Source of the DNA: Candidatus Poribacteria bacterium
GTDB lineage: Bacteria; Poribacteria; WGA-4E; WGA-3G
Direction: 5' to 3'
Length of the DNA: 64,000 nt
Assembly (NCBI GenBank): GCA_965214095.1
Contig: OZ243938.1
Span: forward strand, 1,600,001-1,664,000
The position numbers were made by a program, and so were the translations under genes. The notes beneath the pieces were generated by a model. The model had not been told where the DNA came from. It was given only the letters and a program-made list of their open reading frames with translations, and made no database searches. Position 1 is the stretch's first letter; each line of letters starts with the position of its first letter. Shown here one piece after another: positions 1-64,000 of this stretch.

Positions 1-2
1 CT

Positions 3-560
3 GATGGTAAACAACTCGCTGCAGCACTAACAGAGAGTGCTGGAATGCTTTGGGATATTGACAGCGGTGAACAACTCGGAGTTTTCCCCACAGAACTACC
101 AGAAGATACCTCCCTCTATAGAGGCGATCCAGAGCAGATACACCAATATATTCAAAAATATAAAAAAAGAAGTGGCTATAAGTGCATCCCTTACAAACTC
201 GTCTTCTCTCCTTGTGGCACGACGATCGCCTGTGGGATAAAAGATCATATCCAGTTGCGAGACACAGATACCTTAGAAACACAGATGCTCATACTGCTAC
301 CAAAAACGTGCACCAAACCGTTTGCGCTTACATTTTCCCCCTGCGGAAAATACCTCGTCTCTGGGTCGTGGTGGATAAAGGGATTGGACAAAGTATCCAT
401 AAGAATATGGGAAGTCGCAACGGGTCAAAATATACACACATTCTGGGGACATACAACAGATGTGCAGGATTTAGCATTTTCACCGGATGGCAAATATCTC
501 GCAAGTGGCAGTTATGATGGCACCATCCTGTTCTGGGATATGAAACCATTCATCAATTAG
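3..560 (+). CDS. WD40 repeat protein, 5'-truncated by window edge (array gene W0)
   Basis: Frame open from position 3 (DGKQLAAALTESAGMLWD...); GH..WD repeat at C-terminus; near-identical to the C-termini of 2700..4763 and 9302..11386. Confidence 0.9.
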   Translation, partial: DGKQLAAALTESAGMLWDIDSGEQLGVFPTELPEDTSLYRGDPEQIHQYIQKYKKRSGYKCIPYKLVFSPCGTTIACGIKDHIQLRDTDTLETQMLILLPKTCTKPFALTFSPCGKYLVSGSWWIKGLDKVSIRIWEVATGQNIHTFWGHTTDVQDLAFSPDGKYLASGSYDGTILFWDMKPFIN

Positions 561-713
561 TTTATGTGCGTCATGTTGATCTAAACAACTGTAGCAATCG
601 CTGAGGAGATTATTATGTATCATAAACAAACCTATAATACGAATCAAATGAAATCTGATAATGCAGATGTAACTACCTGGAAACTCCCCGATGGTGCAAT
701 TGCACGATTAGGA
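477..713 (+). repeat. Conserved WD40-array junction repeat, copy 1 (last blade + spacer + RBS + N-terminal leader)
   Basis: ttttcaccggatggcaaatatctcgcaag...tagtttat(at)gtgygtcatgttga...gaggagattattatg...caaacctataatacgaatcaaatraaatctgataat recurs at 6917-7156 and 9161-9388. Confidence 0.9.
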
Positions 714-2600
714 CAAGGACTCGTATTTGACATGGCGTTTTCACCGGATAACGCGTCTCTCGCTGTTGCAACTCGCGTCGGGGTATGGATGTATGAACTC
801 GACACCATGCAGCCCGTCACATTATTTGAAACCGAACGGGGCATGCTTTCTAACGTCGTCCTTTCACCCGATGGAAAATGTGTTGCTACTAGCAACGGGG
901 ATGGCATTATCAAGGTGCGAGAGATAGAGACCCGGCGGTGTGTTGCGAAAATACGAGGCTGGCACGGAGGCACCTCCCAACTTGCCTTTTCACCGGATAG
1001 CCAATACATCGCCGCATCTGGCCACGGATACGGCGACGTTTACATCTGGTGCGCAAAAACCGGCCAACATGTCGCAAGTTTCAAAGTGGGAGGCACACTG
1101 AAGGAAGGTGAACGCTCTCCTGCCCGTTTCCCAATCTGCTTTTCACCCGATGGGCAGCTGCTCGTTTATGCTTCTGACTGGACCACCCTTACTGTTCGAA
1201 ACCTAAAAACGAAAGAATGCTTTGCTTATCTGCGTCATCTGCGCGAATCAGGGCATGTGTATGATCTCGTCTTTTCACCTTGTAGTCAGTTTCTTGCTGC
1301 GAGTATTCAGGACCCGACGACACGTGAGAACATTGAGGTGCAAGTGTGGAATATTGATAAAGAGATATTGGAGACAACTTATACCGACTACAACGGAACT
1401 CGGGCGATTCTCGCCTATTCCCCTGATGGGGCATTACGGGTGGCAGATGTGTATGAAGACAAGGTAGTGATGTGGAATGCGTCCCGGGGTGAAAAACTTG
1501 ATACCATTGAATATCCACCAGAAATATGTAGAATAGAACAATGTATCTCGACTGATGGACAACAGTTCGCAATTCTCACCAACCGCGATATCCGCGTGTG
1601 GCGTGCAGGCTCCCCTGCCATAGTAGCACCGCTCACAGTGCCTAATCAGGTGCCAGAATCTCTGTTTTTTTATCAAACGGACAGGATGCTGGTTTGCCAA
1701 CACTGGTATGCAGATACCGTTTTCTGGGATGTTGTCCAGAAACAGGTGTCACCTCCCCCGACTCCACAAAAGAGCGGAGGTAAAAGGTGTGCGCTGTCCC
1801 CTTGTGAAGAATTGTTGGTTCTCATCGGAGAAGGCGGTCAAACTCTTGAAGTCTGGAACATTGTGTCCGGAACCCAGATAGCGGAACTCACCGGACATCA
1901 AAGTTTTATCACCACCGTAGTGTTTTCACCCGCAGGGGAACACCTCATCAGCGGTGATGTAGATGGGAAACTTGTTGTGTGGCGTGTCCAACGTTGGGAA
2001 AAGCAGCATGCATTTATAGGGCATGCTGAGCCGCTTCGGACAGCAGCCTTTCACCCCAACGGACAGCAATTCGCTACTACTGACGGGTATGGTATATTTC
2101 TTTGGGACGTTACGAGTGGTGAACAGCTTGGCTCACCTTCTGTAGACTCCACCTTTGTTACCCTATATAAAGGAGATATGCGACGAATCCAGAGACAAAC
2201 CCAGCCACGTAACAAACTGCCAAAGAATCTCCATTCAATTGCGTTTTCACCTTGTGGCACTTTTTTGGCTGCTGGATTATACGGTGGAGTTCATCTATGG
2301 GATGCTATAACTTTGGAGCCGCACATGGGGATGATTCTACCTGAGAGTTGCTCCCTTGTCGGTGTCGTTGTGTTTTCTCCATGTGGTCGGTATCTTGCCT
2401 CCGGTTCTTGGTGGAACAAAACAGACAAAGTCTCTATCCGTTTATGGGAAGTTGCCACTGGGGAAAACATCCATACCTTCTGGGGGCATACTTCAGATGT
2501 ACAAAATCTCGCTTTCTCAAAGGATGGCGAACTTCTGGCAAGTAGCAGCTATGATGGCACTATTTTATTGTGGGATATGAAACCGTTTATTAACACTTAA
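615..2600 (+). CDS. WD40 repeat protein (array gene W1)
   Basis: 661 aa; many FSPDG/FSPCG...WD blades; RBS GAGGAG; leader TTWKLPDGAIARLG. Confidence 0.9.
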   Translation: MYHKQTYNTNQMKSDNADVTTWKLPDGAIARLGQGLVFDMAFSPDNASLAVATRVGVWMYELDTMQPVTLFETERGMLSNVVLSPDGKCVATSNGDGIIKVREIETRRCVAKIRGWHGGTSQLAFSPDSQYIAASGHGYGDVYIWCAKTGQHVASFKVGGTLKEGERSPARFPICFSPDGQLLVYASDWTTLTVRNLKTKECFAYLRHLRESGHVYDLVFSPCSQFLAASIQDPTTRENIEVQVWNIDKEILETTYTDYNGTRAILAYSPDGALRVADVYEDKVVMWNASRGEKLDTIEYPPEICRIEQCISTDGQQFAILTNRDIRVWRAGSPAIVAPLTVPNQVPESLFFYQTDRMLVCQHWYADTVFWDVVQKQVSPPPTPQKSGGKRCALSPCEELLVLIGEGGQTLEVWNIVSGTQIAELTGHQSFITTVVFSPAGEHLISGDVDGKLVVWRVQRWEKQHAFIGHAEPLRTAAFHPNGQQFATTDGYGIFLWDVTSGEQLGSPSVDSTFVTLYKGDMRRIQRQTQPRNKLPKNLHSIAFSPCGTFLAAGLYGGVHLWDAITLEPHMGMILPESCSLVGVVVFSPCGRYLASGSWWNKTDKVSIRLWEVATGENIHTFWGHTSDVQNLAFSKDGELLASSSYDGTILLWDMKPFINT

Positions 2601-2699
2601 ATATTTCTCGTAAATTCTCTTGGTCAATTTCATATAATACCTTGACGCACGAGGTTATTGAATACTGAACGTCTATTAGTAATAAAAGGAGACATCTTC

Positions 2700-4763
2700 T
2701 TGGAAAAGAGAATACATACAACCCCCTCATTTAGACCTATTGACGACACAGATGTAACAACTTGGAAACTACCTGAAGGTGCAATCGGCAGATTGGCACG
2801 TGGACGGGTGTCAGATATGTCCTTTTCAGTTGATGGTAAATATCTTGCTGTCGCAACCCCTATCGGTTGTTGGTTGTATGATCGATCATCCCTGAAACCA
2901 CTCGACTTGTTCGAAACAGAATGCGGTATGCTTGATTCCATTGTCTTTTCACACGACACCCAATTCATTGCTACAAGTAATAAAGATGGTGTTCTAAAGA
3001 TATGGGATACACAAACGCTAAAGTGCCTCGCAAAGATAAACCATCGCAAGAATGTAGATGCAACTTCAGGATATTTTTGGAACCTCCATTTTTCTCGGGA
3101 CAACGCATACTTAGCAGCATCTTGTTTTGACAAACAAAATGTTGTCTACGCGTGGCACAAAAACACTGATGAACCTGCGATTTACTTCCCAATTGACTTA
3201 GAAAAAGAAAGTGGACACGACTTTCCTATCTGTTTCTCTCCGATAGGGAATCTACTTGCATACGTGTCTGCTGGAACCCCGCAGAACACTCTCACCATTT
3301 CCGATATAGAGACTAATGAACACATCACACATCTCAACTGTATAGCACCATTGGTATACCGAGGTCTTGTCTTTTCTCCTTGTGGACAATATATAGCTGC
3401 TATCAATCTGAACAATGAGATGTTGGTGTGGAATGTTCACAACGGCACTTTGGAAACGGAACCCACTACTTATAATGGGAGGAGGTTAATCCCTGCCTAT
3501 ACACCCGATGGCACACTACGCGTTGCCGATATTTACGACTATAAAGTTGTAATATGGGATGCTATCCGAAAAGAAATAATGGATACCTTTAAATGTCAGA
3601 ACCGCTGGCATGATCATTTTTCATCCGATGGTGCACACATCGCAACGATCCTCTCGCGCAGCGATCTCTGTGTGTGGACAGTCGGGTCACCGTCAACAAA
3701 AGTTACAAGTCCTGCTGATCATAAACCTGTTCCATATTCGGTTGTTTTTTTTAAAAAAGGTAAAACATTAACAAGTCCAGAAATGTTTGGTGCACAGCTC
3801 GTTTGTTGGAATGTTGCACAGAGGCAAACAGAACAGATTTTCCCAACGCTGAGGATGCAGGCACAGTACACGACTCAAACTAAAAATCTCACAACGGAAG
3901 AAAGACAGGATTTGTTCCGAGTCAGCACATTGTCTCCTTGTGGAAAACGACTAGCACTTTGCAAACTTCCGAGGGGTTCAATTGAAATCTGGGACATTAC
4001 GTCTGAAACACTCATTATAAAACTCTCGGACAGTAGAGGATTTGACGCCGCAATGTGTTTTTCACCTTCTAATAAACATCTCATCGGCACAGCACCTACG
4101 GGCGGTACAGGAGACATCGGTGTATGGGATACACAGTCTGGGAAGAAAGTTAATATGCTCACAGGACATACGAATTATATTTTAACAGTAGCTTTCCATC
4201 CAAGCGGTAAACGACTCGCAACCGTCGCCAAGGATAGAACAGCAAGGCTCTGGGATATTGACAGCGGTGAACAACTCGGAGTTTTCCCCACAGAACTACC
4301 AGAAGATACCTCCCTCTATAGAGGCGATCCAGAGCAGATACACCAATATATTCAAAAATATAAAAAAAGAAGTGGCTATAAGTGCATCCCTTATAAACTC
4401 GTCTTCTCTCCTTGTGGCACAACGATCGCCTGTGGGATAAAAGATCATATCCAGTTGCGAGACACAGATACCTTAGAGACACAGATGCTCATACTGCTAC
4501 CAAAAACGTGCACCAAACCGTTTGCGCTTACATTTTCCCCCTGCGGAAAATACCTCGTCTCTGGGTCGTGGTGGATAAAGGGATTGGACAAAGTATCCAT
4601 AAGAATATGGGAAGTCGCAACGGGTCAAAATATACACACATTCTGGGGACATACAACAGATGTACAGGATTTAGCATTTTCACCGGATGGCAAATATCTC
4701 GCAAGTAGCAGTTATGATGGCACCATACTCCTCTGGGATATGAAACCTATTATATGCACCTAA
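2700..4763 (+). CDS. WD40 repeat protein (array gene W2)
   Basis: ORF 2658..4763; likely TTG start at 2700 after AAGGAG; WD blades; paralog of 9302..11386. Confidence 0.9.
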   Translation: MEKRIHTTPSFRPIDDTDVTTWKLPEGAIGRLARGRVSDMSFSVDGKYLAVATPIGCWLYDRSSLKPLDLFETECGMLDSIVFSHDTQFIATSNKDGVLKIWDTQTLKCLAKINHRKNVDATSGYFWNLHFSRDNAYLAASCFDKQNVVYAWHKNTDEPAIYFPIDLEKESGHDFPICFSPIGNLLAYVSAGTPQNTLTISDIETNEHITHLNCIAPLVYRGLVFSPCGQYIAAINLNNEMLVWNVHNGTLETEPTTYNGRRLIPAYTPDGTLRVADIYDYKVVIWDAIRKEIMDTFKCQNRWHDHFSSDGAHIATILSRSDLCVWTVGSPSTKVTSPADHKPVPYSVVFFKKGKTLTSPEMFGAQLVCWNVAQRQTEQIFPTLRMQAQYTTQTKNLTTEERQDLFRVSTLSPCGKRLALCKLPRGSIEIWDITSETLIIKLSDSRGFDAAMCFSPSNKHLIGTAPTGGTGDIGVWDTQSGKKVNMLTGHTNYILTVAFHPSGKRLATVAKDRTARLWDIDSGEQLGVFPTELPEDTSLYRGDPEQIHQYIQKYKKRSGYKCIPYKLVFSPCGTTIACGIKDHIQLRDTDTLETQMLILLPKTCTKPFALTFSPCGKYLVSGSWWIKGLDKVSIRIWEVATGQNIHTFWGHTTDVQDLAFSPDGKYLASSSYDGTILLWDMKPIICT

Positions 4764-4795
4764 AACAACTGATAAAAAATAACTTGGAGGTTTCC

Positions 4796-7000
4796 ATGGA
4801 TAATCAACGATCACAAACACCCACACAAATACCCCAAACAAACGCAGATATTACCACTTGGTCTCTCCCTGAGGGTGCAATTGCACGTTTAGGGCGCGGT
4901 CGTAACCGTGGTGGTCTAACATTTTCACCTGATGGTGATTCTCTTGTTGTTGCGACAGACATCGGGTGTTGGTTGTATGACCTTGATACGCTGACGCCGA
5001 GTGCGTTATGGGCAACAGAACGGGGGATGGTTTCTGCCATCTCCTTTTCTCATAATGGGAAGTGGATTGCTACCACCAACTGGGACGGCATCGTGAAGAT
5101 ATGGGACACACAAACCTTACGCTGCATTTCCCAAATAGAACCACCTTGGCATCCTAATACATATGTAGATTTTTCATCAGATGGGCAGCACTTAGCTCTG
5201 GTTGGTAGTACACAAACTTCTGCATGGACAGCTGTTTACGACTGGCACTTGAACACAACTACGCCTATCATAAACTTAGATTTTACGCTGAAACCACAGG
5301 TATACTCTGCAGTCTCAACAGCTTTTTCCATTAATGGTAATTTATTTGCGTATACGTCCGACTACAATATGACATCTGTGATGCACATGGAGACAGGGGA
5401 GATCATAGCGAAATTTACTGACACATATACCGATGACACATATACCAAAGGTCCTATTTTAGGGACCACCAACTTAGTTTTTTCACCTTGTGGAGAGTTC
5501 CTTGCGGGTTGTAATAAAAAGGACACGGTTCATGTATGGAATATCCAAAGCGGGAACTTTACGATGGAACCGACAACTTATCATCAGAGCACTCGGGTAC
5601 TGCCGACCTACCTATCTGATGGCACATTACGGGTTGCTGCGCGTCATCCAAAAGAAATAATCATCTGGGATACGAAGTCGCAGGAGAAGGTGGACTCCAT
5701 TGCATATTCGGGAGGGATCTTCTGGGCAACGTGCTTTTCAGTTGATGGTAGAAAGTTCGCAATCGCCAGTAGATACGATGATCTTAAGCTCTGGTGTGAA
5801 GGTTGTTCCTCAAAAGTCGTATCTCTGACTGAACATCTACATCCGGACCCTGTCCAAAGGTTCCCGAGCACACTGGATTTTTCTAAGGACAGTCGGACAC
5901 TTTTCTGTGGATACTGGAAACACATCGGACACCTTGCTTGGGATGTTTCGAAGCACCAAATAGCACGGACATTTCCGTCACATTCACATGAATATTCGGC
6001 ACATCCCGATATGCCTTTCACGATGTCACACAATGCGGAACTGATAGCTACTGCAAACGGCATGGACAGCCCCATTAAAGTTTGGGATATAGCGTCAAAT
6101 ACGCAAGTTGCAGAGTTCCTCGAATCTTCATGGCAAGTGTGCTGGCTGACTTTTTCTTCAACAGCAGAATATCTTCTGAGTAGCATGAATAGAGACGCAG
6201 CCAAGGTTTGGGATGTAGAATCTGGCACGCAAGTCGCAGAACTTACTGAGAAGGATAACTTAATGGAGAAAGGGTTCAAGATGAAAATGTTTTCTCCGAC
6301 AGATGAATATATACTCGGTATCAGTAAGGATCGTATCAGCGTGTGGGATGCCTTGAAGTGGGAACATCTTTATGAAACTCACCTCAAGGGTTTTAACAGG
6401 TCAAGGAGAGAGGGAGTATTTAAGTTTGGGACACCGTTGAGGTTTCATCCAGACGGTCAGCATTTCATCACTGCTGGATACGAAAAGGATGCTTTTGTCT
6501 GGGACCTCAAATGCGGTGAACAAGTGGGTTCACTTCACACAGAAAAATGTTTAGATACAACCCTCTATAGAGGTGAGCCACAAGATATCCAGCGTCTCCG
6601 CGAACAACAGAATGCGGACTCTCGACGTATCCGTGGAATTGAAACATCCCCCTGCGGCACTTTTATTGCTGGCGCAATGCATAACGAAATTAGGGTATGG
6701 GACGCTGCTACCTTACAAACCCAAATAGCAATCATACCATCCATTGGCTGTCAGAAGTCTTATATAATAGTGTTTTCACCTTGCAGCAAGTATCTGGCAA
6801 CAGGTGCGTGGTGGCAAGAGGGACAAACAAAAATGTCTATCAGGTTGTGGAATATCATTACAGGTGATAATATTGCCACTTTTTGGGCACACACGACTGA
6901 TGTTGATAAACTTGCGTTTTCACCGGATGGCAAATATCTCGCAAGCGGTAGTTATGATGGTACTATCCTCGTCTGGGATATGAAACCATTTATAAATTAG
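4796..7000 (+). CDS. WD40 repeat protein (array gene W3)
   Basis: ORF 4754..7000; ATG 4796 after GGAGG; WD blades; close paralog of 7058..9244. Confidence 0.9.
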   Translation: MDNQRSQTPTQIPQTNADITTWSLPEGAIARLGRGRNRGGLTFSPDGDSLVVATDIGCWLYDLDTLTPSALWATERGMVSAISFSHNGKWIATTNWDGIVKIWDTQTLRCISQIEPPWHPNTYVDFSSDGQHLALVGSTQTSAWTAVYDWHLNTTTPIINLDFTLKPQVYSAVSTAFSINGNLFAYTSDYNMTSVMHMETGEIIAKFTDTYTDDTYTKGPILGTTNLVFSPCGEFLAGCNKKDTVHVWNIQSGNFTMEPTTYHQSTRVLPTYLSDGTLRVAARHPKEIIIWDTKSQEKVDSIAYSGGIFWATCFSVDGRKFAIASRYDDLKLWCEGCSSKVVSLTEHLHPDPVQRFPSTLDFSKDSRTLFCGYWKHIGHLAWDVSKHQIARTFPSHSHEYSAHPDMPFTMSHNAELIATANGMDSPIKVWDIASNTQVAEFLESSWQVCWLTFSSTAEYLLSSMNRDAAKVWDVESGTQVAELTEKDNLMEKGFKMKMFSPTDEYILGISKDRISVWDALKWEHLYETHLKGFNRSRREGVFKFGTPLRFHPDGQHFITAGYEKDAFVWDLKCGEQVGSLHTEKCLDTTLYRGEPQDIQRLREQQNADSRRIRGIETSPCGTFIAGAMHNEIRVWDAATLQTQIAIIPSIGCQKSYIIVFSPCSKYLATGAWWQEGQTKMSIRLWNIITGDNIATFWAHTTDVDKLAFSPDGKYLASGSYDGTILVWDMKPFIN

Positions 7001-7156
7001 TTTATATGTGCGTCATGTTGATACAAACAAGCAGTAGCAATTGTTGAGGAGATTATTATGCAACATAAACAAACCTATAATACGAATCAAATAAAATCTG
7101 ATAATACAGATGTAACAACTTGGCACCTTCCCGATGGAGCAATTGCACGGTTAGGA
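6917..7156 (+). repeat. Conserved WD40-array junction repeat, copy 2
   Basis: Aligns by eye with 477-713 and 9161-9388, including the non-coding spacer. Confidence 0.9.
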
Positions 7157-9244
7157 CGAGGTCGTATCCGTGGGGGTCTAACATTTTCACCTGATGGTAA
7201 TTCTCTTGTTGTTGCGACAGACATCGGGTGTTGGTTGTATGACCTTGAAACATTAACACCACGGGCATTGTGGAATACAGAACGAGGGATGGTTTCTGCC
7301 ATCTCCTTTTCTCATAATGGGAAGTGGATTGCTATCGGAAATATGCACGGCACCGTGAAGGTATGTGACACACAAACCTTACAATCCATTGCAATAATAG
7401 AAACGAACCGACTTGTTACACGTATTAATATTTCTCCGAGTGGACAGCACTTGGCAATTGCTACAGTAGCTGGTGGCGTTCAAACTACTATTTATGCTTG
7501 TCGTCCTCATATCAGTACACCGATTGCAAACTTTGCTTTAACGCAAGAACAACGGGTAAAATGTACAACATCAATAGCATTTTCGCCTAATGGCTGCCTA
7601 TTTGCTTACACGTCTGACATCAATAAAACATCTGTGATATATGTAGAGACAGGAGAAATCATCGCGGAACTTCACGATACGTATACCACGTATACCGAAG
7701 AACCTGGTGGATGTACGAAATTGGTTTTTTCACCGTGTGGTAAGTTCCTTGCGGGGTGTAATAAGAAGGACACGGTTCATGTCTGGGATATCCAAAGCGG
7801 TAACTTCGCAATAGAACCGACAACCTATCATCAGAGCACTCGCGTGCTGCCGACTTATCTATCTGATGGTACCCTAAAGGTTGCAGCGTGTTATCGCAAA
7901 GAGGTAATATTCTGGGATACAAAGTTACAACAGAAGATGGATGCTTTTGAATATATAGGGAGCGAAGGTGGGGCAACGTGCTTTTCAGTTGATGGTAGAA
8001 AGTTCGCAATTGCCAGTAAATACGACGATCTTAAGGTCTGGTGTGAAGGTTCTCCCTCAAAAGTCGTATCTTTACCTGAACATCTACATCCCGACCCTGT
8101 GCAAAGGTTCCCGAATATACTGGATTTTTCTAAAGACAGTCGGACGCTTTTCTGTGGATATTGGAAACACACCGGGTACCTCGCTTGGGATGTTTCGAAG
8201 CACCAAATAGCACGGACATTTCCGTCACATTCACGCGGATATTCGGCACATCCCGAAATGCCTTTCACGATGTCACACAATGCGGAACTGATAGCTACAG
8301 CAAACGGAACGGACAGTCCCATTAGTGTTTGGAATGTAGTCTCAAACACGCAAGTGGCAGAGTTCCTCAAATCTTCACGGCAAGTGTGCTGGCTAACGTT
8401 ATCTCCAAAAGGAGAATATCTTGTGGGTAGCATGAAGGGAGACGCAGCCAAGGTATGGGATGTAGAATCTGGCACGCAAATCACAGAACTTACAGAGAAG
8501 GATACTTCGTTGACGAAAGGAGTCAGAATGAAGATGTTTTCCCCGACAGGTGAATATATACTCGGTATCGGTAAGGATCGTATCAGCGTGTGGGATGCCT
8601 TGAAGTGGGAACATCTTTATGAAACTCGCCTCAAAGAGTTTAACCGGTCCAGGAGAGACGGAGTGTTTAAGCTTGGGACACCGTTGAGGTTTCATCCAGA
8701 CGGTCAGCATTTCTTCACTGCTGGATACGAAGTGGGTGCTTATGTGTGGGAACTCAAAAACGGTGAACAAGTGGGGACACTACCCACAGAAATATGCATA
8801 GATACAACCCTATATAGAGGAGATCCACAGAACATCCAGCTGGTCCGTAAACAGCAGGAAACGACCCGTCGCGTCCGACAACTTGAGGTATCTCTTTGCG
8901 GTACTATTATTGCTGGCGCAATGCAAAACGAAATTAGGGTATGGGATGCAGCCACACTACAAACAAAAATGGTGATAATACCTCCGAAAGGATGTCAAAA
9001 ACCTTTCACCTTAGCCTTTTCACCGTGTAGTCAATATCTTGCTGCTGGCGTATGGTGGCAACACGGACAAATAAGAATGTCTATCCGGGTATGGAATATC
9101 ACTACTGGTGAAAATATTACTACCTTCTGGGCACATCCTACCGATATCGATAGACTTAGGTTTTCACCGGATGGCAAATATCTCGCAAGTGGCAGTTATG
9201 ATGGCACCATCCTGCTCTGGGATATGAAACCATTTATAAATTAG
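7058..9244 (+). CDS. WD40 repeat protein (array gene W4)
   Basis: 728 aa; WD blades; RBS GAGGAG; long shared blocks with W3. Confidence 0.9.
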   Translation: MQHKQTYNTNQIKSDNTDVTTWHLPDGAIARLGRGRIRGGLTFSPDGNSLVVATDIGCWLYDLETLTPRALWNTERGMVSAISFSHNGKWIAIGNMHGTVKVCDTQTLQSIAIIETNRLVTRINISPSGQHLAIATVAGGVQTTIYACRPHISTPIANFALTQEQRVKCTTSIAFSPNGCLFAYTSDINKTSVIYVETGEIIAELHDTYTTYTEEPGGCTKLVFSPCGKFLAGCNKKDTVHVWDIQSGNFAIEPTTYHQSTRVLPTYLSDGTLKVAACYRKEVIFWDTKLQQKMDAFEYIGSEGGATCFSVDGRKFAIASKYDDLKVWCEGSPSKVVSLPEHLHPDPVQRFPNILDFSKDSRTLFCGYWKHTGYLAWDVSKHQIARTFPSHSRGYSAHPEMPFTMSHNAELIATANGTDSPISVWNVVSNTQVAEFLKSSRQVCWLTLSPKGEYLVGSMKGDAAKVWDVESGTQITELTEKDTSLTKGVRMKMFSPTGEYILGIGKDRISVWDALKWEHLYETRLKEFNRSRRDGVFKLGTPLRFHPDGQHFFTAGYEVGAYVWELKNGEQVGTLPTEICIDTTLYRGDPQNIQLVRKQQETTRRVRQLEVSLCGTIIAGAMQNEIRVWDAATLQTKMVIIPPKGCQKPFTLAFSPCSQYLAAGVWWQHGQIRMSIRVWNITTGENITTFWAHPTDIDRLRFSPDGKYLASGSYDGTILLWDMKPFIN

Positions 9245-9388
9245 TTTATATGTGTGTCATGTTGAGCTAAACAAACTGCAGCAATTGCTGAGGAGATTAT
9301 TATGCATCATATTCAAACCTATAATACGAATCAAATGAAATCTGATAATACAGATGTAACAACATGGGAACTACCTGAAGGTGCAATC
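9161..9388 (+). repeat. Conserved WD40-array junction repeat, copy 3
   Basis: Aligns by eye with 477-713 and 6917-7156. Confidence 0.9.
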
Positions 9389-11386
9389 GACAGATTAGCA
9401 AGGGGACGGGTGTCGGATATGTCATTTTCAACTGATGGTAAGTATCTTGCCGTCGCAACGCCGATCGGTTGTTGGTTGTATGATAGATTGTCGCTGAAAA
9501 CGATCGCGTTATTTGATACAGAAAGTGGAATGCTTAATACCATTGCCTTTTCACCCGACACCCAGTTCATTGCTACCAGTAATAAAGATGGTGTTTTAAA
9601 GGTATGGGATACACAAACGCTAAAGTGTCTTGCAAAGATAAACCATCGCAAGAATGTAGATGCAGCTTCAGGATATTTTTCGAAGCTCTGCTTTTCTCAA
9701 GATAACCAATACTTAGCCGCATCCTGTTTTGATAAACAAAATGTTGTCTACGCATGGCAACAAAACACTGATAAACCTATGATCTGTTTACCGATTGATG
9801 TAGAAGAAACGAAGGGACACAGCTTTCCCATCTGTTTCTCACCTAATGGGTATCTACTCGCGTATGTGTCTTCTGTATCTCTCCAGAACACTGTAACGAT
9901 TTCCGATATTGAAACCGGTGAACACATCACACATCTTAGCCAATCCTCGGCACTGTCTACATACCGTTTTTCCCCTTGCGGACAATATATAGCAGCTGCT
10001 AATCGGAACAATGAAGTGTTGGTATGGAATGTTCACAACGGCACTTTGGAAACGGAACCAACAGCGTATGATGGAAAGTGGTTAAGCATTGCCTATACAC
10101 CTTATGGCATACTACGCGTTGCCGATATTTACGACTATAAAGTTGTGATTTGGGATGCTATCTCAAAAGAAAAAATAGATACCTTTGAACGCGATAAACC
10201 CAGGTCTGATCATTTTTTAAGCGGACATCATTTACACTTTTCATCCGGTGGCGCACACATCGCAACGATCCTCTCGCGCAGTAAGCTCTGTGTGTGGACG
10301 GTCGGGGCACCATCAAGTAAAGTTTCAAGTCCTGCTGATCATAAACCTGTTGTCCACGCGGTTGCTTTTTCTAAAGACGGAAAGACATTAGCAAGTAGAT
10401 ATGCGTGGGGTATGTATCACGTATTCTGGGATGCTACACAGCGACAAACAGAACAAATATTCCCAACGCCAAATATCCAAGCACAACGCACAGCTCTAAC
10501 TAAAGACCTAACAGAAGAAGAGAAAAAGCAGTGGTACCGTGTCAGTGCCTTGTCACCTTGTAGGGAACGACTGGCACTTCGCGACCTTCCGAGAGGGTCA
10601 GTTGAAATTTGGGATATTGCGTCTGAAACCCTTATTACAGAACTCTCGGACAGTAAGAAATTTAGATCTTGGCGTGAAATGCGTTTTTCACCGACAGGTG
10701 AACGTTTTATCGATACAGCACCGACAGGTGATATTGATGTCTGGGATACACAGTCTGGTGAGAAAGTCAATACACTCGCAGGAGATAACCGACTGATTTT
10801 GACAACTGCGTTTCACCCTGATGGTAAACAACTCGCTGCTGCACCAAAAGGGAGTGCTGGAATGCTTTGGGATATTGACAGCGGTGAACAACTCGGAGTG
10901 TTCCCTACAGAACTGCCAGAAGATACCTCCCTCTATAGAGGCGATCCAGAGCAGATACACCAATATATTCAAAAATATAAAAAAATAATCAAGCAATATA
11001 AGTGTATCCCTTACAAACTCGCCTTCTCTCCTTGTGGCACGATGATCGCCTGTGGGATACAAGATCATATCCGGTTGCGAAATACAGCAACCTTAGAAAC
11101 GCACATGCTTATACTACCACCCGAAACGTGTAGCAGACCGTTTGCACTCACATTTTCCCCCTGCGGAAAATACCTCGTCTCTGGGTCGTGGTGGATAAAG
11201 GGGTTGGACAAAGTATCCATAAGAATATGGGAAGTCGCAACGGGTCAAAATATACACACATTCTGGGGACATACAACAGATGTGCAGGATTTAGCATTTT
11301 CACCGGATGGCAAATATCTCGCAAGTAGCAGTTATGATGGCACCATACTCCTCTGGGATATGAAACCTTTTACCGGTTCAGATTGA
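9302..11386 (+). CDS. WD40 repeat protein (array gene W5)
   Basis: 694 aa; WD blades; paralog of W2 and W0. Confidence 0.9.
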   Translation: MHHIQTYNTNQMKSDNTDVTTWELPEGAIDRLARGRVSDMSFSTDGKYLAVATPIGCWLYDRLSLKTIALFDTESGMLNTIAFSPDTQFIATSNKDGVLKVWDTQTLKCLAKINHRKNVDAASGYFSKLCFSQDNQYLAASCFDKQNVVYAWQQNTDKPMICLPIDVEETKGHSFPICFSPNGYLLAYVSSVSLQNTVTISDIETGEHITHLSQSSALSTYRFSPCGQYIAAANRNNEVLVWNVHNGTLETEPTAYDGKWLSIAYTPYGILRVADIYDYKVVIWDAISKEKIDTFERDKPRSDHFLSGHHLHFSSGGAHIATILSRSKLCVWTVGAPSSKVSSPADHKPVVHAVAFSKDGKTLASRYAWGMYHVFWDATQRQTEQIFPTPNIQAQRTALTKDLTEEEKKQWYRVSALSPCRERLALRDLPRGSVEIWDIASETLITELSDSKKFRSWREMRFSPTGERFIDTAPTGDIDVWDTQSGEKVNTLAGDNRLILTTAFHPDGKQLAAAPKGSAGMLWDIDSGEQLGVFPTELPEDTSLYRGDPEQIHQYIQKYKKIIKQYKCIPYKLAFSPCGTMIACGIQDHIRLRNTATLETHMLILPPETCSRPFALTFSPCGKYLVSGSWWIKGLDKVSIRIWEVATGQNIHTFWGHTTDVQDLAFSPDGKYLASSSYDGTILLWDMKPFTGSD

Positions 11387-11459
11387 GGCACTTCCAATAA
11401 GAATGTGCCAATTGCTTGAAACTGAGATGAATTTCCGCTAAACTTTAGCAGGGAGGATT

Positions 11460-12737
11460 ATGATCATGTCAAACATTTCAGATGAACAATTGGTAGTCGC
11501 CGCGGCAAAAGGTGATACCAATGCAATGGAAAACATAAAAGAAAGAGCAATATTTGGAAAATACGGCATACGCAAATGTCTTAAGAAGATGGGATGTACT
11601 GATAAAGAAATATCTCTGCTGGAACCCAAAATAGTCCAGATTTTGTTGGCTTCCATACCCAAATATGAATTCACTGCTCCGTTTTTTGTATACGGATACC
11701 GTCTTGCGGTAAATTATTCTCTCCAATATAAGGAAAACAGGGAAGTTCTACTGTTTGACAAACGGATACATAAGGAAAAAGCATGCCCAAATACACTGCG
11801 GACATTGAGCGACACTCTTGGAAAACCTAAGCATCCGCCGCTTGAACAAATTGACCTTGAGATTCGGACACTTGTGAGTTTACTGAATCAATCACCTGAC
11901 ATTAAAACATCCGGTTCCTCTTGTAGTGGACATCCAGATCAGGAAGAATGGAAAAACGGGAAATGGTCTCAATTTGGAGGATATATTGGGATCATACCAA
12001 TGAGTTCCCCGGACAAGGCATTGGATTTTCTCAACGGTATACTGAAGAAGTTAGATAATTCTAACACACAGACCAAGAATAGATTTTTACCAGCAGACCT
12101 ACAGCAAACAAAGAGTACACTGAATGAAAACATCACTTTCACTGACGCAATTCGCGCACGATACAAGCAAGTAGACGCTGAGGATTTGTTCTGCTCAGAT
12201 GCCCCCGTTGTCTTGATAAACGTTTCATTCCGTTTTTATGTGTGCCATAGCCATGCAAAGCATTCTTTAGAAATCTGGAAACAACTCATCGCGCGTATAA
12301 AAGAGTTGATCCCAGAAGACAGGGAGCTTACTGCTGAAGTTGACACGCCAGAGAAGGCAATGCAGCTATTGCAAAAAGCATTACACCGGTTACCCTTCCT
12401 ATTTAGTGCCACACTTACGACAAGTCAGGAAGGATATCCCGGAATAGTCTTGACTACTGTAGCAGACCTCGCTTTATTACAGTGGTTTTCAACATTAGCC
12501 GATAGGCTGCATGAATGTCTTGATAATGCAGGATATGTAAGTTCTCGCTATACAGAAGATGAAATACCATATGCTGAAAAGTGGTCTTTCACGTTGAGAC
12601 CATTTCTAAACCAAGAATGCATACCGTTACCGCATCTGTTAGCACCGCAGTGGGAACCACGCACTCGTGAAGACCATCTGAAGATTTGGAAACTCCTTGA
12701 GTTAACAGTGGCAGAACAAGTTGAATGTGAAATTTAG
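11460..12737 (+). CDS. Hypothetical protein: degenerate ECF sigma region-2-like N-terminus + TYW3-like (SCSGH) domain
   Basis: SDEQLVVAAAKGDTNAME...F.VYGYRLAVNYSLQY resembles ECF sigma regions 1.2/2; IDLEIRTLVSLLNQSPDIKTSGSSCSGH resembles the TYW3 N-terminal motif; start may be ATG 11466. Confidence 0.75.
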   Translation: MIMSNISDEQLVVAAAKGDTNAMENIKERAIFGKYGIRKCLKKMGCTDKEISLLEPKIVQILLASIPKYEFTAPFFVYGYRLAVNYSLQYKENREVLLFDKRIHKEKACPNTLRTLSDTLGKPKHPPLEQIDLEIRTLVSLLNQSPDIKTSGSSCSGHPDQEEWKNGKWSQFGGYIGIIPMSSPDKALDFLNGILKKLDNSNTQTKNRFLPADLQQTKSTLNENITFTDAIRARYKQVDAEDLFCSDAPVVLINVSFRFYVCHSHAKHSLEIWKQLIARIKELIPEDRELTAEVDTPEKAMQLLQKALHRLPFLFSATLTTSQEGYPGIVLTTVADLALLQWFSTLADRLHECLDNAGYVSSRYTEDEIPYAEKWSFTLRPFLNQECIPLPHLLAPQWEPRTREDHLKIWKLLELTVAEQVECEI

Positions 12738-12861
12738 AGCATTTACCAGTAATCTATATTAAAATGTAATAAGTAAACACCTCGCTATAGAAAATGAAGA
12801 CTAAAAACATTTTGGGGTGATCCACTCAACAATCGTCAAATTGACATTTAGGAGGATTTTT

Positions 12862-14139
12862 ATGTTGTCAAACATTTCAGAGCAAAGATTGATAGTTGCA
12901 GCGGTGAAAGAAGGTGATTCCAATGCATTGGAAGAACTAAAAGAACGTCTAATTTCTGGACAATACGGTATACGCCCTATAATTAATAGAATTCCATGTG
13001 CAGATGCCGACAGAAAAATACTTGAACAACATATTGTGGAGAATATCATCAATGATTTGCATGCACATGGGTTCAGAGGGTCTATCCAGACATCTGGATT
13101 CCGTCTCGCTACCCATTTTGCTATCCAATATAGGAATAATAACGACTTTAGACTTTCTGACCTAGACAGTCCGAAAGAGAAAGTAGTGCTGACTGCAAAC
13201 AATGATCCTGAAGAACCTAAGCACCCTCCACTGGAGGAAATTGACCTTGAGATTCGGACACTTGTGAGTTTACTGAATCAATCACCTGATATTAAAACAT
13301 CCGGTTCTTGTAGTGGACATCCACAATGGCAACCCGATAAATGGACTCAGTATGGAGGCTATCTTGGGATCAGACCTATCAGTTCTCCGCGTAAAACTTT
13401 AGATTTTCTTGTTGGTATGCTGATGCAGTTAGATAATACAGGCACGCCAACCAATAATGCATACTTGCCAGCTGCGCTGCAAGTAGAGGATAGCACACGG
13501 AATGATAACACCATTTCTGTCGAAGCAATTCGTGAGCGATATAAGCAAGCTGACGCGGAGAATTTATACTGTTCCGGTGCGCCTATTGTCCTTATAGGTG
13601 TTTATTTTCGTTTCTATGTTTGTCATCGTGAAGAAAGCCACTCTTTAGAAATCTGGAAACAACTCATCGCACGTATAAAAGAGTTGATCCCAGAAGACGG
13701 AGAGCTTACTGCCGAAGTTGACACGCCAGAGATGGCAATGCAGCTATTACAAAAAGCATTACACCGGTTACCCTTCCTATTTAGTGCCACACTTACGACA
13801 AGTCAGGAAGGATATCCCGGTATTATCTTGCACACAGTAGCAGACCTTTCATTATTCCAATGGTTTTGTGCATTAACCGACAAACTACATGAGCAGCTTG
13901 GCAAAGCAGGATATGTAAGTTCTCGCGATACAGAAGATGAAATACCATATGCTGAAAAGTGGTCTTTCACGTTGAGACCATTTCTAAATCAAGAATGCAT
14001 ACCGTTACCGCATCTGTTAGCGCCGCAGTGGGAACCACGCACTCGTGAAGACCATCTGAAGATTTGGAAACTCCTTGAGTTGGCAGTTGCAGAACAACTT
14101 AAGTCTGAGGGTATTACATTAAAAACTGAAAATACGTAG
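12862..14139 (+). CDS. Paralog of 11460..12737 (sigma-2-like + SCSGH domain)
   Basis: ATG 12862 after AGGAGG; SEQRLIVAAVKEGDSNALEEL...GFRLATHFAIQY; KTSGSCSGH; C-terminal third nearly identical to the upstream paralog. Confidence 0.75.
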   Translation: MLSNISEQRLIVAAVKEGDSNALEELKERLISGQYGIRPIINRIPCADADRKILEQHIVENIINDLHAHGFRGSIQTSGFRLATHFAIQYRNNNDFRLSDLDSPKEKVVLTANNDPEEPKHPPLEEIDLEIRTLVSLLNQSPDIKTSGSCSGHPQWQPDKWTQYGGYLGIRPISSPRKTLDFLVGMLMQLDNTGTPTNNAYLPAALQVEDSTRNDNTISVEAIRERYKQADAENLYCSGAPIVLIGVYFRFYVCHREESHSLEIWKQLIARIKELIPEDGELTAEVDTPEMAMQLLQKALHRLPFLFSATLTTSQEGYPGIILHTVADLSLFQWFCALTDKLHEQLGKAGYVSSRDTEDEIPYAEKWSFTLRPFLNQECIPLPHLLAPQWEPRTREDHLKIWKLLELAVAEQLKSEGITLKTENT

Positions 14140-14157
14140 TGTATCTCATAAATCATT

Positions 14158-14229
14158 ATAGGACGAGGTTTTGTGCTTCATCCTATCCTGGGAAAAAGAC
14201 AATGGACGGGCACAGAGACTCGCCTCTAC
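14158..14229. repeat. Inverted pair of GTAG-type REP-like palindromes (REPIN-like)
   Basis: ataggacgaggttttgtgcttcatcc ... ggacgggcacagagactcgcctctac; similar to gtagggcaaggtctctgtgccttggcc at 37688. Confidence 0.55.
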
Positions 14230-14285
14230 GATTTAAGGTAATGTGGTATTATTTCATTTCAAACTGTTTTTATGGTGTGTTTAAT

Positions 14286-16169
14286 ATGCAAAACAAAGAT
14301 TTCACACAGAACTATCCTGAAGAAAACCTTATCTCTTTACCATCCGAGGCGATCGCTCGATTCGGTAGGGGTGATGTAGAAGGTACTGCCATCTCCCCCG
14401 ATGGAAATATGATTGCAGTAGCATCCCGTATTGGTTTGTGGATTTATAATGCTCATACTGAAGATTTCATAAGGCTAATTGCGGTAGAAGGCACAGGTCT
14501 ACTTTCAAGGGTTACTTTTTCTCCAGATAGCACACAGGTTGCTACAGGCGATTGGGATGGCATTGCATCACTATGGGATGTTTCTACTGGAGCAAAACTC
14601 GCAACCTTCAAGAATAAAGATTATGTCATTTCCATTGCTTTTTCTCCAGATGGAAAATCCTTGGCAACTGGAACACGGGATGGTAAAGCAACACTGTGGG
14701 ATATTAACACTGGTAATGAACGTTGGTCGATTTCTCACAAAGATTATGTCACTTCCGTTGCTTTTTCTCCAGACGGTTTACTTTTAGCAACAGGTAGTCG
14801 GGATAGTACATCAAATCTATGTGATGTTGAGAATGGAGAAGTTCAACGGTGTTTCACCCATCAGAAACATAGTGTAGATATTGAATTAGATACCGGGTTC
14901 GTTGAGACCTTTAACAATCTCGGAATCAATTGCATTGCCTTTTCTCCAAATGGACGATATTTTGCCACAGGTGACCGTATCGGAGCTGATATAAAGGGTG
15001 TTACAACATTGTGGGATATTGAAAGCGGGGAGGCTGTGTGGGAATTTGCCCATGAGGACTCTGCGACATCAATTGCTTTTTCAACAGACAATAAATACAT
15101 GGCAACTCGCTTTTCCAATGGAGACACCGATGTTCGTCATATTGCCGATTGCACAACGGCATCAATTCAAGAAGGAAATTGGGCAAAACAGAAAAAGAAA
15201 CCGCCAGCAAGTCATCCACGAGGATTATACGGCTGGCTCGTTAACTTTTCACCAGACGGAAAGCACTTGGCTGCCGTAACACAAATGTCTTCCCTTAAGA
15301 TATGGGATTTAGCATCTGGGATAAACATCAAGACAATTGACCAAGATATTGGACAAGCAGAAGCACTATCTTATGCACACGATGGATATTGCTTTGGAGT
15401 GAGCCGATCATCCAAAGGTGAGACCTCTTGGAATTGTGCGACCTTTTGGAAAGATCAGGAACAAAATATTGACTTTCGGCCTGAAGATCCAAATGCAGAC
15501 ATTTTATCCGCCGCTGTTTCACCTGATACCGAAATTGTGGCTACAGGAGGAGATGATAAAAAAGTTTATTTATGGGATAGAGCAACACAAAAATTGGTTA
15601 ACACACTTTCTGGACATACTGGACCAATAATTAACCTTGCATTCTCCCCTAATGGCACACACTTAGTAAGCACAGGAGGCATTGAAGTGGAAAGACAAGA
15701 AAAAGATGGAACCGTGTATTCTTACCCACTGGAGGATGGTGCGGCAGATCAGACAGCAAGAGTTTGGCATATTGAAACAGGTACTGAGGTCGCAACGCTC
15801 ACGCATCGCTTCAAAGTTGAGACGCTTGTTTTCTCACCAGATAGTACTTGCCTTGCAACTGCCTCTGGGGAAGATGTCCATCTGTGGGATACTAAGACGT
15901 GGCTGAAAATTGTAACACTTGAGACAGTAAGAGTTGAGTCGCTCGGATTTTCGGCGGATGGTTCGCTACTTGCCGTTGGTGGTACAGGACGGAAGCCAAA
16001 GATACAGATATGGAATGTGAAAACAGCACAACTGATTGTAGAATTCTCTGGTCACAAGAGTGATGTGGAATCTGTTGCCTTCTCACCAGATGGCACACTA
16101 TTGGCAAGCGGAGGTTTTGATAGTGTCATCTACTTATGGGATATGAAATCTATTACAGAATTAGATTGA
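14286..16169 (+). CDS. WD40 repeat protein (array gene W6, divergent)
   Basis: ORF 14139..16169; probable ATG 14286; LPSEAIARFGRG leader; canonical FSPDG..WD repeats. Confidence 0.9.
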   Translation: MQNKDFTQNYPEENLISLPSEAIARFGRGDVEGTAISPDGNMIAVASRIGLWIYNAHTEDFIRLIAVEGTGLLSRVTFSPDSTQVATGDWDGIASLWDVSTGAKLATFKNKDYVISIAFSPDGKSLATGTRDGKATLWDINTGNERWSISHKDYVTSVAFSPDGLLLATGSRDSTSNLCDVENGEVQRCFTHQKHSVDIELDTGFVETFNNLGINCIAFSPNGRYFATGDRIGADIKGVTTLWDIESGEAVWEFAHEDSATSIAFSTDNKYMATRFSNGDTDVRHIADCTTASIQEGNWAKQKKKPPASHPRGLYGWLVNFSPDGKHLAAVTQMSSLKIWDLASGINIKTIDQDIGQAEALSYAHDGYCFGVSRSSKGETSWNCATFWKDQEQNIDFRPEDPNADILSAAVSPDTEIVATGGDDKKVYLWDRATQKLVNTLSGHTGPIINLAFSPNGTHLVSTGGIEVERQEKDGTVYSYPLEDGAADQTARVWHIETGTEVATLTHRFKVETLVFSPDSTCLATASGEDVHLWDTKTWLKIVTLETVRVESLGFSADGSLLAVGGTGRKPKIQIWNVKTAQLIVEFSGHKSDVESVAFSPDGTLLASGGFDSVIYLWDMKSITELD

Positions 16170-16407
16170 AGACACCTCCAATCAGAATGCAATAGGGGGT
16201 AATGTCAATAATTTCAGATGAAGGGCATTAGTTAACAATCTCACTGCTTTAACTGTGAGTCAATGAAATTCAGAGGCATTCAATTGTCAATATTCTCTAT
16301 CGTGGGAGGGGTTTCAAACCCCGATTTAACAACAAAATCAGTCGTCCTCACGCAATTCACATTGCTTTCTATTGCTATAAATGAGGTATTATGATAAATT
16401 GAAGTAA

Positions 16408-16541
16408 TCCCATTTCTAAAAAATGAAAATTCATTGTGAAATTATCGGTTCAAGCAGAGTTGAAGAATGTCCGAGGCGCAATGAATTGAACGACTACAAA
16501 CGCGTTTTTTGTGAATGACAAGCGATCAATTAGGAATGGGA
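16408..16541. repeat. Putative ~135 bp MITE with internal GTAG-REP core
   Basis: tcccatttctaa (16408) / ttaggaatggga (16530-16541) inverted ends; core gaatgtccgaggcgcaatgaattgaacgactac also at 28080. Confidence 0.45.
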
Positions 16542-16883
16542 AAATAGAAGATTTTGACATACTCACCGAGTTAAAACTCCGGTGATTCTTTTGAAAGAAT
16601 CACACAAGCAATTGTGGTATCAACGACCTTGTTTAGAAAACCTAATAGGCATTCCAGTGACAAAGCCTACTCCAACAGTTGATGTCCCAACTGCACCTCC
16701 AAAGGAGGTCTTAAGAAACATTTTCACGTGTGAATATCAACGGGATGAGTTTTGAAACTTCTTTCCCTAACACGCAACAGATGTTTTGAAAACTTTAGCA
16801 GTATTGAATAGCAAAGCTTTTACGTGATTGTTTCACTGCTTAGCTATCTGCCGTAGCATCAATCACAACCAATGCCGATTGCT
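16535..16883 (-). ncRNA. Candidate stand-alone omegaRNA-like transcript (boundaries approximate)
   Basis: Downstream of TTGCCT-17-TATAAT; hairpins acctcctttggaggt, gcagttgggacatcaactgt, taggc..gccta resemble tnpB 3' omegaRNA scaffolds; ends at TCAA plus flank. Confidence 0.5.
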
Positions 16884-16995
16884 AAAGATATTATATTAGT
16901 TTTTAGATTAAAAGGCAAGTTTTTTCTTGACACACAATAGGAGTGGTGTCTACATCCCCGTGCTAAAGCAACGGGGTCTTGACACCGAAGATATG
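16554..16995 (-). mobile_element. Non-autonomous IS200/IS605-family element (no tnpA/tnpB) with omegaRNA-like right end
   Basis: Minus strand: TTAT target, left-end hairpin ggtgtc..accccgttgctttagcacgggga..gacacc, right end GAATCACCGGAGTTTTAACTCGGTGAGTATGTCAA; ends match the IS609-like TTAT/TCAA pattern. Confidence 0.75.
16890..16918 (-). promoter_or_regulatory. Sigma70 promoter inside the IS605-like element
   Basis: Minus strand TTGCCT-N17-TATAAT. Confidence 0.6.
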
Positions 16996-17018
16996 ATAAA
17001 GTTTGAAGGAGATAAATA

Positions 17019-18062
17019 TTGATGTTAAATTGGGGTGTGATTGGACCTGGTGGTATTGCACGCGTATTCTGCAATGGTATGCGATTTACGGATACTGGAC
17101 AGATTTTTGCAGTTGCGAGCCGTACTAAATCACGTGCAGAGAGTTTTGCAGATATTTTTGATATACCACGTCGTTATGGGAGTTATGAAGCACTGTTAGC
17201 TGATGGAGATATTGATGCAGTTTATGTTGCGACTATTCACCCACATCACGCGGAGTGGGTAATTAAAGCCGCTGAGGCAAAGAAGCATATTTTGGTTGAG
17301 AAACCAATTAGTATTGATCATGCGACCGCTTCAACGATGGTGGACGCTGCCCGTAAGAATGATGTGTTCTTGATGGAAGCGTTTATGTATCGTTGCCATC
17401 CGCAGATACAACGCATGGCTGAGTTGATTCAGGACGATGCAATCGGTGAGGTGCGTTTCGTTCAAGCGACATTTGGGTTTCAAGCAGGTTTCAATCCAGA
17501 AGGTCGCCTTTTCAATCGTGAAATGGGTGGTGGTGGAATTCTTGATATTGGATGTTATACTGCCTCAATAGCTCGTAAAGTTGCTGGTGCGGCTGTGGGT
17601 AAACTGTTCTTAGATCCGATTTCAGTAAAGGCGCATGGGAAGATTGGACCGACGGGTGTTGATCACATTGCAGCGGCGACACTGAAATTTGAGAATGAAA
17701 TTATTGCTGAGATCGTCTGTGCTGTTGAATGTAACATCGGTAGTAAAGTTATTATCTACGGTTCTGGTGGGACAATTACGATTCCAAGTCCTTGGCTGCC
17801 ATCTTCACCGTGTCGTGGTGCGAGCGGTGCAATGCCTTTAGATACAACCTTCCCACCAAGTATACTTGTTTTGAACTCCTATCAAGATAGAGAAACAACG
17901 GAGATATCCGTTGAAGTAGACCGTGACCTATTTACCTATGAAGCAGATATGGTAGCAAACCATATTTCTGATCGACAAGCACCTGCGATGTCTTGGGATG
18001 ACACATTAGGAAATATGAAGGTGTTAGATGCTTGGCGTGCAGAGATAGGCGTTGTTTATTGA
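17019..18062 (+). CDS. Gfo/Idh/MocA family oxidoreductase
   Basis: WGVIGPGGIA, VEKP, GGGGILDIGCY motifs. Confidence 0.9.
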   Translation: MMLNWGVIGPGGIARVFCNGMRFTDTGQIFAVASRTKSRAESFADIFDIPRRYGSYEALLADGDIDAVYVATIHPHHAEWVIKAAEAKKHILVEKPISIDHATASTMVDAARKNDVFLMEAFMYRCHPQIQRMAELIQDDAIGEVRFVQATFGFQAGFNPEGRLFNREMGGGGILDIGCYTASIARKVAGAAVGKLFLDPISVKAHGKIGPTGVDHIAAATLKFENEIIAEIVCAVECNIGSKVIIYGSGGTITIPSPWLPSSPCRGASGAMPLDTTFPPSILVLNSYQDRETTEISVEVDRDLFTYEADMVANHISDRQAPAMSWDDTLGNMKVLDAWRAEIGVVY

Positions 18063-18083
18063 ACAAATTGAGGACAAGATACT

Positions 18084-18857
18084 ATGTTAACTGTTTGTTA
18101 TGACCCTTATTCTGGCACATTAGGGAGATTTACTCGTGCTGAAATTTTCGACCTTGTCTCCGATGCTGGCTATGAAGGTATTAATATACCTGTGAATTCA
18201 GCGTTTCTCGGTGAACTTTCGGCATCTGAGATTGAGGATGCTGTAAGTCTTGCTGAAAAGCACAATCTGGTTGCACCGACGATTGGCTTTGGAAATCATA
18301 TTTTAACGACACCTACTCGAAAAGATGAAGCGTTACAGCACTTTGAGATCGTGCTTGAAGTTGCAAAGCAATTTGAAGCAGGTTTTATCGGTGTTTGGGT
18401 AAATCCATCTGCTGATGTTTCACGGCAGGATTCGTTGGATTCACTTGCAGATAACTTGACTCAGATGGTACCTGCATGTGAGGAACATGAAATTAAGATC
18501 GCGCTTGAATTTGAAAAAGGGTGTCCACTTGATAACTATCGGGAAGGTGTTGCATTTATCTCTGATACAGGATTGCCTGTATATCTGACCTGCGACACTT
18601 ATCATTTATTTAATGACAGTGCGGAACCCCATGCTGCAGCATTGGCAATGCAAACGTGTTTAGGTGATGTGCACATGTCTGGGAGCAATCGGGGTGAACC
18701 AGGTGGCGGTGTGTTTGATTTTGAGACATTTGCTAAGGGGTTGAAGGAGATTAATTTCTCAGGCCCGCTGGTAGTTCAGTATAAGATGGAAGATGTTGCG
18801 AGTATTAAACGGAGTTGTGATTTTACTCGGAAGTTTAGAGAGATGGTGCAGTCTTGA
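18084..18857 (+). CDS. Sugar phosphate isomerase/epimerase (AP endonuclease 2 TIM barrel)
   Basis: ALE, DTYH, DVHMSGSNRGEPGGG motifs. Confidence 0.85.
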   Translation: MLTVCYDPYSGTLGRFTRAEIFDLVSDAGYEGINIPVNSAFLGELSASEIEDAVSLAEKHNLVAPTIGFGNHILTTPTRKDEALQHFEIVLEVAKQFEAGFIGVWVNPSADVSRQDSLDSLADNLTQMVPACEEHEIKIALEFEKGCPLDNYREGVAFISDTGLPVYLTCDTYHLFNDSAEPHAAALAMQTCLGDVHMSGSNRGEPGGGVFDFETFAKGLKEINFSGPLVVQYKMEDVASIKRSCDFTRKFREMVQS

Positions 18858-18990
18858 GATAATGCCAATTCTATAAATAATATTCCTTTTGAAATAGAAT
18901 GTAAGAGGTATGGTTAGTAAACCGCACCTACTGGATCAATGAGAGATATTTTGGGTAAAATGGAGTTCATATACCTATTGTCAACTCACG

Positions 18991-20685
18991 TTACGGATCA
19001 GGGATTAATGGTTTTATATTGTTCTTTCCCGCTTCATATAGGTAAGCATCTCTGCCATTAAAATATGTCTTATAGACACTTTGCCAATCGCTGTTTGTTA
19101 ACCCCCATCTGGGAGCAGGACCAAGTTTAAAATAGATAATATTCGCTTCGTCAAGACTTTCAAATGGATAGTCCCCTACTGGTGCATCGCGTGTGTTGGG
19201 GACAAAAATGACAGCGTCGTGAACATCAAATTTCTTTACCAACGGTGGCAATTTCTGATAAACTGCACTCCAATTCTGATACACTTTCCCAATCCACACA
19301 TAACTCCATACAGTATTTACGCTGAGCAACAACAGACAAATTCCTGCTGCATAGGTAAGTTTATTAACCCATATCGGTTTTTTGAGTTGCTGATAGAGAA
19401 GATACATACCACGTGCTGTTAATGGAATGAATCCGAGGAAAATTGCTTCTGTGTAGTACCTGGCATTTACAGGTGTAAATCCCCATGTCGATCCTTCGAA
19501 ATAAAAGAATGCATAGAGTATCAAACTTCCCACAATAAAAGCCATACATAACACATCATATCTGTTTCGTGAGGAATGGAAAAATGGTATGAGTGCGAGG
19601 CACCATGGTATTAACAAGGGTAGAAAATGAAGGAAAAACTTGGGAGTTAGCTTCGGTTCAATTAGGAGTCTTGGTTTATAGTTGCCCCATCCAAGTGCGT
19701 TAAAACTGATGCACGGGAGAATGTGTTGCCATGTTCTTGTGACTGACCATTGCGGTTTGAATTCCCATCCACTATCAGGGTCAACATAATACCCTTCACC
19801 GCGTTTTCCAAAACCCACTTTATCTTTAGGTTGTGCGGCGGTGTGGGTGAAAGTGAACGGGTTTCCCGTAAAATGATTATTCCACGCCATACATACAAGT
19901 ATCATGAACGTAAAGGGTATTAAGAAAATCCCTAACCGAGTCATCAGTTGTTTCTGTGTAGGATTGTTTGTCTGACTCTGCTCATCTGTTTCGGTGGAAT
20001 CGTGCACAACTGTTGGTTTATAGAGGTGATAGAGTGCGAATCCTGCTCCGACAACACCGAAAACTATGGCGGAGAGTGGACGTGTATTGAAAGCATACCC
20101 TAAAGCGACTCCAGAGAGAATCGGATAAATTACATGTCGTTTCCCATTAAGGATTCGGACAAGCGTGAATAGAAAGAGAGTAAGGTAAAATCTGCTTACC
20201 GGTTCGCTGAACCATGTTGATCCCATTCCTGCCGTTGCGGGAGAGATCAGTGCAATAACCGCTGCTATAAGTGCAATAGGTTTACCATAAGTGTCTTTGA
20301 TTAAAAGGAACAGTAGAAATATTGCACCACCAGTTGCAAGTGCAGGGATAAGCCATGGCGCGTTGAAGAATACACCAAACATTAGCATGAGTGCATTTCC
20401 AAATGGATATTTGGAATACCATTTACCATTGAGCATGTTGATGTGTGGTGAAGGAGAGAGTCCATATTCCGGCATCGGTTTGCCGTTTGGGTCTTGGACA
20501 GGTGTTCCATCGGATGTTTGGATAGGCGTTGGTATAGATATTTTGCCTTGTGCGAACAACTTCGCTTGGAATAGATATGAAGCGGTATCGGGTTCAAAAT
20601 AAGAGAAGTTGAGGTATATACCGCTTAGGATAATGGAAAGTATGACACCGAGTATGGAGATTATGAGGATTGGTTTGTTTTTCAT
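18991..20685 (-). CDS. Polytopic membrane glycosyltransferase (GT-C, ArnT/PMT-like)
   Basis: 564 aa; many TM segments; DTASYLFQAK, SKYPFG, FNTRP, ARY motifs. Confidence 0.7.
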   Translation of the reverse strand: MKNKPILIISILGVILSIILSGIYLNFSYFEPDTASYLFQAKLFAQGKISIPTPIQTSDGTPVQDPNGKPMPEYGLSPSPHINMLNGKWYSKYPFGNALMLMFGVFFNAPWLIPALATGGAIFLLFLLIKDTYGKPIALIAAVIALISPATAGMGSTWFSEPVSRFYLTLFLFTLVRILNGKRHVIYPILSGVALGYAFNTRPLSAIVFGVVGAGFALYHLYKPTVVHDSTETDEQSQTNNPTQKQLMTRLGIFLIPFTFMILVCMAWNNHFTGNPFTFTHTAAQPKDKVGFGKRGEGYYVDPDSGWEFKPQWSVTRTWQHILPCISFNALGWGNYKPRLLIEPKLTPKFFLHFLPLLIPWCLALIPFFHSSRNRYDVLCMAFIVGSLILYAFFYFEGSTWGFTPVNARYYTEAIFLGFIPLTARGMYLLYQQLKKPIWVNKLTYAAGICLLLLSVNTVWSYVWIGKVYQNWSAVYQKLPPLVKKFDVHDAVIFVPNTRDAPVGDYPFESLDEANIIYFKLGPAPRWGLTNSDWQSVYKTYFNGRDAYLYEAGKNNIKPLIPDP

Positions 20686-20736
20686 TTCTTCATTTATGTT
20701 ACAATGGTTTGAAATCGCCTAATTTCAGTATTTCAG

Positions 20737-20764
20737 TTGACATGCTCATTAAATATGCTACAAT
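20737..20764 (+). promoter_or_regulatory. Sigma70 promoter
   Basis: TTGACA-N16-TACAAT with extended TG, upstream of 20813. Confidence 0.6.
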
Positions 20765-20812
20765 AGTATAGTAGATATATTACCACATTTTCAAATTGAA
20801 AGGAAACGAAAA

Positions 20813-22096
20813 ATGGATTTAACACGTCAACCACCGCGCCGTCCATCCAACTTAGGCGTTGCGGGTATTGTAGGTGCAGCACGTATGACTGACAAGGCTC
20901 GTGCTCATAACATGGAGATGCTCGGGGATTTTGTATATGGAAGGTATTCAGGTTTAGATCGTCGTATATTGGAGTTCTTGGGTATTTCTGCGGACGATTT
21001 TGCTGAAGCTGCAGATGAATATGACGATGCTGCGCTCAGTACTTGGATGCTGGAAAAGGGAAATAAAACAGAAGATGAGATTTCGGCATTTAATCAATCG
21101 GAGTTAGAACGATTGCCTGCCGATAAAAAACATAAGCAGTTGCTTGAAGAAAGATTAGCTAAATATGCTCCTGATAGAACAGATATTAAGACTGTCCTGC
21201 AGTCTATTGAACTTGACGATTGGGGTTGTTTCTGGCAGGTAGACCTTACGGTTCGTCCACCACGCAGTGCGCGTGCGAGAGATATTGCCGGTATTTGTGG
21301 TGTTGCGCGTATGGCAGATAAAGCACGTGCAGAACTCTCAGGGAAAATCGATGACTATAAATACGGTGATATTTCTGGACAGGATGTTCGGATTTTGGCG
21401 TTTCTTGAGGTCTCAGCAGATGATTTTCAGGAGGCAGCTGTTGCCAATCCGAACGATATTGAACTCGGTGAGTGGGTGCAGGAAAACTGCAATAAATCAC
21501 AAGAGGAAATTGATACCTACAATCAGGCAATGGTCAATCGGGGTCCGGACGAAACGACCCGTGAACGATTTGAAGCGCGTCGTCAAGAAGTGGATGCAAG
21601 TCGCACGGACATCACAACGTGGGTTGCACTGCAAGATTTGGATGACGAGTTGAGTTTCGGTATCGTTGACCTCAATCGGCGCGCGCCTCGTAGTCCTTAC
21701 AATACGGATGTTTACGGTATGGTGCATCTCGCTCGGTTGATTGATAAGGGAAGAGCATTTAATGGTAATACATTGGGTGAATATTTCTATGCAGAGGATT
21801 CGGGAATGGACAGAATGGCACTCGGTTTTCTCGGTGTATCTGCTGAGGAATTTACTGGTGCACTCAAAGAATATTCTACCGATGCTGAGATTGAGTCATG
21901 GCTGAAGGAGAACTATGCCAAAAGTGAATCAGAGATCAAAACGTTTAATGAAAAGATAACGAATATGGGTCCCCAAAATGAGCGGTATCAAGCCATGATG
22001 GACCGTATGCTCAAAAAACTGGGTGCTGAAGATTCGGATATTAGCACTTGGTTTGCAATGATGGACCTTGATGATGAGAAGACGTTTGCGTTGTAG
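20813..22096 (+). CDS. Protein with three tandem DUF5069-like domains
   Basis: Three units of DLxxxPPR/APR...AR(M/L)xDK(A/G)RA...Y...SGxD...FL...DLDD. Confidence 0.75.
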   Translation: MDLTRQPPRRPSNLGVAGIVGAARMTDKARAHNMEMLGDFVYGRYSGLDRRILEFLGISADDFAEAADEYDDAALSTWMLEKGNKTEDEISAFNQSELERLPADKKHKQLLEERLAKYAPDRTDIKTVLQSIELDDWGCFWQVDLTVRPPRSARARDIAGICGVARMADKARAELSGKIDDYKYGDISGQDVRILAFLEVSADDFQEAAVANPNDIELGEWVQENCNKSQEEIDTYNQAMVNRGPDETTRERFEARRQEVDASRTDITTWVALQDLDDELSFGIVDLNRRAPRSPYNTDVYGMVHLARLIDKGRAFNGNTLGEYFYAEDSGMDRMALGFLGVSAEEFTGALKEYSTDAEIESWLKENYAKSESEIKTFNEKITNMGPQNERYQAMMDRMLKKLGAEDSDISTWFAMMDLDDEKTFAL

Positions 22097-22170
22097 TCGT
22101 TGAACAATTTGTTTGTTTTGCATGATGACTTAAAAGGTAATTATGTGGGAATCTATTTCTCAGTGATGAA

Positions 22171-22370
22171 ATGATAGATGATGGAATTACTTACTTTGAT
22201 GTGGAAAATGCTTTACTTACTGGTAGAATTGTGGGAAGACAGAAATATCGACAAACAGATGAATGGAAATATGTCGTTGAAGGCAGAACGCATGGTTCTG
22301 AGATAGCGGTTGTCGTGTCAAGGTTCACTTCCAGTAGAAATTAGTTATCATTACCGTTTATGTAAAATAA
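22171..22370 (+). pseudogene. DUF4258-family toxin remnant (truncated, frameshifted)
   Basis: MIDDGITYFDVENALLTGRIVGRQK...EWKYVVEG then stop; the family C-terminus LVIITVYVK* lies in another frame; directly upstream of a YgiT-type gene. Confidence 0.65.
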
Positions 22371-22389
22371 ACCTATAAGGAGTTAAACT

Positions 22390-22617
22390 ATGATTTGTGA
22401 TGTGTGCGGAAAAGATGGGGCGCGCCAACGTCATCTGACTCGTAGTTATGGGAAAGGGGTATCGCTTTTGATTATTGAAGATGTACCTGTCATTTGTTGT
22501 CCTCATTGCGGTGAGAGATACATGACTGCACAAACATTGGAACAGCTTGAATGCATTAAAAGGTCCCCTGGGAATCTCGCGACAATACGCTCTGTACCGG
22601 TTGCAGTTTTCAAATAA
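22390..22617 (+). CDS. YgiT-type zinc finger / MqsA-like antitoxin
   Basis: MICDVCG...IIEDVPVICCPHCGERY; RBS AAGGAG. Confidence 0.85.
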   Translation: MICDVCGKDGARQRHLTRSYGKGVSLLIIEDVPVICCPHCGERYMTAQTLEQLECIKRSPGNLATIRSVPVAVFK

Positions 22618-22767
22618 CGCATGTCCATACTGGAGCATAAGCATTGAAAAACCTTGAAGCGATTGCAGATGTTGAGTCCGGTATGAGGACAGATGCGAAT
22701 GCCGAGTAGTGGGGTTTGATCCTGAAGATGCCACGGAAAATTATCAACATTTCTCAATAAGAAACAA

Positions 22768-23211
22768 TTGCAAAACAAAACCACATTGATAAATGGAGAA
22801 AAGATTTTGTATCTATATCATGGCAGCAAGCAATCTTTTCCAAAATTGAGAAAACGTAAGGCAAATGCCCCACCAGGAAGACCTGCGGAAGAAGCTTTAG
22901 AAGCGATTTATCTCACTCCAGACTTTCTTTTCGCATTAGCATGTGCAGCAAGACCACCCGGAGTTTCAAATATCGATCTGACAGAACGAACCATCTGCTT
23001 TGAAAATCCGGATCAGTTTGAGCCAAACGAGACAATTTACATCTATTTTGTAGATCCTACGAACATTTCAGAGGATAAGAAAATCTATATCGACCCGTGG
23101 CAGGTTGCTGTCACTGAGGATGAGATAACACCAGATAAGGTTGAAACCTATAAATCTGGCGATTTGCTGAAACACTACCGTGTGATTGATTCTTTGGATA
23201 AAACAGTTTGA
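22768..23211 (+). CDS. Hypothetical protein
   Basis: 147 aa ORF; LYHGS and IYLTPD motifs, weakly ADP-ribosyltransferase-like. Confidence 0.55.
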   Translation: MQNKTTLINGEKILYLYHGSKQSFPKLRKRKANAPPGRPAEEALEAIYLTPDFLFALACAARPPGVSNIDLTERTICFENPDQFEPNETIYIYFVDPTNISEDKKIYIDPWQVAVTEDEITPDKVETYKSGDLLKHYRVIDSLDKTV

Positions 23212-23293
23212 AGACAAGGGAGGACGAAGAATTGTCTCACAAGAACTAACAATTAGCAGGTAACAAGAACATATAAGGAATATATGTCTTTGA

Positions 23294-23480
23294 AGGGTGT
23301 GCATACTGTTTGGCTCTTTAACATAGGTAGGAACAGACTTCAGAGGCCGCTTGATTTATAGAAATCCCGTTTGTAGTAGCACAATTTATTCTGCATCTTT
23401 GAACTTGCTGACGGCACGTTGTGTGTCCAGACTACCTTTAATCGCATATTTTTAAATCGGAATTATTTATGCACATCCCT
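23294..23480. mobile_element. MITE, copy 1 (~187 bp)
   Basis: Terminal inverted repeats agggtgtgcata / tatgcacatccct; second copy at 26389-26574; internal gtagtagcacaatt REP-like core. Confidence 0.75.
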
Positions 23481-23794
23481 CAGTATAATTAACATATAAT
23501 AAAAGTATTTGTCAATATCGCAGAGGAAAATAATATTAATTAAACCTGTTGGAAACCTATTAGACCAGTCACAGAAAGGATTAAAGGGAAACGTGTTGTA
23601 AAAAAAGCAGGTGTCCCTCTAAAGAAAGGCGTTTAAGAGACCCCTTCCCCTAAACTTTGGTGCAGTTTAAATGGTACACCAAAATTTACTATATCAAAAT
23701 GAATAGCGTCCTTATGAGTTTACAATTCACGCTAAGGAAATAACGATTTAATATCTCTTGCTGCGTAGCATCTGTAGAAAAGGAGATTCGCGAT

Positions 23795-25411
23795 ATGTTT
23801 TTTGTAAGAATATTTCGGTTTATTACATTTATTTGTGTTTGTTTTACTTTATATATACCAAATTTATATTCACTTGAACCTTATACTGTGCGAACTGTCT
23901 ATTTCATGCCGACAGATAGTATTGACAGATCTGATTGGTTGGATTTAGATAATATTATGAAAAATAATCAGGAAGTCTATGAAAGCGAAATGGAACGTCA
24001 TGGATTTCTTGGCAAGACTTTTAGATTAGAAACCGATAAACAGGGACAGGTTATCGTGCATAAAATCAAAGGAAGGCATAACAAAGTACACTACAGTGGC
24101 GATACCTATGCTTTAGTCACACAAGAATTACAAGTCCGATTCAATGACAAGAAAAATATATATGCTATTGTCGTAGCGGGTATGCCAGGCCTCCAGTGGG
24201 GACAAGCAGGAGGGGTAGCAAGTGCAAGCCCTGGTGGATGGTGGAATAAAGGAGAAGATCACGCTTTTATCGTTAGCGGAGAAACTACATTAGCGAACAC
24301 AGAACAGGTAATCTTGCATGAGTTGGGACATGCCTTCGGTCTATGGCATATAGTCTTATACGATCCACAGGAATTTATATTAGGCAGTGGCAAAAAATTA
24401 TCCTTGCACGAAGCAAGATGGTTATCCAAATCTTACTATTTCAACGATGTGTGGATATTTGGTTTTGCACCAAGTATAGTAAATTTTCATGGAACTGAAG
24501 CATTCGGTAACGATATACGTTTCCGTGTTGATGTTACAGACCAAAACGGGTTACATCAGGCTTATGCTATGCTTAATACAAACATCGTCGGTTGGGATTT
24601 TCTAAATGGAAACGATGACACGGCAACTTTTGATGTAGAACGCAGGTTCGTTGAAAATGATACAGAACTTTGGATACAACTTATGGATAATGACGGTAAT
24701 TGGTTATGGTATCGTATAAATTACGTATTGCCCGAGCAACCTACAGCCGAAAACGATGGCATACAGAAATACCTAACGATAAGAGACAGGCGAATTCATT
24801 CCCTCGTGCCTATAAACAATGAAAACGAATGGTGTGGATGGGAAAACGCAGGCATTTTTGAAAAGCAGCCGAATAGACATAGACCACAATTACCGAATTG
24901 GTATATTGATGTGCCAAAGCTAAATGAATGGGATAGTTGGTTCTATTCACACGCGAAAAGTCGTTTTGTCTACGATGTGAGTAATGGCGGGTATAACAGA
25001 TTTGAATCACTTCTTTACATGCCGAATCCGTGCAATGGAACAGCAGATATAGAAATAATATGTTTAGCAGATGACGTTCAAGTATACCATTCTGATGTAT
25101 TGCGTCCTCCCGCTGCGCAAAACAAGCGGATTCTCGTAGACTTCCCAAGTGACACAAAAACATTCACGATAGAAGTAACGGATGCCAAAGATGGTATCGC
25201 TTGTGACCATTTTGTTTTGGGAAACGCACGTGTGTTTATTTCTGAGCCTGCTGATATTGATGACGACGTGGTTGAAAATGAAGTGGAAGACAACGAAGTT
25301 TGTGTAAACTGTATGGAAAATATAGACAAAGACACAATAGAAGAAGATTTATCAGTAAGTTTTCAGAATAAACTCACAACCCGCTGGGCAACAATCAAAG
25401 AGCGAAGATAA
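23795..25411 (+). CDS. Secreted zinc metallopeptidase with NPCBM/NEW2-like domain and Poribacteria-type C-terminal tail
   Basis: Signal peptide; HELGHAFGLWH; DAKDGIACDHFVLGNARV; acidic linker; VSFQNKLTTRWATIK. Confidence 0.8.
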   Translation: MFFVRIFRFITFICVCFTLYIPNLYSLEPYTVRTVYFMPTDSIDRSDWLDLDNIMKNNQEVYESEMERHGFLGKTFRLETDKQGQVIVHKIKGRHNKVHYSGDTYALVTQELQVRFNDKKNIYAIVVAGMPGLQWGQAGGVASASPGGWWNKGEDHAFIVSGETTLANTEQVILHELGHAFGLWHIVLYDPQEFILGSGKKLSLHEARWLSKSYYFNDVWIFGFAPSIVNFHGTEAFGNDIRFRVDVTDQNGLHQAYAMLNTNIVGWDFLNGNDDTATFDVERRFVENDTELWIQLMDNDGNWLWYRINYVLPEQPTAENDGIQKYLTIRDRRIHSLVPINNENEWCGWENAGIFEKQPNRHRPQLPNWYIDVPKLNEWDSWFYSHAKSRFVYDVSNGGYNRFESLLYMPNPCNGTADIEIICLADDVQVYHSDVLRPPAAQNKRILVDFPSDTKTFTIEVTDAKDGIACDHFVLGNARVFISEPADIDDDVVENEVEDNEVCVNCMENIDKDTIEEDLSVSFQNKLTTRWATIKERR

Positions 25412-25517
25412 CCAAACTGCTACAACGACGACAGCAACCACAGTAGAGTCAATCTGTGAACGGATGCTATTGATGAGAGAGCAACTCCAAAAGCACTTTT
25501 AGAAAAAGCACTCTATT

Positions 25518-25724
25518 TTGGACACAGGACGACAGATGCACAAGCAAATCAGAGAACAGACTGATAAACTCACGATACTTTTAAATGAAATTGATAACTT
25601 ACAAGACGATCAGCCTATCAAAATGAACAAGGCAGAGATGCGGATGGTAAAGACAGTTGCCAAGATTGCCAAACTCACAAAAGCACTTTTGAACCCGACG
25701 ACAAGGAAAACATATCATGACTGA
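25518..25724 (+). CDS. Small hypothetical protein
   Basis: 68 aa helical ORF; no recognised motif. Confidence 0.35.
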   Translation: MDTGRQMHKQIREQTDKLTILLNEIDNLQDDQPIKMNKAEMRMVKTVAKIAKLTKALLNPTTRKTYHD

Positions 25725-25869
25725 TAAACGCAGAAGGTATATCTACAGATCAGAGAGTATAACATCAAACTAACAGATGCACTCGATACGATTGAAAACA
25801 TACCACCAGAGAACAGCGATGAAAAAGTTTCAGACTAGGCAAGCATCTACCTATTGTACAGGAGTCCTT

Positions 25870-26388
25870 ATGAAAAAATTTTACTTTTTGTCATTAATTA
25901 CGTTTTTCATATTCATTTTTACAGGGAAAGCACCTGAAAGCCAAGATATTCCAAACAAAATTACGGTCGGAGTTGCAGTAGACTGTAAAGACAAAAGTGC
26001 TAAAAATCTTATTGAAAACAACATCAAGAAAGAACTTAGACAATTGCGGGATGTCGTAATCATTGAGCCCGAAAAAAAAGTCTCTAACTACATAATTTTT
26101 TCATCTGTAGTTGAGCATAGAGATACATTTGGACGTAAAAATGGTGGCATATCGCTTGTATCGCATAGCCTTGAACCTATATCTTTATATAGTAGACTAA
26201 AACCTCATTTATCACGTGAAAAACATAAGGAACTCTTCATAGAAACTGGAGAACTTCCAATCTATATTCAAAGGTATATTGCAACTTATATTGTAACAGG
26301 TGAGATTACAGAACTAAATAATCATTGTAAAATGGTTGTAGATAATTTTGAAACAAACGTTTTAGAAAAAACACGCAAAATAGAATGA
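25870..26388 (+). CDS. Hypothetical exported protein
   Basis: ATG 25870 after AGGAG; MKKFYFLSLITFFIFIF signal-like N-terminus. Confidence 0.65.
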   Translation: MKKFYFLSLITFFIFIFTGKAPESQDIPNKITVGVAVDCKDKSAKNLIENNIKKELRQLRDVVIIEPEKKVSNYIIFSSVVEHRDTFGRKNGGISLVSHSLEPISLYSRLKPHLSREKHKELFIETGELPIYIQRYIATYIVTGEITELNNHCKMVVDNFETNVLEKTRKIE

Positions 26389-26574
26389 AGGGTGTGCCTA
26401 AATATTTGGCTCTTTAACACAGGTAGGAACAGACTTCAGAGACCGCTTGATATACAGAAATGCTGTTTCTAGTAGCACAATTCATTGTGCGTCTTTGAAC
26501 ATTCTGAAAGCACGTTGTGTGTCCAAACGACCATTAATCGCACATTTAAATCGGAATTATTTATGCAAACCCCT
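26389..26574. mobile_element. MITE, copy 2
   Basis: agggtgtgccta ... tatgcaaacccct; same orientation and colinear with 23294-23480. Confidence 0.75.
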
Positions 26575-26611
26575 CATGTCTTTAAGGTTATACAAGAAAG
26601 GAAAATAAAAA

Positions 26612-27583
26612 ATGTATATTGGAACATACAACGCTATTTATAAAGTGAAAGAGAATGGGAACGATGAACCCATAAAGGTCTTTGAAGGTACAGACCACCA
26701 AGATCTTGATAGAAGAGGTCCTTATTGTGCAATGGTTTCTCTGTCAGATGGTCAAGCGGCAGCATGTGCCCTGTCGGATGGAACACTTCTGGTTTTATCG
26801 GAAGATGGTGAGCGGCGAATTCCAACAGGTATAGAAGATCCAATCGCTTCGTTACTTGTTGTTCGTGAGGATCCGTTGACAATGCTCATTGGAACGGATG
26901 AAGGTGCCTATGTGTATCGTCTCGTCGGAGAAGAAGGACCAGCAGAAAGGGTTGTTTCGTTTGACGAATTAGAATGTCGGGAAGATTGGTATACACCTTG
27001 GGGCGGTCCACCAGCGGTGCGGACTCTTGCTAAAACCAAAGACGGTTATTGTTATGCTGACATTCATGTTGGAAGTATCATGCGTTCATCTGATGAAGGG
27101 AATTCATGGGAACCTGTGACACCAGAACTCAATAAAGATGTCCATCAAGTGGTTACGTGTGCGGCGGACGATAATTATGTTTATGCAAACACTGCTAATG
27201 GTGTGTATGTCAGTACAGACCGTGGAGACTCTTGGGTGAACCGTCTTGATGGTTTGCCGGTTCGGTACGGCACGGCTATTGCAGTAGATCCATCAGAACC
27301 CGACTTGATGATCGCTTCAGTTCAAAACGGACCGAGAGGCGGTGGTGCTTGGCTTTGTCGTTCAGAGAATGGTGGGAAGACTTGGTCTGAACTCAACGAT
27401 CACCTCACGGAATCCACTGATCGTATTAGAACGGGTGGAATTGCCTTCACATCCAACGGAACAGCGTGGGCAGTTATCGGAAAGACGTTATACATCGGTC
27501 AGGAACGAGCCACTGATTGGCATCCTTTCTGGACAGCACCCGACCAAGACAATGAGTACCCTATACAGACTTTAGCTGCCTAA
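26612..27583 (+). CDS. BNR/Asp-box beta-propeller protein
   Basis: SSDEGNSW, STDRGDSW, SENGGKTW Asp-boxes. Confidence 0.8.
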   Translation: MYIGTYNAIYKVKENGNDEPIKVFEGTDHQDLDRRGPYCAMVSLSDGQAAACALSDGTLLVLSEDGERRIPTGIEDPIASLLVVREDPLTMLIGTDEGAYVYRLVGEEGPAERVVSFDELECREDWYTPWGGPPAVRTLAKTKDGYCYADIHVGSIMRSSDEGNSWEPVTPELNKDVHQVVTCAADDNYVYANTANGVYVSTDRGDSWVNRLDGLPVRYGTAIAVDPSEPDLMIASVQNGPRGGGAWLCRSENGGKTWSELNDHLTESTDRIRTGGIAFTSNGTAWAVIGKTLYIGQERATDWHPFWTAPDQDNEYPIQTLAA

Positions 27584-27607
27584 TATTTTTATTTGTAGGT
27601 TGAAAAA

Positions 27608-27973
27608 ATGAATGTCTTAGGAATTGACTTTACTTTCTTTGCTGTAAACGATATGGAGAAATCTATTACCTTTTACCGTGATGTACTTGGTATCCCACTT
27701 GCGGGACTGGCACATGAAGGTAAATGGGCAGAATTTCAAATTAATCCAGGAACGTTGGCGTTAGGAGAAGGTGATTTCTTTACGGAACCCGGTGGCGGAA
27801 TGGTAGCACTTGCTGTTGAGGACGCGAAAGCTGCCGTTGAAGAATTAGAACAAACTGGAATCGAGGTCATTTCACCGTTAGGGGAATCCGACGTATGTTA
27901 TTGGGCAGTTGTCGCCGATCCTGATGGGAATCGTGTCATCATTCATCAGCGAAAGGACAAAACTGTTGGTTGA
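27608..27973 (+). CDS. VOC/glyoxalase family protein
   Basis: FYRDVLG...DPDGNRVIIH. Confidence 0.9.
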   Translation: MNVLGIDFTFFAVNDMEKSITFYRDVLGIPLAGLAHEGKWAEFQINPGTLALGEGDFFTEPGGGMVALAVEDAKAAVEELEQTGIEVISPLGESDVCYWAVVADPDGNRVIIHQRKDKTVG

Positions 27974-28027
27974 GCAGTTGGTTAGGATTAGTATATATTG
28001 TGTCTATTATACTTGTTGCATTATATT

Positions 28028-28164
28028 TATAGTAAAATTTACAATTAATGAAACATATTGTCCCAATTGCCTATTCATAGAATGTCCGAGGCGCAATGAA
28101 TTGCGCGACTACGAAAGAGTTTTTCTAAATGTAAAGTGTATTGTTAATTTCAAATTTCACTATA
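28028..28164. repeat. Putative ~137 bp MITE with GTAG-REP core
   Basis: tatagtaaaatttacaattaa / ttaatttcaaatttcactata imperfect inverted ends; core gaatgtccgaggcgcaatgaattgcgcgactac at 28080-28112. Confidence 0.55.
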
Positions 28165-28244
28165 AATCTCCAACAGAACGGATGTATATAAATGTAGAGA
28201 TATTATAATTCAGTTGATTCTATTCCAATGGAAAGGTTGAAAGC

Positions 28245-28610
28245 ATGAATATTTTAGGTATTGATTATACTTATTTTGCTGTGCGCGATATGCAGAGATC
28301 TCTCGCTTTTTATCGTGATCTGCTTGGGATTCCGCTGTCATATATAATCTTTGAAGACACTTGGGCGGAATTTGAGATAAACTCAAGTGCATTGGTATTA
28401 GGAGAGGGTGACAATATTTCACCACCCGGTGGCGGCACAGTCGCGCTTGCTGTTGATGATGTGAGATCAACTGTAGAAGAATTAGAAAAAGAAGGTGTCC
28501 CTGTAAATTGGTCTCCAGATGAATCACCCGTATGTTATTTTGCCGTTGTTGAAGACCCTGACGGTAATCGTATTATTATTCACAAGCGAAAGGATAATAC
28601 ATTTGGTTAA
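28245..28610 (+). CDS. VOC/glyoxalase family protein (tandem paralog)
   Basis: Same length (121 aa) and motifs as 27608..27973. Confidence 0.9.
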   Translation: MNILGIDYTYFAVRDMQRSLAFYRDLLGIPLSYIIFEDTWAEFEINSSALVLGEGDNISPPGGGTVALAVDDVRSTVEELEKEGVPVNWSPDESPVCYFAVVEDPDGNRIIIHKRKDNTFG

Positions 28611-28833
28611 TTGTGATTACCAATAGAATCTGTAAATATACAATAAATAGACTTAATTTGGATGGGGATAGTTCTACCAATTCTGTAGAAAAGATATTGA
28701 CAGATCATTATTCAGATATTCAAACCTTAGTGAATAATCCAGATCAAGGACTACTAATTTTGTTATAAGAGTTATTCACTGTAGAATTTGTCTTTATGTT
28801 AACCTATAAATAAGAAAGGAATATATTTTGTAT

Positions 28834-29833
28834 GAACTCATATTGAGTAAAACATAATAATGCTATATAATAGGGAAACACAAGAGTTTATTTATGTCCT
28901 ATTCTTTCACTTCATATATCTATAACTTATTGAAAGGTGTTGTTATGGCAGACAAGGTTCAAGAGCCCCTCAGATACAATGGTATTCCGAAGCAGGTTTC
29001 ACGTAAGGATTTTAATCGTTATATCAAACCTCATCTAAAGAAACGCATAAAAGGTCCCAAACCGAAACTGTCTTTCTATAAGATATTCAACTATATCCTC
29101 TATGTTTTACATACCGGTATTCAATGGGATCAACTCCGCACACGGCGTAATGAACTCCATTGGTCTAACGTCTATAAATGGCATAATCGTTGGTCAAAAG
29201 ATGGTTCTTATGAGAAACTTTTTGAAGCATCTGTCATACATCTTCATGATAGTGATCAACTTGACACCTCTTGTTTACATGGTGATGGTTCAAACACTGT
29301 TGTAAAAAAAGGGGTGACACCATAGGGTATTCAGGTCATAAACATCAAAAAGGTGAAAAAGAGGTGGCTATCACCGACAATAAAGGTTTTATCATTGGTC
29401 CAATAACCCTCAAACCAGTGAACCAACATGATACAACGATTTTGCCCGAGGCATTGACCGAACTCATCTCCTTCAGCAATCGGATTGGCATGGCACTTGA
29501 TGGTTCCGCGCTAACGCTGGATTCTGGTTTTGATTCCAAGGTGAATCATAAGATTATTAAAGAACAAGGACTGATCCCAGTGATCTACCCTAACAAACGA
29601 AACACTAAAGAACCTATCGCTATCGCTCGCAAGTTCCGGTGGTTTAGAAAAGATATATACAAAGACCGGTATAAAGTAGAGCGAACTTTCGGGTGGCAAG
29701 ATACTTACCGAAGACTCGTTCTAAGTTATGATAAACTCAAAGAAACACGTTTAGGTTTTCGTAATTTAGCATATTCAATGATAAATTTTCGAGCAACTTT
29801 CAACGATGCTTAGATGTTACTCGCTATGAGTTC
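28834..29833 (+). mobile_element. IS5-family insertion sequence, 1000 bp
   Basis: Inverted repeats gaactcatattgagtaaaacataa / ttagatgttactcgctatgagttc; TAT direct repeats at 28831-28833 and 29834-29836. Confidence 0.9.
28945..29813 (+). CDS. IS5-family transposase, two ORFs joined by a probable -1 frameshift
   Basis: ILYVLHTGIQW, HGDGS..VVKKG; A7G4 slippery site at 29304-29314; then KGGDTIGYSGHK, LDSGFD, RYKVERTFGW. Confidence 0.85.
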
Positions 29834-30334
29834 TATATTAAAACAACTACAAAACTTGCGTTAATTCTTACATTTATGATCATAGTGTTTGTGTTTTCCG
29901 GTTGCGAACGGATGACGCAAGTATTTGATTCGCAAGCAGCCATCCCGATAGAGGAACGTGACCATGTGTGGCCTGTGGATCAGAATGGTATTGAGGTGCC
30001 AATTCCTGGTACGTGGGTGTTAGTATCACATACCCACCTGAATTCCACTTCTACAATTGGTGAAAGTTTCACTTTACCAGCAGATCCACAACCTATTTTA
30101 CAAACATCCGATGGAACATACACGGATGGTGAAGGATTCCTGTGGACAAAGATAAGGCTTATAACCGCTGAGGGAGATCGCTGGCAATTCCTTGAACGCG
30201 TAGATACAAGTGTTTCTCCACATCAACTCCACGCCGTAGTTACAGTAGATGAAAATGGGATCCCAATCCTTGAATACGGAGAATATCCTTTTGATTTGCC
30301 CAAGTATAATGTGCAAATCTGGGAGAAACAGTAA
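29834..30334 (+). pseudogene. Lipoprotein gene separated from its RBS/start codon by the IS5 element
   Basis: Removing the IS gives AAAGGA-N7-TTG TAT ATT AAA... = MYIKTTTKLALILTFMIIVFVFSGC (lipobox), in frame with ORF 29876..30334. Confidence 0.7.
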
Positions 30335-30352
30335 GATTACGAATGTAAACCT

Positions 30353-31600
30353 ATGCGTATCCCCATGCTCTTCCGTTTCTCACTCTATGGATTCTTAAAG
30401 AACCAAAAATACTATGACCCGTTCCTGATTTTAGCATTTCGTGAGAAAGGTTTGTCCTTCTTTCAAATTGGTATTTTAATCGGTTTTCGGGAAATATGTA
30501 CAAACTTGTTTGAAATACCATCTGGTGCACTTGCTGACCTGTATGGCAGACGTCGCGCCATGATTTTTTCGTTCTGTGCCTATATTGCTTCATTTGCGAC
30601 ATTCGCTCTTAGTCAGACGTTTGCAATCCTATTCATGGCTATGTTCTTCTTCGGATTAGGTGATGCGTTTAGATCAGGCACGCATAAGGCAATGATTTTC
30701 GACTGGCTCAATATGCAAGGTAGATCGGACGAGAAGACGAAGATATACGGTTATACGCGCTCCTGGTCCCAAATGGGTTCAGCTGTTTCTGTACTTATTG
30801 CAGGTGCATTGGTTTTTTATCTTGGAAGTTACACAGTTATATTCTGGTACTCAATCATTCCGTATTGTTTAAACATTATCAATTTCCTTGGATATCCTGC
30901 GCGATTAGACGGTGACAGACAAAGTAAGTTCTCTCTCAAATCAGTTGCAGATATGCTCGGTAGTGCGTTGAAGCAATCTGTGCAATTTCCGCCGCTACGC
31001 AGACTTGTATTTGAGGGAATGGGTTTTGAAGGGATGTATAAAGCCAGTAAAGATTACCTACAACCCATACTCAAACAAACCGCGATTGCCCTACCTTTCT
31101 TGGTATTAATGGATGAGTCTAAACGTGCCGCATTGCTCGTGGGTGGTGTGTATTTTGTGCTATATTTTCTTTCTTCATTTGCATCTCGCAATTCACATAG
31201 GATATCAGATTGGCGTGGTGGAGATGAAGGTGCAGCACAGGTTATGTGGTGGATAGATTTGTTGCTTTTTGCCTTGTTGATTCCAGCACTCTGGTTCAGT
31301 TTGTATCCAGCGATTATAGCACTTTTCGTTGCGTTGGCAATTCTACAGAACTTTTGGAGACCTGGTTTGATTAGTCGTTTCAACGCACAGTCCACACCAG
31401 AAATGAGCGCGACGATCTTATCTATTGAAGCACAATCTAAATCATTAGCAACAATTATACTTGCCCCACTGCTTGGATGGTTAGTTGACAGTATTGGTAA
31501 TTTCTCTCCTGTTGGAATTGTTGGGACTGCGATTGCAATCGTGATACTTATTGTATATCATAGTGAATTAGAGACGAATCAGGAGATCATTGCAAAGTGA
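30353..31600 (+). CDS. MFS transporter
   Basis: EIPSGALADLYGRR motif A; about 12 TM segments. Confidence 0.9.
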   Translation: MRIPMLFRFSLYGFLKNQKYYDPFLILAFREKGLSFFQIGILIGFREICTNLFEIPSGALADLYGRRRAMIFSFCAYIASFATFALSQTFAILFMAMFFFGLGDAFRSGTHKAMIFDWLNMQGRSDEKTKIYGYTRSWSQMGSAVSVLIAGALVFYLGSYTVIFWYSIIPYCLNIINFLGYPARLDGDRQSKFSLKSVADMLGSALKQSVQFPPLRRLVFEGMGFEGMYKASKDYLQPILKQTAIALPFLVLMDESKRAALLVGGVYFVLYFLSSFASRNSHRISDWRGGDEGAAQVMWWIDLLLFALLIPALWFSLYPAIIALFVALAILQNFWRPGLISRFNAQSTPEMSATILSIEAQSKSLATIILAPLLGWLVDSIGNFSPVGIVGTAIAIVILIVYHSELETNQEIIAK

Positions 31601-31608
31601 TCTGAAGT

Positions 31609-32241
31609 ATGGAACAGATATCCTTATTCACCATAGACAAACAATTTCTTCAACCGCAACCTATCCCAAGTAATCAGCATGCTACGGATACCGTCCACGG
31701 GTTTCAATATATACCTGACTATCTAACTGACCATCAGCATGAGTGGTTATTAGACCATATTAATAAACAGGAGTGGGACACATTTTATCAACGGCGTGTA
31801 CAACATTATGGACATAGTTATAACTTCAATGGACAGCAGGAAGAACAGAAGAAGGATATTTCCGAGTTTCCAGAGTGGGTAAATAGACTCTGTCTCAAAT
31901 TGCAGAACGATGGACACATGCCGAAGATTGCTAATCAGGTGCTTATCAGTGAATATGAACCTGGTCAAGGCATCGGTGATCATACCGATAAAGAAGCATG
32001 TTTTATGGATACGATTGTTATCTTAAGTCTTGGTTCAGCTTGTGTTATGGATTTGACAAACGTCAAGGATAAGACGAGAAAGGTTCCGATTTGGCTTGCA
32101 CCGGGAAGTTTGACTGTATTGCGTGATGATGCAAAGGTGAAATGGATGCACGGAATCCCTTCACGAAAAACAGATGTGTGGGATGGACGGAAGTATGAAC
32201 GTCAGCGGCGGGTTTCGCTTAGTTTTAGGAGATTGGTGTAG
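31609..32241 (+). CDS. AlkB-family 2OG-Fe(II) dioxygenase
   Basis: RRVQHYG, YEPGQGIGDHTD, WMHGI, RVSLSFR. Confidence 0.9.
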   Translation: MEQISLFTIDKQFLQPQPIPSNQHATDTVHGFQYIPDYLTDHQHEWLLDHINKQEWDTFYQRRVQHYGHSYNFNGQQEEQKKDISEFPEWVNRLCLKLQNDGHMPKIANQVLISEYEPGQGIGDHTDKEACFMDTIVILSLGSACVMDLTNVKDKTRKVPIWLAPGSLTVLRDDAKVKWMHGIPSRKTDVWDGRKYERQRRVSLSFRRLV

Positions 32242-32269
32242 GTGTGCCTAATACTGATTGCAACAACAG

Positions 32270-32301
32270 AACCGTCACATTTATAGAAATATGTGACGGT
32301 T
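32270..32301. terminator. Bidirectional hairpin terminator
   Basis: aaccgtcacat-N10-atgtgacggtt between convergent genes. Confidence 0.65.
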
Positions 32302-32326
32302 TATATTTCTGGTAAAACTCTCTAAA

Positions 32327-32995
32327 TTAGAAACGTTCCGCTTTAACAGATGCCCATTGTGTCGTCAATTTCTCTTTTGCATCAACCGAAAACGGTTCAT
32401 CAAGCGTGAGATCGTCTTTCGGTTCACCTTCAAAATAACGGAAGTTATCCAGCCAGAAATCAACATCAGATTGTGCAATAGCTAAACCTACCCACATATC
32501 TCTGTCAATATCAACACCAGCCAGAAAAGTAAATGAATATTCTGCCCACTCTTCAGTTAGATTAAAGTTCTTGCCATTTCCATGAAATGCTGTCCAAGGG
32601 TCCTGTTGTAACTGGATATTTATGCTGACTACTCGTGGTTCTTCAGCACGTGCCCAGAAAATAATTGTATATTCTTTCCCACCCTTCATAGAGACATCCA
32701 TCTGTTTTACCTTTGCATGCCATGCTGTTCCAGTAGCTATGACACCGATAACTTTGAGGCTCTTGTCACCATGTTGTGCTTCTCTATTGTCAATTTCCCA
32801 CCGATATTCACCACCGCGGTCACAACATGTCCCATCCTCTAATGTCCAAGAGGCTAAATCTTCTTCAAAACTGTAGTTTTCAAGGAGTAGTTCCCCTTTT
32901 TCCCATTTTCCTAAGTTCTGCACGGTTCCTGAATAAGCACTAAATCCAATGAATATAGTCATTAGGATAACAATTATAAATATACCTTTGTGCAC
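32327..32995 (-). CDS. Secreted carbohydrate-binding (CBM4/9-like) protein with Poribacteria-type tail
   Basis: Signal peptide; NYSFE, YTIIFWARA, WLDNF; VDAKEKLTTQWASVK. Confidence 0.8.
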   Translation of the reverse strand: MHKGIFIIVILMTIFIGFSAYSGTVQNLGKWEKGELLLENYSFEEDLASWTLEDGTCCDRGGEYRWEIDNREAQHGDKSLKVIGVIATGTAWHAKVKQMDVSMKGGKEYTIIFWARAEEPRVVSINIQLQQDPWTAFHGNGKNFNLTEEWAEYSFTFLAGVDIDRDMWVGLAIAQSDVDFWLDNFRYFEGEPKDDLTLDEPFSVDAKEKLTTQWASVKAERF

Positions 32996-33037
32996 GTAAA
33001 ATTCTCCTTTACACCATATTTGGGTGCGTTTATTTGA

Positions 33038-33406
33038 TTAACTATTTCCACGCATGAGAGATTCCACTTCAGGTAAAATTTCCGACACAGCTTGTTGATC
33101 AACCTTGTCAGCGATACTTGTGTAACCTGCTGTGTGTATCATCTCTGCGAGATTTTTGCCAAGTTTTTCGATTGTCCATGCAACCGAATCCGGCACTTCA
33201 GTTTTATCAAGATTTCGATGGTCGTTCTTTCCCGATGGATCATAATGATAGTGCGGATTTTTATGAAAGCAGTCAAATCGTAGTAATTGCACATTTTTTC
33301 CGTCTGCTTCACCGAAAACACGCACAGAGGGACCACCATCATCTCCAAAATTGCGATTGTCCACGTGTAATTCAACGCCACCCGCGTGGAATACTTTTTC
33401 GTCCAT
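33038..33406 (-). CDS. Conserved hypothetical protein
   Basis: 122 aa; LLRFDCF..PHYHY motif; RBS GGAG. Confidence 0.7.
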   Translation of the reverse strand: MDEKVFHAGGVELHVDNRNFGDDGGPSVRVFGEADGKNVQLLRFDCFHKNPHYHYDPSGKNDHRNLDKTEVPDSVAWTIEKLGKNLAEMIHTAGYTSIADKVDQQAVSEILPEVESLMRGNS

Positions 33407-33547
33407 GATATTACTCCATCTTTATTGAAATATGAGTGAATTATACTCTGGATCTCTGTTTAAGTCAACTGAAAATGACTACGGATATACATTACAACCG
33501 ACATAATCACCCTTAATCTTTTTTATAGTATTTACTTTAAAAAACAC

Positions 33548-33576
33548 TTGCAAACCGAATAAGAACATGCTATACT
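33548..33576 (+). promoter_or_regulatory. Sigma70 promoter of the moaA/suf cluster
   Basis: TTGCAA-N17-TATACT. Confidence 0.6.
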
Positions 33577-33602
33577 ATTAAAAAATAATATTGGTCTACT
33601 CA

Positions 33603-34601
33603 ATGATGAAAGAACAACTGATTGACAAGTTTGGACGTGTCCATACGAACCTAAGAATCTCCGTCACAGATGTATGTAATTTTCGGTGTATCTATTGTAT
33701 GCCTGAAGATATGGTATTTATGCCAGATGCAGCACTGATGACATACAGCGAGATTCTGCATTTCACACGGATCTTTGTCCGCTTAGGTGTTAACAAACTT
33801 CGGATTACAGGTGGTGAACCGCTTGTACGTCCCGGTGTGCCGCAACTCATAGAACAACTCGGACAGATAGATGCGTTGAAAGATATTAGTTTGACGACCA
33901 ATGGAATCGGACTTATAACCCAAGCAAAACCACTATACGATGCTGGACTTAGGCGAATCAATGTCAGTTTGGATACGTTGAATGAAGAGAAGTTTGAACA
34001 GATGACGCGACGTAAAGTCCTTTCGCGAGTGATTGCAGGACTAAAAGCAGCACACGACTGCGGATTTAATCCAATTAAAGTCAACGCAGTTGCAATGCGT
34101 GGATTTACCGATGATGAAATCGTGGATTTGGTCACTTTCGCTCGTGAAAACAGTTATCACATGCGTTTCATAGAGTTTATGCCGCTGGATGCCGATGATA
34201 TATGGGGACGTAACATGTTCATCCCCAGCAAAGAGATTATTGATAAGATTAGCAATGTTTATCCACTGGAACAAATGTCGCTAAACGGTGATTCAAAGAG
34301 CGATACGGCACAACGTTTCCGCTTTGCTGATAATGGTGCTGAAGTCGGTGTGATACCCTCTGTGAGTGAACCTTTCTGTGAAAACTGCAATCGTATCCGT
34401 CTTACGGCTGATGGCAAGTTCCGAACATGTTTATTTTCGCTAACAGAGACTGACCTACTAACACCTTTACGTGATGGTGCGGATGATGAAACGATTGAAG
34501 CGTTAATAATTGACGCAGTTGCACAGAAGGAAGCTGGACATAAAATTAATGCTGCAGACTTTATCAAACCTGAGCGGAATATGTCAATGATTGGTGGGTA
34601 A
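33603..34601 (+). CDS. moaA: GTP 3',8-cyclase (molybdopterin biosynthesis)
   Basis: LRISVTDVCNFRCIYCM, TGGEP, FCENCNRIRLTADG, C-terminal MSMIGG. Confidence 0.97.
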   Translation: MMKEQLIDKFGRVHTNLRISVTDVCNFRCIYCMPEDMVFMPDAALMTYSEILHFTRIFVRLGVNKLRITGGEPLVRPGVPQLIEQLGQIDALKDISLTTNGIGLITQAKPLYDAGLRRINVSLDTLNEEKFEQMTRRKVLSRVIAGLKAAHDCGFNPIKVNAVAMRGFTDDEIVDLVTFARENSYHMRFIEFMPLDADDIWGRNMFIPSKEIIDKISNVYPLEQMSLNGDSKSDTAQRFRFADNGAEVGVIPSVSEPFCENCNRIRLTADGKFRTCLFSLTETDLLTPLRDGADDETIEALIIDAVAQKEAGHKINAADFIKPERNMSMIGG

Positions 34602-34615
34602 CAACGCAGATCATA

Positions 34616-34954
34616 ATGCGAGAGATACAACCAAGACAAATACAAGTATATCAAACACCTAACGGAAGAGAACCTTTCAACGAATGGTTAGTTTCAATTC
34701 GAGATATAGAACTACAAGGTCGGATACGAGCACGTCTTGAACGTCTTGAAGAAGGTAATTTAGGAGATTGTCAAACTGTTGGTGATGGGGTATTTGAGTT
34801 GCGGATCCATTTTGGAGCAGGCTATCGAATATATTTTGGACAGATAGGTAACACAATCCTTCTTTTGCTTTGTGGCGGTGATAAGTCATCACAAAGACGA
34901 GATATAGAACGGGCAAAAACATATTGGCTGGAATATAAGAGAGAACACCTATGA
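34616..34954 (+). CDS. RelE/ParE-family addiction module toxin
   Basis: GNLGD..VGDGVFELRIHFGAGYRIYF..LLLCGGDKSSQ. Confidence 0.9.
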   Translation: MREIQPRQIQVYQTPNGREPFNEWLVSIRDIELQGRIRARLERLEEGNLGDCQTVGDGVFELRIHFGAGYRIYFGQIGNTILLLLCGGDKSSQRRDIERAKTYWLEYKREHL

Positions 34955-35340
34955 GAAAAATGAGAACATGGCGCGAATGTCTTGTTGAGCAAATTAGTGA
35001 CAGGCAAAGTGCAATTGCTTATCTGCAAGCAATCCTTGAAGACTACCATATCTACAAAAATCCTGTAGTAGTTCTAAGATCCCTTCGAACCGTCGTTGAA
35101 GCGCAAGGTGGAGTTTCTAAACTCGCAAAGCAGATAGATATTGACCCTCAGTTACTATCAAAAATGATCTCCAATGAGGATATCCCTTTAATTGACGCAC
35201 TCGGAATTGTTCTTAAGTCACTTGGATATCAACTCTCAATACAACCGATAAAACCAGCAAACCTCGGCTCTGATATGTATACTGATACGTTTGAGGAACA
35301 AAGCGCATCAACACACGTAGCGGAAAATCAAATCAACTAA
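34951..35340 (+). CDS. HTH addiction module antitoxin
   Basis: AYL..LE, VVEAQGGVSKLAK HTH; ATGA overlap with the toxin. Confidence 0.85.
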   Translation: MRKMRTWRECLVEQISDRQSAIAYLQAILEDYHIYKNPVVVLRSLRTVVEAQGGVSKLAKQIDIDPQLLSKMISNEDIPLIDALGIVLKSLGYQLSIQPIKPANLGSDMYTDTFEEQSASTHVAENQIN

Positions 35341-35438
35341 AATAACGATGCAACAAAGAAATCAGATAGATCATAAAACAAGACTAAAGCATTAAATGTT
35401 TCTAATTTTACAAAAAGTAAGGAGTCCTGAGAGAAAAA

Positions 35439-36236
35439 ATGAGCAATGACTTAGTAATAAAAGATTTACACATCAGTGTGCAAGGAAATAAGATCATCAA
35501 TGGATTAAATTTAACTGTTAAACAGGGTGAGGTGCACGCTCTTATGGGACCGAATGGGTCCGGTAAAAGCACACTCGCGAACGGTTTGATGGGTCATCCG
35601 TTATATGATGTTGATTCAGGTGAGGTGATATTCAACGGTGTTGATATTTTGGAATTGGAACCGAATGAGCGCGCAAAATTAGGTCTTTTCCTGGCTTTCC
35701 AATATCCAACAGTTATCCCAGGAGTCAGTATGGCGAATTTTCTCCGGAGTGCTGTCAGTGCTGTCCGTTCTGCGGAAACGAACGGTTCTGAAAATCCTGA
35801 ACTGATTCCGATGCGTGAATTCCGCAAAGAACTACGCGAAAAAATGGATCAACTTGATATCGATGATTCCTTCGCAAGACGTTATCTCAACGATGGATTT
35901 TCTGGTGGTGAGAAAAAACGCGCTGAAATCTTGCAACTCGCGATGCTTGAACCGAAAATCGCTGTGCTTGACGAAACTGACTCCGGACTTGATATTGATG
36001 CTGTGCGAATTGTTGGTGAAAGCGTGAATAGTTTGGTTGGGCCTGAACTCGGTGTCCTGATTATCACACACTATCCAAGGCTGTTGGACTATATCCGTCC
36101 AGAGTTTGTGCATATACTGCTTGATGGCAGGATTGTGGAATCGGGTGGTTTTGAACTCACACAAATATTAGAGGCAGAAGGTTACGATCCTATTCGTGAA
36201 AAACACGGTATTGCTGAAGTTGTTCAGCAAAAATAA
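35439..36236 (+). CDS. sufC: Fe-S cluster assembly ATPase
   Basis: [26 protein letters not shown]. Confidence 0.97.
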
Positions 36237-36256
36237 AGTACAACGGAGGAACTCAA

Positions 36257-37675
36257 ATGGCAACCCCAGAAACGCAACAACTTGACGAAATGGGAATCAG
36301 TAAAGACTACAAATACGGATTCCACGACGATATTAAGCCCACGTTCAAATCCAGAAAAGGATTGGACGAGGAAATCATCAATCAGATGTGCGATATCAAA
36401 GAAGAACCTGATTGGATGCGTGAATATAGACTCAAGGCTTACGAAATCTTTAAACAGAAACCGATGACAAAATGGGGTGGAGACCTTTCCACGCTCGATT
36501 TTGACGATATCTATTATTATGTCAAAGCCTCTGACCGTAGCGAGCGGAGTTGGGACGATGTGCCAGAAGATATCAAGAATACCTTCGACCGCCTCGGTAT
36601 ACCAGAAGCAGAACGGAAATTCCTGGCTGGTGTCGGTGCACAATACGATTCCGAGGTCGTCTATCACAATCTCGTTGAAGAATTGGATAAAATCGGTGTC
36701 ATTTTTGTAGACACAGATACTGCTGTCAAAGAATATCCTGACCTTGTGAAGAAATACTTCGGTACTATTATTCCATCTGCGGACAACCAATTTGCCGCAC
36801 TGAATAGTGCTGTCTGGAGTGGTGGTAGTTTTATTTATGTGCCTCCCGGTGTAAAGGTCGACTATCCATTGCAGGCATATTTCCGCATCAACACCGAAAA
36901 CATGGGACAGTTTGAACGTACGCTTATCATCGCTGACGAAGGTTCACAAGTGCATTACGTTGAAGGGTGCACAGCACCAACGTTCAGCAGCGAATCCTTG
37001 CATAGTGCTGTCGTTGAAATCGTCTGCATGAAAGGTTCACGGGTGCGTTACACAACTATCCAGAACTGGGCAAGTAATGTCTACAACCTTGTCACCAAAC
37101 GTGCCCTTGCCTACGAAGACGCACAGATGGAATGGGTTGATGGCAACCTCGGTAGTAAGTTGACGATGAAGTATCCGAGTGTCTATATGATGGAACCCGG
37201 TGCTCGAGGAGAAATCCTCTCTATTGCGTTCGCAAGCAAAGGACAGCATCAAGATGCAGGTGCCAAAGTCTATCATTGTGCACCGCACACTACCTCACAG
37301 ATTACATCAAAATCCATCAGCAAAGATGGTGGACGTTCCAGTTATCGTGGTTGGGTTGATGTTGCGAAAGGCGCGAAGGGATGCAAATCTCACGTTGTTT
37401 GTGATGCACTTCTACTTGACAAAGAATCGCGTTCAGATACCTATCCGGTCATTGAAATCAATGAAAACGATACGAACATTGAGCACGAAGCACGCGTTAG
37501 CAAAATCGGTGAAGAGCAACTCTTCTACTTGATGAGTCGTGGATTATCCGAAGAAGAAGCTTCTACCATGATTGTCAACGGGTTTATTGAGCCACTTGTC
37601 AAGGAACTTCCGATGGAATATGCTGTTGAGATGAACCGACTCATCCAACTTCAGATGGAAGGTTCAATCGGATAA
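36257..37675 (+). CDS. sufB: Fe-S cluster assembly protein
   Basis: [31 protein letters not shown]. Confidence 0.97.
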
Positions 37676-37687
37676 TAACATGGTGTT

Positions 37688-37714
37688 GTAGGGCAAGGTC
37701 TCTGTGCCTTGGCC
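37688..37714 (+). repeat. GTAG-type REP-like palindrome
   Basis: gtagggcaaggtctctgtgccttggcc in the sufB-sufD gap. Confidence 0.55.
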
Positions 37715-37738
37715 TTACTTCACACGAGGAACAAAATA

Positions 37739-39088
37739 TTGCAAACAGGTGAATTTTCAAAAGACTATGTTGAACAAATAGCGCGTGATGAACCGCAGTG
37801 GATGCGTGACAGACGGTTGGAAGCATATTCGCTTTACGAATCGTTACCAATGCCGCATACAACTGAAGATGATACATGGCGGCGCACTGTAGATATGCGG
37901 ACACAGGATTACTGGCGACGCACTCGTCGAAACCTACGTGGATTCGCTATTGACAACTATCGTCCAGCTTCTAAAACAAATGGTAGTGCACCGGTTACAG
38001 GAGAAGTTGGTGCGGGGATTTTCGTCCAAGTTGATGGATCCACCAAACACATTCATCTGTCTCCTGAATTAGAGAAAAAGGACATTTACTTCGCTGATCT
38101 TCATACGGCTGTAAAAGAACGCGGAGACTTAATTCGTGACTACTTCATGACAAAAGCGGTCACGATAGAAACATCCCTAAAAAGTGGGAATTTTGCGAGT
38201 CATAACGCATTTGATGCGCTTCACGGTGCATTTTGGAATGGTGGATACGTAATTCACATCCCAAAAGGTGTCAGGGTAGAAGACCCAATACGGGTATTTC
38301 TTGAACACTCTGAAAACCAGCATGCGGATCTATCACATGTTCTCCTCATCGCTGAAGAGGATAGTCAAGTGGTTATTATAGAAGATAATGCATCTGAAAA
38401 GTTGGATACAGAAGGTTTACACTGTGGTGCGGTTGAGTTATTTGCCGGACAGAATGCCAATGTGACTTACGTTCAGGTGCAACACTGGAACCGTCAGGTC
38501 TGGAACTTCGCGTCACAACGCGCTGTTGTTAGCAAAGATGCGCAACTCACATGGGTCACTGCTACCTTTGGAAGTAGATTAAGCAAGCTAAACCAAGCAG
38601 TAGTGTTAGACGGTACTGGCAGTAATGCACAACTATTAGGGTTGGCTTTCACCGATGCACGTCAACATTTAGATGTTAGCACTGCACAGGAACATTTGTC
38701 ACCTTATACTTCAAGCGACCTTCTTTATAGGACTGTCTTGAAGGATAGATCACAAACCGCTTGGGGTGGAAATATCTATGTGTATCCTGGGGCAAATTAT
38801 ACCGATGCGTATCAGAAAAATGACAATCTGCTATTGAGTGAACGCGCACATGCGGATACGCTGCCCGGATTAGAGATTGAGGCACATGAAGTCCGATGCA
38901 CACACGGTGCAACTGCTGGACAGATTGATGCTGAACAAGTCTTCTACTTGATGAGTCGTGGTATACCTTACGATTTAGCAGAAAAATTGATAGTTGATGG
39001 ATTTTTTGAACCTGTCATGGAACGTATACCTATGCAGGCAGTCCGAGAAGAAATGCAAGAATTTGTCTCACATAAATTAGGAACATAA
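37739..39088 (+). CDS. sufD: Fe-S cluster assembly protein
   Basis: PGLEI..VRCTHGAT, FYLMSRG; follows sufB; probable TTG start at 37739 after GAGG. Confidence 0.93.
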   Translation: MQTGEFSKDYVEQIARDEPQWMRDRRLEAYSLYESLPMPHTTEDDTWRRTVDMRTQDYWRRTRRNLRGFAIDNYRPASKTNGSAPVTGEVGAGIFVQVDGSTKHIHLSPELEKKDIYFADLHTAVKERGDLIRDYFMTKAVTIETSLKSGNFASHNAFDALHGAFWNGGYVIHIPKGVRVEDPIRVFLEHSENQHADLSHVLLIAEEDSQVVIIEDNASEKLDTEGLHCGAVELFAGQNANVTYVQVQHWNRQVWNFASQRAVVSKDAQLTWVTATFGSRLSKLNQAVVLDGTGSNAQLLGLAFTDARQHLDVSTAQEHLSPYTSSDLLYRTVLKDRSQTAWGGNIYVYPGANYTDAYQKNDNLLLSERAHADTLPGLEIEAHEVRCTHGATAGQIDAEQVFYLMSRGIPYDLAEKLIVDGFFEPVMERIPMQAVREEMQEFVSHKLGT

Positions 39089-39139
39089 CAATTGTAAGCA
39101 CGTCATAAGACGTTGCCAAAATAGAAAGGAGTTATTACA

Positions 39140-39481
39140 ATGAATCAACCGAAAATAATCGCCTATATGAAACCTGTCTGTGGCTGGAGCAATGGTGTCC
39201 GTGCCATTTTCGCCAAATATAAATTGGATTATGAAGACAGAGATATTATTAACGACGAGAACAACTATCGTGAAATGGTGCAGAAGACACGGCAGCCTTA
39301 CCAACCATGCGTCCAAATTGATGAAGTTATGCTTGCAGATGTCAGTGGAGACGAAGTGGAAGCATATCTGCTTGAGGAAGGGATTGTCGCACAAAACGCA
39401 GCTGAAACCGATGTGCCGACTGATCAGGCATGCGAAAGTCACGATACAGCTCCTGTCAATATCGGCTTCCCAAGCAGGTAA
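39140..39481 (+). CDS. Monothiol glutaredoxin-like protein
   Basis: KPVCGWS active-site motif, QPCVQID. Confidence 0.8.
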   Translation: MNQPKIIAYMKPVCGWSNGVRAIFAKYKLDYEDRDIINDENNYREMVQKTRQPYQPCVQIDEVMLADVSGDEVEAYLLEEGIVAQNAAETDVPTDQACESHDTAPVNIGFPSR

Positions 39482-39501
39482 ACCTATTTCATAAACACAC
39501 T

Positions 39502-39526
39502 GGTAGGCGCGCTTTCTAAGCGCGCT
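39502..39526 (+). repeat. GTAG-type REP-like palindrome
   Basis: ggtaggcgcgctttctaagcgcgct; related copy on the minus strand at 60902-60926. Confidence 0.6.
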
Positions 39527-39599
39527 ATTTCCTGTTGTATAGCATTATACAAGTTTTAAGGAGGGTATTGGGATAGATTAGGAAGTATATAATATTAGA

Positions 39600-40291
39600 A
39601 TGACACTTAAGGAACATATTGATGACATTAGTGATCTGCTAAAAGAAGGGGTATTTGCGAAAGAAAAAGAACGTACAGTATCTGATCATATTGTGAATAG
39701 GCTGCTTCAGGCATTAGAACGGCCGATATTTGCACCACAGATTGTCATTGACGAGTACCTAATTGAAGGACGAAGAGTGGATTTTGCCCTGTGTCACCCA
39801 GAATCAACACCACGAGTTTTTGTTGAGGCGAAAAGGGTCGGGAACATTGATAAAGGAAGAGAAAAGTCGGACATGAACCTACAGAAGAACAGGTAGTATC
39901 TTTTCTGAAAAACTTATCTGTTCCAACTGTAAAGCCAAGATCTGTTCCTAAGGACGTTTCCATCAAGAAAAATTCGCAACGTAAGAGTAAACTACCAAAA
40001 CGACTGAGAGTTACGATGGATGGCGGAGAAGTGATTGAGCATGAAGATGGGATAGATACCTTTGTTGATGTTATTGAGAAGATAGGAATAGAACGTGTCA
40101 GAGAACTTAATATAGTCAGGAATTCTATTCCTTTTATATCTACTTCTAAAGATCCTGAACGCGATCAACACAAATGTGGTCAATATTATATAGTATCGGG
40201 ACTATCTTCAAAGAATAAGGAGAGGACTCTTAATCGGATAGCTAAGGAATTAGAAATCGAACTAGATGTAAAACTTGTTGATAAAGTTTGA
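39600..40291 (+). pseudogene. Broken HsdR-N-like restriction endonuclease gene (two fragments)
   Basis: RVDFAL...VFVEAKRVG PD-(D/E)xK motif ends at 39896; C-terminal domain (RLRVTM..GEVI..DTFVDVIEKIG) continues in another frame. Confidence 0.6.
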
Positions 40292-40358
40292 AAAGTTGTG
40301 ATTGAAACAGCATTCCATGTAAAGGTTCCTGCAAGGTGATTAAATAGGAAGCATTACC

Positions 40359-40862
40359 ATGCTACATATAGCGGAAGATCTCCAAATCGCAGAGACTATT
40401 AATCAAATTCTAAAAGATTATGATTTTCTGGAATATGATGAAAAGCAGTCTAGGGACGATATACTATGCATAAAGGTAACCCACCCCGAAATTGAACGTG
40501 ATTTTGAGTACTGCGAGAATATCCGCAAAAAATTGGAGAAATCTACTAATCTAAGTTTTTTTATACCTGACAAAGCCTATTTTGAAAGGAATGATTGTCG
40601 AAAAGCAGCGAATTATTTCACTTTGAAATTGAGAATAACTTCTAATCCAGGCCAGTGTGGCGGCAGACCTTGCATCCGAGGGATGCGGATTCGGGTGACA
40701 GATGTTTTAGACTTACTTGCCAGCGGACTCTCTTTTAAAGAGATTCTTGAGGAAATGCCGGACCTTAATTCCGAAGATATTGTGGCATGCCTCAAATTCG
40801 CTGTGCATAAAATTGATCCTCCGGTGATTCGTAAAACTGATCATCCAGTGATTACTGTATGA
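40359..40862 (+). CDS. DUF433-domain antitoxin with N-terminal extension
   Basis: RITSNPGQCGGRPCIRGMRIRVTDVL..EILEEMPDL..EDI.ACL. Confidence 0.85.
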   Translation: MLHIAEDLQIAETINQILKDYDFLEYDEKQSRDDILCIKVTHPEIERDFEYCENIRKKLEKSTNLSFFIPDKAYFERNDCRKAANYFTLKLRITSNPGQCGGRPCIRGMRIRVTDVLDLLASGLSFKEILEEMPDLNSEDIVACLKFAVHKIDPPVIRKTDHPVITV

Positions 40863-41200
40863 AGGTTTGGATAGATGCTCAACTTTCTTCAGCACTTGCA
40901 CCATGGATCAAGAATACTTTTGCTGTTGATGCGTTTTCAGCCAAGTGGCTTAAATTTCAAGAAGCGAGTGATAGAGATATATTTTTAGCGGCGCGAGAGA
41001 CAGAATGTGTTGTGATGACAAAAGACTACGATTTTGTTGAATTATTGGATCAGTTTGGTCCACCACCGCAAATAATTTGGATTAGATGTGGTAATACATC
41101 AAATGCTCAAATGCGTAAGATTTTGCTGCATAGTTTCCCAAAAGTCCTTTCGCTTTTACAAGAAGGAGAACCTTTAGTAGAAATCACGGATTTCTCGTAG
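40859..41200 (+). CDS. DUF5615 PIN-like toxin
   Basis: WIDAQL, SDRDIF, MTKDYDF, GPPPQIIWIRCGN; ATGA overlap. Confidence 0.88.
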   Translation: MKVWIDAQLSSALAPWIKNTFAVDAFSAKWLKFQEASDRDIFLAARETECVVMTKDYDFVELLDQFGPPPQIIWIRCGNTSNAQMRKILLHSFPKVLSLLQEGEPLVEITDFS

Positions 41201-41254
41201 ATAAGACTATGTAACTGTTCAATCAAGCCTCAACAAACATCTGGTATAATCAAT

Positions 41255-42511
41255 ATGACACAAAAAACAAAACACACCTCAGACTTTCGTCCACTTGATG
41301 TCCGAGCCATACGCGGAGATTTCCCCATTTTCTCCGACACACCACCGTTGGCATTTCTTGACAGTGCCGCGTCAACGCAAACACCGCGTCCTGTCGTTGA
41401 AGCAATGGACGCTTATTATGACACCTATCGTTCTAATATACATCGTGGCATATATCGGATTTCAGAGGAAGCAACAGAACAGCATGAAAATGCACGTAAA
41501 AAAATAGCACACCTAATTAACGCACCACGCACATCACAAATTGTCTTCACACGGAATACAACAGAATCTATCAATCTCGTCGCATATAGTTGGGGGAGTA
41601 TGAACATTAGTCAAGGTGATGAGATCGTTCTTACCGACCTTGAGCATCATAGCAACCTTGTCCCGTGGCAAATGCTCGCACAGCGCACTGGTGCTACACT
41701 CAGATATCTTGAGATAACCGATCAAGGTTTACTCGACTTCACACAACTACAGGATATACTATCAGAGAATACAAAGATAGTAGCTATAACCCATGTTTCA
41801 AACGTATTAGGGACAATCAATCCGATTCAGTCTGTTATAGATGCTGCGCACGCTGCTGGTGCGAAAGTACTAATAGATGCCGCGCAATCCGTTCCACATT
41901 TTCATGTGGATGTTCAGCAACTGGATTGTGATTTTCTCGCATTTTCTGGACATAAGATGTGCGGTCCCACAGGTATTGGTGTGTTATACGGAAAATTGGA
42001 TCTACTTGAGGAGATGCCGCCGTTTCTCGGTGGCGGTTCAATGATACGTTCTGTTGAACGGGACATCTCAACGTATGCAGATGTGCCTGCAAAGTTTGAA
42101 GCAGGTACACCGAGTATTGCAGAAGCAATCGGTCTCGGTGCTGCCGCAGATTATATTACACAAGCAGGCTTAGCATCAATTCATGTCCATGAACAAGAAC
42201 TTGTTAAATATGCTCATGATCGTCTACAGGATATTGAAGGCATTACAATATATGGTCCAGCACCACATCAGAAGGCAGGTGTTATCTCCTTTAATATAGA
42301 TGGCATCCATCCGCATGATGTTGCTGGAATTTTAGATACACATAACATCGCTATTCGCGCAGGACATCACTGCGCACAACCGTTAATGAAAAAATTAGAT
42401 GTTATCGCAACTGCTCGTGCCAGTTTCTACTTATACAACACACTTGAAGATGTAGATCGCTTATATGAAGCACTCCAGAAGGCACAAGCACTTATGATAC
42501 GGAGAAAATAA
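41255..42511 (+). CDS. sufS: Cysteine desulfurase
   Basis: LDSAAS, EHHSN, FSGHKMCGPTG, RAGHHCAQP. Confidence 0.96.
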   Translation: MTQKTKHTSDFRPLDVRAIRGDFPIFSDTPPLAFLDSAASTQTPRPVVEAMDAYYDTYRSNIHRGIYRISEEATEQHENARKKIAHLINAPRTSQIVFTRNTTESINLVAYSWGSMNISQGDEIVLTDLEHHSNLVPWQMLAQRTGATLRYLEITDQGLLDFTQLQDILSENTKIVAITHVSNVLGTINPIQSVIDAAHAAGAKVLIDAAQSVPHFHVDVQQLDCDFLAFSGHKMCGPTGIGVLYGKLDLLEEMPPFLGGGSMIRSVERDISTYADVPAKFEAGTPSIAEAIGLGAAADYITQAGLASIHVHEQELVKYAHDRLQDIEGITIYGPAPHQKAGVISFNIDGIHPHDVAGILDTHNIAIRAGHHCAQPLMKKLDVIATARASFYLYNTLEDVDRLYEALQKAQALMIRRK

Positions 42512-42900
42512 TGAACATTTATCAGGAAGAACTACTTGACCACTACGAAAATCCCTGCAATTATGGTACATTACCGAACCCCGATATTTCACACGAGGAA
42601 GATAATCCATTATGCGGGGACAAGATTCGGATGGACCTACTTGTTGAGGATGATACAATCAAAGAAGTGCGGTTTTGTGGACATGGGTGTACAATCAGTC
42701 TAGCCGCTGCATCTATGCTGACGGAAAAGATTGAAGGTAAGACACTCACAGAAATTAAAAATCTCTCACGAGACGACATAATGGATATGATCGGCATTCC
42801 GTTGGGACCTGTCCGTGTGAAATGTGCATTATTAGCACTCAAAGTTCTTAAAGCTGGGGCTTATGGTATTAAAGGTTGGCCCGGTGAAGAAGATGAATAA
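42511..42900 (+). CDS. sufU: SUF system NifU-like protein
   Basis: NPLCGD, GCTIS.AAASM, RVKCA. Confidence 0.9.
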   Translation: MNIYQEELLDHYENPCNYGTLPNPDISHEEDNPLCGDKIRMDLLVEDDTIKEVRFCGHGCTISLAAASMLTEKIEGKTLTEIKNLSRDDIMDMIGIPLGPVRVKCALLALKVLKAGAYGIKGWPGEEDE

Positions 42901-42908
42901 GGAACATA

Positions 42909-43220
42909 ATGGCAGAATATTATAAAGTTGCGAATGTAAGTGAAGTGCCTGAAGGCACAAAAAAATTAGTTGAAGTAGACTTCGTTCCCGTGCTACTCTT
43001 TAACATTGAAGGTGAGTACTTTGCAATGGAGGATGTTTGCACACATGATGGTGGACCTCTCGGTGAAGGCTTTTTGGATGGTGAAGAGATAGAATGTCCA
43101 CGTCATGGAGCACGATTTTGTGTTAAAACCGGAAAAGCGCTTTGTATGCCTGCAGTTGAAGACATTGAATGTTTTCCTGTCAAAATTGAAGACGACGAAA
43201 TTTTAGTTAGTATTGACTAA
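42909..43220 (+). CDS. Rieske-type ferredoxin
   Basis: CTH...CPRH. Confidence 0.92.
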   Translation: MAEYYKVANVSEVPEGTKKLVEVDFVPVLLFNIEGEYFAMEDVCTHDGGPLGEGFLDGEEIECPRHGARFCVKTGKALCMPAVEDIECFPVKIEDDEILVSID

Positions 43221-43268
43221 CACTATATTGAAACAGAATTTAATTTACTGCATTTGGAGGAAAGGATA

Positions 43269-43568
43269 ATGGTATCAGAAGAATCTGTATACGAAGCTAT
43301 CAAGGAAATTATTGACCCTGAAATCGGTATTAACATTGTTGACATGGGACTTATCTACGATGTTGACATCAACGAGACTACTGTGGATATTACGATGACC
43401 TTAACAAGTCCTGGATGTCCTGCTGGTGGCCAGCTTGTCAACGGCACGCAGCACGTCACACAGCAGTTGGATGGTGTTGAAGAAGTGAATGTCAGTGTTG
43501 TTTGGACTCCGAGATGGACTCCCGAACTGATGAGTGAAGACGCGAAAGACGAACTCGGAATATTCTGA
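43269..43568 (+). CDS. sufT: DUF59 metal-sulfur cluster assembly factor (SufT-like)
   Basis: DPEIGINIVDMGLIY, MTLTSPGCP, WTP. Confidence 0.88.
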   Translation: MVSEESVYEAIKEIIDPEIGINIVDMGLIYDVDINETTVDITMTLTSPGCPAGGQLVNGTQHVTQQLDGVEEVNVSVVWTPRWTPELMSEDAKDELGIF

Positions 43569-43586
43569 CAAATTTATGAGGACCTA

Positions 43587-43832
43587 ATGGAATACAAAAT
43601 TCCTCTTGTTCTGACACCGCAACCTGAAGGTGGTTATACAGTAACTTCTCCACTGTTGCCAGAATTGGTTACCGAGGGTGATTCGTTAGACGAGTCTTTA
43701 GAAAACGTCAAAGATGCTTTTCAAGCAGTCATTGAACTCTATCAAGAATTAGGACGTTCATTACCAGAAAATATTCAGATTTCTGATAAGAACAGTCTCA
43801 TGTGGTTCGAAACTGTAGTGTCTGCATCGTGA
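43587..43832 (+). CDS. HicB-family antitoxin
   Basis: PQPEGGYTVTSP.LPELVTEGDSLDE..ENVKDA. Confidence 0.88.
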   Translation: MEYKIPLVLTPQPEGGYTVTSPLLPELVTEGDSLDESLENVKDAFQAVIELYQELGRSLPENIQISDKNSLMWFETVVSAS

Positions 43833-44041
43833 AATATAGAGAAGTTTCTCAAAAATTAACAACCCTTGGTTGTCAAGAACGGAAGAGAAAAACTGGTGGA
43901 TCACATAGGAAATGGTATAATCCTAATACCCAACAAGGTACTGTTGTTCCTGATTGGGGAAGACGAGATCTGAAATTAGGAACGATTCGTTCTGTTGTCC
44001 GTCAATTGGGAATCAATTGGCAAGATTTCCGAGACGCATAA
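43829..44041 (+). CDS. HicA-family toxin
   Basis: GTG start overlapping hicB stop; GGSHRKW.NP, DLKLGT.RS..RQLG. Confidence 0.88.
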   Translation: MKYREVSQKLTTLGCQERKRKTGGSHRKWYNPNTQQGTVVPDWGRRDLKLGTIRSVVRQLGINWQDFRDA

Positions 44042-44072
44042 AGAACATAGTTATTTGATAGTCATTTGTGTA

Positions 44073-44459
44073 ATGAATACAGACTGTAATAATCCCAAAC
44101 TACTCAAAAAACATGACAATGTTTTCCAAATAGAATGGAAAGATGGACATGCCAGTTGGTATCCATACCACTATCTCAGGCAAATGTGTCCGTGTGCTGA
44201 ATGTGCCATCATCCGTCATGAAGGAAAGGATGTTCACTCACTCTTTTCACCACAGGGTGACGGAGATATAACACTGATTGAAGTATCAGAGGATATTCAA
44301 CCGATAGATATACAGTTAGTTGGTCGTTACGCACTCCAGTTCAGTTGGGATGACGGACATAATACTGGGATTTATCCGTTTGAAGTCCTGCGTGAGACAT
44401 GTCCGTGCACAGAGTGTGCACCATTACCACCTGAACATATTGAGGAAATACCCAAATAA
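44073..44459 (+). CDS. DUF971 / GBBH-like N-terminal domain protein
   Basis: WKDGH..YLRQMCPCAEC..VGRYAL..WDDGHNTGIY. Confidence 0.88.
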   Translation: MNTDCNNPKLLKKHDNVFQIEWKDGHASWYPYHYLRQMCPCAECAIIRHEGKDVHSLFSPQGDGDITLIEVSEDIQPIDIQLVGRYALQFSWDDGHNTGIYPFEVLRETCPCTECAPLPPEHIEEIPK

Positions 44460-44794
44460 TGCAGACGAGAACATCACTGCCTGAAATAACGCCACAGGAA
44501 CTAAAACAGAAACTTGATGAAAACGACTCGGTGTTTTTGCTGGATGTGCGTGAACAGAGCGAATACGATATCGTGCACCTTGAAAATGCACAGTTAATCC
44601 CGCTCAATACATTGCCTCAATATATAGACAGGCTCCCACCCGACCAAGAGATTGTTGTCTACTGTCATCATGGACAACGGAGTCTCTACGCAACCGCTTA
44701 TTTGCACCAAAATGGATATACTGAAGCGATGAACCTGATTGGTGGAATTGACCAATGGACAACTGAAATTGATACAACGTTAAGGAGATACTAA
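44459..44794 (+). CDS. Rhodanese-like sulfurtransferase
   Basis: LDVRE..EY, VYCHHGQRS, NL.GGI..W. Confidence 0.92.
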   Translation: MQTRTSLPEITPQELKQKLDENDSVFLLDVREQSEYDIVHLENAQLIPLNTLPQYIDRLPPDQEIVVYCHHGQRSLYATAYLHQNGYTEAMNLIGGIDQWTTEIDTTLRRY

Positions 44795-44798
44795 TAAT

Positions 44799-44990
44799 AT
44801 GCTCGTAGAATTTGAGAACCGTTCTGGTGAAATGGAACAAGCCGAAATGGAAATCGATGAACCTTGTCCAACATGTTGTGGCATGCTTTTTCCCGCTGTG
44901 GAATCTAAGCCGGAAAGTGGATACCGATGCAGTAGCTGCGGACTCGTCTTCAAAGCTGTAGAGGAAAATACAGAAGAAGTCTCAAAATAA
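44799..44990 (+). CDS. Small zinc-ribbon hypothetical protein
   Basis: CPTC...CSSC; RBS AAGGAG. Confidence 0.65.
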   Translation: MLVEFENRSGEMEQAEMEIDEPCPTCCGMLFPAVESKPESGYRCSSCGLVFKAVEENTEEVSK

Positions 44991-45011
44991 ACCGAACTTA
45001 CACAGATTTAT

Positions 45012-46100
45012 CTATTCTATCTCTCGGAAATTTGGAACTTCCATTGGCACTCCCCCGCTTGCTATAGATTGTTCCGATACCAGTCCCGGCACAGTGTAAT
45101 CCATGGCAGTATAAACATCAATCGGTGGTTGAGTATCATTCAAGATACAATCAATAAAATCGCGCACTTTGAAATACTCACCGAGGTCACCTACTTCTTG
45201 TGCTTCTGTAGGAGGGTTTATCCAACGTTCAGGTAAGAGATCGTCAAATTGGGATAATGGTCTCCACTGTTCACTTATTCCGAACTCACTTAGCCATATT
45301 TTTGGCGCAGCACCCAACCCACGTGAACTCTCATAACAGCCTTTTGTGCCTTGTAGACTGAAATAGGAATTTGCCGGACGATTGGAAAGCATGTCAATCC
45401 GAATCTTGATTAATCCACCGCTTTCCGTTTTGCACAACATCATCACAGTATCTTCCATCGCATGTTCAGGATCGGTATTGACACCCGTACCGAGGCAGCA
45501 GACACTCACAGCCCGTTCACCAAACCACTGCAGCACAGGACCGAGACTGTGTGTTGCATAGTTGCACCGATTTATCCCTACCTGCCAGTAGTAACGCCAT
45601 GTTGGATTACCACTTTCATCGTGATGAAGAGTTTTGATGTTATGCAAATACTCTCCCTCACCAAAATATAAATCTCCGAACAGTCCTTTTTCCACCATAT
45701 TGCGTATGAGTACATTGTGTTTGGAATAACATGTATTTTCTGCCATCGTATACTTTGCCGAGGACTTACGAACCGCACGAACAAGGTCATAGCACTCGTC
45801 CAACTTGACAGCGGCTGTAACCTCACTGATGACATGTTTCCCCGCATCTAATGCTTCAATTGACTGCGGGACATGCAGATTTTCAGGTGTGGCAAGTACG
45901 ACAAGGTCAACTGCATCTAACATTTCTGTATAATCTGTGAATTGATGTGGAACATTAAATCTTTCTGCAAGGTTTTGAAGTGAAGTCTCATTAACATCGC
46001 AAACAGCAACGACATCTGTTTCGGCTATTGTATCAAATTGGCGAAAATATGAACTTCCTCTGTTTGCACCTACAATTCCCACTTTAAGTTTATTTGACAT
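45012..46100 (-). CDS. Gfo/Idh/MocA family oxidoreductase
   Basis: KVGIVG, GKHVISEV, MAEN, GEYLH; ATG 46100 after GGAGG. Confidence 0.9.
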   Translation of the reverse strand: MSNKLKVGIVGANRGSSYFRQFDTIAETDVVAVCDVNETSLQNLAERFNVPHQFTDYTEMLDAVDLVVLATPENLHVPQSIEALDAGKHVISEVTAAVKLDECYDLVRAVRKSSAKYTMAENTCYSKHNVLIRNMVEKGLFGDLYFGEGEYLHNIKTLHHDESGNPTWRYYWQVGINRCNYATHSLGPVLQWFGERAVSVCCLGTGVNTDPEHAMEDTVMMLCKTESGGLIKIRIDMLSNRPANSYFSLQGTKGCYESSRGLGAAPKIWLSEFGISEQWRPLSQFDDLLPERWINPPTEAQEVGDLGEYFKVRDFIDCILNDTQPPIDVYTAMDYTVPGLVSEQSIASGGVPMEVPNFREIE

Positions 46101-46200
46101 GTATGTTCCTCCTAATAGGCAATAGCATAGCACATCGTCAAGAAAATATCAGCAATGTTCCTTGCATAAGTTTGGTGAGATGATATTACCTACACTCTTG

Positions 46201-46229
46201 TTGAAATCTGAAGTCAGACGGTGTATAAT
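46201..46229 (+). promoter_or_regulatory. Sigma70 promoter
   Basis: TTGAAA-N17-TATAAT with extended TG. Confidence 0.6.
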
Positions 46230-46279
46230 AATAAAGCGTTCAACGACAATCAAATAGTTATGATTTCCGGTTTTCATCT

Positions 46280-47692
46280 ATGAGTAAAAAGACACTTGAC
46301 CATCTATTAATCACTCTCACAATCTTATGCGATCTCTGTTTCATTGCAACTGCAATTGTCATCGCCTATTGGGTACGATTTGAATCAAGTTGGCTTGACG
46401 CGTTGGCATTACATAAAGGTGGCATCCCTCCTTTTAATGACTATCTCCGCCTAATCCCAGTGACAGCGATAATCTGGTTATTGATATTGAAGGGGTTTAA
46501 GTTATACCGTCCAGATGAATATGCTAAGTCATCAGTTTTTTGGAATCTATGTAAAACATCTGTTATTGCCTTAATCGGCACGTTAGCTGCACTCTTTTTT
46601 GTATATCACAATGTTGCATATTCCCGTTGGGTAATGCTGCTTGCCACATGTTTTAACCTTGTTTTCTTATTGACTTGTCGTCTTGTATTTCACCGATTTC
46701 GTCAGGCAATCCAAGCACAAGGTGTCGGTATTAGTCGTGTTGCACTTGTTGGTTGTGATGAACGTAGTATACAATTTATCAATGTTCTAAATTCCAAATC
46801 AAACAGTGGACACAAATTAGTTGGGTTGATTGATGGTGAAGAAGACACAGATATATCTCATACCGAAAGTTCAGATGTAGAGTTACTTGGTAATTGCGAT
46901 GAGATACTTGAGATAGTGATAAAGTGCAAACTTGATATTCTATTTATTACATCTCCAGTAGTTGAAAATCATACAATCTTGCATATCCTTCATGTATGTG
47001 AAGGAATTCCTATTCAGATATATGTTCTACCTGAACTTTCGGAATTCATCAAGGGTGGATCAGCGGTAACAGACTTTGAAGGATTACCTGTACTTGAACT
47101 GCGTGACACACCGATGCAAGGGGTAAGTGGGATCATAAAACGTCTGATAGATATTGTGTTTAGTCTGTTTGCTTTGATAGCATTAAGTCCTCTGATGCTA
47201 ATAATCGCTGTAGCAATACGGCTGGATTCTCCCGGTAAAGCATTTTTTACACAAGAACGTGTCAGTAGAGCGGGTAAACGGTTTGACATCTATAAATTCC
47301 GATCTATGCGTGCAGATGCGGAATATGAGATCGGACATGTGTGGGCAAAAACTGATGATCCACGTCAGACAGATCTTGGCAGGTTTCTAAGACGTTGGAG
47401 TTTGGACGAATTACCTCAATTTCTAAATGTTCTCAAGGGTGATATGAGTCTTGTAGGACCACGTCCTGAGATGTCTGGCTTAATTGATACGTTCCAAGAA
47501 ACAATACCGCACTACCTTGCGCGACAGCGTGTCAAATCCGGTATGACAGGTTGGGCACAAGTTAATGGATTGCGCGGAAATACGCCGCTTGAAGATAGGG
47601 TAAACTACGATCGGTACTATATTGAAAACTGGTCGATCACATTAGACATAAAGATCATTTTGAGAACGGTTTTCGCAATCATAAGAGGATAG
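46280..47692 (+). CDS. Undecaprenyl-phosphate sugar phosphotransferase (WcaJ/WbaP-like)
   Basis: KRLIDI, YKFRSM, SLDELPQ, GDMSLVGPRPE, G.TGWAQVNG. Confidence 0.93.
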   Translation: MSKKTLDHLLITLTILCDLCFIATAIVIAYWVRFESSWLDALALHKGGIPPFNDYLRLIPVTAIIWLLILKGFKLYRPDEYAKSSVFWNLCKTSVIALIGTLAALFFVYHNVAYSRWVMLLATCFNLVFLLTCRLVFHRFRQAIQAQGVGISRVALVGCDERSIQFINVLNSKSNSGHKLVGLIDGEEDTDISHTESSDVELLGNCDEILEIVIKCKLDILFITSPVVENHTILHILHVCEGIPIQIYVLPELSEFIKGGSAVTDFEGLPVLELRDTPMQGVSGIIKRLIDIVFSLFALIALSPLMLIIAVAIRLDSPGKAFFTQERVSRAGKRFDIYKFRSMRADAEYEIGHVWAKTDDPRQTDLGRFLRRWSLDELPQFLNVLKGDMSLVGPRPEMSGLIDTFQETIPHYLARQRVKSGMTGWAQVNGLRGNTPLEDRVNYDRYYIENWSITLDIKIILRTVFAIIRG

Positions 47693-47703
47693 TGTTTATA
47701 CGG

Positions 47704-48738
47704 TTATTCTGAGAAAAAGCGACGAACAAAGTTCCATGCCGCTGCCTTGTAATACCTATGTCCACCATCACCAATGTATAACTCACATTGATCTTCAACA
47801 CCTGCGACGGTGTATATTTCTTTCAGTTTTTCATAAGCAAAATTGACATGATCAATTGGAAAAATGGGATCATCTCGTCCGGCAATTGCACAGAACGGAC
47901 GCGGAGTGATTAACCCTGCAACATCATACATCTCACCCAATCGCATGACACCGGGAACATAGTTACAATCACAATGCCGAATAGTACCGATGCTTCCTTC
48001 AAAAGTGCAATAGTAGCAACTGGGAACTGCGACTGCAATTCGTGTCTCACAAGCAGCTGCAAATAGTGATACAGTGCCTCCGCCAGAATTGCCAGTTATA
48101 GCTATTCTTTCAGCATCTATGGGTAGATTGTCGACTGCCCAATCAATGAGTCGTGACATATCCCACACCCTCTCACCGATGGGAGTCCTTCCAACAAGTA
48201 TGCTATGTACCAATTGATGACGGCAAGAATGTGTAGCATTATTATTTTTGTCCGCATCTGTTCGTGTTTCACCGAATGCACGTGTTGTTGGTGCAATTGC
48301 GATGTAACCTTCCTCAGCAGCAGCTTGCCGTGCAATGTCACGTTCACCTTCAATCATCTCCTTTTCCTCTTTTTCAGAGTGAGCGATTCCTGCGTAGATG
48401 TGAGGGTGGTTATGTCCGTGAGGTGTAAGAATTAGCGGAATATCCCCTTCAATTGTTTTGGGTTTCAATAGGTAAAATGGTAACGGGACTGTCGGTTCCA
48501 CCCACAGATACCAACTTTCTCGAATGTGACTATCCATATCTAAAACTTCCAGTTGTTCTGCTTTAGGGACATAACCGACAAGGTCAGATTCCATGTTGTC
48601 TAATCCGAGGATATTACGGAGTTCAGGACGAAAGTTTGCCTGCCATGCGGTTAATCCTTCGGATGTAGTTTCATTGAATTCATACTTTCTTGGGACAGTA
48701 TCATATAGGGTTTTAAAATGTTTGTCAGCGTTGTACAT
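47704..48738 (-). CDS. Alpha/beta hydrolase (dienelactone hydrolase/acetylxylan esterase-like)
   Basis: HGH, GNSGGG nucleophile, HC.CNY.PG, GGH. Confidence 0.85.
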   Translation of the reverse strand: MYNADKHFKTLYDTVPRKYEFNETTSEGLTAWQANFRPELRNILGLDNMESDLVGYVPKAEQLEVLDMDSHIRESWYLWVEPTVPLPFYLLKPKTIEGDIPLILTPHGHNHPHIYAGIAHSEKEEKEMIEGERDIARQAAAEEGYIAIAPTTRAFGETRTDADKNNNATHSCRHQLVHSILVGRTPIGERVWDMSRLIDWAVDNLPIDAERIAITGNSGGGTVSLFAAACETRIAVAVPSCYYCTFEGSIGTIRHCDCNYVPGVMRLGEMYDVAGLITPRPFCAIAGRDDPIFPIDHVNFAYEKLKEIYTVAGVEDQCELYIGDGGHRYYKAAAWNFVRRFFSE

Positions 48739-48921
48739 TACAGTTTCCTCTTCCACGGATAAATAAATAAAATATATAAGATTGATTGTGTGTGATGTTT
48801 TAGATTATATCTTAATTTCCATTTCCTGTGGTGGTTTTTCTGTTTACAGATAGGCATTTCATTGGACATATAACACTATCTCATGTTATTATGTAAAAAA
48901 CTAATTAAGGAGATTACCAAA

Positions 48922-49782
48922 ATGACAAATTCAGTAACTTTTCGTTGCTTGTTCATTCTTATGCTCATAACAGTAGTTGCAATCATTCCTGCATATTCGG
49001 TTGACGTAACTGTTGGCTTGTTGGCAGGCAGTAATAACCTTGGTGAAGTAGAGGAAGCAGCCTACAATTGGGCGGATGACAATTATCCAGCGACAATCCT
49101 TGTAGCAGGTAATGGTGGTACATTCGAAAGCATCGGAGGCGGTGCGAACAAATTAGATCAATATGCTGTGTTATGGTTGTTCTACACAGAAACGAATCAG
49201 TTGCCGGGTCCGTTTGAGGCAGATGCAACTAAGAAGGCAATACTTGATTATGTAGAGTCTGGTGGTGGTTTATTTCTCTCTGCCCTTGGTCTTCGTTATG
49301 TTGTAGACATGGGTGTGGACGATGGTGGAAATGCCCGTGTATTTCAACCCCTGGGTAAAGGACCGCCTGAGATTGGTGTTATGGCAACAGAGGAAGCCAA
49401 GAATCATCCTGTCTATAAAGGATTTGATACTGCCGAACCGATTTTTCTCACGAGCATGGATCAAGCGGGTTTCACAGCAGATTTCATTGATTTCAAAGCA
49501 AAACCACCTGCAGGCAAGATACTCGGTACTAAAACGCGTGGCGGTGGTGCTGGTGCCGGTGAACGTCCATTTGTTGAATATGAGGTTGAGGATGGTAAAA
49601 TCATCACACTTGGACATCATAATGGCGTATATACTGATACGAAGTCCCCAGAAAGCGATAATTTGAGGATGTTGACAACAAATGTCCTCAATTACCTTGG
49701 AGAAAATTCCGCATTCTTTGCTGTTGATCCTAACGGGAAACTGGCAACGACTTGGGGAACAATAAAGTCAGCATTGAAATAA
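48922..49782 (+). CDS. Secreted protein (DUF4960-like) with Poribacteria-type tail
   Basis: Signal peptide; YVESGGGLFLS; NL..LT.N.LNYL; VDPNGKLATTWGTIK. Confidence 0.7.
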   Translation: MTNSVTFRCLFILMLITVVAIIPAYSVDVTVGLLAGSNNLGEVEEAAYNWADDNYPATILVAGNGGTFESIGGGANKLDQYAVLWLFYTETNQLPGPFEADATKKAILDYVESGGGLFLSALGLRYVVDMGVDDGGNARVFQPLGKGPPEIGVMATEEAKNHPVYKGFDTAEPIFLTSMDQAGFTADFIDFKAKPPAGKILGTKTRGGGAGAGERPFVEYEVEDGKIITLGHHNGVYTDTKSPESDNLRMLTTNVLNYLGENSAFFAVDPNGKLATTWGTIKSALK

Positions 49783-49809
49783 GTTATTACTAAGATTTAT
49801 GAGTTTGAG

Positions 49810-49837
49810 AACCCATAACATAATACTGTTATGGGTT
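49810..49837. terminator. Bidirectional hairpin terminator
   Basis: aacccataaca-N6-tgttatgggtt between convergent genes. Confidence 0.65.
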
Positions 49838-49873
49838 TTCTATTCTATAGAAAACGATATTCACAGAACTATC

Positions 49874-50164
49874 TTACAGAATAGGTTCATTGTCAATCTT
49901 TTTTGTAACTGAAGTGTTAAAAGGATTCAGCGTAGAATGGTGCAAAACCCAATATGCTACTGCAACCAACACGCCACCAATTAGTGTTGCGAATAACCAC
50001 ATCGCAGGATTCACCAGGATCGTTGGTCTTACGGTTCTTCGCAATCGCAAAGAATCACTATAGACTGCAAATGCAAAAACCACGCGTACCAGGACAATGA
50101 GTAAAGTAATAACAAATGTCCAGAATGTAATTATATAGTCTGGGATAAAAGCAAGATTGATCAT
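49874..50164 (-). CDS. Small membrane protein
   Basis: Two TM helices; W.FATL.GG..VA..YW..HHSTL. Confidence 0.7.
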   Translation of the reverse strand: MINLAFIPDYIITFWTFVITLLIVLVRVVFAFAVYSDSLRLRRTVRPTILVNPAMWLFATLIGGVLVAVAYWVLHHSTLNPFNTSVTKKIDNEPIL

Positions 50165-50380
50165 TTTAATTCCTCTAAATTATGATTATTGTTTGTTTAA
50201 TGACACTATTTGAGAATTATTGAATGTTGTGTATATTCTCACATTATAGTAGATTATTGTTCTTTGGACAATGTTTATCTGTAATTAGAATTCAATAACA
50301 TTTGACACTATCATACTCATTTGATAATATACATGTATCAGATTTGAACACGATTTTTTTCTTCAACGGAATGACATATT

Positions 50381-51562
50381 ATGCAAATTTCTGAAATCCA
50401 AAATCTATTATCAACATTAGATATTGAAGCTTGGCTCCTGTACGACTTTCGAGGTATCAATCCTATTTCGCAAAATGTAGCAGGATTTGCCGGGAAAAAC
50501 ATCACCCGTCGTTGGTTCTGTCTGGTACCTAAACAAGGTGAGCCGCGATGGTTAATCCATCGAATAGAAACATCTAACTTTACGGATGTGTCTGGACAGG
50601 TATCTCTATATGCCGGTTGGCAAGAACTAAACGAAGAGATGCCCAAACTTCTCGCTGATATTCAATCGGTCGCGATGGAGTATTCACCCAACGCATCAAT
50701 TCCCTACATTTCTCGTGTAGATGCTGGGACTTTGGAATGGGTTCGTAGTTTTGGCATTGAGATCGTATCATCAGCGGAACTTGCCCAATATATGGAAGCA
50801 CGACTTACCGATGTCCAATATGAAGGACACGTGAAATCTGCCCGACAGATTCTTCAGGTAAAAGATTATGCGTTCACATGGATCGGTAACCAACTAAAGT
50901 CTAACAGCACCATCACTGAATATGATGTTCAACAACAGATTCTCAATCAGTTTGATGAGATGGACTTGGATGCTGATCACCCACCGATTGTTGCTGTCAA
51001 TGCTAACAGTGGCGATCCACATTACGCACCATCTGTAGATAAATCACAACAGATACGTAAGGGTGATTTTATCCTAATTGATTTATGGGCAAAACAGAAG
51101 GAACTGGATGCAGTATTTGCAGATACGACGTGGGTTGCTTATGCGGGTTCTTCCGTGCCAGACAAATATGTGCAGATATTTGAGATTGTTAGAGAAGCAC
51201 GAGACAGAGCAGTTGCGTTCATACGCGAAAGATGGATAGCCAACGAACCGATTCCGGGTTATGCAGTTGATGATTGTGTTCGCGGGCATATCACAGAAAA
51301 AGGATACGGTGAGTATTTTATCCACCGCACGGGACATAACATCGGAACCGTGATCCATGGTAATGGTGTCAATTTAGATAATTTGGAGACACAAGATGCT
51401 CGTGTACTGATTCCGGGTATCTGTTTTTCAATTGAACCTGGTATCTATCTTAGCGATTTCGGCGTGAGGACTGAAATTGACGTCTTTCTAACTGGACCAG
51501 GGAAAGACGGCGTAGTATTGACAACCGCGCCCGTTCAAAATCAGGTATTGCCTCTGCTGTGA
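50381..51562 (+). CDS. M24-family Xaa-Pro aminopeptidase
   Basis: PHY, IDLW, ADTT, HRTGH, SIEPGIY, GVRTE. Confidence 0.92.
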   Translation: MQISEIQNLLSTLDIEAWLLYDFRGINPISQNVAGFAGKNITRRWFCLVPKQGEPRWLIHRIETSNFTDVSGQVSLYAGWQELNEEMPKLLADIQSVAMEYSPNASIPYISRVDAGTLEWVRSFGIEIVSSAELAQYMEARLTDVQYEGHVKSARQILQVKDYAFTWIGNQLKSNSTITEYDVQQQILNQFDEMDLDADHPPIVAVNANSGDPHYAPSVDKSQQIRKGDFILIDLWAKQKELDAVFADTTWVAYAGSSVPDKYVQIFEIVREARDRAVAFIRERWIANEPIPGYAVDDCVRGHITEKGYGEYFIHRTGHNIGTVIHGNGVNLDNLETQDARVLIPGICFSIEPGIYLSDFGVRTEIDVFLTGPGKDGVVLTTAPVQNQVLPLL

Positions 51563-52310
51563 CTTTGTAATTCCGTTCCTTTAGATCCTTTAATATGTGT
51601 GAAAAATATATCCGTGTATTAAGTATCCACTGTTCAGAATAAGCAGTTGCAAGCATTGGCAGTGATATTGATAAACGTGGTGCGTTTAGTAGCCACTGTT
51701 CTGCATATTCTGCGAAGTCAGTTTCAACCAATCCTCTACATCCGAGTGTATAGATAACAAACCGTTTATCTTCACGTTGGTCTTCCCGAACATCTAGTTC
51801 CGTGTTGAGAGACATTCGTCTTTCGCTGTCAATCTCAAATACCCAGAAAAAATAATCTTCGTTGTGTCCAAGATATCCGATTTCAACTTCAAGACGATGG
51901 TGTTGTTCAGTATGGATTGGGTTTGCTGCCATATCACGTTTAATCAATATTGGGTAAAGTGCAGTGAAAAAAATCTGCTCATATCCCATGGGATGTTCAA
52001 CATTGTTGAGAATTTCCAATAGTTTTTGTTGGTCATGCTGTAATCGCAGTTCAAGACAGCATTTTGAAAAAACTTCTTCACGTAGTGCTTGCATTTCTGG
52101 TGGAGCGTCCTCAACAAGGGGTTTGAGTTCCTGTATTAATCTGATGATCCGTCGGCGTTTAGGTGTAATACGCCAGAAACACCAACGGATGATTGCGACA
52201 TAAGTTTCTTTTTCTCGGACTAATGCAAACAGACCTTGCGCGAAGTTTGAAATGCGTTGAAATATGCTTTCAGATGCCAGTCCTCTTTGTTGTCTTGCCA
52301 TAATATGCAA
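51450..52310 (-). CDS. Hypothetical protein
   Basis: 286 aa ORF; 3' end overlaps the convergent M24 gene. Confidence 0.5.
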   Translation of the reverse strand: MHIMARQQRGLASESIFQRISNFAQGLFALVREKETYVAIIRWCFWRITPKRRRIIRLIQELKPLVEDAPPEMQALREEVFSKCCLELRLQHDQQKLLEILNNVEHPMGYEQIFFTALYPILIKRDMAANPIHTEQHHRLEVEIGYLGHNEDYFFWVFEIDSERRMSLNTELDVREDQREDKRFVIYTLGCRGLVETDFAEYAEQWLLNAPRLSISLPMLATAYSEQWILNTRIYFSHILKDLKERNYKVTAEAIPDFERARLSILRRLSLVQLERRQFQSSRRNR

Positions 52311-52559
52311 TACCTTGGAATTACTGAGATAGTTTTTCTATACGATAATGTGCTTTATTTGGTTTTTGTTTCTTGTGTTTCGGGTATAGGTAGTGGTTAG
52401 CGTTATGGATATCCCAACAAACACATGAAACCATCTACGTGGAATTCTTACTAACGACACATAGTCATTATTATCTTGATTGTGAACCATAATAAATAAT
52501 TATACAAGGGGGATTGATGTTTTTTCAAGTTAAACTGTGCGTCATATTGGCTATTTTTT

Positions 52560-52588
52560 TTGACATTTCTCCCCAAATGTGTTATATT
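52560..52588 (+). promoter_or_regulatory. tRNA promoter
   Basis: TTGACA-N17-TATATT. Confidence 0.65.
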
Positions 52589-52646
52589 ATTCAAGTATCA
52601 TGGTTTCACAATGATAACTTTATTAGAAGGTTTCAATCCTTCTTGT

Positions 52647-52731
52647 GCCGGAGTGGTGAAATCGGTAGACGCACTGGATTCAAAATCCAGCGGACCCTAG
52701 GTCCATGTCGGTTCGAGTCCGACCTCCGGCA
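52647..52731 (+). tRNA. tRNA-Leu(CAA)
   Basis: GCCGGAG/CTCCGGC acceptor stem; CTGGA-TTCAAAA-TCCAG anticodon arm; long variable arm; GTTCGAG T loop; CCA not encoded. Confidence 0.97.
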
Positions 52732-52735
52732 TACT

Positions 52736-52765
52736 GCGATGGTTTCTTAAACCATCGCTTTTTTG
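52736..52765 (+). terminator. Rho-independent terminator
   Basis: gcgatggttt-ctt-aaaccatcgc followed by a T run. Confidence 0.75.
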
Positions 52766-52770
52766 TTGTC

Positions 52771-53562
52771 CTACATTGCGATGATTTTCCGCATCCGTTT
52801 TGCGAGATCAATTTGCGCGTCTCTATCTCCTCCGACTTCGTGAACAACATATCCATCATATCCGACAGCACGGAATGCTTCCATAACTGCTTCCCAATCA
52901 GTATCGCCATCTAATAGATTGACAAACCGATGGGATCCTCGTGAGAAATCCTTAAAGTGTACGCGTTTGATACGGTGCCCCAGTTCACGTATCCAATGTT
53001 CAGGATAACCGTAAGCCATCATGTTTGCAGTATCAAGATAAGTCCCAACCCAGTCGCTACCGATTTCGTCAACAATTTCTCGCATCTCCTTTGGACTGAG
53101 TAGGAATTTGTTCCATACATTTTCCAATCCGATGGCAACTTTGTGCTTTTCCGCAGAAGGTGCGAGGTCTTTTAGAATGTCCACAAGGTTATCCCAGACT
53201 TTTTGATATGTGCCATCAACGCTGAGTTGTCCCGGGTGGAGGAGTATCCCACCTACACCGAGTGCTCCTGCTACTTCTAAGCCACGCGCAAGTGATTTCA
53301 CACCGTTGTTACGTTGTTCTGCATCAGGACTGAGTAGATTTCCTCTATTCGAGTAACCTGCAGTAATACTTGCGATTTCAACTCCGGCGGATTCACATTT
53401 TGCTGCTATACCTTTTAGTTCAGTATCACTCATATTTATGTCTGTGTCCTTGCCTTCTCCAAATGTGAGTTCAACTGCATCGTAGCCTGCATCTTGGCAG
53501 AGCGAGAGTGTGTCATCCAGTGACATATTGCCGAGTATTATTTGGGTGACGCCTATCTTCAT
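52771..53562 (-). CDS. Sugar phosphate isomerase/epimerase
   Basis: GLENVWNKFLLSP, YLDTAN, VHFKDF. Confidence 0.88.
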   Translation of the reverse strand: MKIGVTQIILGNMSLDDTLSLCQDAGYDAVELTFGEGKDTDINMSDTELKGIAAKCESAGVEIASITAGYSNRGNLLSPDAEQRNNGVKSLARGLEVAGALGVGGILLHPGQLSVDGTYQKVWDNLVDILKDLAPSAEKHKVAIGLENVWNKFLLSPKEMREIVDEIGSDWVGTYLDTANMMAYGYPEHWIRELGHRIKRVHFKDFSRGSHRFVNLLDGDTDWEAVMEAFRAVGYDGYVVHEVGGDRDAQIDLAKRMRKIIAM

Positions 53563-53566
53563 CTTA

Positions 53567-53812
53567 TTATTCTTTCTCCTTTTCTGTGTGGAACTGTAAT
53601 GGTGTCAACGATTGTATGCATAGGTAACGTGTTTCAAGGCATTGTGGACACCTTAATTCAACATAATATGTATCGTTGAACACGGAATCAATCCAGTCTG
53701 TTTGTCTATCTTTTGAAGTTCCTAAGAATTGTTCAAGCACCTCGTAATCCTTACTACAATCAGGACAGATTTGTAAGTCATGTCCAATATCAAGATTGTC
53801 TAACCATCCCAT
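53567..53812 (-). CDS. Small CxxC...CxxC hypothetical protein
   Basis: CPDC...CPQC; operonic between hflX and the isomerase. Confidence 0.55.
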   Translation of the reverse strand: MGWLDNLDIGHDLQICPDCSKDYEVLEQFLGTSKDRQTDWIDSVFNDTYYVELRCPQCLETRYLCIQSLTPLQFHTEKEKE

Positions 53813-53855
53813 TATTTTGTTGTTCCTTCAAATATATCGGACTTTTCCATCTTAT

Positions 53856-55163
53856 CTATAGTGTTGGATTCAGGTCTGTGACAGCAAATTTTGATACCGA
53901 TTTGAGATGGCGGCTGGGTATGCTTGCCTTCACATGAACTGCTTCATCCGCATATTTTGTATCAAGAACTGTTCCGTGTTTATACAGCAGGTCTAAAACT
54001 TTACCATCCTTATAAGGTATATGTAAATTGATCATAGCACCGTGTGAAGCGAACCGTTCTGCTAACATATCCATTAGTTCTGAGATACCGTCGCCGCGTT
54101 GTGCTGATATAGGCATAGCCTCTGGATAGCGTGACTGTAATAAAAGCATTTGGTCTTCAGATTCAAGTTGGTCAATTTTATTGAAAATCATAATTGTAGG
54201 CATGTCATCTGCCTCTAACTCAGTGAGAACTTTATCAACGGCATTGATTTGTGCCTCAGCTTCTGAATGGCTTATGTCGACGACGTGTAGCAACAGATCT
54301 GCCTCAGTCACCTCTTCCAAAGTTGCTTTAAAGGCTGCGACTAATTGGTGTGGTAACTTCTTGATAAAACCGACAGTATCGCTTAACAGAATGGTTTGAT
54401 TTTGAGGTAGAGTGACTCGTCTTGTGGTTGAATCCAAAGTAGCAAAGAGTTTGTCTTCAGCAAGAACATTTTCACCGGTTAAGGTATTAAACAGTGTAGA
54501 TTTTCCTGCGTTTGTATATCCTACCAGAGATACTTTTATTTTCTCAGAGCGATTTTGCCGTTGAACCTTACGACGTTTCTCAACCTTCAATAATTCCTTT
54601 TTGACATGAGAGATATGTTTACGAATCCAGCGTCTGTCCATTTCGAGCTGCGTCTCACCTGGACCACGTAGAGCACCACTTCCACTTCCTGCACCGGTTG
54701 CCATTCGTGAAAGGTGTGTCCACATCCGTGTGAGTCGTGGTAAAGCGTATTCTAATTGTGCCAAAGTAACTTGCAAGCGCGCTTCGCTTGTCAACGCTCG
54801 TTGTGCGAAAACCTGTAGGATAAGTCCTGTTCTGTCAACGGTGGCGGTATCAAGTGTGTTTTCTATATTACGTGTTTGTGCAGGTGAAAGTTCTTCGTCA
54901 AAGACAATCACATCCGCTTCAAGCTCTTCAACGATTGCTTTTAATTCTTCAACTTTACCTTCACCAATAAAGTAAGTTGGATTAGGGACATTGCGTGCTT
55001 GAATTGTCTCACATACCACTTCAATTCCTGCGGTCTCTGTTAGCTGGCGTAGTTCCTGTAGTGATTCCTCTGTCTCATGGAGCATGGAGTCACGTAGAGT
55101 CACACCAACAAGAATCGCTCTTGATGGTGGGTTAGGTGCTTGTGTATCGTAAAGTTGTTGCAT
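53856..55163 (-). CDS. hflX: Ribosome-splitting GTPase
   Basis: RGPGETQLE, GYTNAGKST, LFATLD, DTVGFI, NKID. Confidence 0.97.
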   Translation of the reverse strand: MQQLYDTQAPNPPSRAILVGVTLRDSMLHETEESLQELRQLTETAGIEVVCETIQARNVPNPTYFIGEGKVEELKAIVEELEADVIVFDEELSPAQTRNIENTLDTATVDRTGLILQVFAQRALTSEARLQVTLAQLEYALPRLTRMWTHLSRMATGAGSGSGALRGPGETQLEMDRRWIRKHISHVKKELLKVEKRRKVQRQNRSEKIKVSLVGYTNAGKSTLFNTLTGENVLAEDKLFATLDSTTRRVTLPQNQTILLSDTVGFIKKLPHQLVAAFKATLEEVTEADLLLHVVDISHSEAEAQINAVDKVLTELEADDMPTIMIFNKIDQLESEDQMLLLQSRYPEAMPISAQRGDGISELMDMLAERFASHGAMINLHIPYKDGKVLDLLYKHGTVLDTKYADEAVHVKASIPSRHLKSVSKFAVTDLNPTL

Positions 55164-55302
55164 ATTACCTCTTATTGGTTAGGAGATTTGTAAAATCCTA
55201 TCTATAAGTTTATCAGATTCATTCGTAGATTTCAACCCTATCTTTGGGTGTGCGGATTATTTATGGTGAAACCTAAAAATAGCCCTGAGACACCCGTTAT
55301 AT

Positions 55303-55331
55303 TTGCCTTTCAATTCTCCTTGTGTTATAAT
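55303..55331 (+). promoter_or_regulatory. Sigma70 promoter
   Basis: TTGCCT-N17-TATAAT. Confidence 0.55.
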
Positions 55332-55366
55332 GATTTTACATTCACCTTACTGTCAAGGAAAACGGC

Positions 55367-56431
55367 ATGCTAAGTCGGAACTCAACAGATGGAGAGATAC
55401 TCCCAAACATTGACAAAATCCTTATCATTCGTACAGATGGTATAGGCGACTTGCTGAATTCAACCCCAGCGATAGCCTTACTACGACAGAACTATCCATC
55501 TGCAGAAATCACGGTGTTAGCACGACCACTGAATGCTCCTGCGCTTATCGGTAATCCCGATGTTGATAGAGTGCTTGTGTTAGACCGACAAGGGGAACAT
55601 CGCCAAGTAACTGCGCAGTTGAAATTCTATCAATCTTTGCGTAATGAACGGTTTCATCTTGTTGTTGCGATGCAAACTGCGACTTTATCACATCTCATTG
55701 CTTTTCTCTCTGGTGCGTCCTATCGGTTAGGTCGCTATCAGAAAAGGTTCAGATCAACGTTGACACATGCCTGGAAGGGAAAATACCGGAAAGGTGAAAC
55801 TCACGAGGTGGATAGGAACTTAGCATTAGTCAAGTTGGTTTGTAAGGGTGAAGGCACACAAAAACTGGTTTTGAATCTGTTACCCGATGAAACTACGCAA
55901 GCAGAAGCACAGCTTGTGTCTTGGGATGTTGGCAGTGATGCTTTTCTTATCGGGATTCATCCGGGTGGAAGTTCTTTTGATAAACAGTGGCCAGAAAAAC
56001 AGTATGCTGAACTTGCTGACAAACTTGTTCAGGACTATAATGCAACGATACTGCTTTTGCATGGACCGAATGAAGAAGAATTGGCACAGAATATACAGCA
56101 AACAATGCAGACTAAACCTAACATTTATGCACCAGAATCCATCAGGGAATTGGCTGCGCTTTTATCTCGTTGTAATATGGTTGTATGCAATGACTCGGGT
56201 CCTATGCATCTCGCTGCGGCATTGGACGTACCAACGGTAGCGATTTTCGGTCCGACGGATCATGTTGCGTGGAGACCGATGAGTGAGAATGCATCTGTCG
56301 TACGGAGGGATATGCCGTGCTGGCCTTGCAGTGCACACAAATGCAAAATCGGATGGGAATGCACTAAGAAACTACCAGTTGAAATGGTTTTGAATACTGC
56401 AATGACAACTTTAGAAATGAGGAGAAAATGA
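55367..56431 (+). CDS. GT9 glycosyltransferase (heptosyltransferase-like)
   Basis: IGD, HPG, NDSGPMHLAAA, IFGPT. Confidence 0.92.
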   Translation: MLSRNSTDGEILPNIDKILIIRTDGIGDLLNSTPAIALLRQNYPSAEITVLARPLNAPALIGNPDVDRVLVLDRQGEHRQVTAQLKFYQSLRNERFHLVVAMQTATLSHLIAFLSGASYRLGRYQKRFRSTLTHAWKGKYRKGETHEVDRNLALVKLVCKGEGTQKLVLNLLPDETTQAEAQLVSWDVGSDAFLIGIHPGGSSFDKQWPEKQYAELADKLVQDYNATILLLHGPNEEELAQNIQQTMQTKPNIYAPESIRELAALLSRCNMVVCNDSGPMHLAAALDVPTVAIFGPTDHVAWRPMSENASVVRRDMPCWPCSAHKCKIGWECTKKLPVEMVLNTAMTTLEMRRK

Positions 56432-57675
56432 AAATAGCGATAGCTGCTTGGGGAACAACAGGGGATGTCTACCCTCTCTTAGCACTCTCTGAACGATTGC
56501 TAAACAATGGACATCAGGTGCGTGTGTGTGCCCCAACTATCTATAAAGACAAGATTCATGAGATTGGTGCGGAATTCTACGAAGTTGGCGGCAGTTTTGA
56601 TTTTGCTGAATTCCATCAGACGATGGACACTATGATTGCTATGCGTGACCCGATGGCTCCGTTGTTGCTAATTGCCAAGGAAGGTGTTCTAAAACGTGGA
56701 GAAAAGTGGTATAACGATTGTCTTACAGCGATGAAAGGGTATGATTTAGTTATATGTCACTCCATTGACATACCCGCTCAGGAAGCCGCCATTCGAAACG
56801 ATTTACCGTGGATAACAGTAGCGTACTGTCCTGGTTTCATAAAAACATCTGACCAAGCCCCATATCCATTTCCAAATTGGGGTCCGACGTTCAACGCATT
56901 CGTATGGAAGTTAGTAAGGTTGCGACTGAAACAATCTGTTGATCCGCTTTTCAATGAGTTTATCGCGTCTATCGGTGGGAAACCGAGGGCTTTTATGTCT
57001 TCTGACGAGATGTATTCACCGTATCTGAATTTGTTAGCAGCCTCCCCATCTATTTGTTCAGCAATAAGATTTAAACCGAACCACAAATGGACAGGTGTTT
57101 GGCATCTTGGACAACCGGATTACGAACCACCATCGGATCTCACAGATTTTCTGTCTGAAGGATCGCCCCCCATCGTGATTTCGTTTGGATCCATGGGAGG
57201 CAGTGATGGGAAAGAGACAACGGAGATATTAGTTGAAGCAATCACAATGACAAACCAACGTGCTATTATCCAATCGGGTTGGGGTTTGTTAGGCACACAG
57301 GATGCTAATCCGAATATCTACTGTGCTGAATATGTTCCACATCAATGGTTGTTTCCACAAGCGAGTTGTGTCGTGCATCACGGTGGTGCGGGGACAACTG
57401 CTTCAGTCTGTCGTGCCAAAGTGCCATCAGTCGTTGTGCCACACATCGCTGATCAGTTCTATTGGGGAAAGTTGCTTTATGACATAGGGGTTGCACCGAG
57501 AAGTTTACCTCGGCGTAAACTCACTGCGAAACGGCTTGCACAACGGATTGAACAGGTTTTAGAGACACCAAAGATGACTGAACGTGCAGAGTCCTTAGGT
57601 ACACAGATGGAATCTGAAGATGGTTTGACTACTGCAGTTGACCTGATTGAATCTTTTCCTATGTCTGAGAAATGA
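56428..57675 (+). CDS. GT1-family glycosyltransferase
   Basis: GTTGDVYP, SFGSM, VPH.WLF, HHGGAGTT, ADQFYW. Confidence 0.9.
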   Translation: MKIAIAAWGTTGDVYPLLALSERLLNNGHQVRVCAPTIYKDKIHEIGAEFYEVGGSFDFAEFHQTMDTMIAMRDPMAPLLLIAKEGVLKRGEKWYNDCLTAMKGYDLVICHSIDIPAQEAAIRNDLPWITVAYCPGFIKTSDQAPYPFPNWGPTFNAFVWKLVRLRLKQSVDPLFNEFIASIGGKPRAFMSSDEMYSPYLNLLAASPSICSAIRFKPNHKWTGVWHLGQPDYEPPSDLTDFLSEGSPPIVISFGSMGGSDGKETTEILVEAITMTNQRAIIQSGWGLLGTQDANPNIYCAEYVPHQWLFPQASCVVHHGGAGTTASVCRAKVPSVVVPHIADQFYWGKLLYDIGVAPRSLPRRKLTAKRLAQRIEQVLETPKMTERAESLGTQMESEDGLTTAVDLIESFPMSEK

Positions 57676-58664
57676 AAAAAATCCTCGTATTCAGTTTCAG
57701 TTTTATCGGTGATGCAGTGCTATCTACTACTGTTATCCAACCACTTCAATCTCATTTCCCTGATGCTCATCTTACCTTTCTTGTCGGGTCAAGTGCGTAC
57801 AATCTTCTTGCTAATGACCCACAAATTGATGCCACTCTTGTTTATGATAATCGGGGTGAACATAGAGGATTGAGAGGACGGTTAAAACTGATCAATTCAC
57901 TTCGTGGTGAAAGGTATGACCTTGTTGTGAATTTACGAGATAGTTTTGTTGCTCGTTGTATTGGTGCGGAACATTGGGGTTTGGTGCGCGGAGATAGGGA
58001 ACGGCATGCTGTTGTCCGTTATCTGGAAGTGCTGTGTAAGCGAGGTGTGGATATAACGGATGCTAATCCTCGCTTACAATTGACTGAAAAAGAGCAATCG
58101 GCTGCATCTCATTTTCTTACGGATTCAGGAGTTAGTTCTGAAAAGACAATAATAGGTATTCATCCGGGTGGAAACTGGATTTACAAGTTGTGGAATGCTG
58201 AGAAATTTGCACTACTCGCGAATACTTTGGTAAATGAAAAAAACGCTACGATTTTGCTATTTAGCGGTCCTAATGAACGGGAACGCCAAACTCAGGTTGC
58301 AGGTATGATGGATACAGTGCCAATCCTTGTCAAAACAACAAACTTACGAGAAGTCTCTGCATTGATTGCGGCATGTGATGTTTACATCGGCAACGATACG
58401 GGTCCGATGCACATTGCTGCTGCTGTTGATACTCCTGTGGTTGCACTTTTCGGTTCAACGAATCACATTCGGAGTGGTCCCTATGGTGAGCAGCACACTG
58501 TTGTGCAGAGTAGAGTGGATTTGGGGTGTAATCCGTGTCATCCGGGGAGGAATCCTGGTGGGTGCGGTGCTGGTAGTTGTGCTGTAATTGATGGGATTAC
58601 GGTGGAGCAGGTGTTGGCGGCTGTGGATCCTCATCTGAATAAGTCTTCTTTGAAATTACATTAA
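57672..58664 (+). CDS. GT9 glycosyltransferase (heptosyltransferase-like)
   Basis: IGDAVL, HPGG, NDTGPMHIAAA, LFGST. Confidence 0.92.
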   Translation: MKKILVFSFSFIGDAVLSTTVIQPLQSHFPDAHLTFLVGSSAYNLLANDPQIDATLVYDNRGEHRGLRGRLKLINSLRGERYDLVVNLRDSFVARCIGAEHWGLVRGDRERHAVVRYLEVLCKRGVDITDANPRLQLTEKEQSAASHFLTDSGVSSEKTIIGIHPGGNWIYKLWNAEKFALLANTLVNEKNATILLFSGPNERERQTQVAGMMDTVPILVKTTNLREVSALIAACDVYIGNDTGPMHIAAAVDTPVVALFGSTNHIRSGPYGEQHTVVQSRVDLGCNPCHPGRNPGGCGAGSCAVIDGITVEQVLAAVDPHLNKSSLKLH

Positions 58665-58667
58665 TTT

Positions 58668-60893
58668 TCAAAACTTCCTCCATTGCAAACGTAGACTATT
58701 CAGCACAACAGACACACTACTAAACGCCATCGCAAATGCAGCTAACATCGGATGCAACTCACGCAACATTAATGGTAAAAACGTAAGCGGAAACAGCACA
58801 CCTGCAGCAACAGGAATTAACAACACATTATAGAAAAATGCCCAAAACAAATTCTGTTTGATAGCTCGTAGTGTTGTCCGACTTAACCGAATAGCATCGG
58901 GAATAGATCGCAGATCTCCATGCATCAATGTCAAATCGGCTGTTTCCATTGCAATATCTGTTCCAGTGCCGAGTGCCATACCGACATCCGCTTGTGCTAA
59001 CGCAGGGGCATCGTTGATTCCATCTCCTACCATAGCGACATAACCATCCGTTGTTTCCTGTGTTTCTTTGACGGCAAAGGCTTTGTCTTCAGGAAGTAGT
59101 TCCGCCATCACATCTGTAATGCCAACACTTTTTGCTATGGCAGCGGCAGTTCCACGGTTGTCTCCTGTCATCATCGTCACTTCGCATCCAAGTTGTCGGA
59201 GTTCAGCGACAGCAGCCTTTGCATCTGGTTTCACCGTATCTGCAACTGCAAGAAGGCCACTTACTCTGTCATCAATTGCAACCCACAGTACTGTTTTCGC
59301 TTCTGCTTGCAACCTCTCCGCATCCGCTTCTAAAGTTTGAGTCGGAATGTTGTGTTGTTGCATTAAAGACAGATTGCCAATGATTACTTTATTCTTATCC
59401 AGTTGGGTGATGATACCGTTGCCTGCAACAGCAGTAAAGTCTGTTGGCACCGTGGTCTCAATTGCTTTTTCAGATGCTGCGCGAACGATTGACTTTCCGA
59501 TGGGGTGTTCACTTCCCCGTTCTGCAGATGCAGCGATTTGAAGCAAACGGTTTTCATCACCATCACTTGCGATTATGTCAGTGAGTGAAAGTTGACCTTG
59601 TGTTAAGGTACCGGTTTTATCAAGCACAATTCGTGATATTGCACCAGCATGTTCTAATGCTTCACTATTCCGAAACAGGATACCGCGATGTGCTCCGATT
59701 CCTGTGCTGACCATAATTGCAGTGGGTGTGGCTAATCCCAATGCACATGGACATGCAATCACTAAAACCGCTACCAATCGGAGCATGGCATCTGTGAACT
59801 CTTGTCCAGGAATGAACCACCACACGAGGAACGTCGCAGCTGCAATACATAAGACAACAGGCACAAATACACTTGCGACTGCATCCGCTGTGCGTTGTAT
59901 CGGTGCTTTACTCTGTTGTGTTTGTTGTACTAACTGGACAAGTCGTGCAAGTGAAGTCTCTGACCCCACTCGTGTTGCTGCTATTGTTAGCATACCACTC
60001 TGATTAATTGTTGCACTTGCCACCGTATCCCCTATAGTCTTATCTACAGGCATGCTTTCACCAGTGAATATGCTCTCGTCAACGGCACTTGAACCTTCGC
60101 GGACGATGCCATCAACAGGTATACTCTCACCGGGGCGGACAATAAGATGATCGTCAACCGCGACTTGTTCTATCGGTATCTGCTGTTCTTCCTCATCTTT
60201 TAGGAGACAGACAGTTTTCGGTGAGAGTCGCATTAGTTTTTTGAGGGCTGCGCTTGTCTGACCTTTTGCACGTGCCTCCAGAAGTTTGCCGAGTTTAATC
60301 AGTGTGATGATAACAGCCGCAGTTTCAAAATAGACGTGGTCACCGAGTCCATGTATATTTAATATGGGAGCAACAATTACAACAACACTATAGAGAAATG
60401 CAACAGATGAACCCATCGCGACGAGCACATCCATATTGGCAGAACGGTTACGCAGTGACTTAACACTACCAACATAATAGTCCCAACCAACATAGACTTG
60501 CACTGGAAGTGCCAAAGCAAACATCACCCAACCGACCCAAGTGGCATTTTCCCATCCACCTAACCATCCCATATCTATTCCCATGCTGAGTATGAATAAC
60601 GGGAGTGTGAAAAGTAGACCTACACAGAATTGTAACTTCTGTTTCTTGAGTTCTGCAGCACGTGCTTCTGCCTCAGAATCCGAATCAACGACATCAAATC
60701 CGAGGGAACGAATTTTGTCAACGATCTTATTTTCGTCAAGAGCAGACGGGTTATAGGTGACTGCCGCCTGCTCTGTTGCGATGCTAACATTTGCTGCAAG
60801 GATACCCGCCATCTCAGTGAGACCTTGGGTGATTGTAGCAGCACAGCCTTCACAATGCATGCCAGTGATGGGAAGGGTAATCTGTTGTTGCAT
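58668..60893 (-). CDS. copA: Copper-translocating P1B-type ATPase
   Basis: GMHCEGC HMA domain, [26 protein letters not shown]...MAFSS. Confidence 0.92.
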
Positions 60894-60901
60894 TTGTTCT
60901 C

Positions 60902-60926
60902 AGCGCGCTTACAAAGTGCGCCTACC
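60902..60926 (-). repeat. GTAG-type REP-like palindrome
   Basis: Minus strand ggtaggcgcactttgtaagcgcgct, similar to 39502. Confidence 0.6.
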
Positions 60927-60945
60927 GTTTGTGTGTAAGTCCAAG

Positions 60946-61914
60946 TTATGTCAGGTGGATGGGTTCACCAGTTTCCAAAGATTGATTCGCTGCAATAGAC
61001 AAAATTGCGGTTTTCGCTGCATCGGGATATGGAGACCGAATGGCACTGCCATCTCCTGTGCGAACTGCTTCAATAAATGTGCTGTCCATATCTATTGTAC
61101 AGTTGTTATCGGGATTCCAGGTTTCTTTACCATCTGCAGTGGAAAGTACAAGTGCGCGTCGAAGGTGATATTCCAACGAGCCATCTTCACAGAAGATGTC
61201 TAAACCGGAACGACGTAATCCATTTGTTGTGAAGCAAGCGGAGAACATAATACCAAACACACCGCTTTCAAATTGCAATGAAACTGCTGATGCTTCTTCA
61301 ATATCGTAGTCGGTATTTGGAATCAGATCGTATCTTGCAACGGCATAGACAGTTTTGACTTCACCAAAGAGATAACGTGCCATATCAAATTCGTGTGTTG
61401 TTTGTTCCATGAGTTGTCCGCCGGATTTTGCCTTCTCACGCCACCATCCACCTGGCATGCCACCCATCCAGTAACCCATAAAGAAACCGACTCTTCGTGA
61501 AGCGAGCAGTTCTTGTGCCTTGTCTATAATATCAAGATAACGTTCCTGATATCCACAAGCGGTTATGATGCCTTTTTCTTCAACTTCAGCGGCAATTTCC
61601 TTTGCTTCATCGGTATCCATATGGACAGGTTTTTCAACGAACATTGGCAATCCAGCTGCGATAACTGCCTTCTCTGGTGCCCCATGAGCAAAAGGTGGAA
61701 TGGAAATGTAAATCGCATCCAGTTCCTCTTTTGCCAACATCTCGTTGTAATCTGCGTAAGCTTTACCACCGTATTGTTCAACGGCGCGTTCCGCTTTTTC
61801 TATGACAATATCGCAGAAAGCAACAAACTTGTTACCACCAATTTGGGTTAATTCCCGTAGGTGACGATTCATGTTCCCACCTGTGCCGATGAAACCTAAT
61901 CTTACGTCTGACAT
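60946..61914 (-). CDS. Gfo/Idh/MocA family oxidoreductase
   Basis: GFIGTG, FVEKP, SGGQLMEQTTH. Confidence 0.9.
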   Translation of the reverse strand: MSDVRLGFIGTGGNMNRHLRELTQIGGNKFVAFCDIVIEKAERAVEQYGGKAYADYNEMLAKEELDAIYISIPPFAHGAPEKAVIAAGLPMFVEKPVHMDTDEAKEIAAEVEEKGIITACGYQERYLDIIDKAQELLASRRVGFFMGYWMGGMPGGWWREKAKSGGQLMEQTTHEFDMARYLFGEVKTVYAVARYDLIPNTDYDIEEASAVSLQFESGVFGIMFSACFTTNGLRRSGLDIFCEDGSLEYHLRRALVLSTADGKETWNPDNNCTIDMDSTFIEAVRTGDGSAIRSPYPDAAKTAILSIAANQSLETGEPIHLT

Positions 61915-62041
61915 AAATTCTCCTATATGAAAATGTTAGGGTTAAAAATGAAAATAATGATATCTACAGAAATGTTTGCTTTGTTAATCATGCATTCTTA
62001 CACTTAAGCACAGTGATTATCTCAAATATCTTTACTTATTC

Positions 62042-62989
62042 TTACCATTCAAAAACAGTACCGAGTAACCGCATCGGTTCGTCACGGAGCCAATCATATA
62101 TCTGTGATGCATCATTGACATGGACACGATGTCGAATCAGGGGAGCAATTTTAATTGAATCTTGACGCAGTAATCTGCAGAGATTATCCAGATCATCACG
62201 GGTGAAATGGCTACAGTGCAAAATACTGATCTCCTTGAACTGTGCCGTATTGAAGGTATAGTTAACATCAAATCTTCCTGCGACTAACAGTAACCTTCCA
62301 CGCGTTTTGCATGCTTGAATCATCGGTGTAACCATGTCTGGTGCACCCGCAAAATCCATCACGACATCGTAACTCCCCTGAGCGATTTGTGCGTTCCACC
62401 CATCACCGCTGGTGTTGAAAACCTGTTCTGCTATACCGAGTTTTCGCGCTTCTTCTAATCGTGAGTCATCAATATCACATACGGATACGCGTGCTCCCAT
62501 GGCATAAGCGATCTGTGCTGCAAACATGCCGATACATCCTTGTCCTACAACAAGTACTCTCTCACCGATACGCGGCTCAACACGTCGGCAACAGTGCATC
62601 GCAACACCCGATATGCCAAATAAGGCTGCTTCAGCAGGATCAACATCATCAGGTAATTTATAGAGTAACCCGTTTTCTGGAATAATGAACCGTTCTACAT
62701 GATCTACACTGGCATAAATGAGATCTCCTACTTGAAGTTGGGACACGTCAGGACCTGTCTCAATGACACGTCCGACATTCTGATAACCTCCGCCACTGGG
62801 AAGATTTTCATCAGATGGTGCATAGTTCCCACCGATAAGTTGGTTACGCTCAGTGCCGTTGGTTAAACCAGTAAAAACTGCTTCACACAAGACCTCATTG
62901 CCTTTAGGCACTGATGGTTCTTTCCAATCGGTGACGAGTGTTTTTTCGCGTCGTTTGTCGGGTAACAATTTGATAACAAGTGCTCTCAC
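62042..62989 (-). CDS. MDR (zinc-binding dehydrogenase-like) family protein
   Basis: GTE, GYQNVGRV, VVGQGCIG Rossmann motif. Confidence 0.85.
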   Translation of the reverse strand: MRALVIKLLPDKRREKTLVTDWKEPSVPKGNEVLCEAVFTGLTNGTERNQLIGGNYAPSDENLPSGGGYQNVGRVIETGPDVSQLQVGDLIYASVDHVERFIIPENGLLYKLPDDVDPAEAALFGISGVAMHCCRRVEPRIGERVLVVGQGCIGMFAAQIAYAMGARVSVCDIDDSRLEEARKLGIAEQVFNTSGDGWNAQIAQGSYDVVMDFAGAPDMVTPMIQACKTRGRLLLVAGRFDVNYTFNTAQFKEISILHCSHFTRDDLDNLCRLLRQDSIKIAPLIRHRVHVNDASQIYDWLRDEPMRLLGTVFEW

Positions 62990-63231
62990 TATTAGATGAC
63001 TCCTGTTGATTTGTGTATGTAGAGATATTGATAGTTCTTATTTATTAACTTAACCTATTCTATCTAAATTGTCAAGTAGATTGAAATGTTATTGTTGTGT
63101 TACATTTTGCACTATATCCTCAAAAATCTATTGACAGATTGGCAACCTTTGCTATAAGATAAAGTCCATAAAGCAACTAAAGATATATATCCTTCTATAC
63201 AAATATTTACAGACATTTAAGGAGCAGGACA

Positions 63232-64000
63232 ATGCCCAAACGGGTTAATAAAGCGATTGAATTGTTAGAACAGGATCAACCAGTTTTCTATACAGGAAGC
63301 CATACAACATCAGACTTGAACTATGATGCAGGTCGTGCAGCGGCAAAAACATGGGCGGACTATATCAACATTGGTATGGAACACGGATGTTTTGATCTAT
63401 CGGGTTTAGATAGTTACATGCGTGGATTGGCAGATGGAGGTCCTACAAATAGTGGTCACAAAACGCCTGCTGTGATTGTTGAGTTACCGGTTGATGGCAT
63501 CAGCGCGGATGTGATTCGTGCAAACGGATGGCAGATGCGACAACTATTGGCACGTGGGGTGCACGGACTTCTGCTCTGTCATGCCGAGTCCCCCGAAGCC
63601 GTTAAAGCATTTGTGGAAGCATGTCGTTACCCGTTCCAGACAATCGGCGTAGGATCGCAATTGGATGTCGGTAGGCGCGGTTCTGCCGGACAAGGACCTG
63701 CCTCACAAATCTGGGGTGTTTCCGTTGACCAATATCTTGATACTGCTGACCCTTGGCCTCTGAATCCAGAAGGTGAATTACTACTGGGACTGAAGTTTGA
63801 AAATAAACGGGCATTAGCGAATGTTGAAATGACTGCGCGAGTACCGGGAATTGCCTTTGCAGAATGGGGACCGGGTGATATGAGCATGTCATTCGGATAT
63901 AAACATCAACCAAATCCGCGTCCACAGGAGTTACAAGATGCAAGAGATAGAATATTCTCTGCTTGTCAATCCGCTGGACTTAAGTTTCTGGAAAGTGCAT
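63232..64000 (+). CDS. HpcH/HpaI aldolase-family protein, 3'-truncated by window edge
   Basis: Not in the ORF track (no stop in window); AAGGAG-ATG MPKRVNKAIELLEQDQP..MEHG..EWGPGDM. Confidence 0.8.
   Translation, partial: MPKRVNKAIELLEQDQPVFYTGSHTTSDLNYDAGRAAAKTWADYINIGMEHGCFDLSGLDSYMRGLADGGPTNSGHKTPAVIVELPVDGISADVIRANGWQMRQLLARGVHGLLLCHAESPEAVKAFVEACRYPFQTIGVGSQLDVGRRGSAGQGPASQIWGVSVDQYLDTADPWPLNPEGELLLGLKFENKRALANVEMTARVPGIAFAEWGPGDMSMSFGYKHQPNPRPQELQDARDRIFSACQSAGLKFLESA

What the first reader, a model, noticed from the sequence alone, without database searches (positions are those of the whole stretch)
1..11386. Mosaic WD40 cassette array with signs of ongoing segmental recombination: candidate diversifying receptor locus
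Seen: W0 matches W5 at 1-50 (vs 10818-10867). It matches W2 almost exactly over 51-520 (vs 4251-4720; I count 5 substitutions). Its last codons and spacer resemble W4/W3. At those differing sites W5 agrees with W0 at four and then switches to the W2 state in the last blade. W3 and W4 alternate near-identical blocks (e.g. ~5730-6060 vs ~7970-8305) with divergent blades. Inference: the genes exchange blade-sized segments by gene conversion or unequal crossover, generating a repertoire of variable binding surfaces. No recombinase is visible in the window.
Basis: partly seen in the sequence, partly recalled or inferred. Interest (0 to 1): 0.8.

Follow-up and report, generated by a model that had tools for sequence, protein, structure and literature searches.

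The report
Recombining WD40 gene array, sponge symbiont
The region is the end of a row of 14 related WD40 propeller genes next to a sigma-factor gene in a sponge-symbiont (Poribacteria) genome; the youngest copies have really swapped segments, but the family looks like old, conserved paralogs rather than an active diversity generator.

Summary
Window 1-11386 is the 3' third of a 14-gene, same-strand tandem array (window -18881 to 11386) of ~690-aa double WD40 propeller genes. The array follows a 16S rRNA gene, tRNA-Ile and an ECF sigma-factor gene in a Candidatus Poribacteria genome.

- informative sites lie in blocks (0 of 2000 permutations reach the observed values);
- synonymous divergence runs from 0.00 to 0.8 within one gene pair;
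- segment trees switch sister, with AU rejection of the alternatives;
- a 95%-identical gene from another assembly carries the same mosaic.

G11/G12 and the tail-spacer-leader junctions are also exchanged.

The "diversifying receptor" reading is only partly supported:
- the array consists of about ten old subfamilies with orthologs in other Poribacteria;
- ortholog dN/dS is about 0.24;
- every copy is a full gene with its own ribosome-binding site;
- no recent exchange is seen in the older pairs.

Arrays in relatives hold 1 to 12 genes in different orders, which indicates birth-and-death evolution with patchy gene conversion.

A sigma-WD40 fusion of the same family elsewhere in this genome suggests the propellers act with ECF sigma factors. 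That link is inferred, not shown.

The parts
1..560 (+).
   Evidence: The open frame runs -1602 to 560, 693 aa from the ATG at -1521. Pfam WD40 66.9 bits against a cutoff of 27. It is a mosaic of G13-like and G10-like blocks.
51..547 (+). Youngest exchange tract: G08 51-547 matches G10 4251-4747
   Evidence: 98.4% identity, 8 mismatches in 497 nt. It contains a 185-nt exact match beginning at 279/4479. Synonymous divergence pS is 0.00-0.13 here, against 0.5-0.8 just upstream.
477..673 (+). Type A junction module (gene tail + spacer + next gene's leader), copy at G08|G09
   Evidence: 93.0% identical to 9161-9360 (G12|G13) and 88.8% to 6917-7157 (G11|G12). The same module lies upstream of G07 and G08. 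Its distribution does not follow the phylogeny of the gene bodies.
615..2600 (+). WD40 gene G09 (W1), 661 aa
   Evidence: ORF. Pfam WD40 163.6 bits. The body is closest to G04, at 69% nt identity. Its ortholog in a relative is 96% nt identical from window 666 onward but carries a different leader.
2700..4763 (+). WD40 gene G10 (W2), 687 aa from TTG 2700 (an alternative TTG lies at 2658)
   Evidence: ORF. Type B leader and spacer. The segment 3800-4400 is only 76-79% identical to G08/G13 and has no other donor in the genome.
4796..7000 (+). WD40 gene G11 (W3), 734 aa
   Evidence: ORF. 79% nt identity to G12 overall, with 60-nt windows ranging from 33% to 100%.
5724..6573 (+). High-identity block shared by G11 and G12 (7971-8820)
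   Evidence: 89.2% identity over 851 nt. pS falls to 0.00-0.2 here, against 0.5-1.0 in the flanks. Heterogeneity at four-fold sites is reached by 0 of 5000 shuffles.
7058..9244 (+). WD40 gene G12 (W4), 728 aa
   Evidence: ORF. Pfam WD40 112.5 bits. Type A leader.
9302..11386 (+). WD40 gene G13 (W5), 694 aa; last gene of the close-knit array
   Evidence: ORF. AlphaFold2 model with pLDDT 84.8 and pTM 0.85, showing about 14 four-stranded units, i.e. a tandem double propeller. Foldseek finds tandem WD40 structures. An ortholog in a related genome is 93.9% nt identical.
11460..12737 (+). Unknown 425-aa protein, paralog of the next gene
   Evidence: No Pfam or NCBIfam family reaches its cutoff; a weak TYW3-like stretch has E=0.0036. 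ORFs of similar size follow the arrays in two relatives.
12817..14139 (+). Unknown 440-aa protein, paralog of 11460-12737
   Evidence: 82% nt identity to the previous gene over 919 nt. The translations show near-identical C-terminal halves.
14139..16169 (+). 15th, more distant WD40 gene of the same family (likely true start near 14286, by my reading of the N-terminal motif)
   Evidence: Pfam WD40 226 bits. It carries the family's N-terminal LPSEAIARFGRG and C-terminal LWDM motifs. Family HMM score 293 bits.

Best explanation
Window 1-11386 is the downstream part of a co-oriented tandem array of 14 paralogous genes. A 15th, more distant member follows two inserted unknown genes. Each gene encodes a ~690-aa protein predicted to fold as two WD40 beta-propellers.

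The array lies directly behind an ECF sigma-factor gene in a Candidatus Poribacteria (sponge-symbiont) genome. About 6% of that genome is WD40 genes of this family.

The array evolves by birth and death. Tandem duplication, loss and re-ordering occur through ordinary homologous recombination between the conserved gene ends. On top of this there is patchy, in-register gene conversion among the youngest duplicates (G08/G10/G13 and G11/G12) and at the tail-spacer-leader junctions. No dedicated recombinase is needed, and none was found among the ORFs scanned.

The proteins have a constant part: the N-terminal motif, blade 1 and the last two blades, which close the propeller. They also have a variable part: blades 3-11, mainly the loops expected on the top face. 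The paralogs therefore probably bind different partners.

Inferred, not shown: the propellers work together with ECF sigma factors. They would be the separate-gene equivalent of the WD40 C-terminal extension of ECF57-type sigma factors.
For: Anatomy:
- 14 tandem ORFs lie on one strand, with spacers of 18-403 nt, each preceded by a GGAG-type ribosome-binding site.
- WD40 Pfam hits reach 112-164 bits against a cutoff of 27.
- The G13 model has pLDDT 84.8 with about 14 blades, and it matches tandem WD40 structures.

Recombination in the trio G08/G10/G13:
- There are 465 variable sites: 208 group G08 with G13, 163 group G08 with G10, 70 group G10 with G13, and 24 show three states. They lie in blocks.
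- 0 of 2000 permutations reach the observed excursions or run count.
- pS within one pair ranges from 0.00 to 0.8.
- Heterogeneity at four-fold sites is significant for three of the four young pairs and for neither of the two old control pairs.
- ML trees of 8 segments switch between (G08,G10) at 83-99% support, (G08,G13) at 84-99%, and (G10,G13) at 92%.
- AU tests reject (G08,G13) in two segments (p=0.008 and 0.02) and reject (G08,G10) in another (p=0.006).

Paralogs closer than the ortholog:
- G13 is 97-100% identical to its ortholog R009 over most of the gene.
- In the first ~240 nt, around nt 1500-1620, and in the last ~150 nt, G13 is closer to G08/G10 than to R009.

Not an assembly artefact:
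- P0005, from another assembly's 1.75-Mb contig, is 95% identical to G08.
- It has G08's state at 83 of 84 G13-type sites and at 57 of 68 G10-type sites.
- Contigs from runs of three samples reproduce window pieces of up to 1063 nt with no differences.

Birth and death:
- Arrays in other Poribacteria genomes hold 12, 11, 7, 4, 4 and 1 genes, in different orders.
- 49 genes from six genomes form about ten subfamilies. Eight of them hold genes from two or more genomes; G07 has no counterpart in the five relatives.
- Leader and spacer types are re-assorted relative to gene bodies.

Constant and variable parts:
- Entropy is 0.73-1.23 bits for blades 13, 14 and 1, against 1.8-2.0 bits for blades 3 and 7-10.
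- D-A and B-C loops score 2.12 and 1.98 bits, against 1.21 and 1.66 for A-B and C-D loops.

Sigma link:
- The upstream ORF is an ECF sigma factor: TIGR02937 94.4 bits against a cutoff of 42.9, plus Sigma70_r2, Sigma70_ECF and r4_2.
- The same sigma gene, 84-88% identical, precedes the arrays in three relatives.
- P0124 in this genome is a single 871-aa protein made of an ECF sigma domain followed by a complete family member, including the MENQ...DVTTWALPEGAIARLGRG leader and the LLWDLTPYL end.
- A review passage states that ECF57 sigma factors carry WD40-like C-terminal extensions (PMC8999054, passage seen).
Against: - The breakpoints for the segment trees and AU tests were chosen after inspecting the data, which inflates those p-values. 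In three of the eight segments the AU test cannot tell the topologies apart.
- The GENECONV-like test flags 30 of 91 pairs at 0 of 1000 permutations. It is confounded by the conserved gene ends, so it cannot be read as 30 exchanging pairs.
- G10-G13 shows no significant heterogeneity at four-fold sites (1731 of 5000).
- No read or contig spans a whole gene. The laid runs are short contigs, and three of the four come from one study that may be the window's own source.
- Function is not demonstrated. There are no expression data.
- The sigma's close paralog elsewhere in the genome is followed by a small 214-aa ORF rather than a WD40 gene.
- The array of the closest relative genome (G031) is not preceded by the sigma gene.
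- The top/bottom assignment of loops rests on recalled WD40 topology, not on model coordinates.
Confidence: 0.8

Rival explanations
1. A programmed diversification locus. The array would be a bank of cassettes that are actively and frequently recombined, as in pilE/pilS- or vlsE-type variation or a diversity-generating retroelement, to produce new receptor variants within a population.
For: Segments really have moved between copies. The conserved gene ends could act as homology arms. Variation is concentrated in loops expected on the binding face. Arrays differ strongly between genomes.
Against: - All six in-window copies, and all 14 in the array, are full-length genes with their own ribosome-binding site and start codon. 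There is no expression site with silent fragments.
- The longest exact identity between copies is 185 nt.
- G08's mosaic is stably inherited in a 95%-identical gene of another assembly.
- Subfamilies are conserved across species, with dN/dS about 0.24.
- No reverse transcriptase or recombinase was found among the 24 different ORFs scanned by Pfam in and beside the array. Not every window ORF was scanned.
Confidence: 0.05
2. A repertoire of eukaryote-like repeat proteins used on the sponge host. The WD40 proteins would be exported or exposed and would bind host proteins. The array expands and recombines under host-driven selection, and the sigma gene is only the transcriptional driver or a neighbour.
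For: WD40 domains are reported as highly abundant in Poribacteria and are discussed as eukaryote-like proteins (PMC3909097, passages seen; PMC8163846, passages seen). Expansions are lineage-specific. All 10 source-named proteins among the 120 listed homologs are from Candidatus Poribacteria.
Against: - No hydrophobic N-terminal stretch is visible in the 14 leaders (by eye; no signal-peptide predictor was run).
- No T9SS C-terminal sorting domain or any other export domain appears in the NCBIfam or Pfam scans of G11 and G13.
- The same family is fused to a cytoplasmic sigma domain in P0124.
- Robbins et al. found WD40 not enriched in sponge MAGs.
Confidence: 0.2
3. An artefact. The mosaics would be chimeras produced by assembling a mixed population or by collapsed repeats in a metagenome-assembled genome.
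For: The genome is a metagenome-assembled genome, like its titled relatives. No single read or contig spanning a whole gene could be examined.
Against: - P0005 from a different assembly carries the same block pattern.
- R009 from another genome matches G13 at 97-100% over long stretches.
- Contigs from three samples match pieces of the window with 0 differences. One contig ends at 4280, about where the stretch shared with G08 (from 4251) stops being unique for 31-letter words. That word length is my assumption, not given by the tool.
- The copies are less than 90% identical overall, with at most 185 nt exact, so they are not hard to assemble.
Confidence: 0.03
4. No recombination. The block pattern would reflect only uneven selective constraint or uneven rates along the genes.
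For: The gene ends are conserved in all 14 paralogs. This by itself produces runs of matches.
Against: Uneven constraint cannot make G08 group with G13 in some blocks and with G10 in others. Heterogeneity persists at four-fold degenerate sites, while the old control pairs show none.
Confidence: 0.02

Closest known systems
NWD/HNWD (het-d, het-e) WD-repeat gene family of the fungus Podospora anserina (Paoletti et al. 2007, PMC1805685, abstract seen; Chevanne et al. 2010, PMC2873952, search listing only)
   Same: It is a multigene family of WD40 propeller proteins in which sequence is exchanged between paralogs. Variation is concentrated on the protein-interaction face.
   Different: - The fungal genes are NACHT-type NLRs at dispersed loci. 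Their repeats are highly similar within a gene, single repeat units are exchanged within and between genes, and four positions are under positive selection.
- Here there is no NTPase domain.
- No intragenic or out-of-register nucleotide repeats are seen: all listed HSPs of 40 nt or more are in register between different genes.
- Exchange is between tandem neighbours, and window dN/dS stays below 1.
ECF57-type sigma factors with WD40-like C-terminal extensions (review PMC8999054, one passage seen)
   Same: An ECF sigma factor is functionally coupled to a WD40 propeller. A fused sigma-WD40 protein of this very family exists in the same genome (P0124).
   Different: In the array, the sigma factor and the propellers are separate genes, and the propeller gene is present 14 times. 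Group membership of the sigma factor could not be tested because no ECF-group models were available.
Gene-conversion antigenic-variation loci of bacteria (pilE/pilS, vlsE; recalled, no paper read)
   Same: Tandem homologous sequences with segmental, in-register gene conversion.
   Different: Those loci have one expressed gene plus promoterless partial cassettes, and they switch at high frequency. Here every copy is a complete gene and the mosaics are evolutionarily stable.
Tandem double WD40 propellers in solved structures: 2ymu (highly repetitive propeller), Apaf-1 (3shf), Utp21 (4nsx), ciliary microtubule inner proteins
   Same: The fold matches: Foldseek E-values of 5e-35 to 1e-27, and TM-scores of 0.6-0.7 to the 600-residue double propellers.
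   Different: Sequence identity is only 12-22%. The match says nothing about function.
Eukaryote-like repeat proteins of sponge symbionts (Kamke et al. 2014, PMC3909097, passages seen)
   Same: They are WD40-rich Poribacteria proteins.
   Different: Kamke et al. note that many Poribacteria WD40 genes carry a Por-secretion C-terminal domain. The two array proteins scanned lack it. Tandem arrays, the sigma linkage and recombination are not mentioned in the passages I saw.

Membership tests
WD40 repeat / beta-propeller (Pfam PF00400) | WD40 repeat profile above the curated cutoff | tested here: met
   66.9 bits for the partial G08 and 112.5-163.6 bits for G09-G13, against a cutoff of 27.
WD40 repeat / beta-propeller (Pfam PF00400) | Propeller fold built from four-stranded blades | tested here: met
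   The model has pLDDT 84.8, is all-beta, and has about 14 groups of four strands. The top Foldseek hits are tandem WD40 propellers.
ECF57-type sigma factor with WD40 extension | Sigma2 and sigma4 domains and the WD40 extension in one polypeptide | tested here: not met
   The array genes have no sigma domain, and the sigma factor is a separate 206-aa gene. The feature is met only by the paralog P0124 elsewhere in the genome.
ECF57-type sigma factor with WD40 extension | Assignment of the sigma factor to group ECF57 by group-specific models, and the two conserved cysteines | not testable with these tools
   Only the general ECF models were available: TIGR02937 at 94.4 bits.
Fungal NWD/HNWD-type hypervariable WD-repeat NLRs | N-terminal effector plus NACHT NTPase domain | tested here: not met
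   The Pfam rows shown for the six in-window proteins are all beta-propeller families. Only the best 25 of 35-44 families per full-length protein are printed, so a weaker non-propeller hit would not have been seen.
Fungal NWD/HNWD-type hypervariable WD-repeat NLRs | Highly similar repeats within a gene, exchanged as single units | tested here: not met
   A self-BLAST of the array gave only in-register matches between different genes. A tandem-repeat finder was not run.
Fungal NWD/HNWD-type hypervariable WD-repeat NLRs | Positive selection on top-face residues | tested here: inconclusive
   Window dN/dS is 0.03-0.69 outside the leader. Loops expected on the top face are the most variable among paralogs. 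Site models (PAML, HyPhy) were not available.
Cassette-type antigenic variation (pilE/pilS, vlsE) | One expression site plus silent, truncated cassettes | tested here: not met
   All 14 copies are open from a start codon with an upstream GGAG to a stop.
Diversity-generating retroelement | Reverse transcriptase with a template/variable repeat pair | tested here: inconclusive
   No reverse transcriptase was found among the 24 different ORFs scanned. About a third of the window's ORFs were not scanned.

The most novel reading that the evidence does not exclude
One ECF sigma factor is served by a bank of 14 interchangeable WD40 sensor propellers. These would be the in-trans, multiplied form of the WD40 extension that ECF57-type sigma factors carry in cis. 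Each propeller keeps a constant closure module for the common partner and offers a different top face. Recombination through the conserved gene ends re-assorts, duplicates and fuses these modules, including fusing them back to sigma domains as in P0124. The input repertoire of a sigma factor would therefore be evolvable by cassette exchange.
Probability: 0.2. Interest if true: 0.75.

Novelty: new variant of a known kind. Interest (0 to 1): 0.5.

Why it matters
Bacterial WD40 proteins are poorly understood, and Poribacteria devote about 6% of this genome to one WD40 family.

This locus gives three concrete handles on the problem:
- A clean natural example of gene conversion and birth-and-death evolution in a bacterial propeller family.
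- A conserved physical link to an ECF sigma factor, including a fusion protein of the same family. This makes a sigma-regulatory role directly testable.
- A constant-versus-variable map of the propeller that says where partner specificity should lie.

The work also tempers the common assumption that WD40 proteins of sponge symbionts are host-directed eukaryote-like effectors.

Tried and rejected
Sigma-propeller complex prediction. The sigma factor (alignment A2) was folded with G13 (alignment A1). The result was no verdict: score 0.00 against a mark of 0.32. It counts neither for nor against binding.

Expression. No RNA holder was listed for window 1-10000, so nothing can be said about expression.

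Reads. Logan contigs of X1, X3, X4 (one study) and X5 (a second study) were laid on 1-11600.
- The pieces are 1063 nt or shorter, and none spans a gene, so the order of blocks on single molecules could not be checked.
- X5 left 5419-6579 uncovered and showed one joint, 2524 to 4701, with 13 odd letters between. At 90% likeness in a metagenome this is not usable evidence.

Promoter and terminator scan of 1-16500. It found 27 promoter-like sites against 34.8 expected, and 14 terminator-like sites against 13.6 expected. There is no signal.

ECF-type motif. TGTAAC-N17-CGTA occurs once in 36.6 kb, 88 nt before the sigma start codon. It recurs exactly in L010. In L013 and L014 it appears by my eye with one or two changed bases (TGTAGC-N17-CGC or CGT), which the pattern did not match. 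About 0.4 chance hits per strand are expected by my estimate, so this is only a lead.

GENECONV-like permutation over all 91 pairs. It is significant for 30 pairs but confounded by the conserved termini. I rely on the trio pattern and on four-fold sites instead.

External donor for G10's divergent segment 3800-4400. None was found in the genome.

The two unknown genes, 11460-14139. My guess of a sigma-like N-terminus was not supported.
- hhalign gave probability 0.4%.
- Atlas feature hits were 0.84-0.86, which is below the useful range.
- The TYW3-like hits were below cutoff.

Literature searches. I searched 'Poribacteria'+'WD40' (17 papers), 'ECF sigma'+'WD40'+'anti-sigma' (3 papers), WD40 gene conversion terms, and WD40 tandem array/symbiont terms. 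No listed title or passage that I read describes sigma-linked WD40 tandem arrays or their recombination in Poribacteria.

Not run: RDP, GARD, 3SEQ and PAML/HyPhy site models (not installed); a signal-peptide predictor; find_tandem_repeats.

Full report
WHAT IS THERE.

The window is G000:C1:1,600,001-1,664,000 of a 5.25-Mb, 4-contig genome. Bases 1-11386 hold the 3' end of one WD40 gene and five complete ones, all on the + strand. All of them hit Pfam WD40 far above the cutoff.

Reading upstream in the laid genome shows that this is only the end of a larger array. There are 14 tandem, co-oriented paralogs, which I call G00-G13, running from window -18881 to 11386. They are 656-734 aa long, with spacers of 18-403 nt, and each is preceded by a GGAG-type ribosome-binding site.

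Upstream of G00 lie:
- a complete 16S rRNA gene (Rfam, 1543 bits);
- tRNA-Ile(GAT);
- a 206-aa ECF sigma-factor gene (TIGR02937 at 94.4 bits against a cutoff of 42.9; Sigma70_r2, Sigma70_ECF and r4_2).

Downstream of G13 lie two paralogous unknown genes and then a 15th, more distant family member at 14139-16169. The rest of the window that I scanned holds ordinary metabolic genes: MoaA, SufBD, an ABC ATPase, MFS and others.

ORGANISM AND FAMILY.

All six public loci that encode close relatives are titled Candidatus Poribacteria. All 10 source-named proteins among the 120 listed homologs are also Poribacteria.

The family is very large:
- 1569 proteins have E<=1e-20 among the 8000 candidates scored.
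- All 31 related genomes searched have matches.
- In this genome, 141 open frames hit a profile built from the 14 paralogs. They fall into 70 clusters, total 316,287 bp (about 6% of the genome), and include arrays of 15, 12, 6 and 5 genes.

STRUCTURE.

An AlphaFold2 model of G13, built with a 56-row alignment, has pLDDT 84.8 and pTM 0.85. It is all-beta, with about 14 groups of four strands, and residues 1-21 are disordered. Foldseek finds tandem double WD40 propellers: 2ymu, Apaf-1, Utp21 and ciliary inner proteins, with E-values from 5e-35 to 1e-27.

Among the 14 paralogs, blades 13, 14 and 1 are the most conserved (0.73-1.23 bits), and blades 3 and 7-10 the least (1.8-2.0 bits). The D-A and B-C loops are more variable (2.12 and 1.98 bits) than the A-B and C-D loops (1.21 and 1.66 bits). 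From recalled WD40 topology, the D-A and B-C loops form the top face. The assignment was not made from model coordinates.

CHECK OF THE OBSERVATION.

The one soft spot is 'near-identical' for the W3/W4 block, which is 92.1% identical.

IS IT RECOMBINATION?

For G08/G10/G13, the 465 variable sites lie in long alternating blocks. G08 groups with G13 at 208 sites, with G10 at 163 sites, and G10 groups with G13 at 70 sites. None of 2000 shuffles of site order reaches the observed excursions or the observed low run count.

Sliding synonymous divergence within a single pair swings from 0.00 to 0.8.

At four-fold degenerate sites, where protein-level selection does not act, heterogeneity is reached by:
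- 0 of 5000 shuffles for G11-G12;
- 8 of 5000 for G08-G13;
- 81 of 5000 for G08-G10;
- 1731 of 5000 for G10-G13, so that pair is not heterogeneous.

The old pairs G04-G09 and G02-G03 serve as negative controls, at 3888 and 989 of 5000.

ML trees of eight segments give (G08,G10) in four segments, (G08,G13) in two, (G10,G13) at the 3' tip, and a weak (G08,G10) at 53% in the first segment. AU tests reject the alternative sister at p=0.005-0.02 in three segments. They are undecided in three others. The segment borders were chosen after seeing the data, so I weight the permutation and four-fold results more heavily.

Uneven constraint alone cannot explain a switch of sister.

INDEPENDENT SUPPORT.

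G13's ortholog in a related genome (R009) is 97-100% identical to G13 over most of the gene. At the 5' ~240 nt, near nt 1500-1620, and in the last ~150 nt, G13 is instead closer to its in-genome paralogs. This is the classical signature of gene conversion.

P0005 comes from a different assembly and is 95% identical to G08. It has G08's state at 83 of 84 G13-type sites and at 57 of 68 G10-type sites. The mosaic is therefore neither an assembly artefact nor brand new. P0005 ends with G10's tail rather than G08's, which implies a further exchange at the 3' junction.

Short contigs from three samples match the window exactly, but none spans a gene.

WHAT MOVES.

Besides internal tracts of about 135 to 500 nt, the unit 'gene tail + spacer + next gene's leader' is shared among positions that do not match the body phylogeny. 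Type A is found before G07, G08, G09, G12 and G13. Type B is found before G01-G06 and G10.

G09's ortholog in L010 is 96% identical from window 666 onward, yet it carries the leader that G01 has in this genome. Type A leaders were absent from the 36 array genes of five relatives but present in P0005.

The conserved N-terminal motif and the last blade therefore behave as homology arms.

WHAT KIND OF EVOLUTION.

Arrays in other Poribacteria hold 12, 11, 7, 4, 4 and 1 genes, in different orders. One of them is syntenic with this locus: 16S at 92.5% identity, sigma at 84%.

A tree of 49 array genes from six genomes resolves about ten subfamilies. Eight of them hold genes from two or more genomes; G07 has no counterpart in the five relatives. 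Expansions are lineage-specific: G08/G10/G13 and G11/G12 here, and six G11-like plus three G09-like genes in G031.

Orthologs of the trio have dN/dS of 0.19-0.29 (mean 0.24). No 20-codon window exceeds 0.8 outside the disordered leader. The longest exact identity between any two copies is 185 nt.

This is birth-and-death evolution of old, functionally maintained paralogs. Gene conversion is confined to the youngest copies and the gene ends. It is not a dedicated diversity generator.

FUNCTION (INFERRED).

The sigma gene precedes the array here and in three relatives. It has an ECF-like -35/-10 motif at the same place in those relatives; this is a weak lead.

In this genome an 871-aa protein, P0124, joins an ECF sigma domain to a complete member of this family, leader included. 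Two neighbouring genes in the same 12-gene array also show weak sigma similarity. Open frames of about 870 aa that match the family occur in relatives as well.

A separate array encodes ~1000-aa proteins. One was scanned and has sigma r2+r4 joined to BNR/sortilin-type repeats.

A review passage reports WD40-like C-terminal extensions in ECF57 sigma factors (PMC8999054).

By gene-fusion logic, the array proteins probably act with ECF sigma factors in the cytoplasm. I put this at roughly one in three. Arguments against it:
- The sigma's nearest paralog is followed by a small ORF, not a WD40 gene.
- The array in the closest relative lacks the sigma gene.
- Nothing has been measured.

The host-directed 'eukaryote-like protein' reading remains open. 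However, no export signal or sorting domain was found.

NOVELTY.

Gene conversion in tandem families is ordinary. WD40 abundance in Poribacteria is already published.

The following were not described in anything my four searches listed or in the passages I read:
- the 14-gene sigma-linked array;
- the junction-module shuffling;
- the same-family sigma fusion;
- the constant/variable map of the propeller.

I rate this a new variant of a known kind, of moderate interest.

Noticed in passing
outside the window: G000:C1:1578390-1580134 (window about -21610 to -19866; L023 891-2635): A complete 16S rRNA gene followed by tRNA-Ile(GAT). It is followed directly by the sigma gene and the WD40 array rather than by a 23S gene, so the 16S is unlinked. 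An unlinked 16S in Poribacteria is something I recall from the literature but did not read here.
   Followed up: partly
window 11460-12737 and 12817-14139: Two paralogous proteins of unknown function, 82% nt identical over 919 nt, with near-identical C-terminal halves and divergent N-terminal thirds. Both have a weak TYW3-like ...TSGSSCSGHP motif that stays below the cutoffs. ORFs of similar size follow the arrays in two relatives.
   Followed up: partly
outside the window: G000:C1:3228962-3285826: A tandem run of about 18 genes of ~1000 aa with weak similarity to the sigma factor. The one gene scanned has Sigma70_r2 and r4 joined to Sortilin/BNR-type and DUF6242 repeats. This would be a second large family of sigma-propeller fusions.
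   Followed up: partly
outside the window: G000:C1:868507-896114: A second WD40 array of 12 genes on the minus strand. Three members show similarity to the sigma factor; only P0124 was scanned, and it has Sigma70_r2 at residues 26-92. P0124 is a full sigma plus family-type propeller fusion.
   Followed up: partly
outside the window: window -1925 to -1521 (spacer between G07 and G08): This is the only long spacer in the array, at 403 nt. It contains a ~65-nt element with at least 20 copies of about 80% identity across the genome (a small dispersed repeat), and its first ~100 nt recur at two other loci.
   Followed up: partly
outside the window: G000:C1:1260550-1261849 (minus strand): A close paralog of the array's sigma factor (phmmer 368 bits), followed by a 214-aa ORF and a TPR-like ORF instead of WD40 genes. 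This may be a conventional sigma/anti-sigma pair.
   Followed up: no
window 52647-52731: One tRNA gene. It is the only Rfam match in the window at gathering threshold.
   Followed up: no
G031:C9:37500-75500 (loci L015, L016): The array in the closest relative has spacers of about 700 nt that hold small ORFs of 170-340 aa with no match to the family. It has six G11-like and three G09-like genes and is not preceded by the sigma gene.
   Followed up: no

Follow-up and report, generated by a model that had tools for sequence, protein, structure and literature searches.

A Poribacterial gene pair that joins a degenerate ECF sigma region-2-like domain to a TYW3-like module

ECF sigma factors, such as sigmaE of Escherichia coli, SigK of Mycobacterium tuberculosis and SigW of Bacillus subtilis, contain a helical region 2 (Sigma70_r2, PF04542), and in sigmaE the flipped -10 base is held by the F..W loop of this region. 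It is rare for a sigma-derived domain to have given up the role of a sigma factor, and it was the case of PhyR that revealed the principle of sigma mimicry. In PhyR the sigma-like domain comprises a part resembling region 2 and a part resembling region 4. This anti-anti-sigma factor of Alphaproteobacteria is described as a soluble protein in which a degenerate ECF-sigma-derived domain is joined to a non-sigma input domain, with its gene near ECF sigma genes (PMC4814048, PMC4551977). Other elaborations of the sigma scaffold include the ECF57 sigmas, for which C-terminal WD40 extensions are reported (PMC8999054). Genomes of the phylum considered here are crowded with sigma-WD40 fusions, and the host is a sponge symbiont.

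The TYW3 superfamily has, to our knowledge, so far been tied to a single process, wybutosine synthesis in archaea and eukaryotes. The overall fold of Taw3 consists of an N-terminal extension, a RAGNYA domain and an SHS2 domain, and SAM binding by SsTaw3 needs His73, an invariant residue at the end of strand 3. According to Currie et al. 2017 (PMC5311493), TYW3 is a methyltransferase that depends on SAM, and its function requires the Asp, the Cys and residues of the motif.

The window analysed here is the whole stretch of 64,000 nucleotides from a Candidatus Poribacteria bacterium (GCA_965214095.1 OZ243938.1:1600001-1664000), and it contains the tandem gene pair whose features are collected in Table 1. 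Both genes encode soluble cytoplasmic proteins of two modules, an N-terminal domain like ECF sigma region 2 (hereafter sigma2L) and a longer module like TYW3/Taw3 (hereafter TYW3L). The proteins belong to a family that was found only in Candidatus Poribacteria, where full-length genes occur in two genera and in 25 of 151 sampled genomes. The existence of 109 full-length homologues at E<=1e-3, annotated as hypothetical proteins in their sources, together with a Pfam TYW3 match in all 34 aligned members, indicates that the architecture is more than chance. The original prediction, which was made from the sequence of the pair, had seen no known family of this layout, and our searches agree with it: matches like Sigma70_r2 and like TYW3 were obtained for the separate parts, no full-length match to a characterised family was obtained, NCBIfam gave just two chance-level rows for the two proteins, far under the cut-offs, PADLOC gave nothing for either, and no published description of sigma2L joined to TYW3L was found. 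A defence-system reading is unsupported, given the absence of a PADLOC match. For distant relatives, cluster look-up and a profile search gave metagenomic proteins only.

Table 1. Features of the gene pair and its surroundings (window positions unless a contig is named).
Feature	Coordinates	Strand	Basis
WD40 double-propeller gene that ends the upstream array and immediately precedes copy 1	9302..11386	+	Pfam WD40 families
Copy 1 (425 aa; sigma2L, linker and TYW3L)	11460..12737	+	ORF call
Sigma2L, ECF sigma region-2-like helical domain, copy 1 residues 1-95	11460..11744	+	Fold and profile matches
Linker, copy 1 residues 96-122	11745..11825	+	pLDDT <50 at residues 112-121; mean family identity 0.23
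TYW3L, TYW3/Taw3-like alpha/beta module, copy 1 residues 123-425	11826..12734	+	Structure matches
Invariant motif ID.EIR.LV.LLN..P.I.T..SCSGHP, copy 1 residues 131-159	11850..11936	+	TYW3 signature, Arg replaced by His
Ferredoxin-like subdomain within TYW3L, copy 1 residues 252-380	12213..12599	+	Weak matches, Z about 4-4.9 for model region 133-261
C-terminal helix with RTREDHLKIW, copy 1 residues 400-421	12657..12722	+	Best-conserved stretch across the wider superfamily
AGGAGG ribosome-binding site of copy 2	12850..12855	+	Sequence reading
Copy 2 (425 aa with ATG 12862 as start; ORF tool entry 12817-14139, GTG 12817, 440 aa)	12862..14139	+	
TYW3 motif match of copy 2	13216-13317	+	Pfam TYW3
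Near-identical DNA block, 92-97%	11848-11936 with 13238-13322	+	Sliding window
Near-identical DNA block, 93-98%	12267-12446 with 13645-13824	+	Sliding window
Near-identical DNA block, 95-98%	12537-12716 with 13915-14094	+	Sliding window
Gene immediately following copy 2, a WD40 gene of a different subtype	14139..16169	+	Pfam WD40, 226 bits
ECF sigma gene heading the upstream array	G000:C1:1580371-1580988		

Sigma2L has the helical region-2 fold and detectable sequence homology in common with ECF sigma factors, as had been read from the motifs SDEQLV.AA..GD and YRLAVN..L.Y, both of which lie within residues 1-95. It aligns with region 2 of SigK, SigW, CnrH, sigmaE and SigC at Z 10.7-10.1 and rmsd 1.8-3.0 A over 84-90 residues (VIA-align), and ranks 1-26 of the structure search are all sigma factors or transcription complexes. 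A PDB profile search retrieves sigmaE region 2 at E=0.0025, and a sigma2L HMM matches the ECF sigmas of the same genome at E=2.5e-9. Pfam Sigma70_r2 matches six of the 34 members at E<=1 (best 2.3e-4) and neither of the window copies at that threshold. The N-terminal L..A..GD..A...L helix and the F..W...N region of ECF region 2 are retained; the F..W loop aligns with the sigmaE region-2 loop in the profile alignment, so nucleic-acid binding by sigma2L may still be possible. We read the domain as a descendant of ECF sigma region 2. In a tree of 37 sigma2L domains (34 N-terminal, 3 C-terminal) and 64 genuine sigma-2 domains, the two groups are separated by one branch of length 1.51 with support 100/100, and this separate long branch rules out an origin as a recent duplicate of the neighbouring sigma's region 2.

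The family departs from ECF sigma factors in several respects: a long-branch clade, a non-sigma module behind the sigma-like domain, no region 4 and a replaced acidic sigma-2.2 motif (DAED-type), for which the family consensus is L-E-x-x-I-V-E as against DAEEI in neighbouring class A sigmas; the replacement is also evident in the alignment with sigmaE. No Sigma70_r4 or r4_2 match was obtained at E<=1 in any of the 34 members, and after residue 95 the structural model predicts the linker and then the alpha/beta module, not region 4. Because it lacks region 4 and its acidic sigma-2.2 core-binding motif is replaced, the protein cannot be a self-sufficient sigma factor; both losses had been anticipated by the original prediction. 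Unlike PhyR, the family has the region-2 part only, and its fused partner is TYW3-like instead of a receiver; Pfam searches of the family found no receiver domain.

The pattern ID.EIR.LV.LLNQ.PDIKT.(S)SCSGH, which had been likened to TYW3, occupies residues 131-158, and the likeness stands in both profile and structure searches. The Pfam TYW3 match of all 34 members lies below the curated cut-off (17.1 and 19.2 bits for the window copies against a gathering cut-off of 27) and in these copies spans profile positions 14-48 only, 35 of 211. With a domain-only model of TYW3L (pLDDT 87.0, pTM 0.87), the four solved TYW3/Taw3 structures (PF02676) take ranks 1, 2, 3 and 5 among 48,161 chains (2qg3, Z 7.0 over 117 aa; 2drv, 6.6 over 116; 1tlj, 6.2 over 111; 2dvk, 5.0 over 114), and these values of Z <=7.0 are modest, in the range that the tool reports as common for models with no clear match. 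Profile and structure searches, of the kind that had been proposed as a check, retrieved sigma region 2 and TYW3; Foldseek had no PDB match at E<=1e-3 for the full-length or the domain model, no match among viral structures at the same threshold, and only weak ferredoxin-like matches (Z <=4.7) in its own list. The full-length AF2 model of copy 1 has pLDDT 82.9 and pTM 0.84, and this pTM despite the disordered linker suggests that both domains pack together.

The N-terminal Asp and the (S/T)xSSCxG portion of the TYW3/Taw3 signature are kept in the family. Ten residues (I131, D132, E134, T150, S154, C155, S156, G157, H158 and P159) are invariant in the 34 aligned members, and the Asp, Thr, Ser, Cys and Gly of the signature are invariant in the distant relatives too; copy 2 has Gly in place of the first Ser of the SS pair. 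The Arg required for TYW3 function is His (H158), followed by Pro, in 34/34 members, giving SCSGHP, and among the 14 distant relatives with a residue at this position 12 have His and two have Tyr. In comparison with TYW3/Taw3 the family also adds the ferredoxin-like insert, of ~130 residues, and the RTREDHLKIW helix, whose R401 and H406, together with W410, are retained in most distant relatives. No invariant His was found 20-25 residues past the motif in the 34-member alignment, a comparison with SsTaw3 His73 by sequence spacing only. The strictly invariant Asp/Cys/His pocket would be no less suited to an enzyme than to a sensor. Kinship with the SAM-binding regulatory domain of eukaryotic MTHFR (MTHFR_C) was considered and dropped: the two weak leads, 8qa4_A (residues 420-644, Z 4.7, rank 8) and language-model neighbour clusters at 0.83, both score in the chance range, there was no sequence match, and no literature linking MTHFR_C with TYW3 was found.

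The two genes are tandem paralogues on the same strand, as predicted, and their proteins are identical at 278 of 425 positions (65%, BLASTP). We place the start of copy 2 at its ATG and take its length as 425 aa because of the ribosome-binding site and because an MSNISDE-type N-terminus begins all 32 non-window members of the family alignment (A1). Sliding-window comparison of the aligned pair gives a DNA identity of 74% overall, 42-60% over 11577-11816 and 92-98% in three blocks. The original prediction had contrasted diverged N-terminal DNA with near-identical blocks and had listed the first and third of these correctly, overlooking the middle one. Its picture of a variable N-terminal and a conserved C-terminal module also agrees with mean pairwise identities of 0.43 for the N-terminal domain against 0.62-0.78 for the TYW3-like core. 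Gene conversion, not selection alone, probably accounts for part of the conserved-block pattern between the copies. An orthologue of copy 1 (P0001) is 94% identical. A promoter and terminator scan of 11200-17100 gave a signal no higher than shuffled controls, and no obvious common motif was seen between the upstream regions of family genes and WD40 genes.

The gene pair closes an upstream array of one ECF sigma gene and 14 WD40 genes; a 15th WD40 gene comes next, and its subtype also follows the family gene at loci L006, L010 and L016. Of the 21 loci with a full-length gene, 16 have a WD40 or sigma-WD40 gene immediately next to it on the same strand, and five (L007, L017-L020) have no WD40 neighbour. 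This count is inflated by kinship, since WD40 genes are very common (142 WD40-like ORFs in the window's genome) and the genomes that contribute the 21 loci are related to one another. Within 6 kb of the family gene, 12/21 loci have an ECF sigma or a sigma-WD40 fusion, and in six loci a sigma-WD40 fusion directly adjoins the gene; the directly adjoining upstream fusions (n=5) belong without exception to class A and lack a membrane helix. These neighbours are fusions of the ECF57 kind, from which the family protein differs as a separate gene product with neither region 4 nor WD40 repeats. Orthologues of the class A sigma lie ~0.7 Mb from the gene pair in the window's own genome, and the sigma that heads the array has weak similarity to sigma2L (E=0.36).

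Sigma2L is a mobile region-2-only module that is fused to TYW3L, appended to a complete ECF sigma or encoded alone. In 3/3 genomes examined it forms a C-terminal extension of a complete class A ECF sigma (domain E=4e-18), and frames of matching size with a match to this fusion occur in 7 of the 151 sampled genomes, six of which have no full-length family gene. Sigma2L can stand behind a class A sigma at the position where ECF57-type fusions of that class have their WD40 extension. It also occurs as intact solo genes of 108-130 aa, is all that the syntenic gene retains at locus L042, and has a counterpart in P0114, where the order is reversed and TYW3L precedes a sigma-2-type domain (domain E=8e-12). 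Among the 31 distant relatives scanned, four have TYW3L alone or joined to Clp_N; a metagenome scan for Clp_N-fused relatives gave two short contigs with uninformative neighbours. No longer fused forms were found, which is weak evidence, and phage records gave no tblastn match for TYW3L or P0143.

We tentatively favour, among several readings, the view that the family acts in ECF-sigma/WD40 signalling as a soluble accessory regulator whose docking domain is a pseudo-sigma. Pseudo-sigma, decoy and modifying effector, the roles put forward in the original prediction, are likewise conjectural. Chance alone poorly explains the recurrent fusion of sigma2L to a class A sigma together with adjacency to class A sigma-WD40 fusions in five loci. 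We infer what the protein binds, which ligand or reaction is involved and in which direction it regulates as follows. Sigma2L would be a protein-docking domain whose target is either an ECF sigma from a single soluble class (class A) or a partner of that sigma, and TYW3L would be a small-molecule-binding or catalytic module, not a tRNA methyltransferase, with a putative polar pocket of invariant residues (D132, T150, S154-C155-S156-G157-H158-P159, R401 and H406) that gates or exploits the contact. The logic would be like that of PhyR, with a degenerate sigma-like domain under the control of a fused sensory domain, and PhyR may be the closest analogy to how the family works, as a likeness of logic only. 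A more specific version is a long shot: a metabolite-sensing TYW3L, possibly binding SAM/SAH, would restrain a sigma2L decoy until a change of ligand freed it for a class A ECF sigma or a WD40 anchor, thereby coupling metabolism to the sigma/WD40 bank, and other bacteria would combine this sensor with a Clp_N decoy instead.

A possible but unlikely alternative is that sigma2L binds the beta' clamp helices of RNA polymerase or single-stranded -10-like DNA and so recruits a TYW3-like transferase that depends on SAM to the polymerase, to nascent RNA or to promoter DNA, with the Clp_N relatives acting likewise at Clp substrates. It accords with the well-kept sigma-2 fold, with the invariance of the signature Asp, Thr, Ser, Cys and Gly in the family and beyond it, with the reported dependence of TYW3 methyltransferase activity on such residues (PMC5311493), and with the joining of TYW3L to docking domains of two large machines, sigma-2 and Clp_N. 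Set against this, His replaces the required Arg throughout the family and the beta'-contacting acidic sigma-2.2 motif is replaced, a loss that is reported to leave ECF43 sigmas inactive until phosphorylated (PMC8999054).

It is doubtful that the protein is lineage-specific and unrelated to sigma signalling, with sigma2L a recycled helical scaffold and WD40 adjacency a product of array abundance and shared ancestry. The abundance of WD40-like ORFs, the five loci where such neighbours are absent and the patchy occurrence of full-length genes would all fit, and yet the repeated finding of sigma2L behind a complete class A sigma and the five adjacent class A sigma-WD40 fusions speak against it.

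An RNA or tRNA methyltransferase like TYW3/Taw3, for which sigma2L would be an extra nucleic-acid-binding domain and the sigma/WD40 setting incidental, is improbable. TYW3 is the sole Pfam family matched by the 34 members, Taw3 structures are the top structural matches, and at L007, one syntenic locus, the family gene lies just upstream of a tRNA and a 23S rRNA gene; yet the Pfam match is sub-threshold and confined to a small part of the profile, Arg is replaced by His, and TYW3L is acidic (median pI 5.45, net charge about -9), whereas Taw3 is described with a large basic patch proposed to bind tRNA (PMC5311493). Wyosine derivatives are, moreover, described as absent from Bacteria (PMC4417183). 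The host is bacterial, its 94.5%-complete genome gave no match to TYW1 (Wyosine_form, PF08608) in a search whose control was positive in three archaea, and the syntenic gene at L042 has dispensed with TYW3L. Two-subunit sigma factors exist, e.g. SigO-RsoA of Bacillus subtilis, and the sigma-2 fold and F..W loop region are kept here; even so, a split sigma factor in which sigma2L recognises the -10 element and binds core while region 4 comes from a separate protein is very improbable, as no region-4-only partner was found beside the gene among 21 loci, the sigma-2.2 motif is replaced, a long branch sets sigma2L apart from 64 functional-looking sigma-2 domains, and sigma2L also occurs as an appendage on a sigma that already has its own region 2.

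The weight of these observations is limited by the confinement of the family to two genera of uncultivated bacteria and by the reading of its roles from sequence and models. If the link to ECF sigma control is true, the family would offer a concrete means of testing how sponge symbionts wire their 'eukaryote-like' WD40 arsenals. TYW3L also brings to light an uncharacterised bacterial 'SCxGH' branch of the TYW3 superfamily, a wider clade that includes small proteins of ~150 aa, with which the motif aligns over 40 columns at an hhalign probability of 98.9% (E=3.9e-17).

Copy 1 and copy 2 are same-strand paralogs in which an ECF sigma region-2-like domain (sigma2L, residues 1-95) is followed, after a linker, by a TYW3/Taw3-like module (TYW3L, residues 123-425), and the tandem pair seen in the original prediction at 11460..14139 is real. 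The true start of copy 2 is ATG 12862 because a perfect AGGAGG precedes it and an MSNISDE-type N-terminus opens every other aligned family member; both proteins are therefore 425 aa long, with 278 of 425 residues (65%) identical. The TYW3/Taw3 and Poribacteria WD40/sigma literature, mostly in the form of abstracts, yielded no published description of this layout, in agreement with the earlier impression that no such family had been described. The finding extends two known kinds: the TYW3 superfamily, and regulatory domains that derive from sigma factors.

Features of the pair, its surroundings and related genes (G000, genome of the window; C1, its contig; L numbers, genome or metagenome loci; plain numbers, window coordinates)
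Feature	Location	Strand	Description
Array head			ECF sigma gene, 206 aa; Sigma70_r2 47.8 bits, r4_2 31.3 bits
WD40 array	L033:371-20000 (G000:C1:1580371-1600000) and window 1-11386	all same strand	ECF sigma and 14 WD40 double-propeller paralogs
Copy 1	11460-12737	same as copy 2	ORF, 425 aa
Copy 2	ORF listed 12817-14139; true start ATG 12862	same as copy 1	425 aa
AGGAGG before copy 2	12850-12855		perfect match, read from the sequence
Ferredoxin-like extra subdomain	residues 252-380		weak structure matches, Z about 4-4.9
Class A sigma (regions 2 + 4) + sigma2L	L036:7039-7968	-
Class A sigma (regions 2 + 4) + sigma2L	L037:6645-7577	+
Class A sigma (regions 2 + 4) + sigma2L	L038:5973-6926	+
Solo sigma2L	L041:5925-6248	-	intact; the three solo genes 108-130 aa
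Solo sigma2L	L042:5972-6340	+	intact
Solo sigma2L	L043:5853-6242	-	intact

The ECF-sigma-like N-terminus is confirmed by fold and by profile. An AlphaFold model of the full-length protein, built on an alignment of 34 family members, has a pLDDT of 82.9 and a pTM of 0.84. Its residues 1-95 match ECF sigma region 2 of SigK (Z 10.7, rmsd 1.8 Å, 84 residues), SigW (Z 10.6), CnrH (Z 10.4) and sigmaE (Z 10.4), and structure-search ranks 1-26 for the full-length model contain nothing but sigma factors and transcription complexes. Among PDB sequences, the family profile finds sigmaE region 2 (E=0.0025) and 7 more ECF sigma entries at E<0.1; among 1.84 billion representatives it finds 516 proteins at E<=1e-3, including ordinary ECF sigmas of ~190 aa aligned to positions 1-100 (E ~1e-7). 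Scanned singly, 6 of 34 members have a Sigma70_r2 Pfam match (best 2.3e-4). The predicted loss of region 4 and of the core-binding motif also stands: region-4 Pfam models match none of the 34 aligned members, and L-E-x-x-I-V-E stands in the family where neighbouring genuine sigmas have the acidic sigma-2.2 motif (DAEEI). According to extracts of PMC8999054, this motif contacts beta', and ECF43 sigmas that lack it are inactive until phosphorylated. A maximum-likelihood tree of 101 region-2 domains splits 37 sigma2L from 64 genuine sigma-2 domains by one branch (support 100/100, length 1.51), and sigma2L is an old, distinct sigma-2 derivative because all 37 lie on one side of it. This separate branch rules out a recent copy of the neighbouring sigma's region 2.

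For the window copies, the sole Pfam match is to TYW3 at the SCSGH motif, at 17.1 and 19.2 bits, which fall below the 27-bit cut-off and cover profile positions 14-48 of 211. The TYW3 match recurs in all 34 members scanned singly (best E=2.3e-6), and the family profile finds the TYW3-like AF_2059 among PDB sequences at E=0.15. When a model of residues 120-425 alone (pLDDT 87.0, pTM 0.87) was compared with 48,161 chains, four Taw3-family structures took ranks 1, 2, 3 and 5 (2qg3, Z 7.0/117 residues; 2drv, 6.6/116; 1tlj, 6.2/111; 2dvk, 5.0/114); these Z values are modest, since best scores of 7-8 are common with this search, and only 5 chains reached Z>=5. The structural match of the model to TYW3 is credible because motif and ranking concur, and the TYW3-like SCSGH domain first noticed in the sequence holds up. 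The two-part fold check proposed at that stage thus recovered sigma region 2 and, at modest Z, Taw3 structures; its Foldseek part gave no match in the PDB for either the full-length or the C-terminal model.

TYW3 is defined by an N-terminal Asp, (S/T)xSSCxGR and a His ending strand 3; function depends on Asp, Cys and Arg, SAM binding on Asp and His, and Taw3 has a basic tRNA-binding face (Currie et al. 2017, extracts of PMC5311493). Like TYW3, the family has an invariant Asp (D132), Thr, Ser, Cys and Gly. Unlike TYW3, it carries His then Pro in place of the signature Arg in 34 of 34 members, and unlike the basic face of Taw3, TYW3L is acidic (median pI 5.45, net charge ~-9). A counterpart of the strand-3 His (His73 in SsTaw3) was looked for without success, and the 20-25 residues past the motif hold no invariant His. 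TYW1 had no match in the 94.5%-complete window genome, and the same search was positive in 3 control archaea. The C-terminal module is thus best read as a member of the TYW3 superfamily and not as a TYW3 enzyme. Within that superfamily TYW3L falls into a larger bacterial 'SCxGH' branch that has no name yet: a 40-residue element (EID-EIR-LV-LLN-PGI-T-SSCxGH) is common to ~150-aa and internally duplicated proteins, and hhalign aligns the family to it with 98.9% probability (E=3.9e-17). Metagenomic proteins of this clade include P0149, P0152, P0156, P0161, P0162, P0143 and P0179.

Domain shuffling provides the strongest functional lead. In 3 of 3 fetched genomes, a complete ECF sigma of class A (classes A and B differ in their N-termini) carries a C-terminal sigma2L in a gene of 310-318 aa (domain E=4e-18), and these C-terminal copies nest within the family's sigma2L clade in a maximum-likelihood tree. 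Such sigma + sigma2L-type frames occur in 7 of 151 sampled genomes, 6 of them without a full-length family gene. Intact solo sigma2L genes also exist, with no TYW3L remnant found near them; the one at L042 shares synteny with a full-length gene (L007:6001-7239) and sits a short way upstream of genes for a tRNA, 23S and 5S rRNA. TYW3L occurs alone, before an FGE-sulfatase domain, and behind two Clp_N repeats in 4 of 31 distant relatives scanned. P0114, possibly cut at a contig end, has the reversed order, with TYW3L before a sigma-2-type domain (domain E=8e-12). Because they occur solo, in other fusions and in reversed order, sigma2L and TYW3L are independent units joined more than once; sigma2L is also repeatedly tied to one ECF sigma class. 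Each fusion gene at L036, L037 and L038 adjoins a sigma-WD40 gene with a class B N-terminus (MERDD..), and class B sigma-WD40 fusions at L011 and L012 carry a membrane helix. On a short metagenome contig, a single radical-SAM-looking ORF (L034:20-1087; CxxxCxxC-type start, by eye) precedes a Clp_N-TYW3L gene by ~500 bases, a lone case that is no evidence of linkage.

The pair follows the ECF sigma gene and its 14 WD40 genes and is itself followed by a 15th WD40 gene, which differs in subtype; no membrane helix is predicted in proteins of the array, the pair or the 15th gene. The short intergenic regions of the array are paralogous to one another. A WD40 or sigma-WD40 gene is the immediate neighbour in 16 of 21 loci with a full-length gene (L022-L024, with fragments only, were left out), a count to be read against the 142 WD40-like ORFs of the window genome and the relatedness of the genomes supplying the loci. 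Of the 21, 12 have a sigma or sigma-WD40 fusion no more than 6 kb away, and a sigma-WD40 fusion is directly adjacent in 6; the five adjacent upstream fusions all belong to one soluble class, class A (N-terminus ..LTDEELIQLVQNRNEAAF..), and lack a membrane helix. The loci without a WD40 neighbour are five (L007, L017-L020). At two of these an STT3-like membrane glycosyltransferase follows the family gene (L019:7241-9643, L020:1886-4144); in the window a PMT_2-like membrane protein (18994-20685, -) lies ~5 kb downstream of the pair on the opposite strand. In the 5.2-Mb window genome 53 ORFs match the class A sigma domain (E<=1e-3), many of ~1000 aa and in tandem runs near 3.23-3.29 Mb.

We tentatively propose that the protein is soluble and serves ECF-sigma/WD40 signalling as an accessory regulator, with sigma2L as a putative pseudo-sigma docking domain and TYW3L as a ligand-binding or catalytic one. 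Sigma2L would dock on the class A sigma or a partner of that sigma, and TYW3L would control or use this contact; sigma2L may pack on TYW3L, as the high pTM of the full-length model hints. PhyR is the nearest analogy, in logic (extracts of PMC4814048, PMC4551977). A modifying enzyme targeted to the polymerase, which would combine a sigma-like fold lacking the beta'-contacting motif with a TYW3-superfamily module, is unlikely. We think it somewhat less likely still that the function is unrelated to sigma control, a reading to be set beside both the five loci without WD40 neighbours and the class A fusions. An RNA methyltransferase seems improbable: the invariant Asp and Cys are there, and the signature Arg and a basic face are not. 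A split sigma factor, with the region-2 fold but neither region 4 nor the sigma-2.2 motif, is very improbable.

Every homologue with a name in its source is a hypothetical protein of Candidatus Poribacteria, and Poribacteria is the title given to 23 of 24 genome loci. Matches at E<=1e-10 occur in 35 of 151 phylum genomes sampled, all within one family and 2 of 22 genera (g1, 20/37; g2, 14/57), and the other eight families (51 genomes) have none at this threshold. A full-length copy is present in 25 of the 151, five of which have two. This narrow taxonomic range limits the weight of the finding.

At the DNA level, the two window copies are 74% identical overall in a mosaic pattern. Identity is lowest (42-60%) over 11577-11816, which spans the main part of the N-terminal domain plus the linker, and three blocks reach 92-98% (11848-11936, 12267-12446 and 12537-12716 in copy 1; 13238-13322, 13645-13824 and 13915-14094 in copy 2). 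The diverged N-termini and near-identical blocks noticed originally are thus borne out, with the middle block as an addition. Identity so high, synonymous sites included, suggests gene conversion, maybe ongoing, on top of purifying selection. Other genomes hold separate orthologues of each paralog type, with P0001 matching copy 1 at 94% identity and P0004 having the same distinctive N-terminal sequence as copy 2. A whole-genome search found just these two family copies in the genome of the window.
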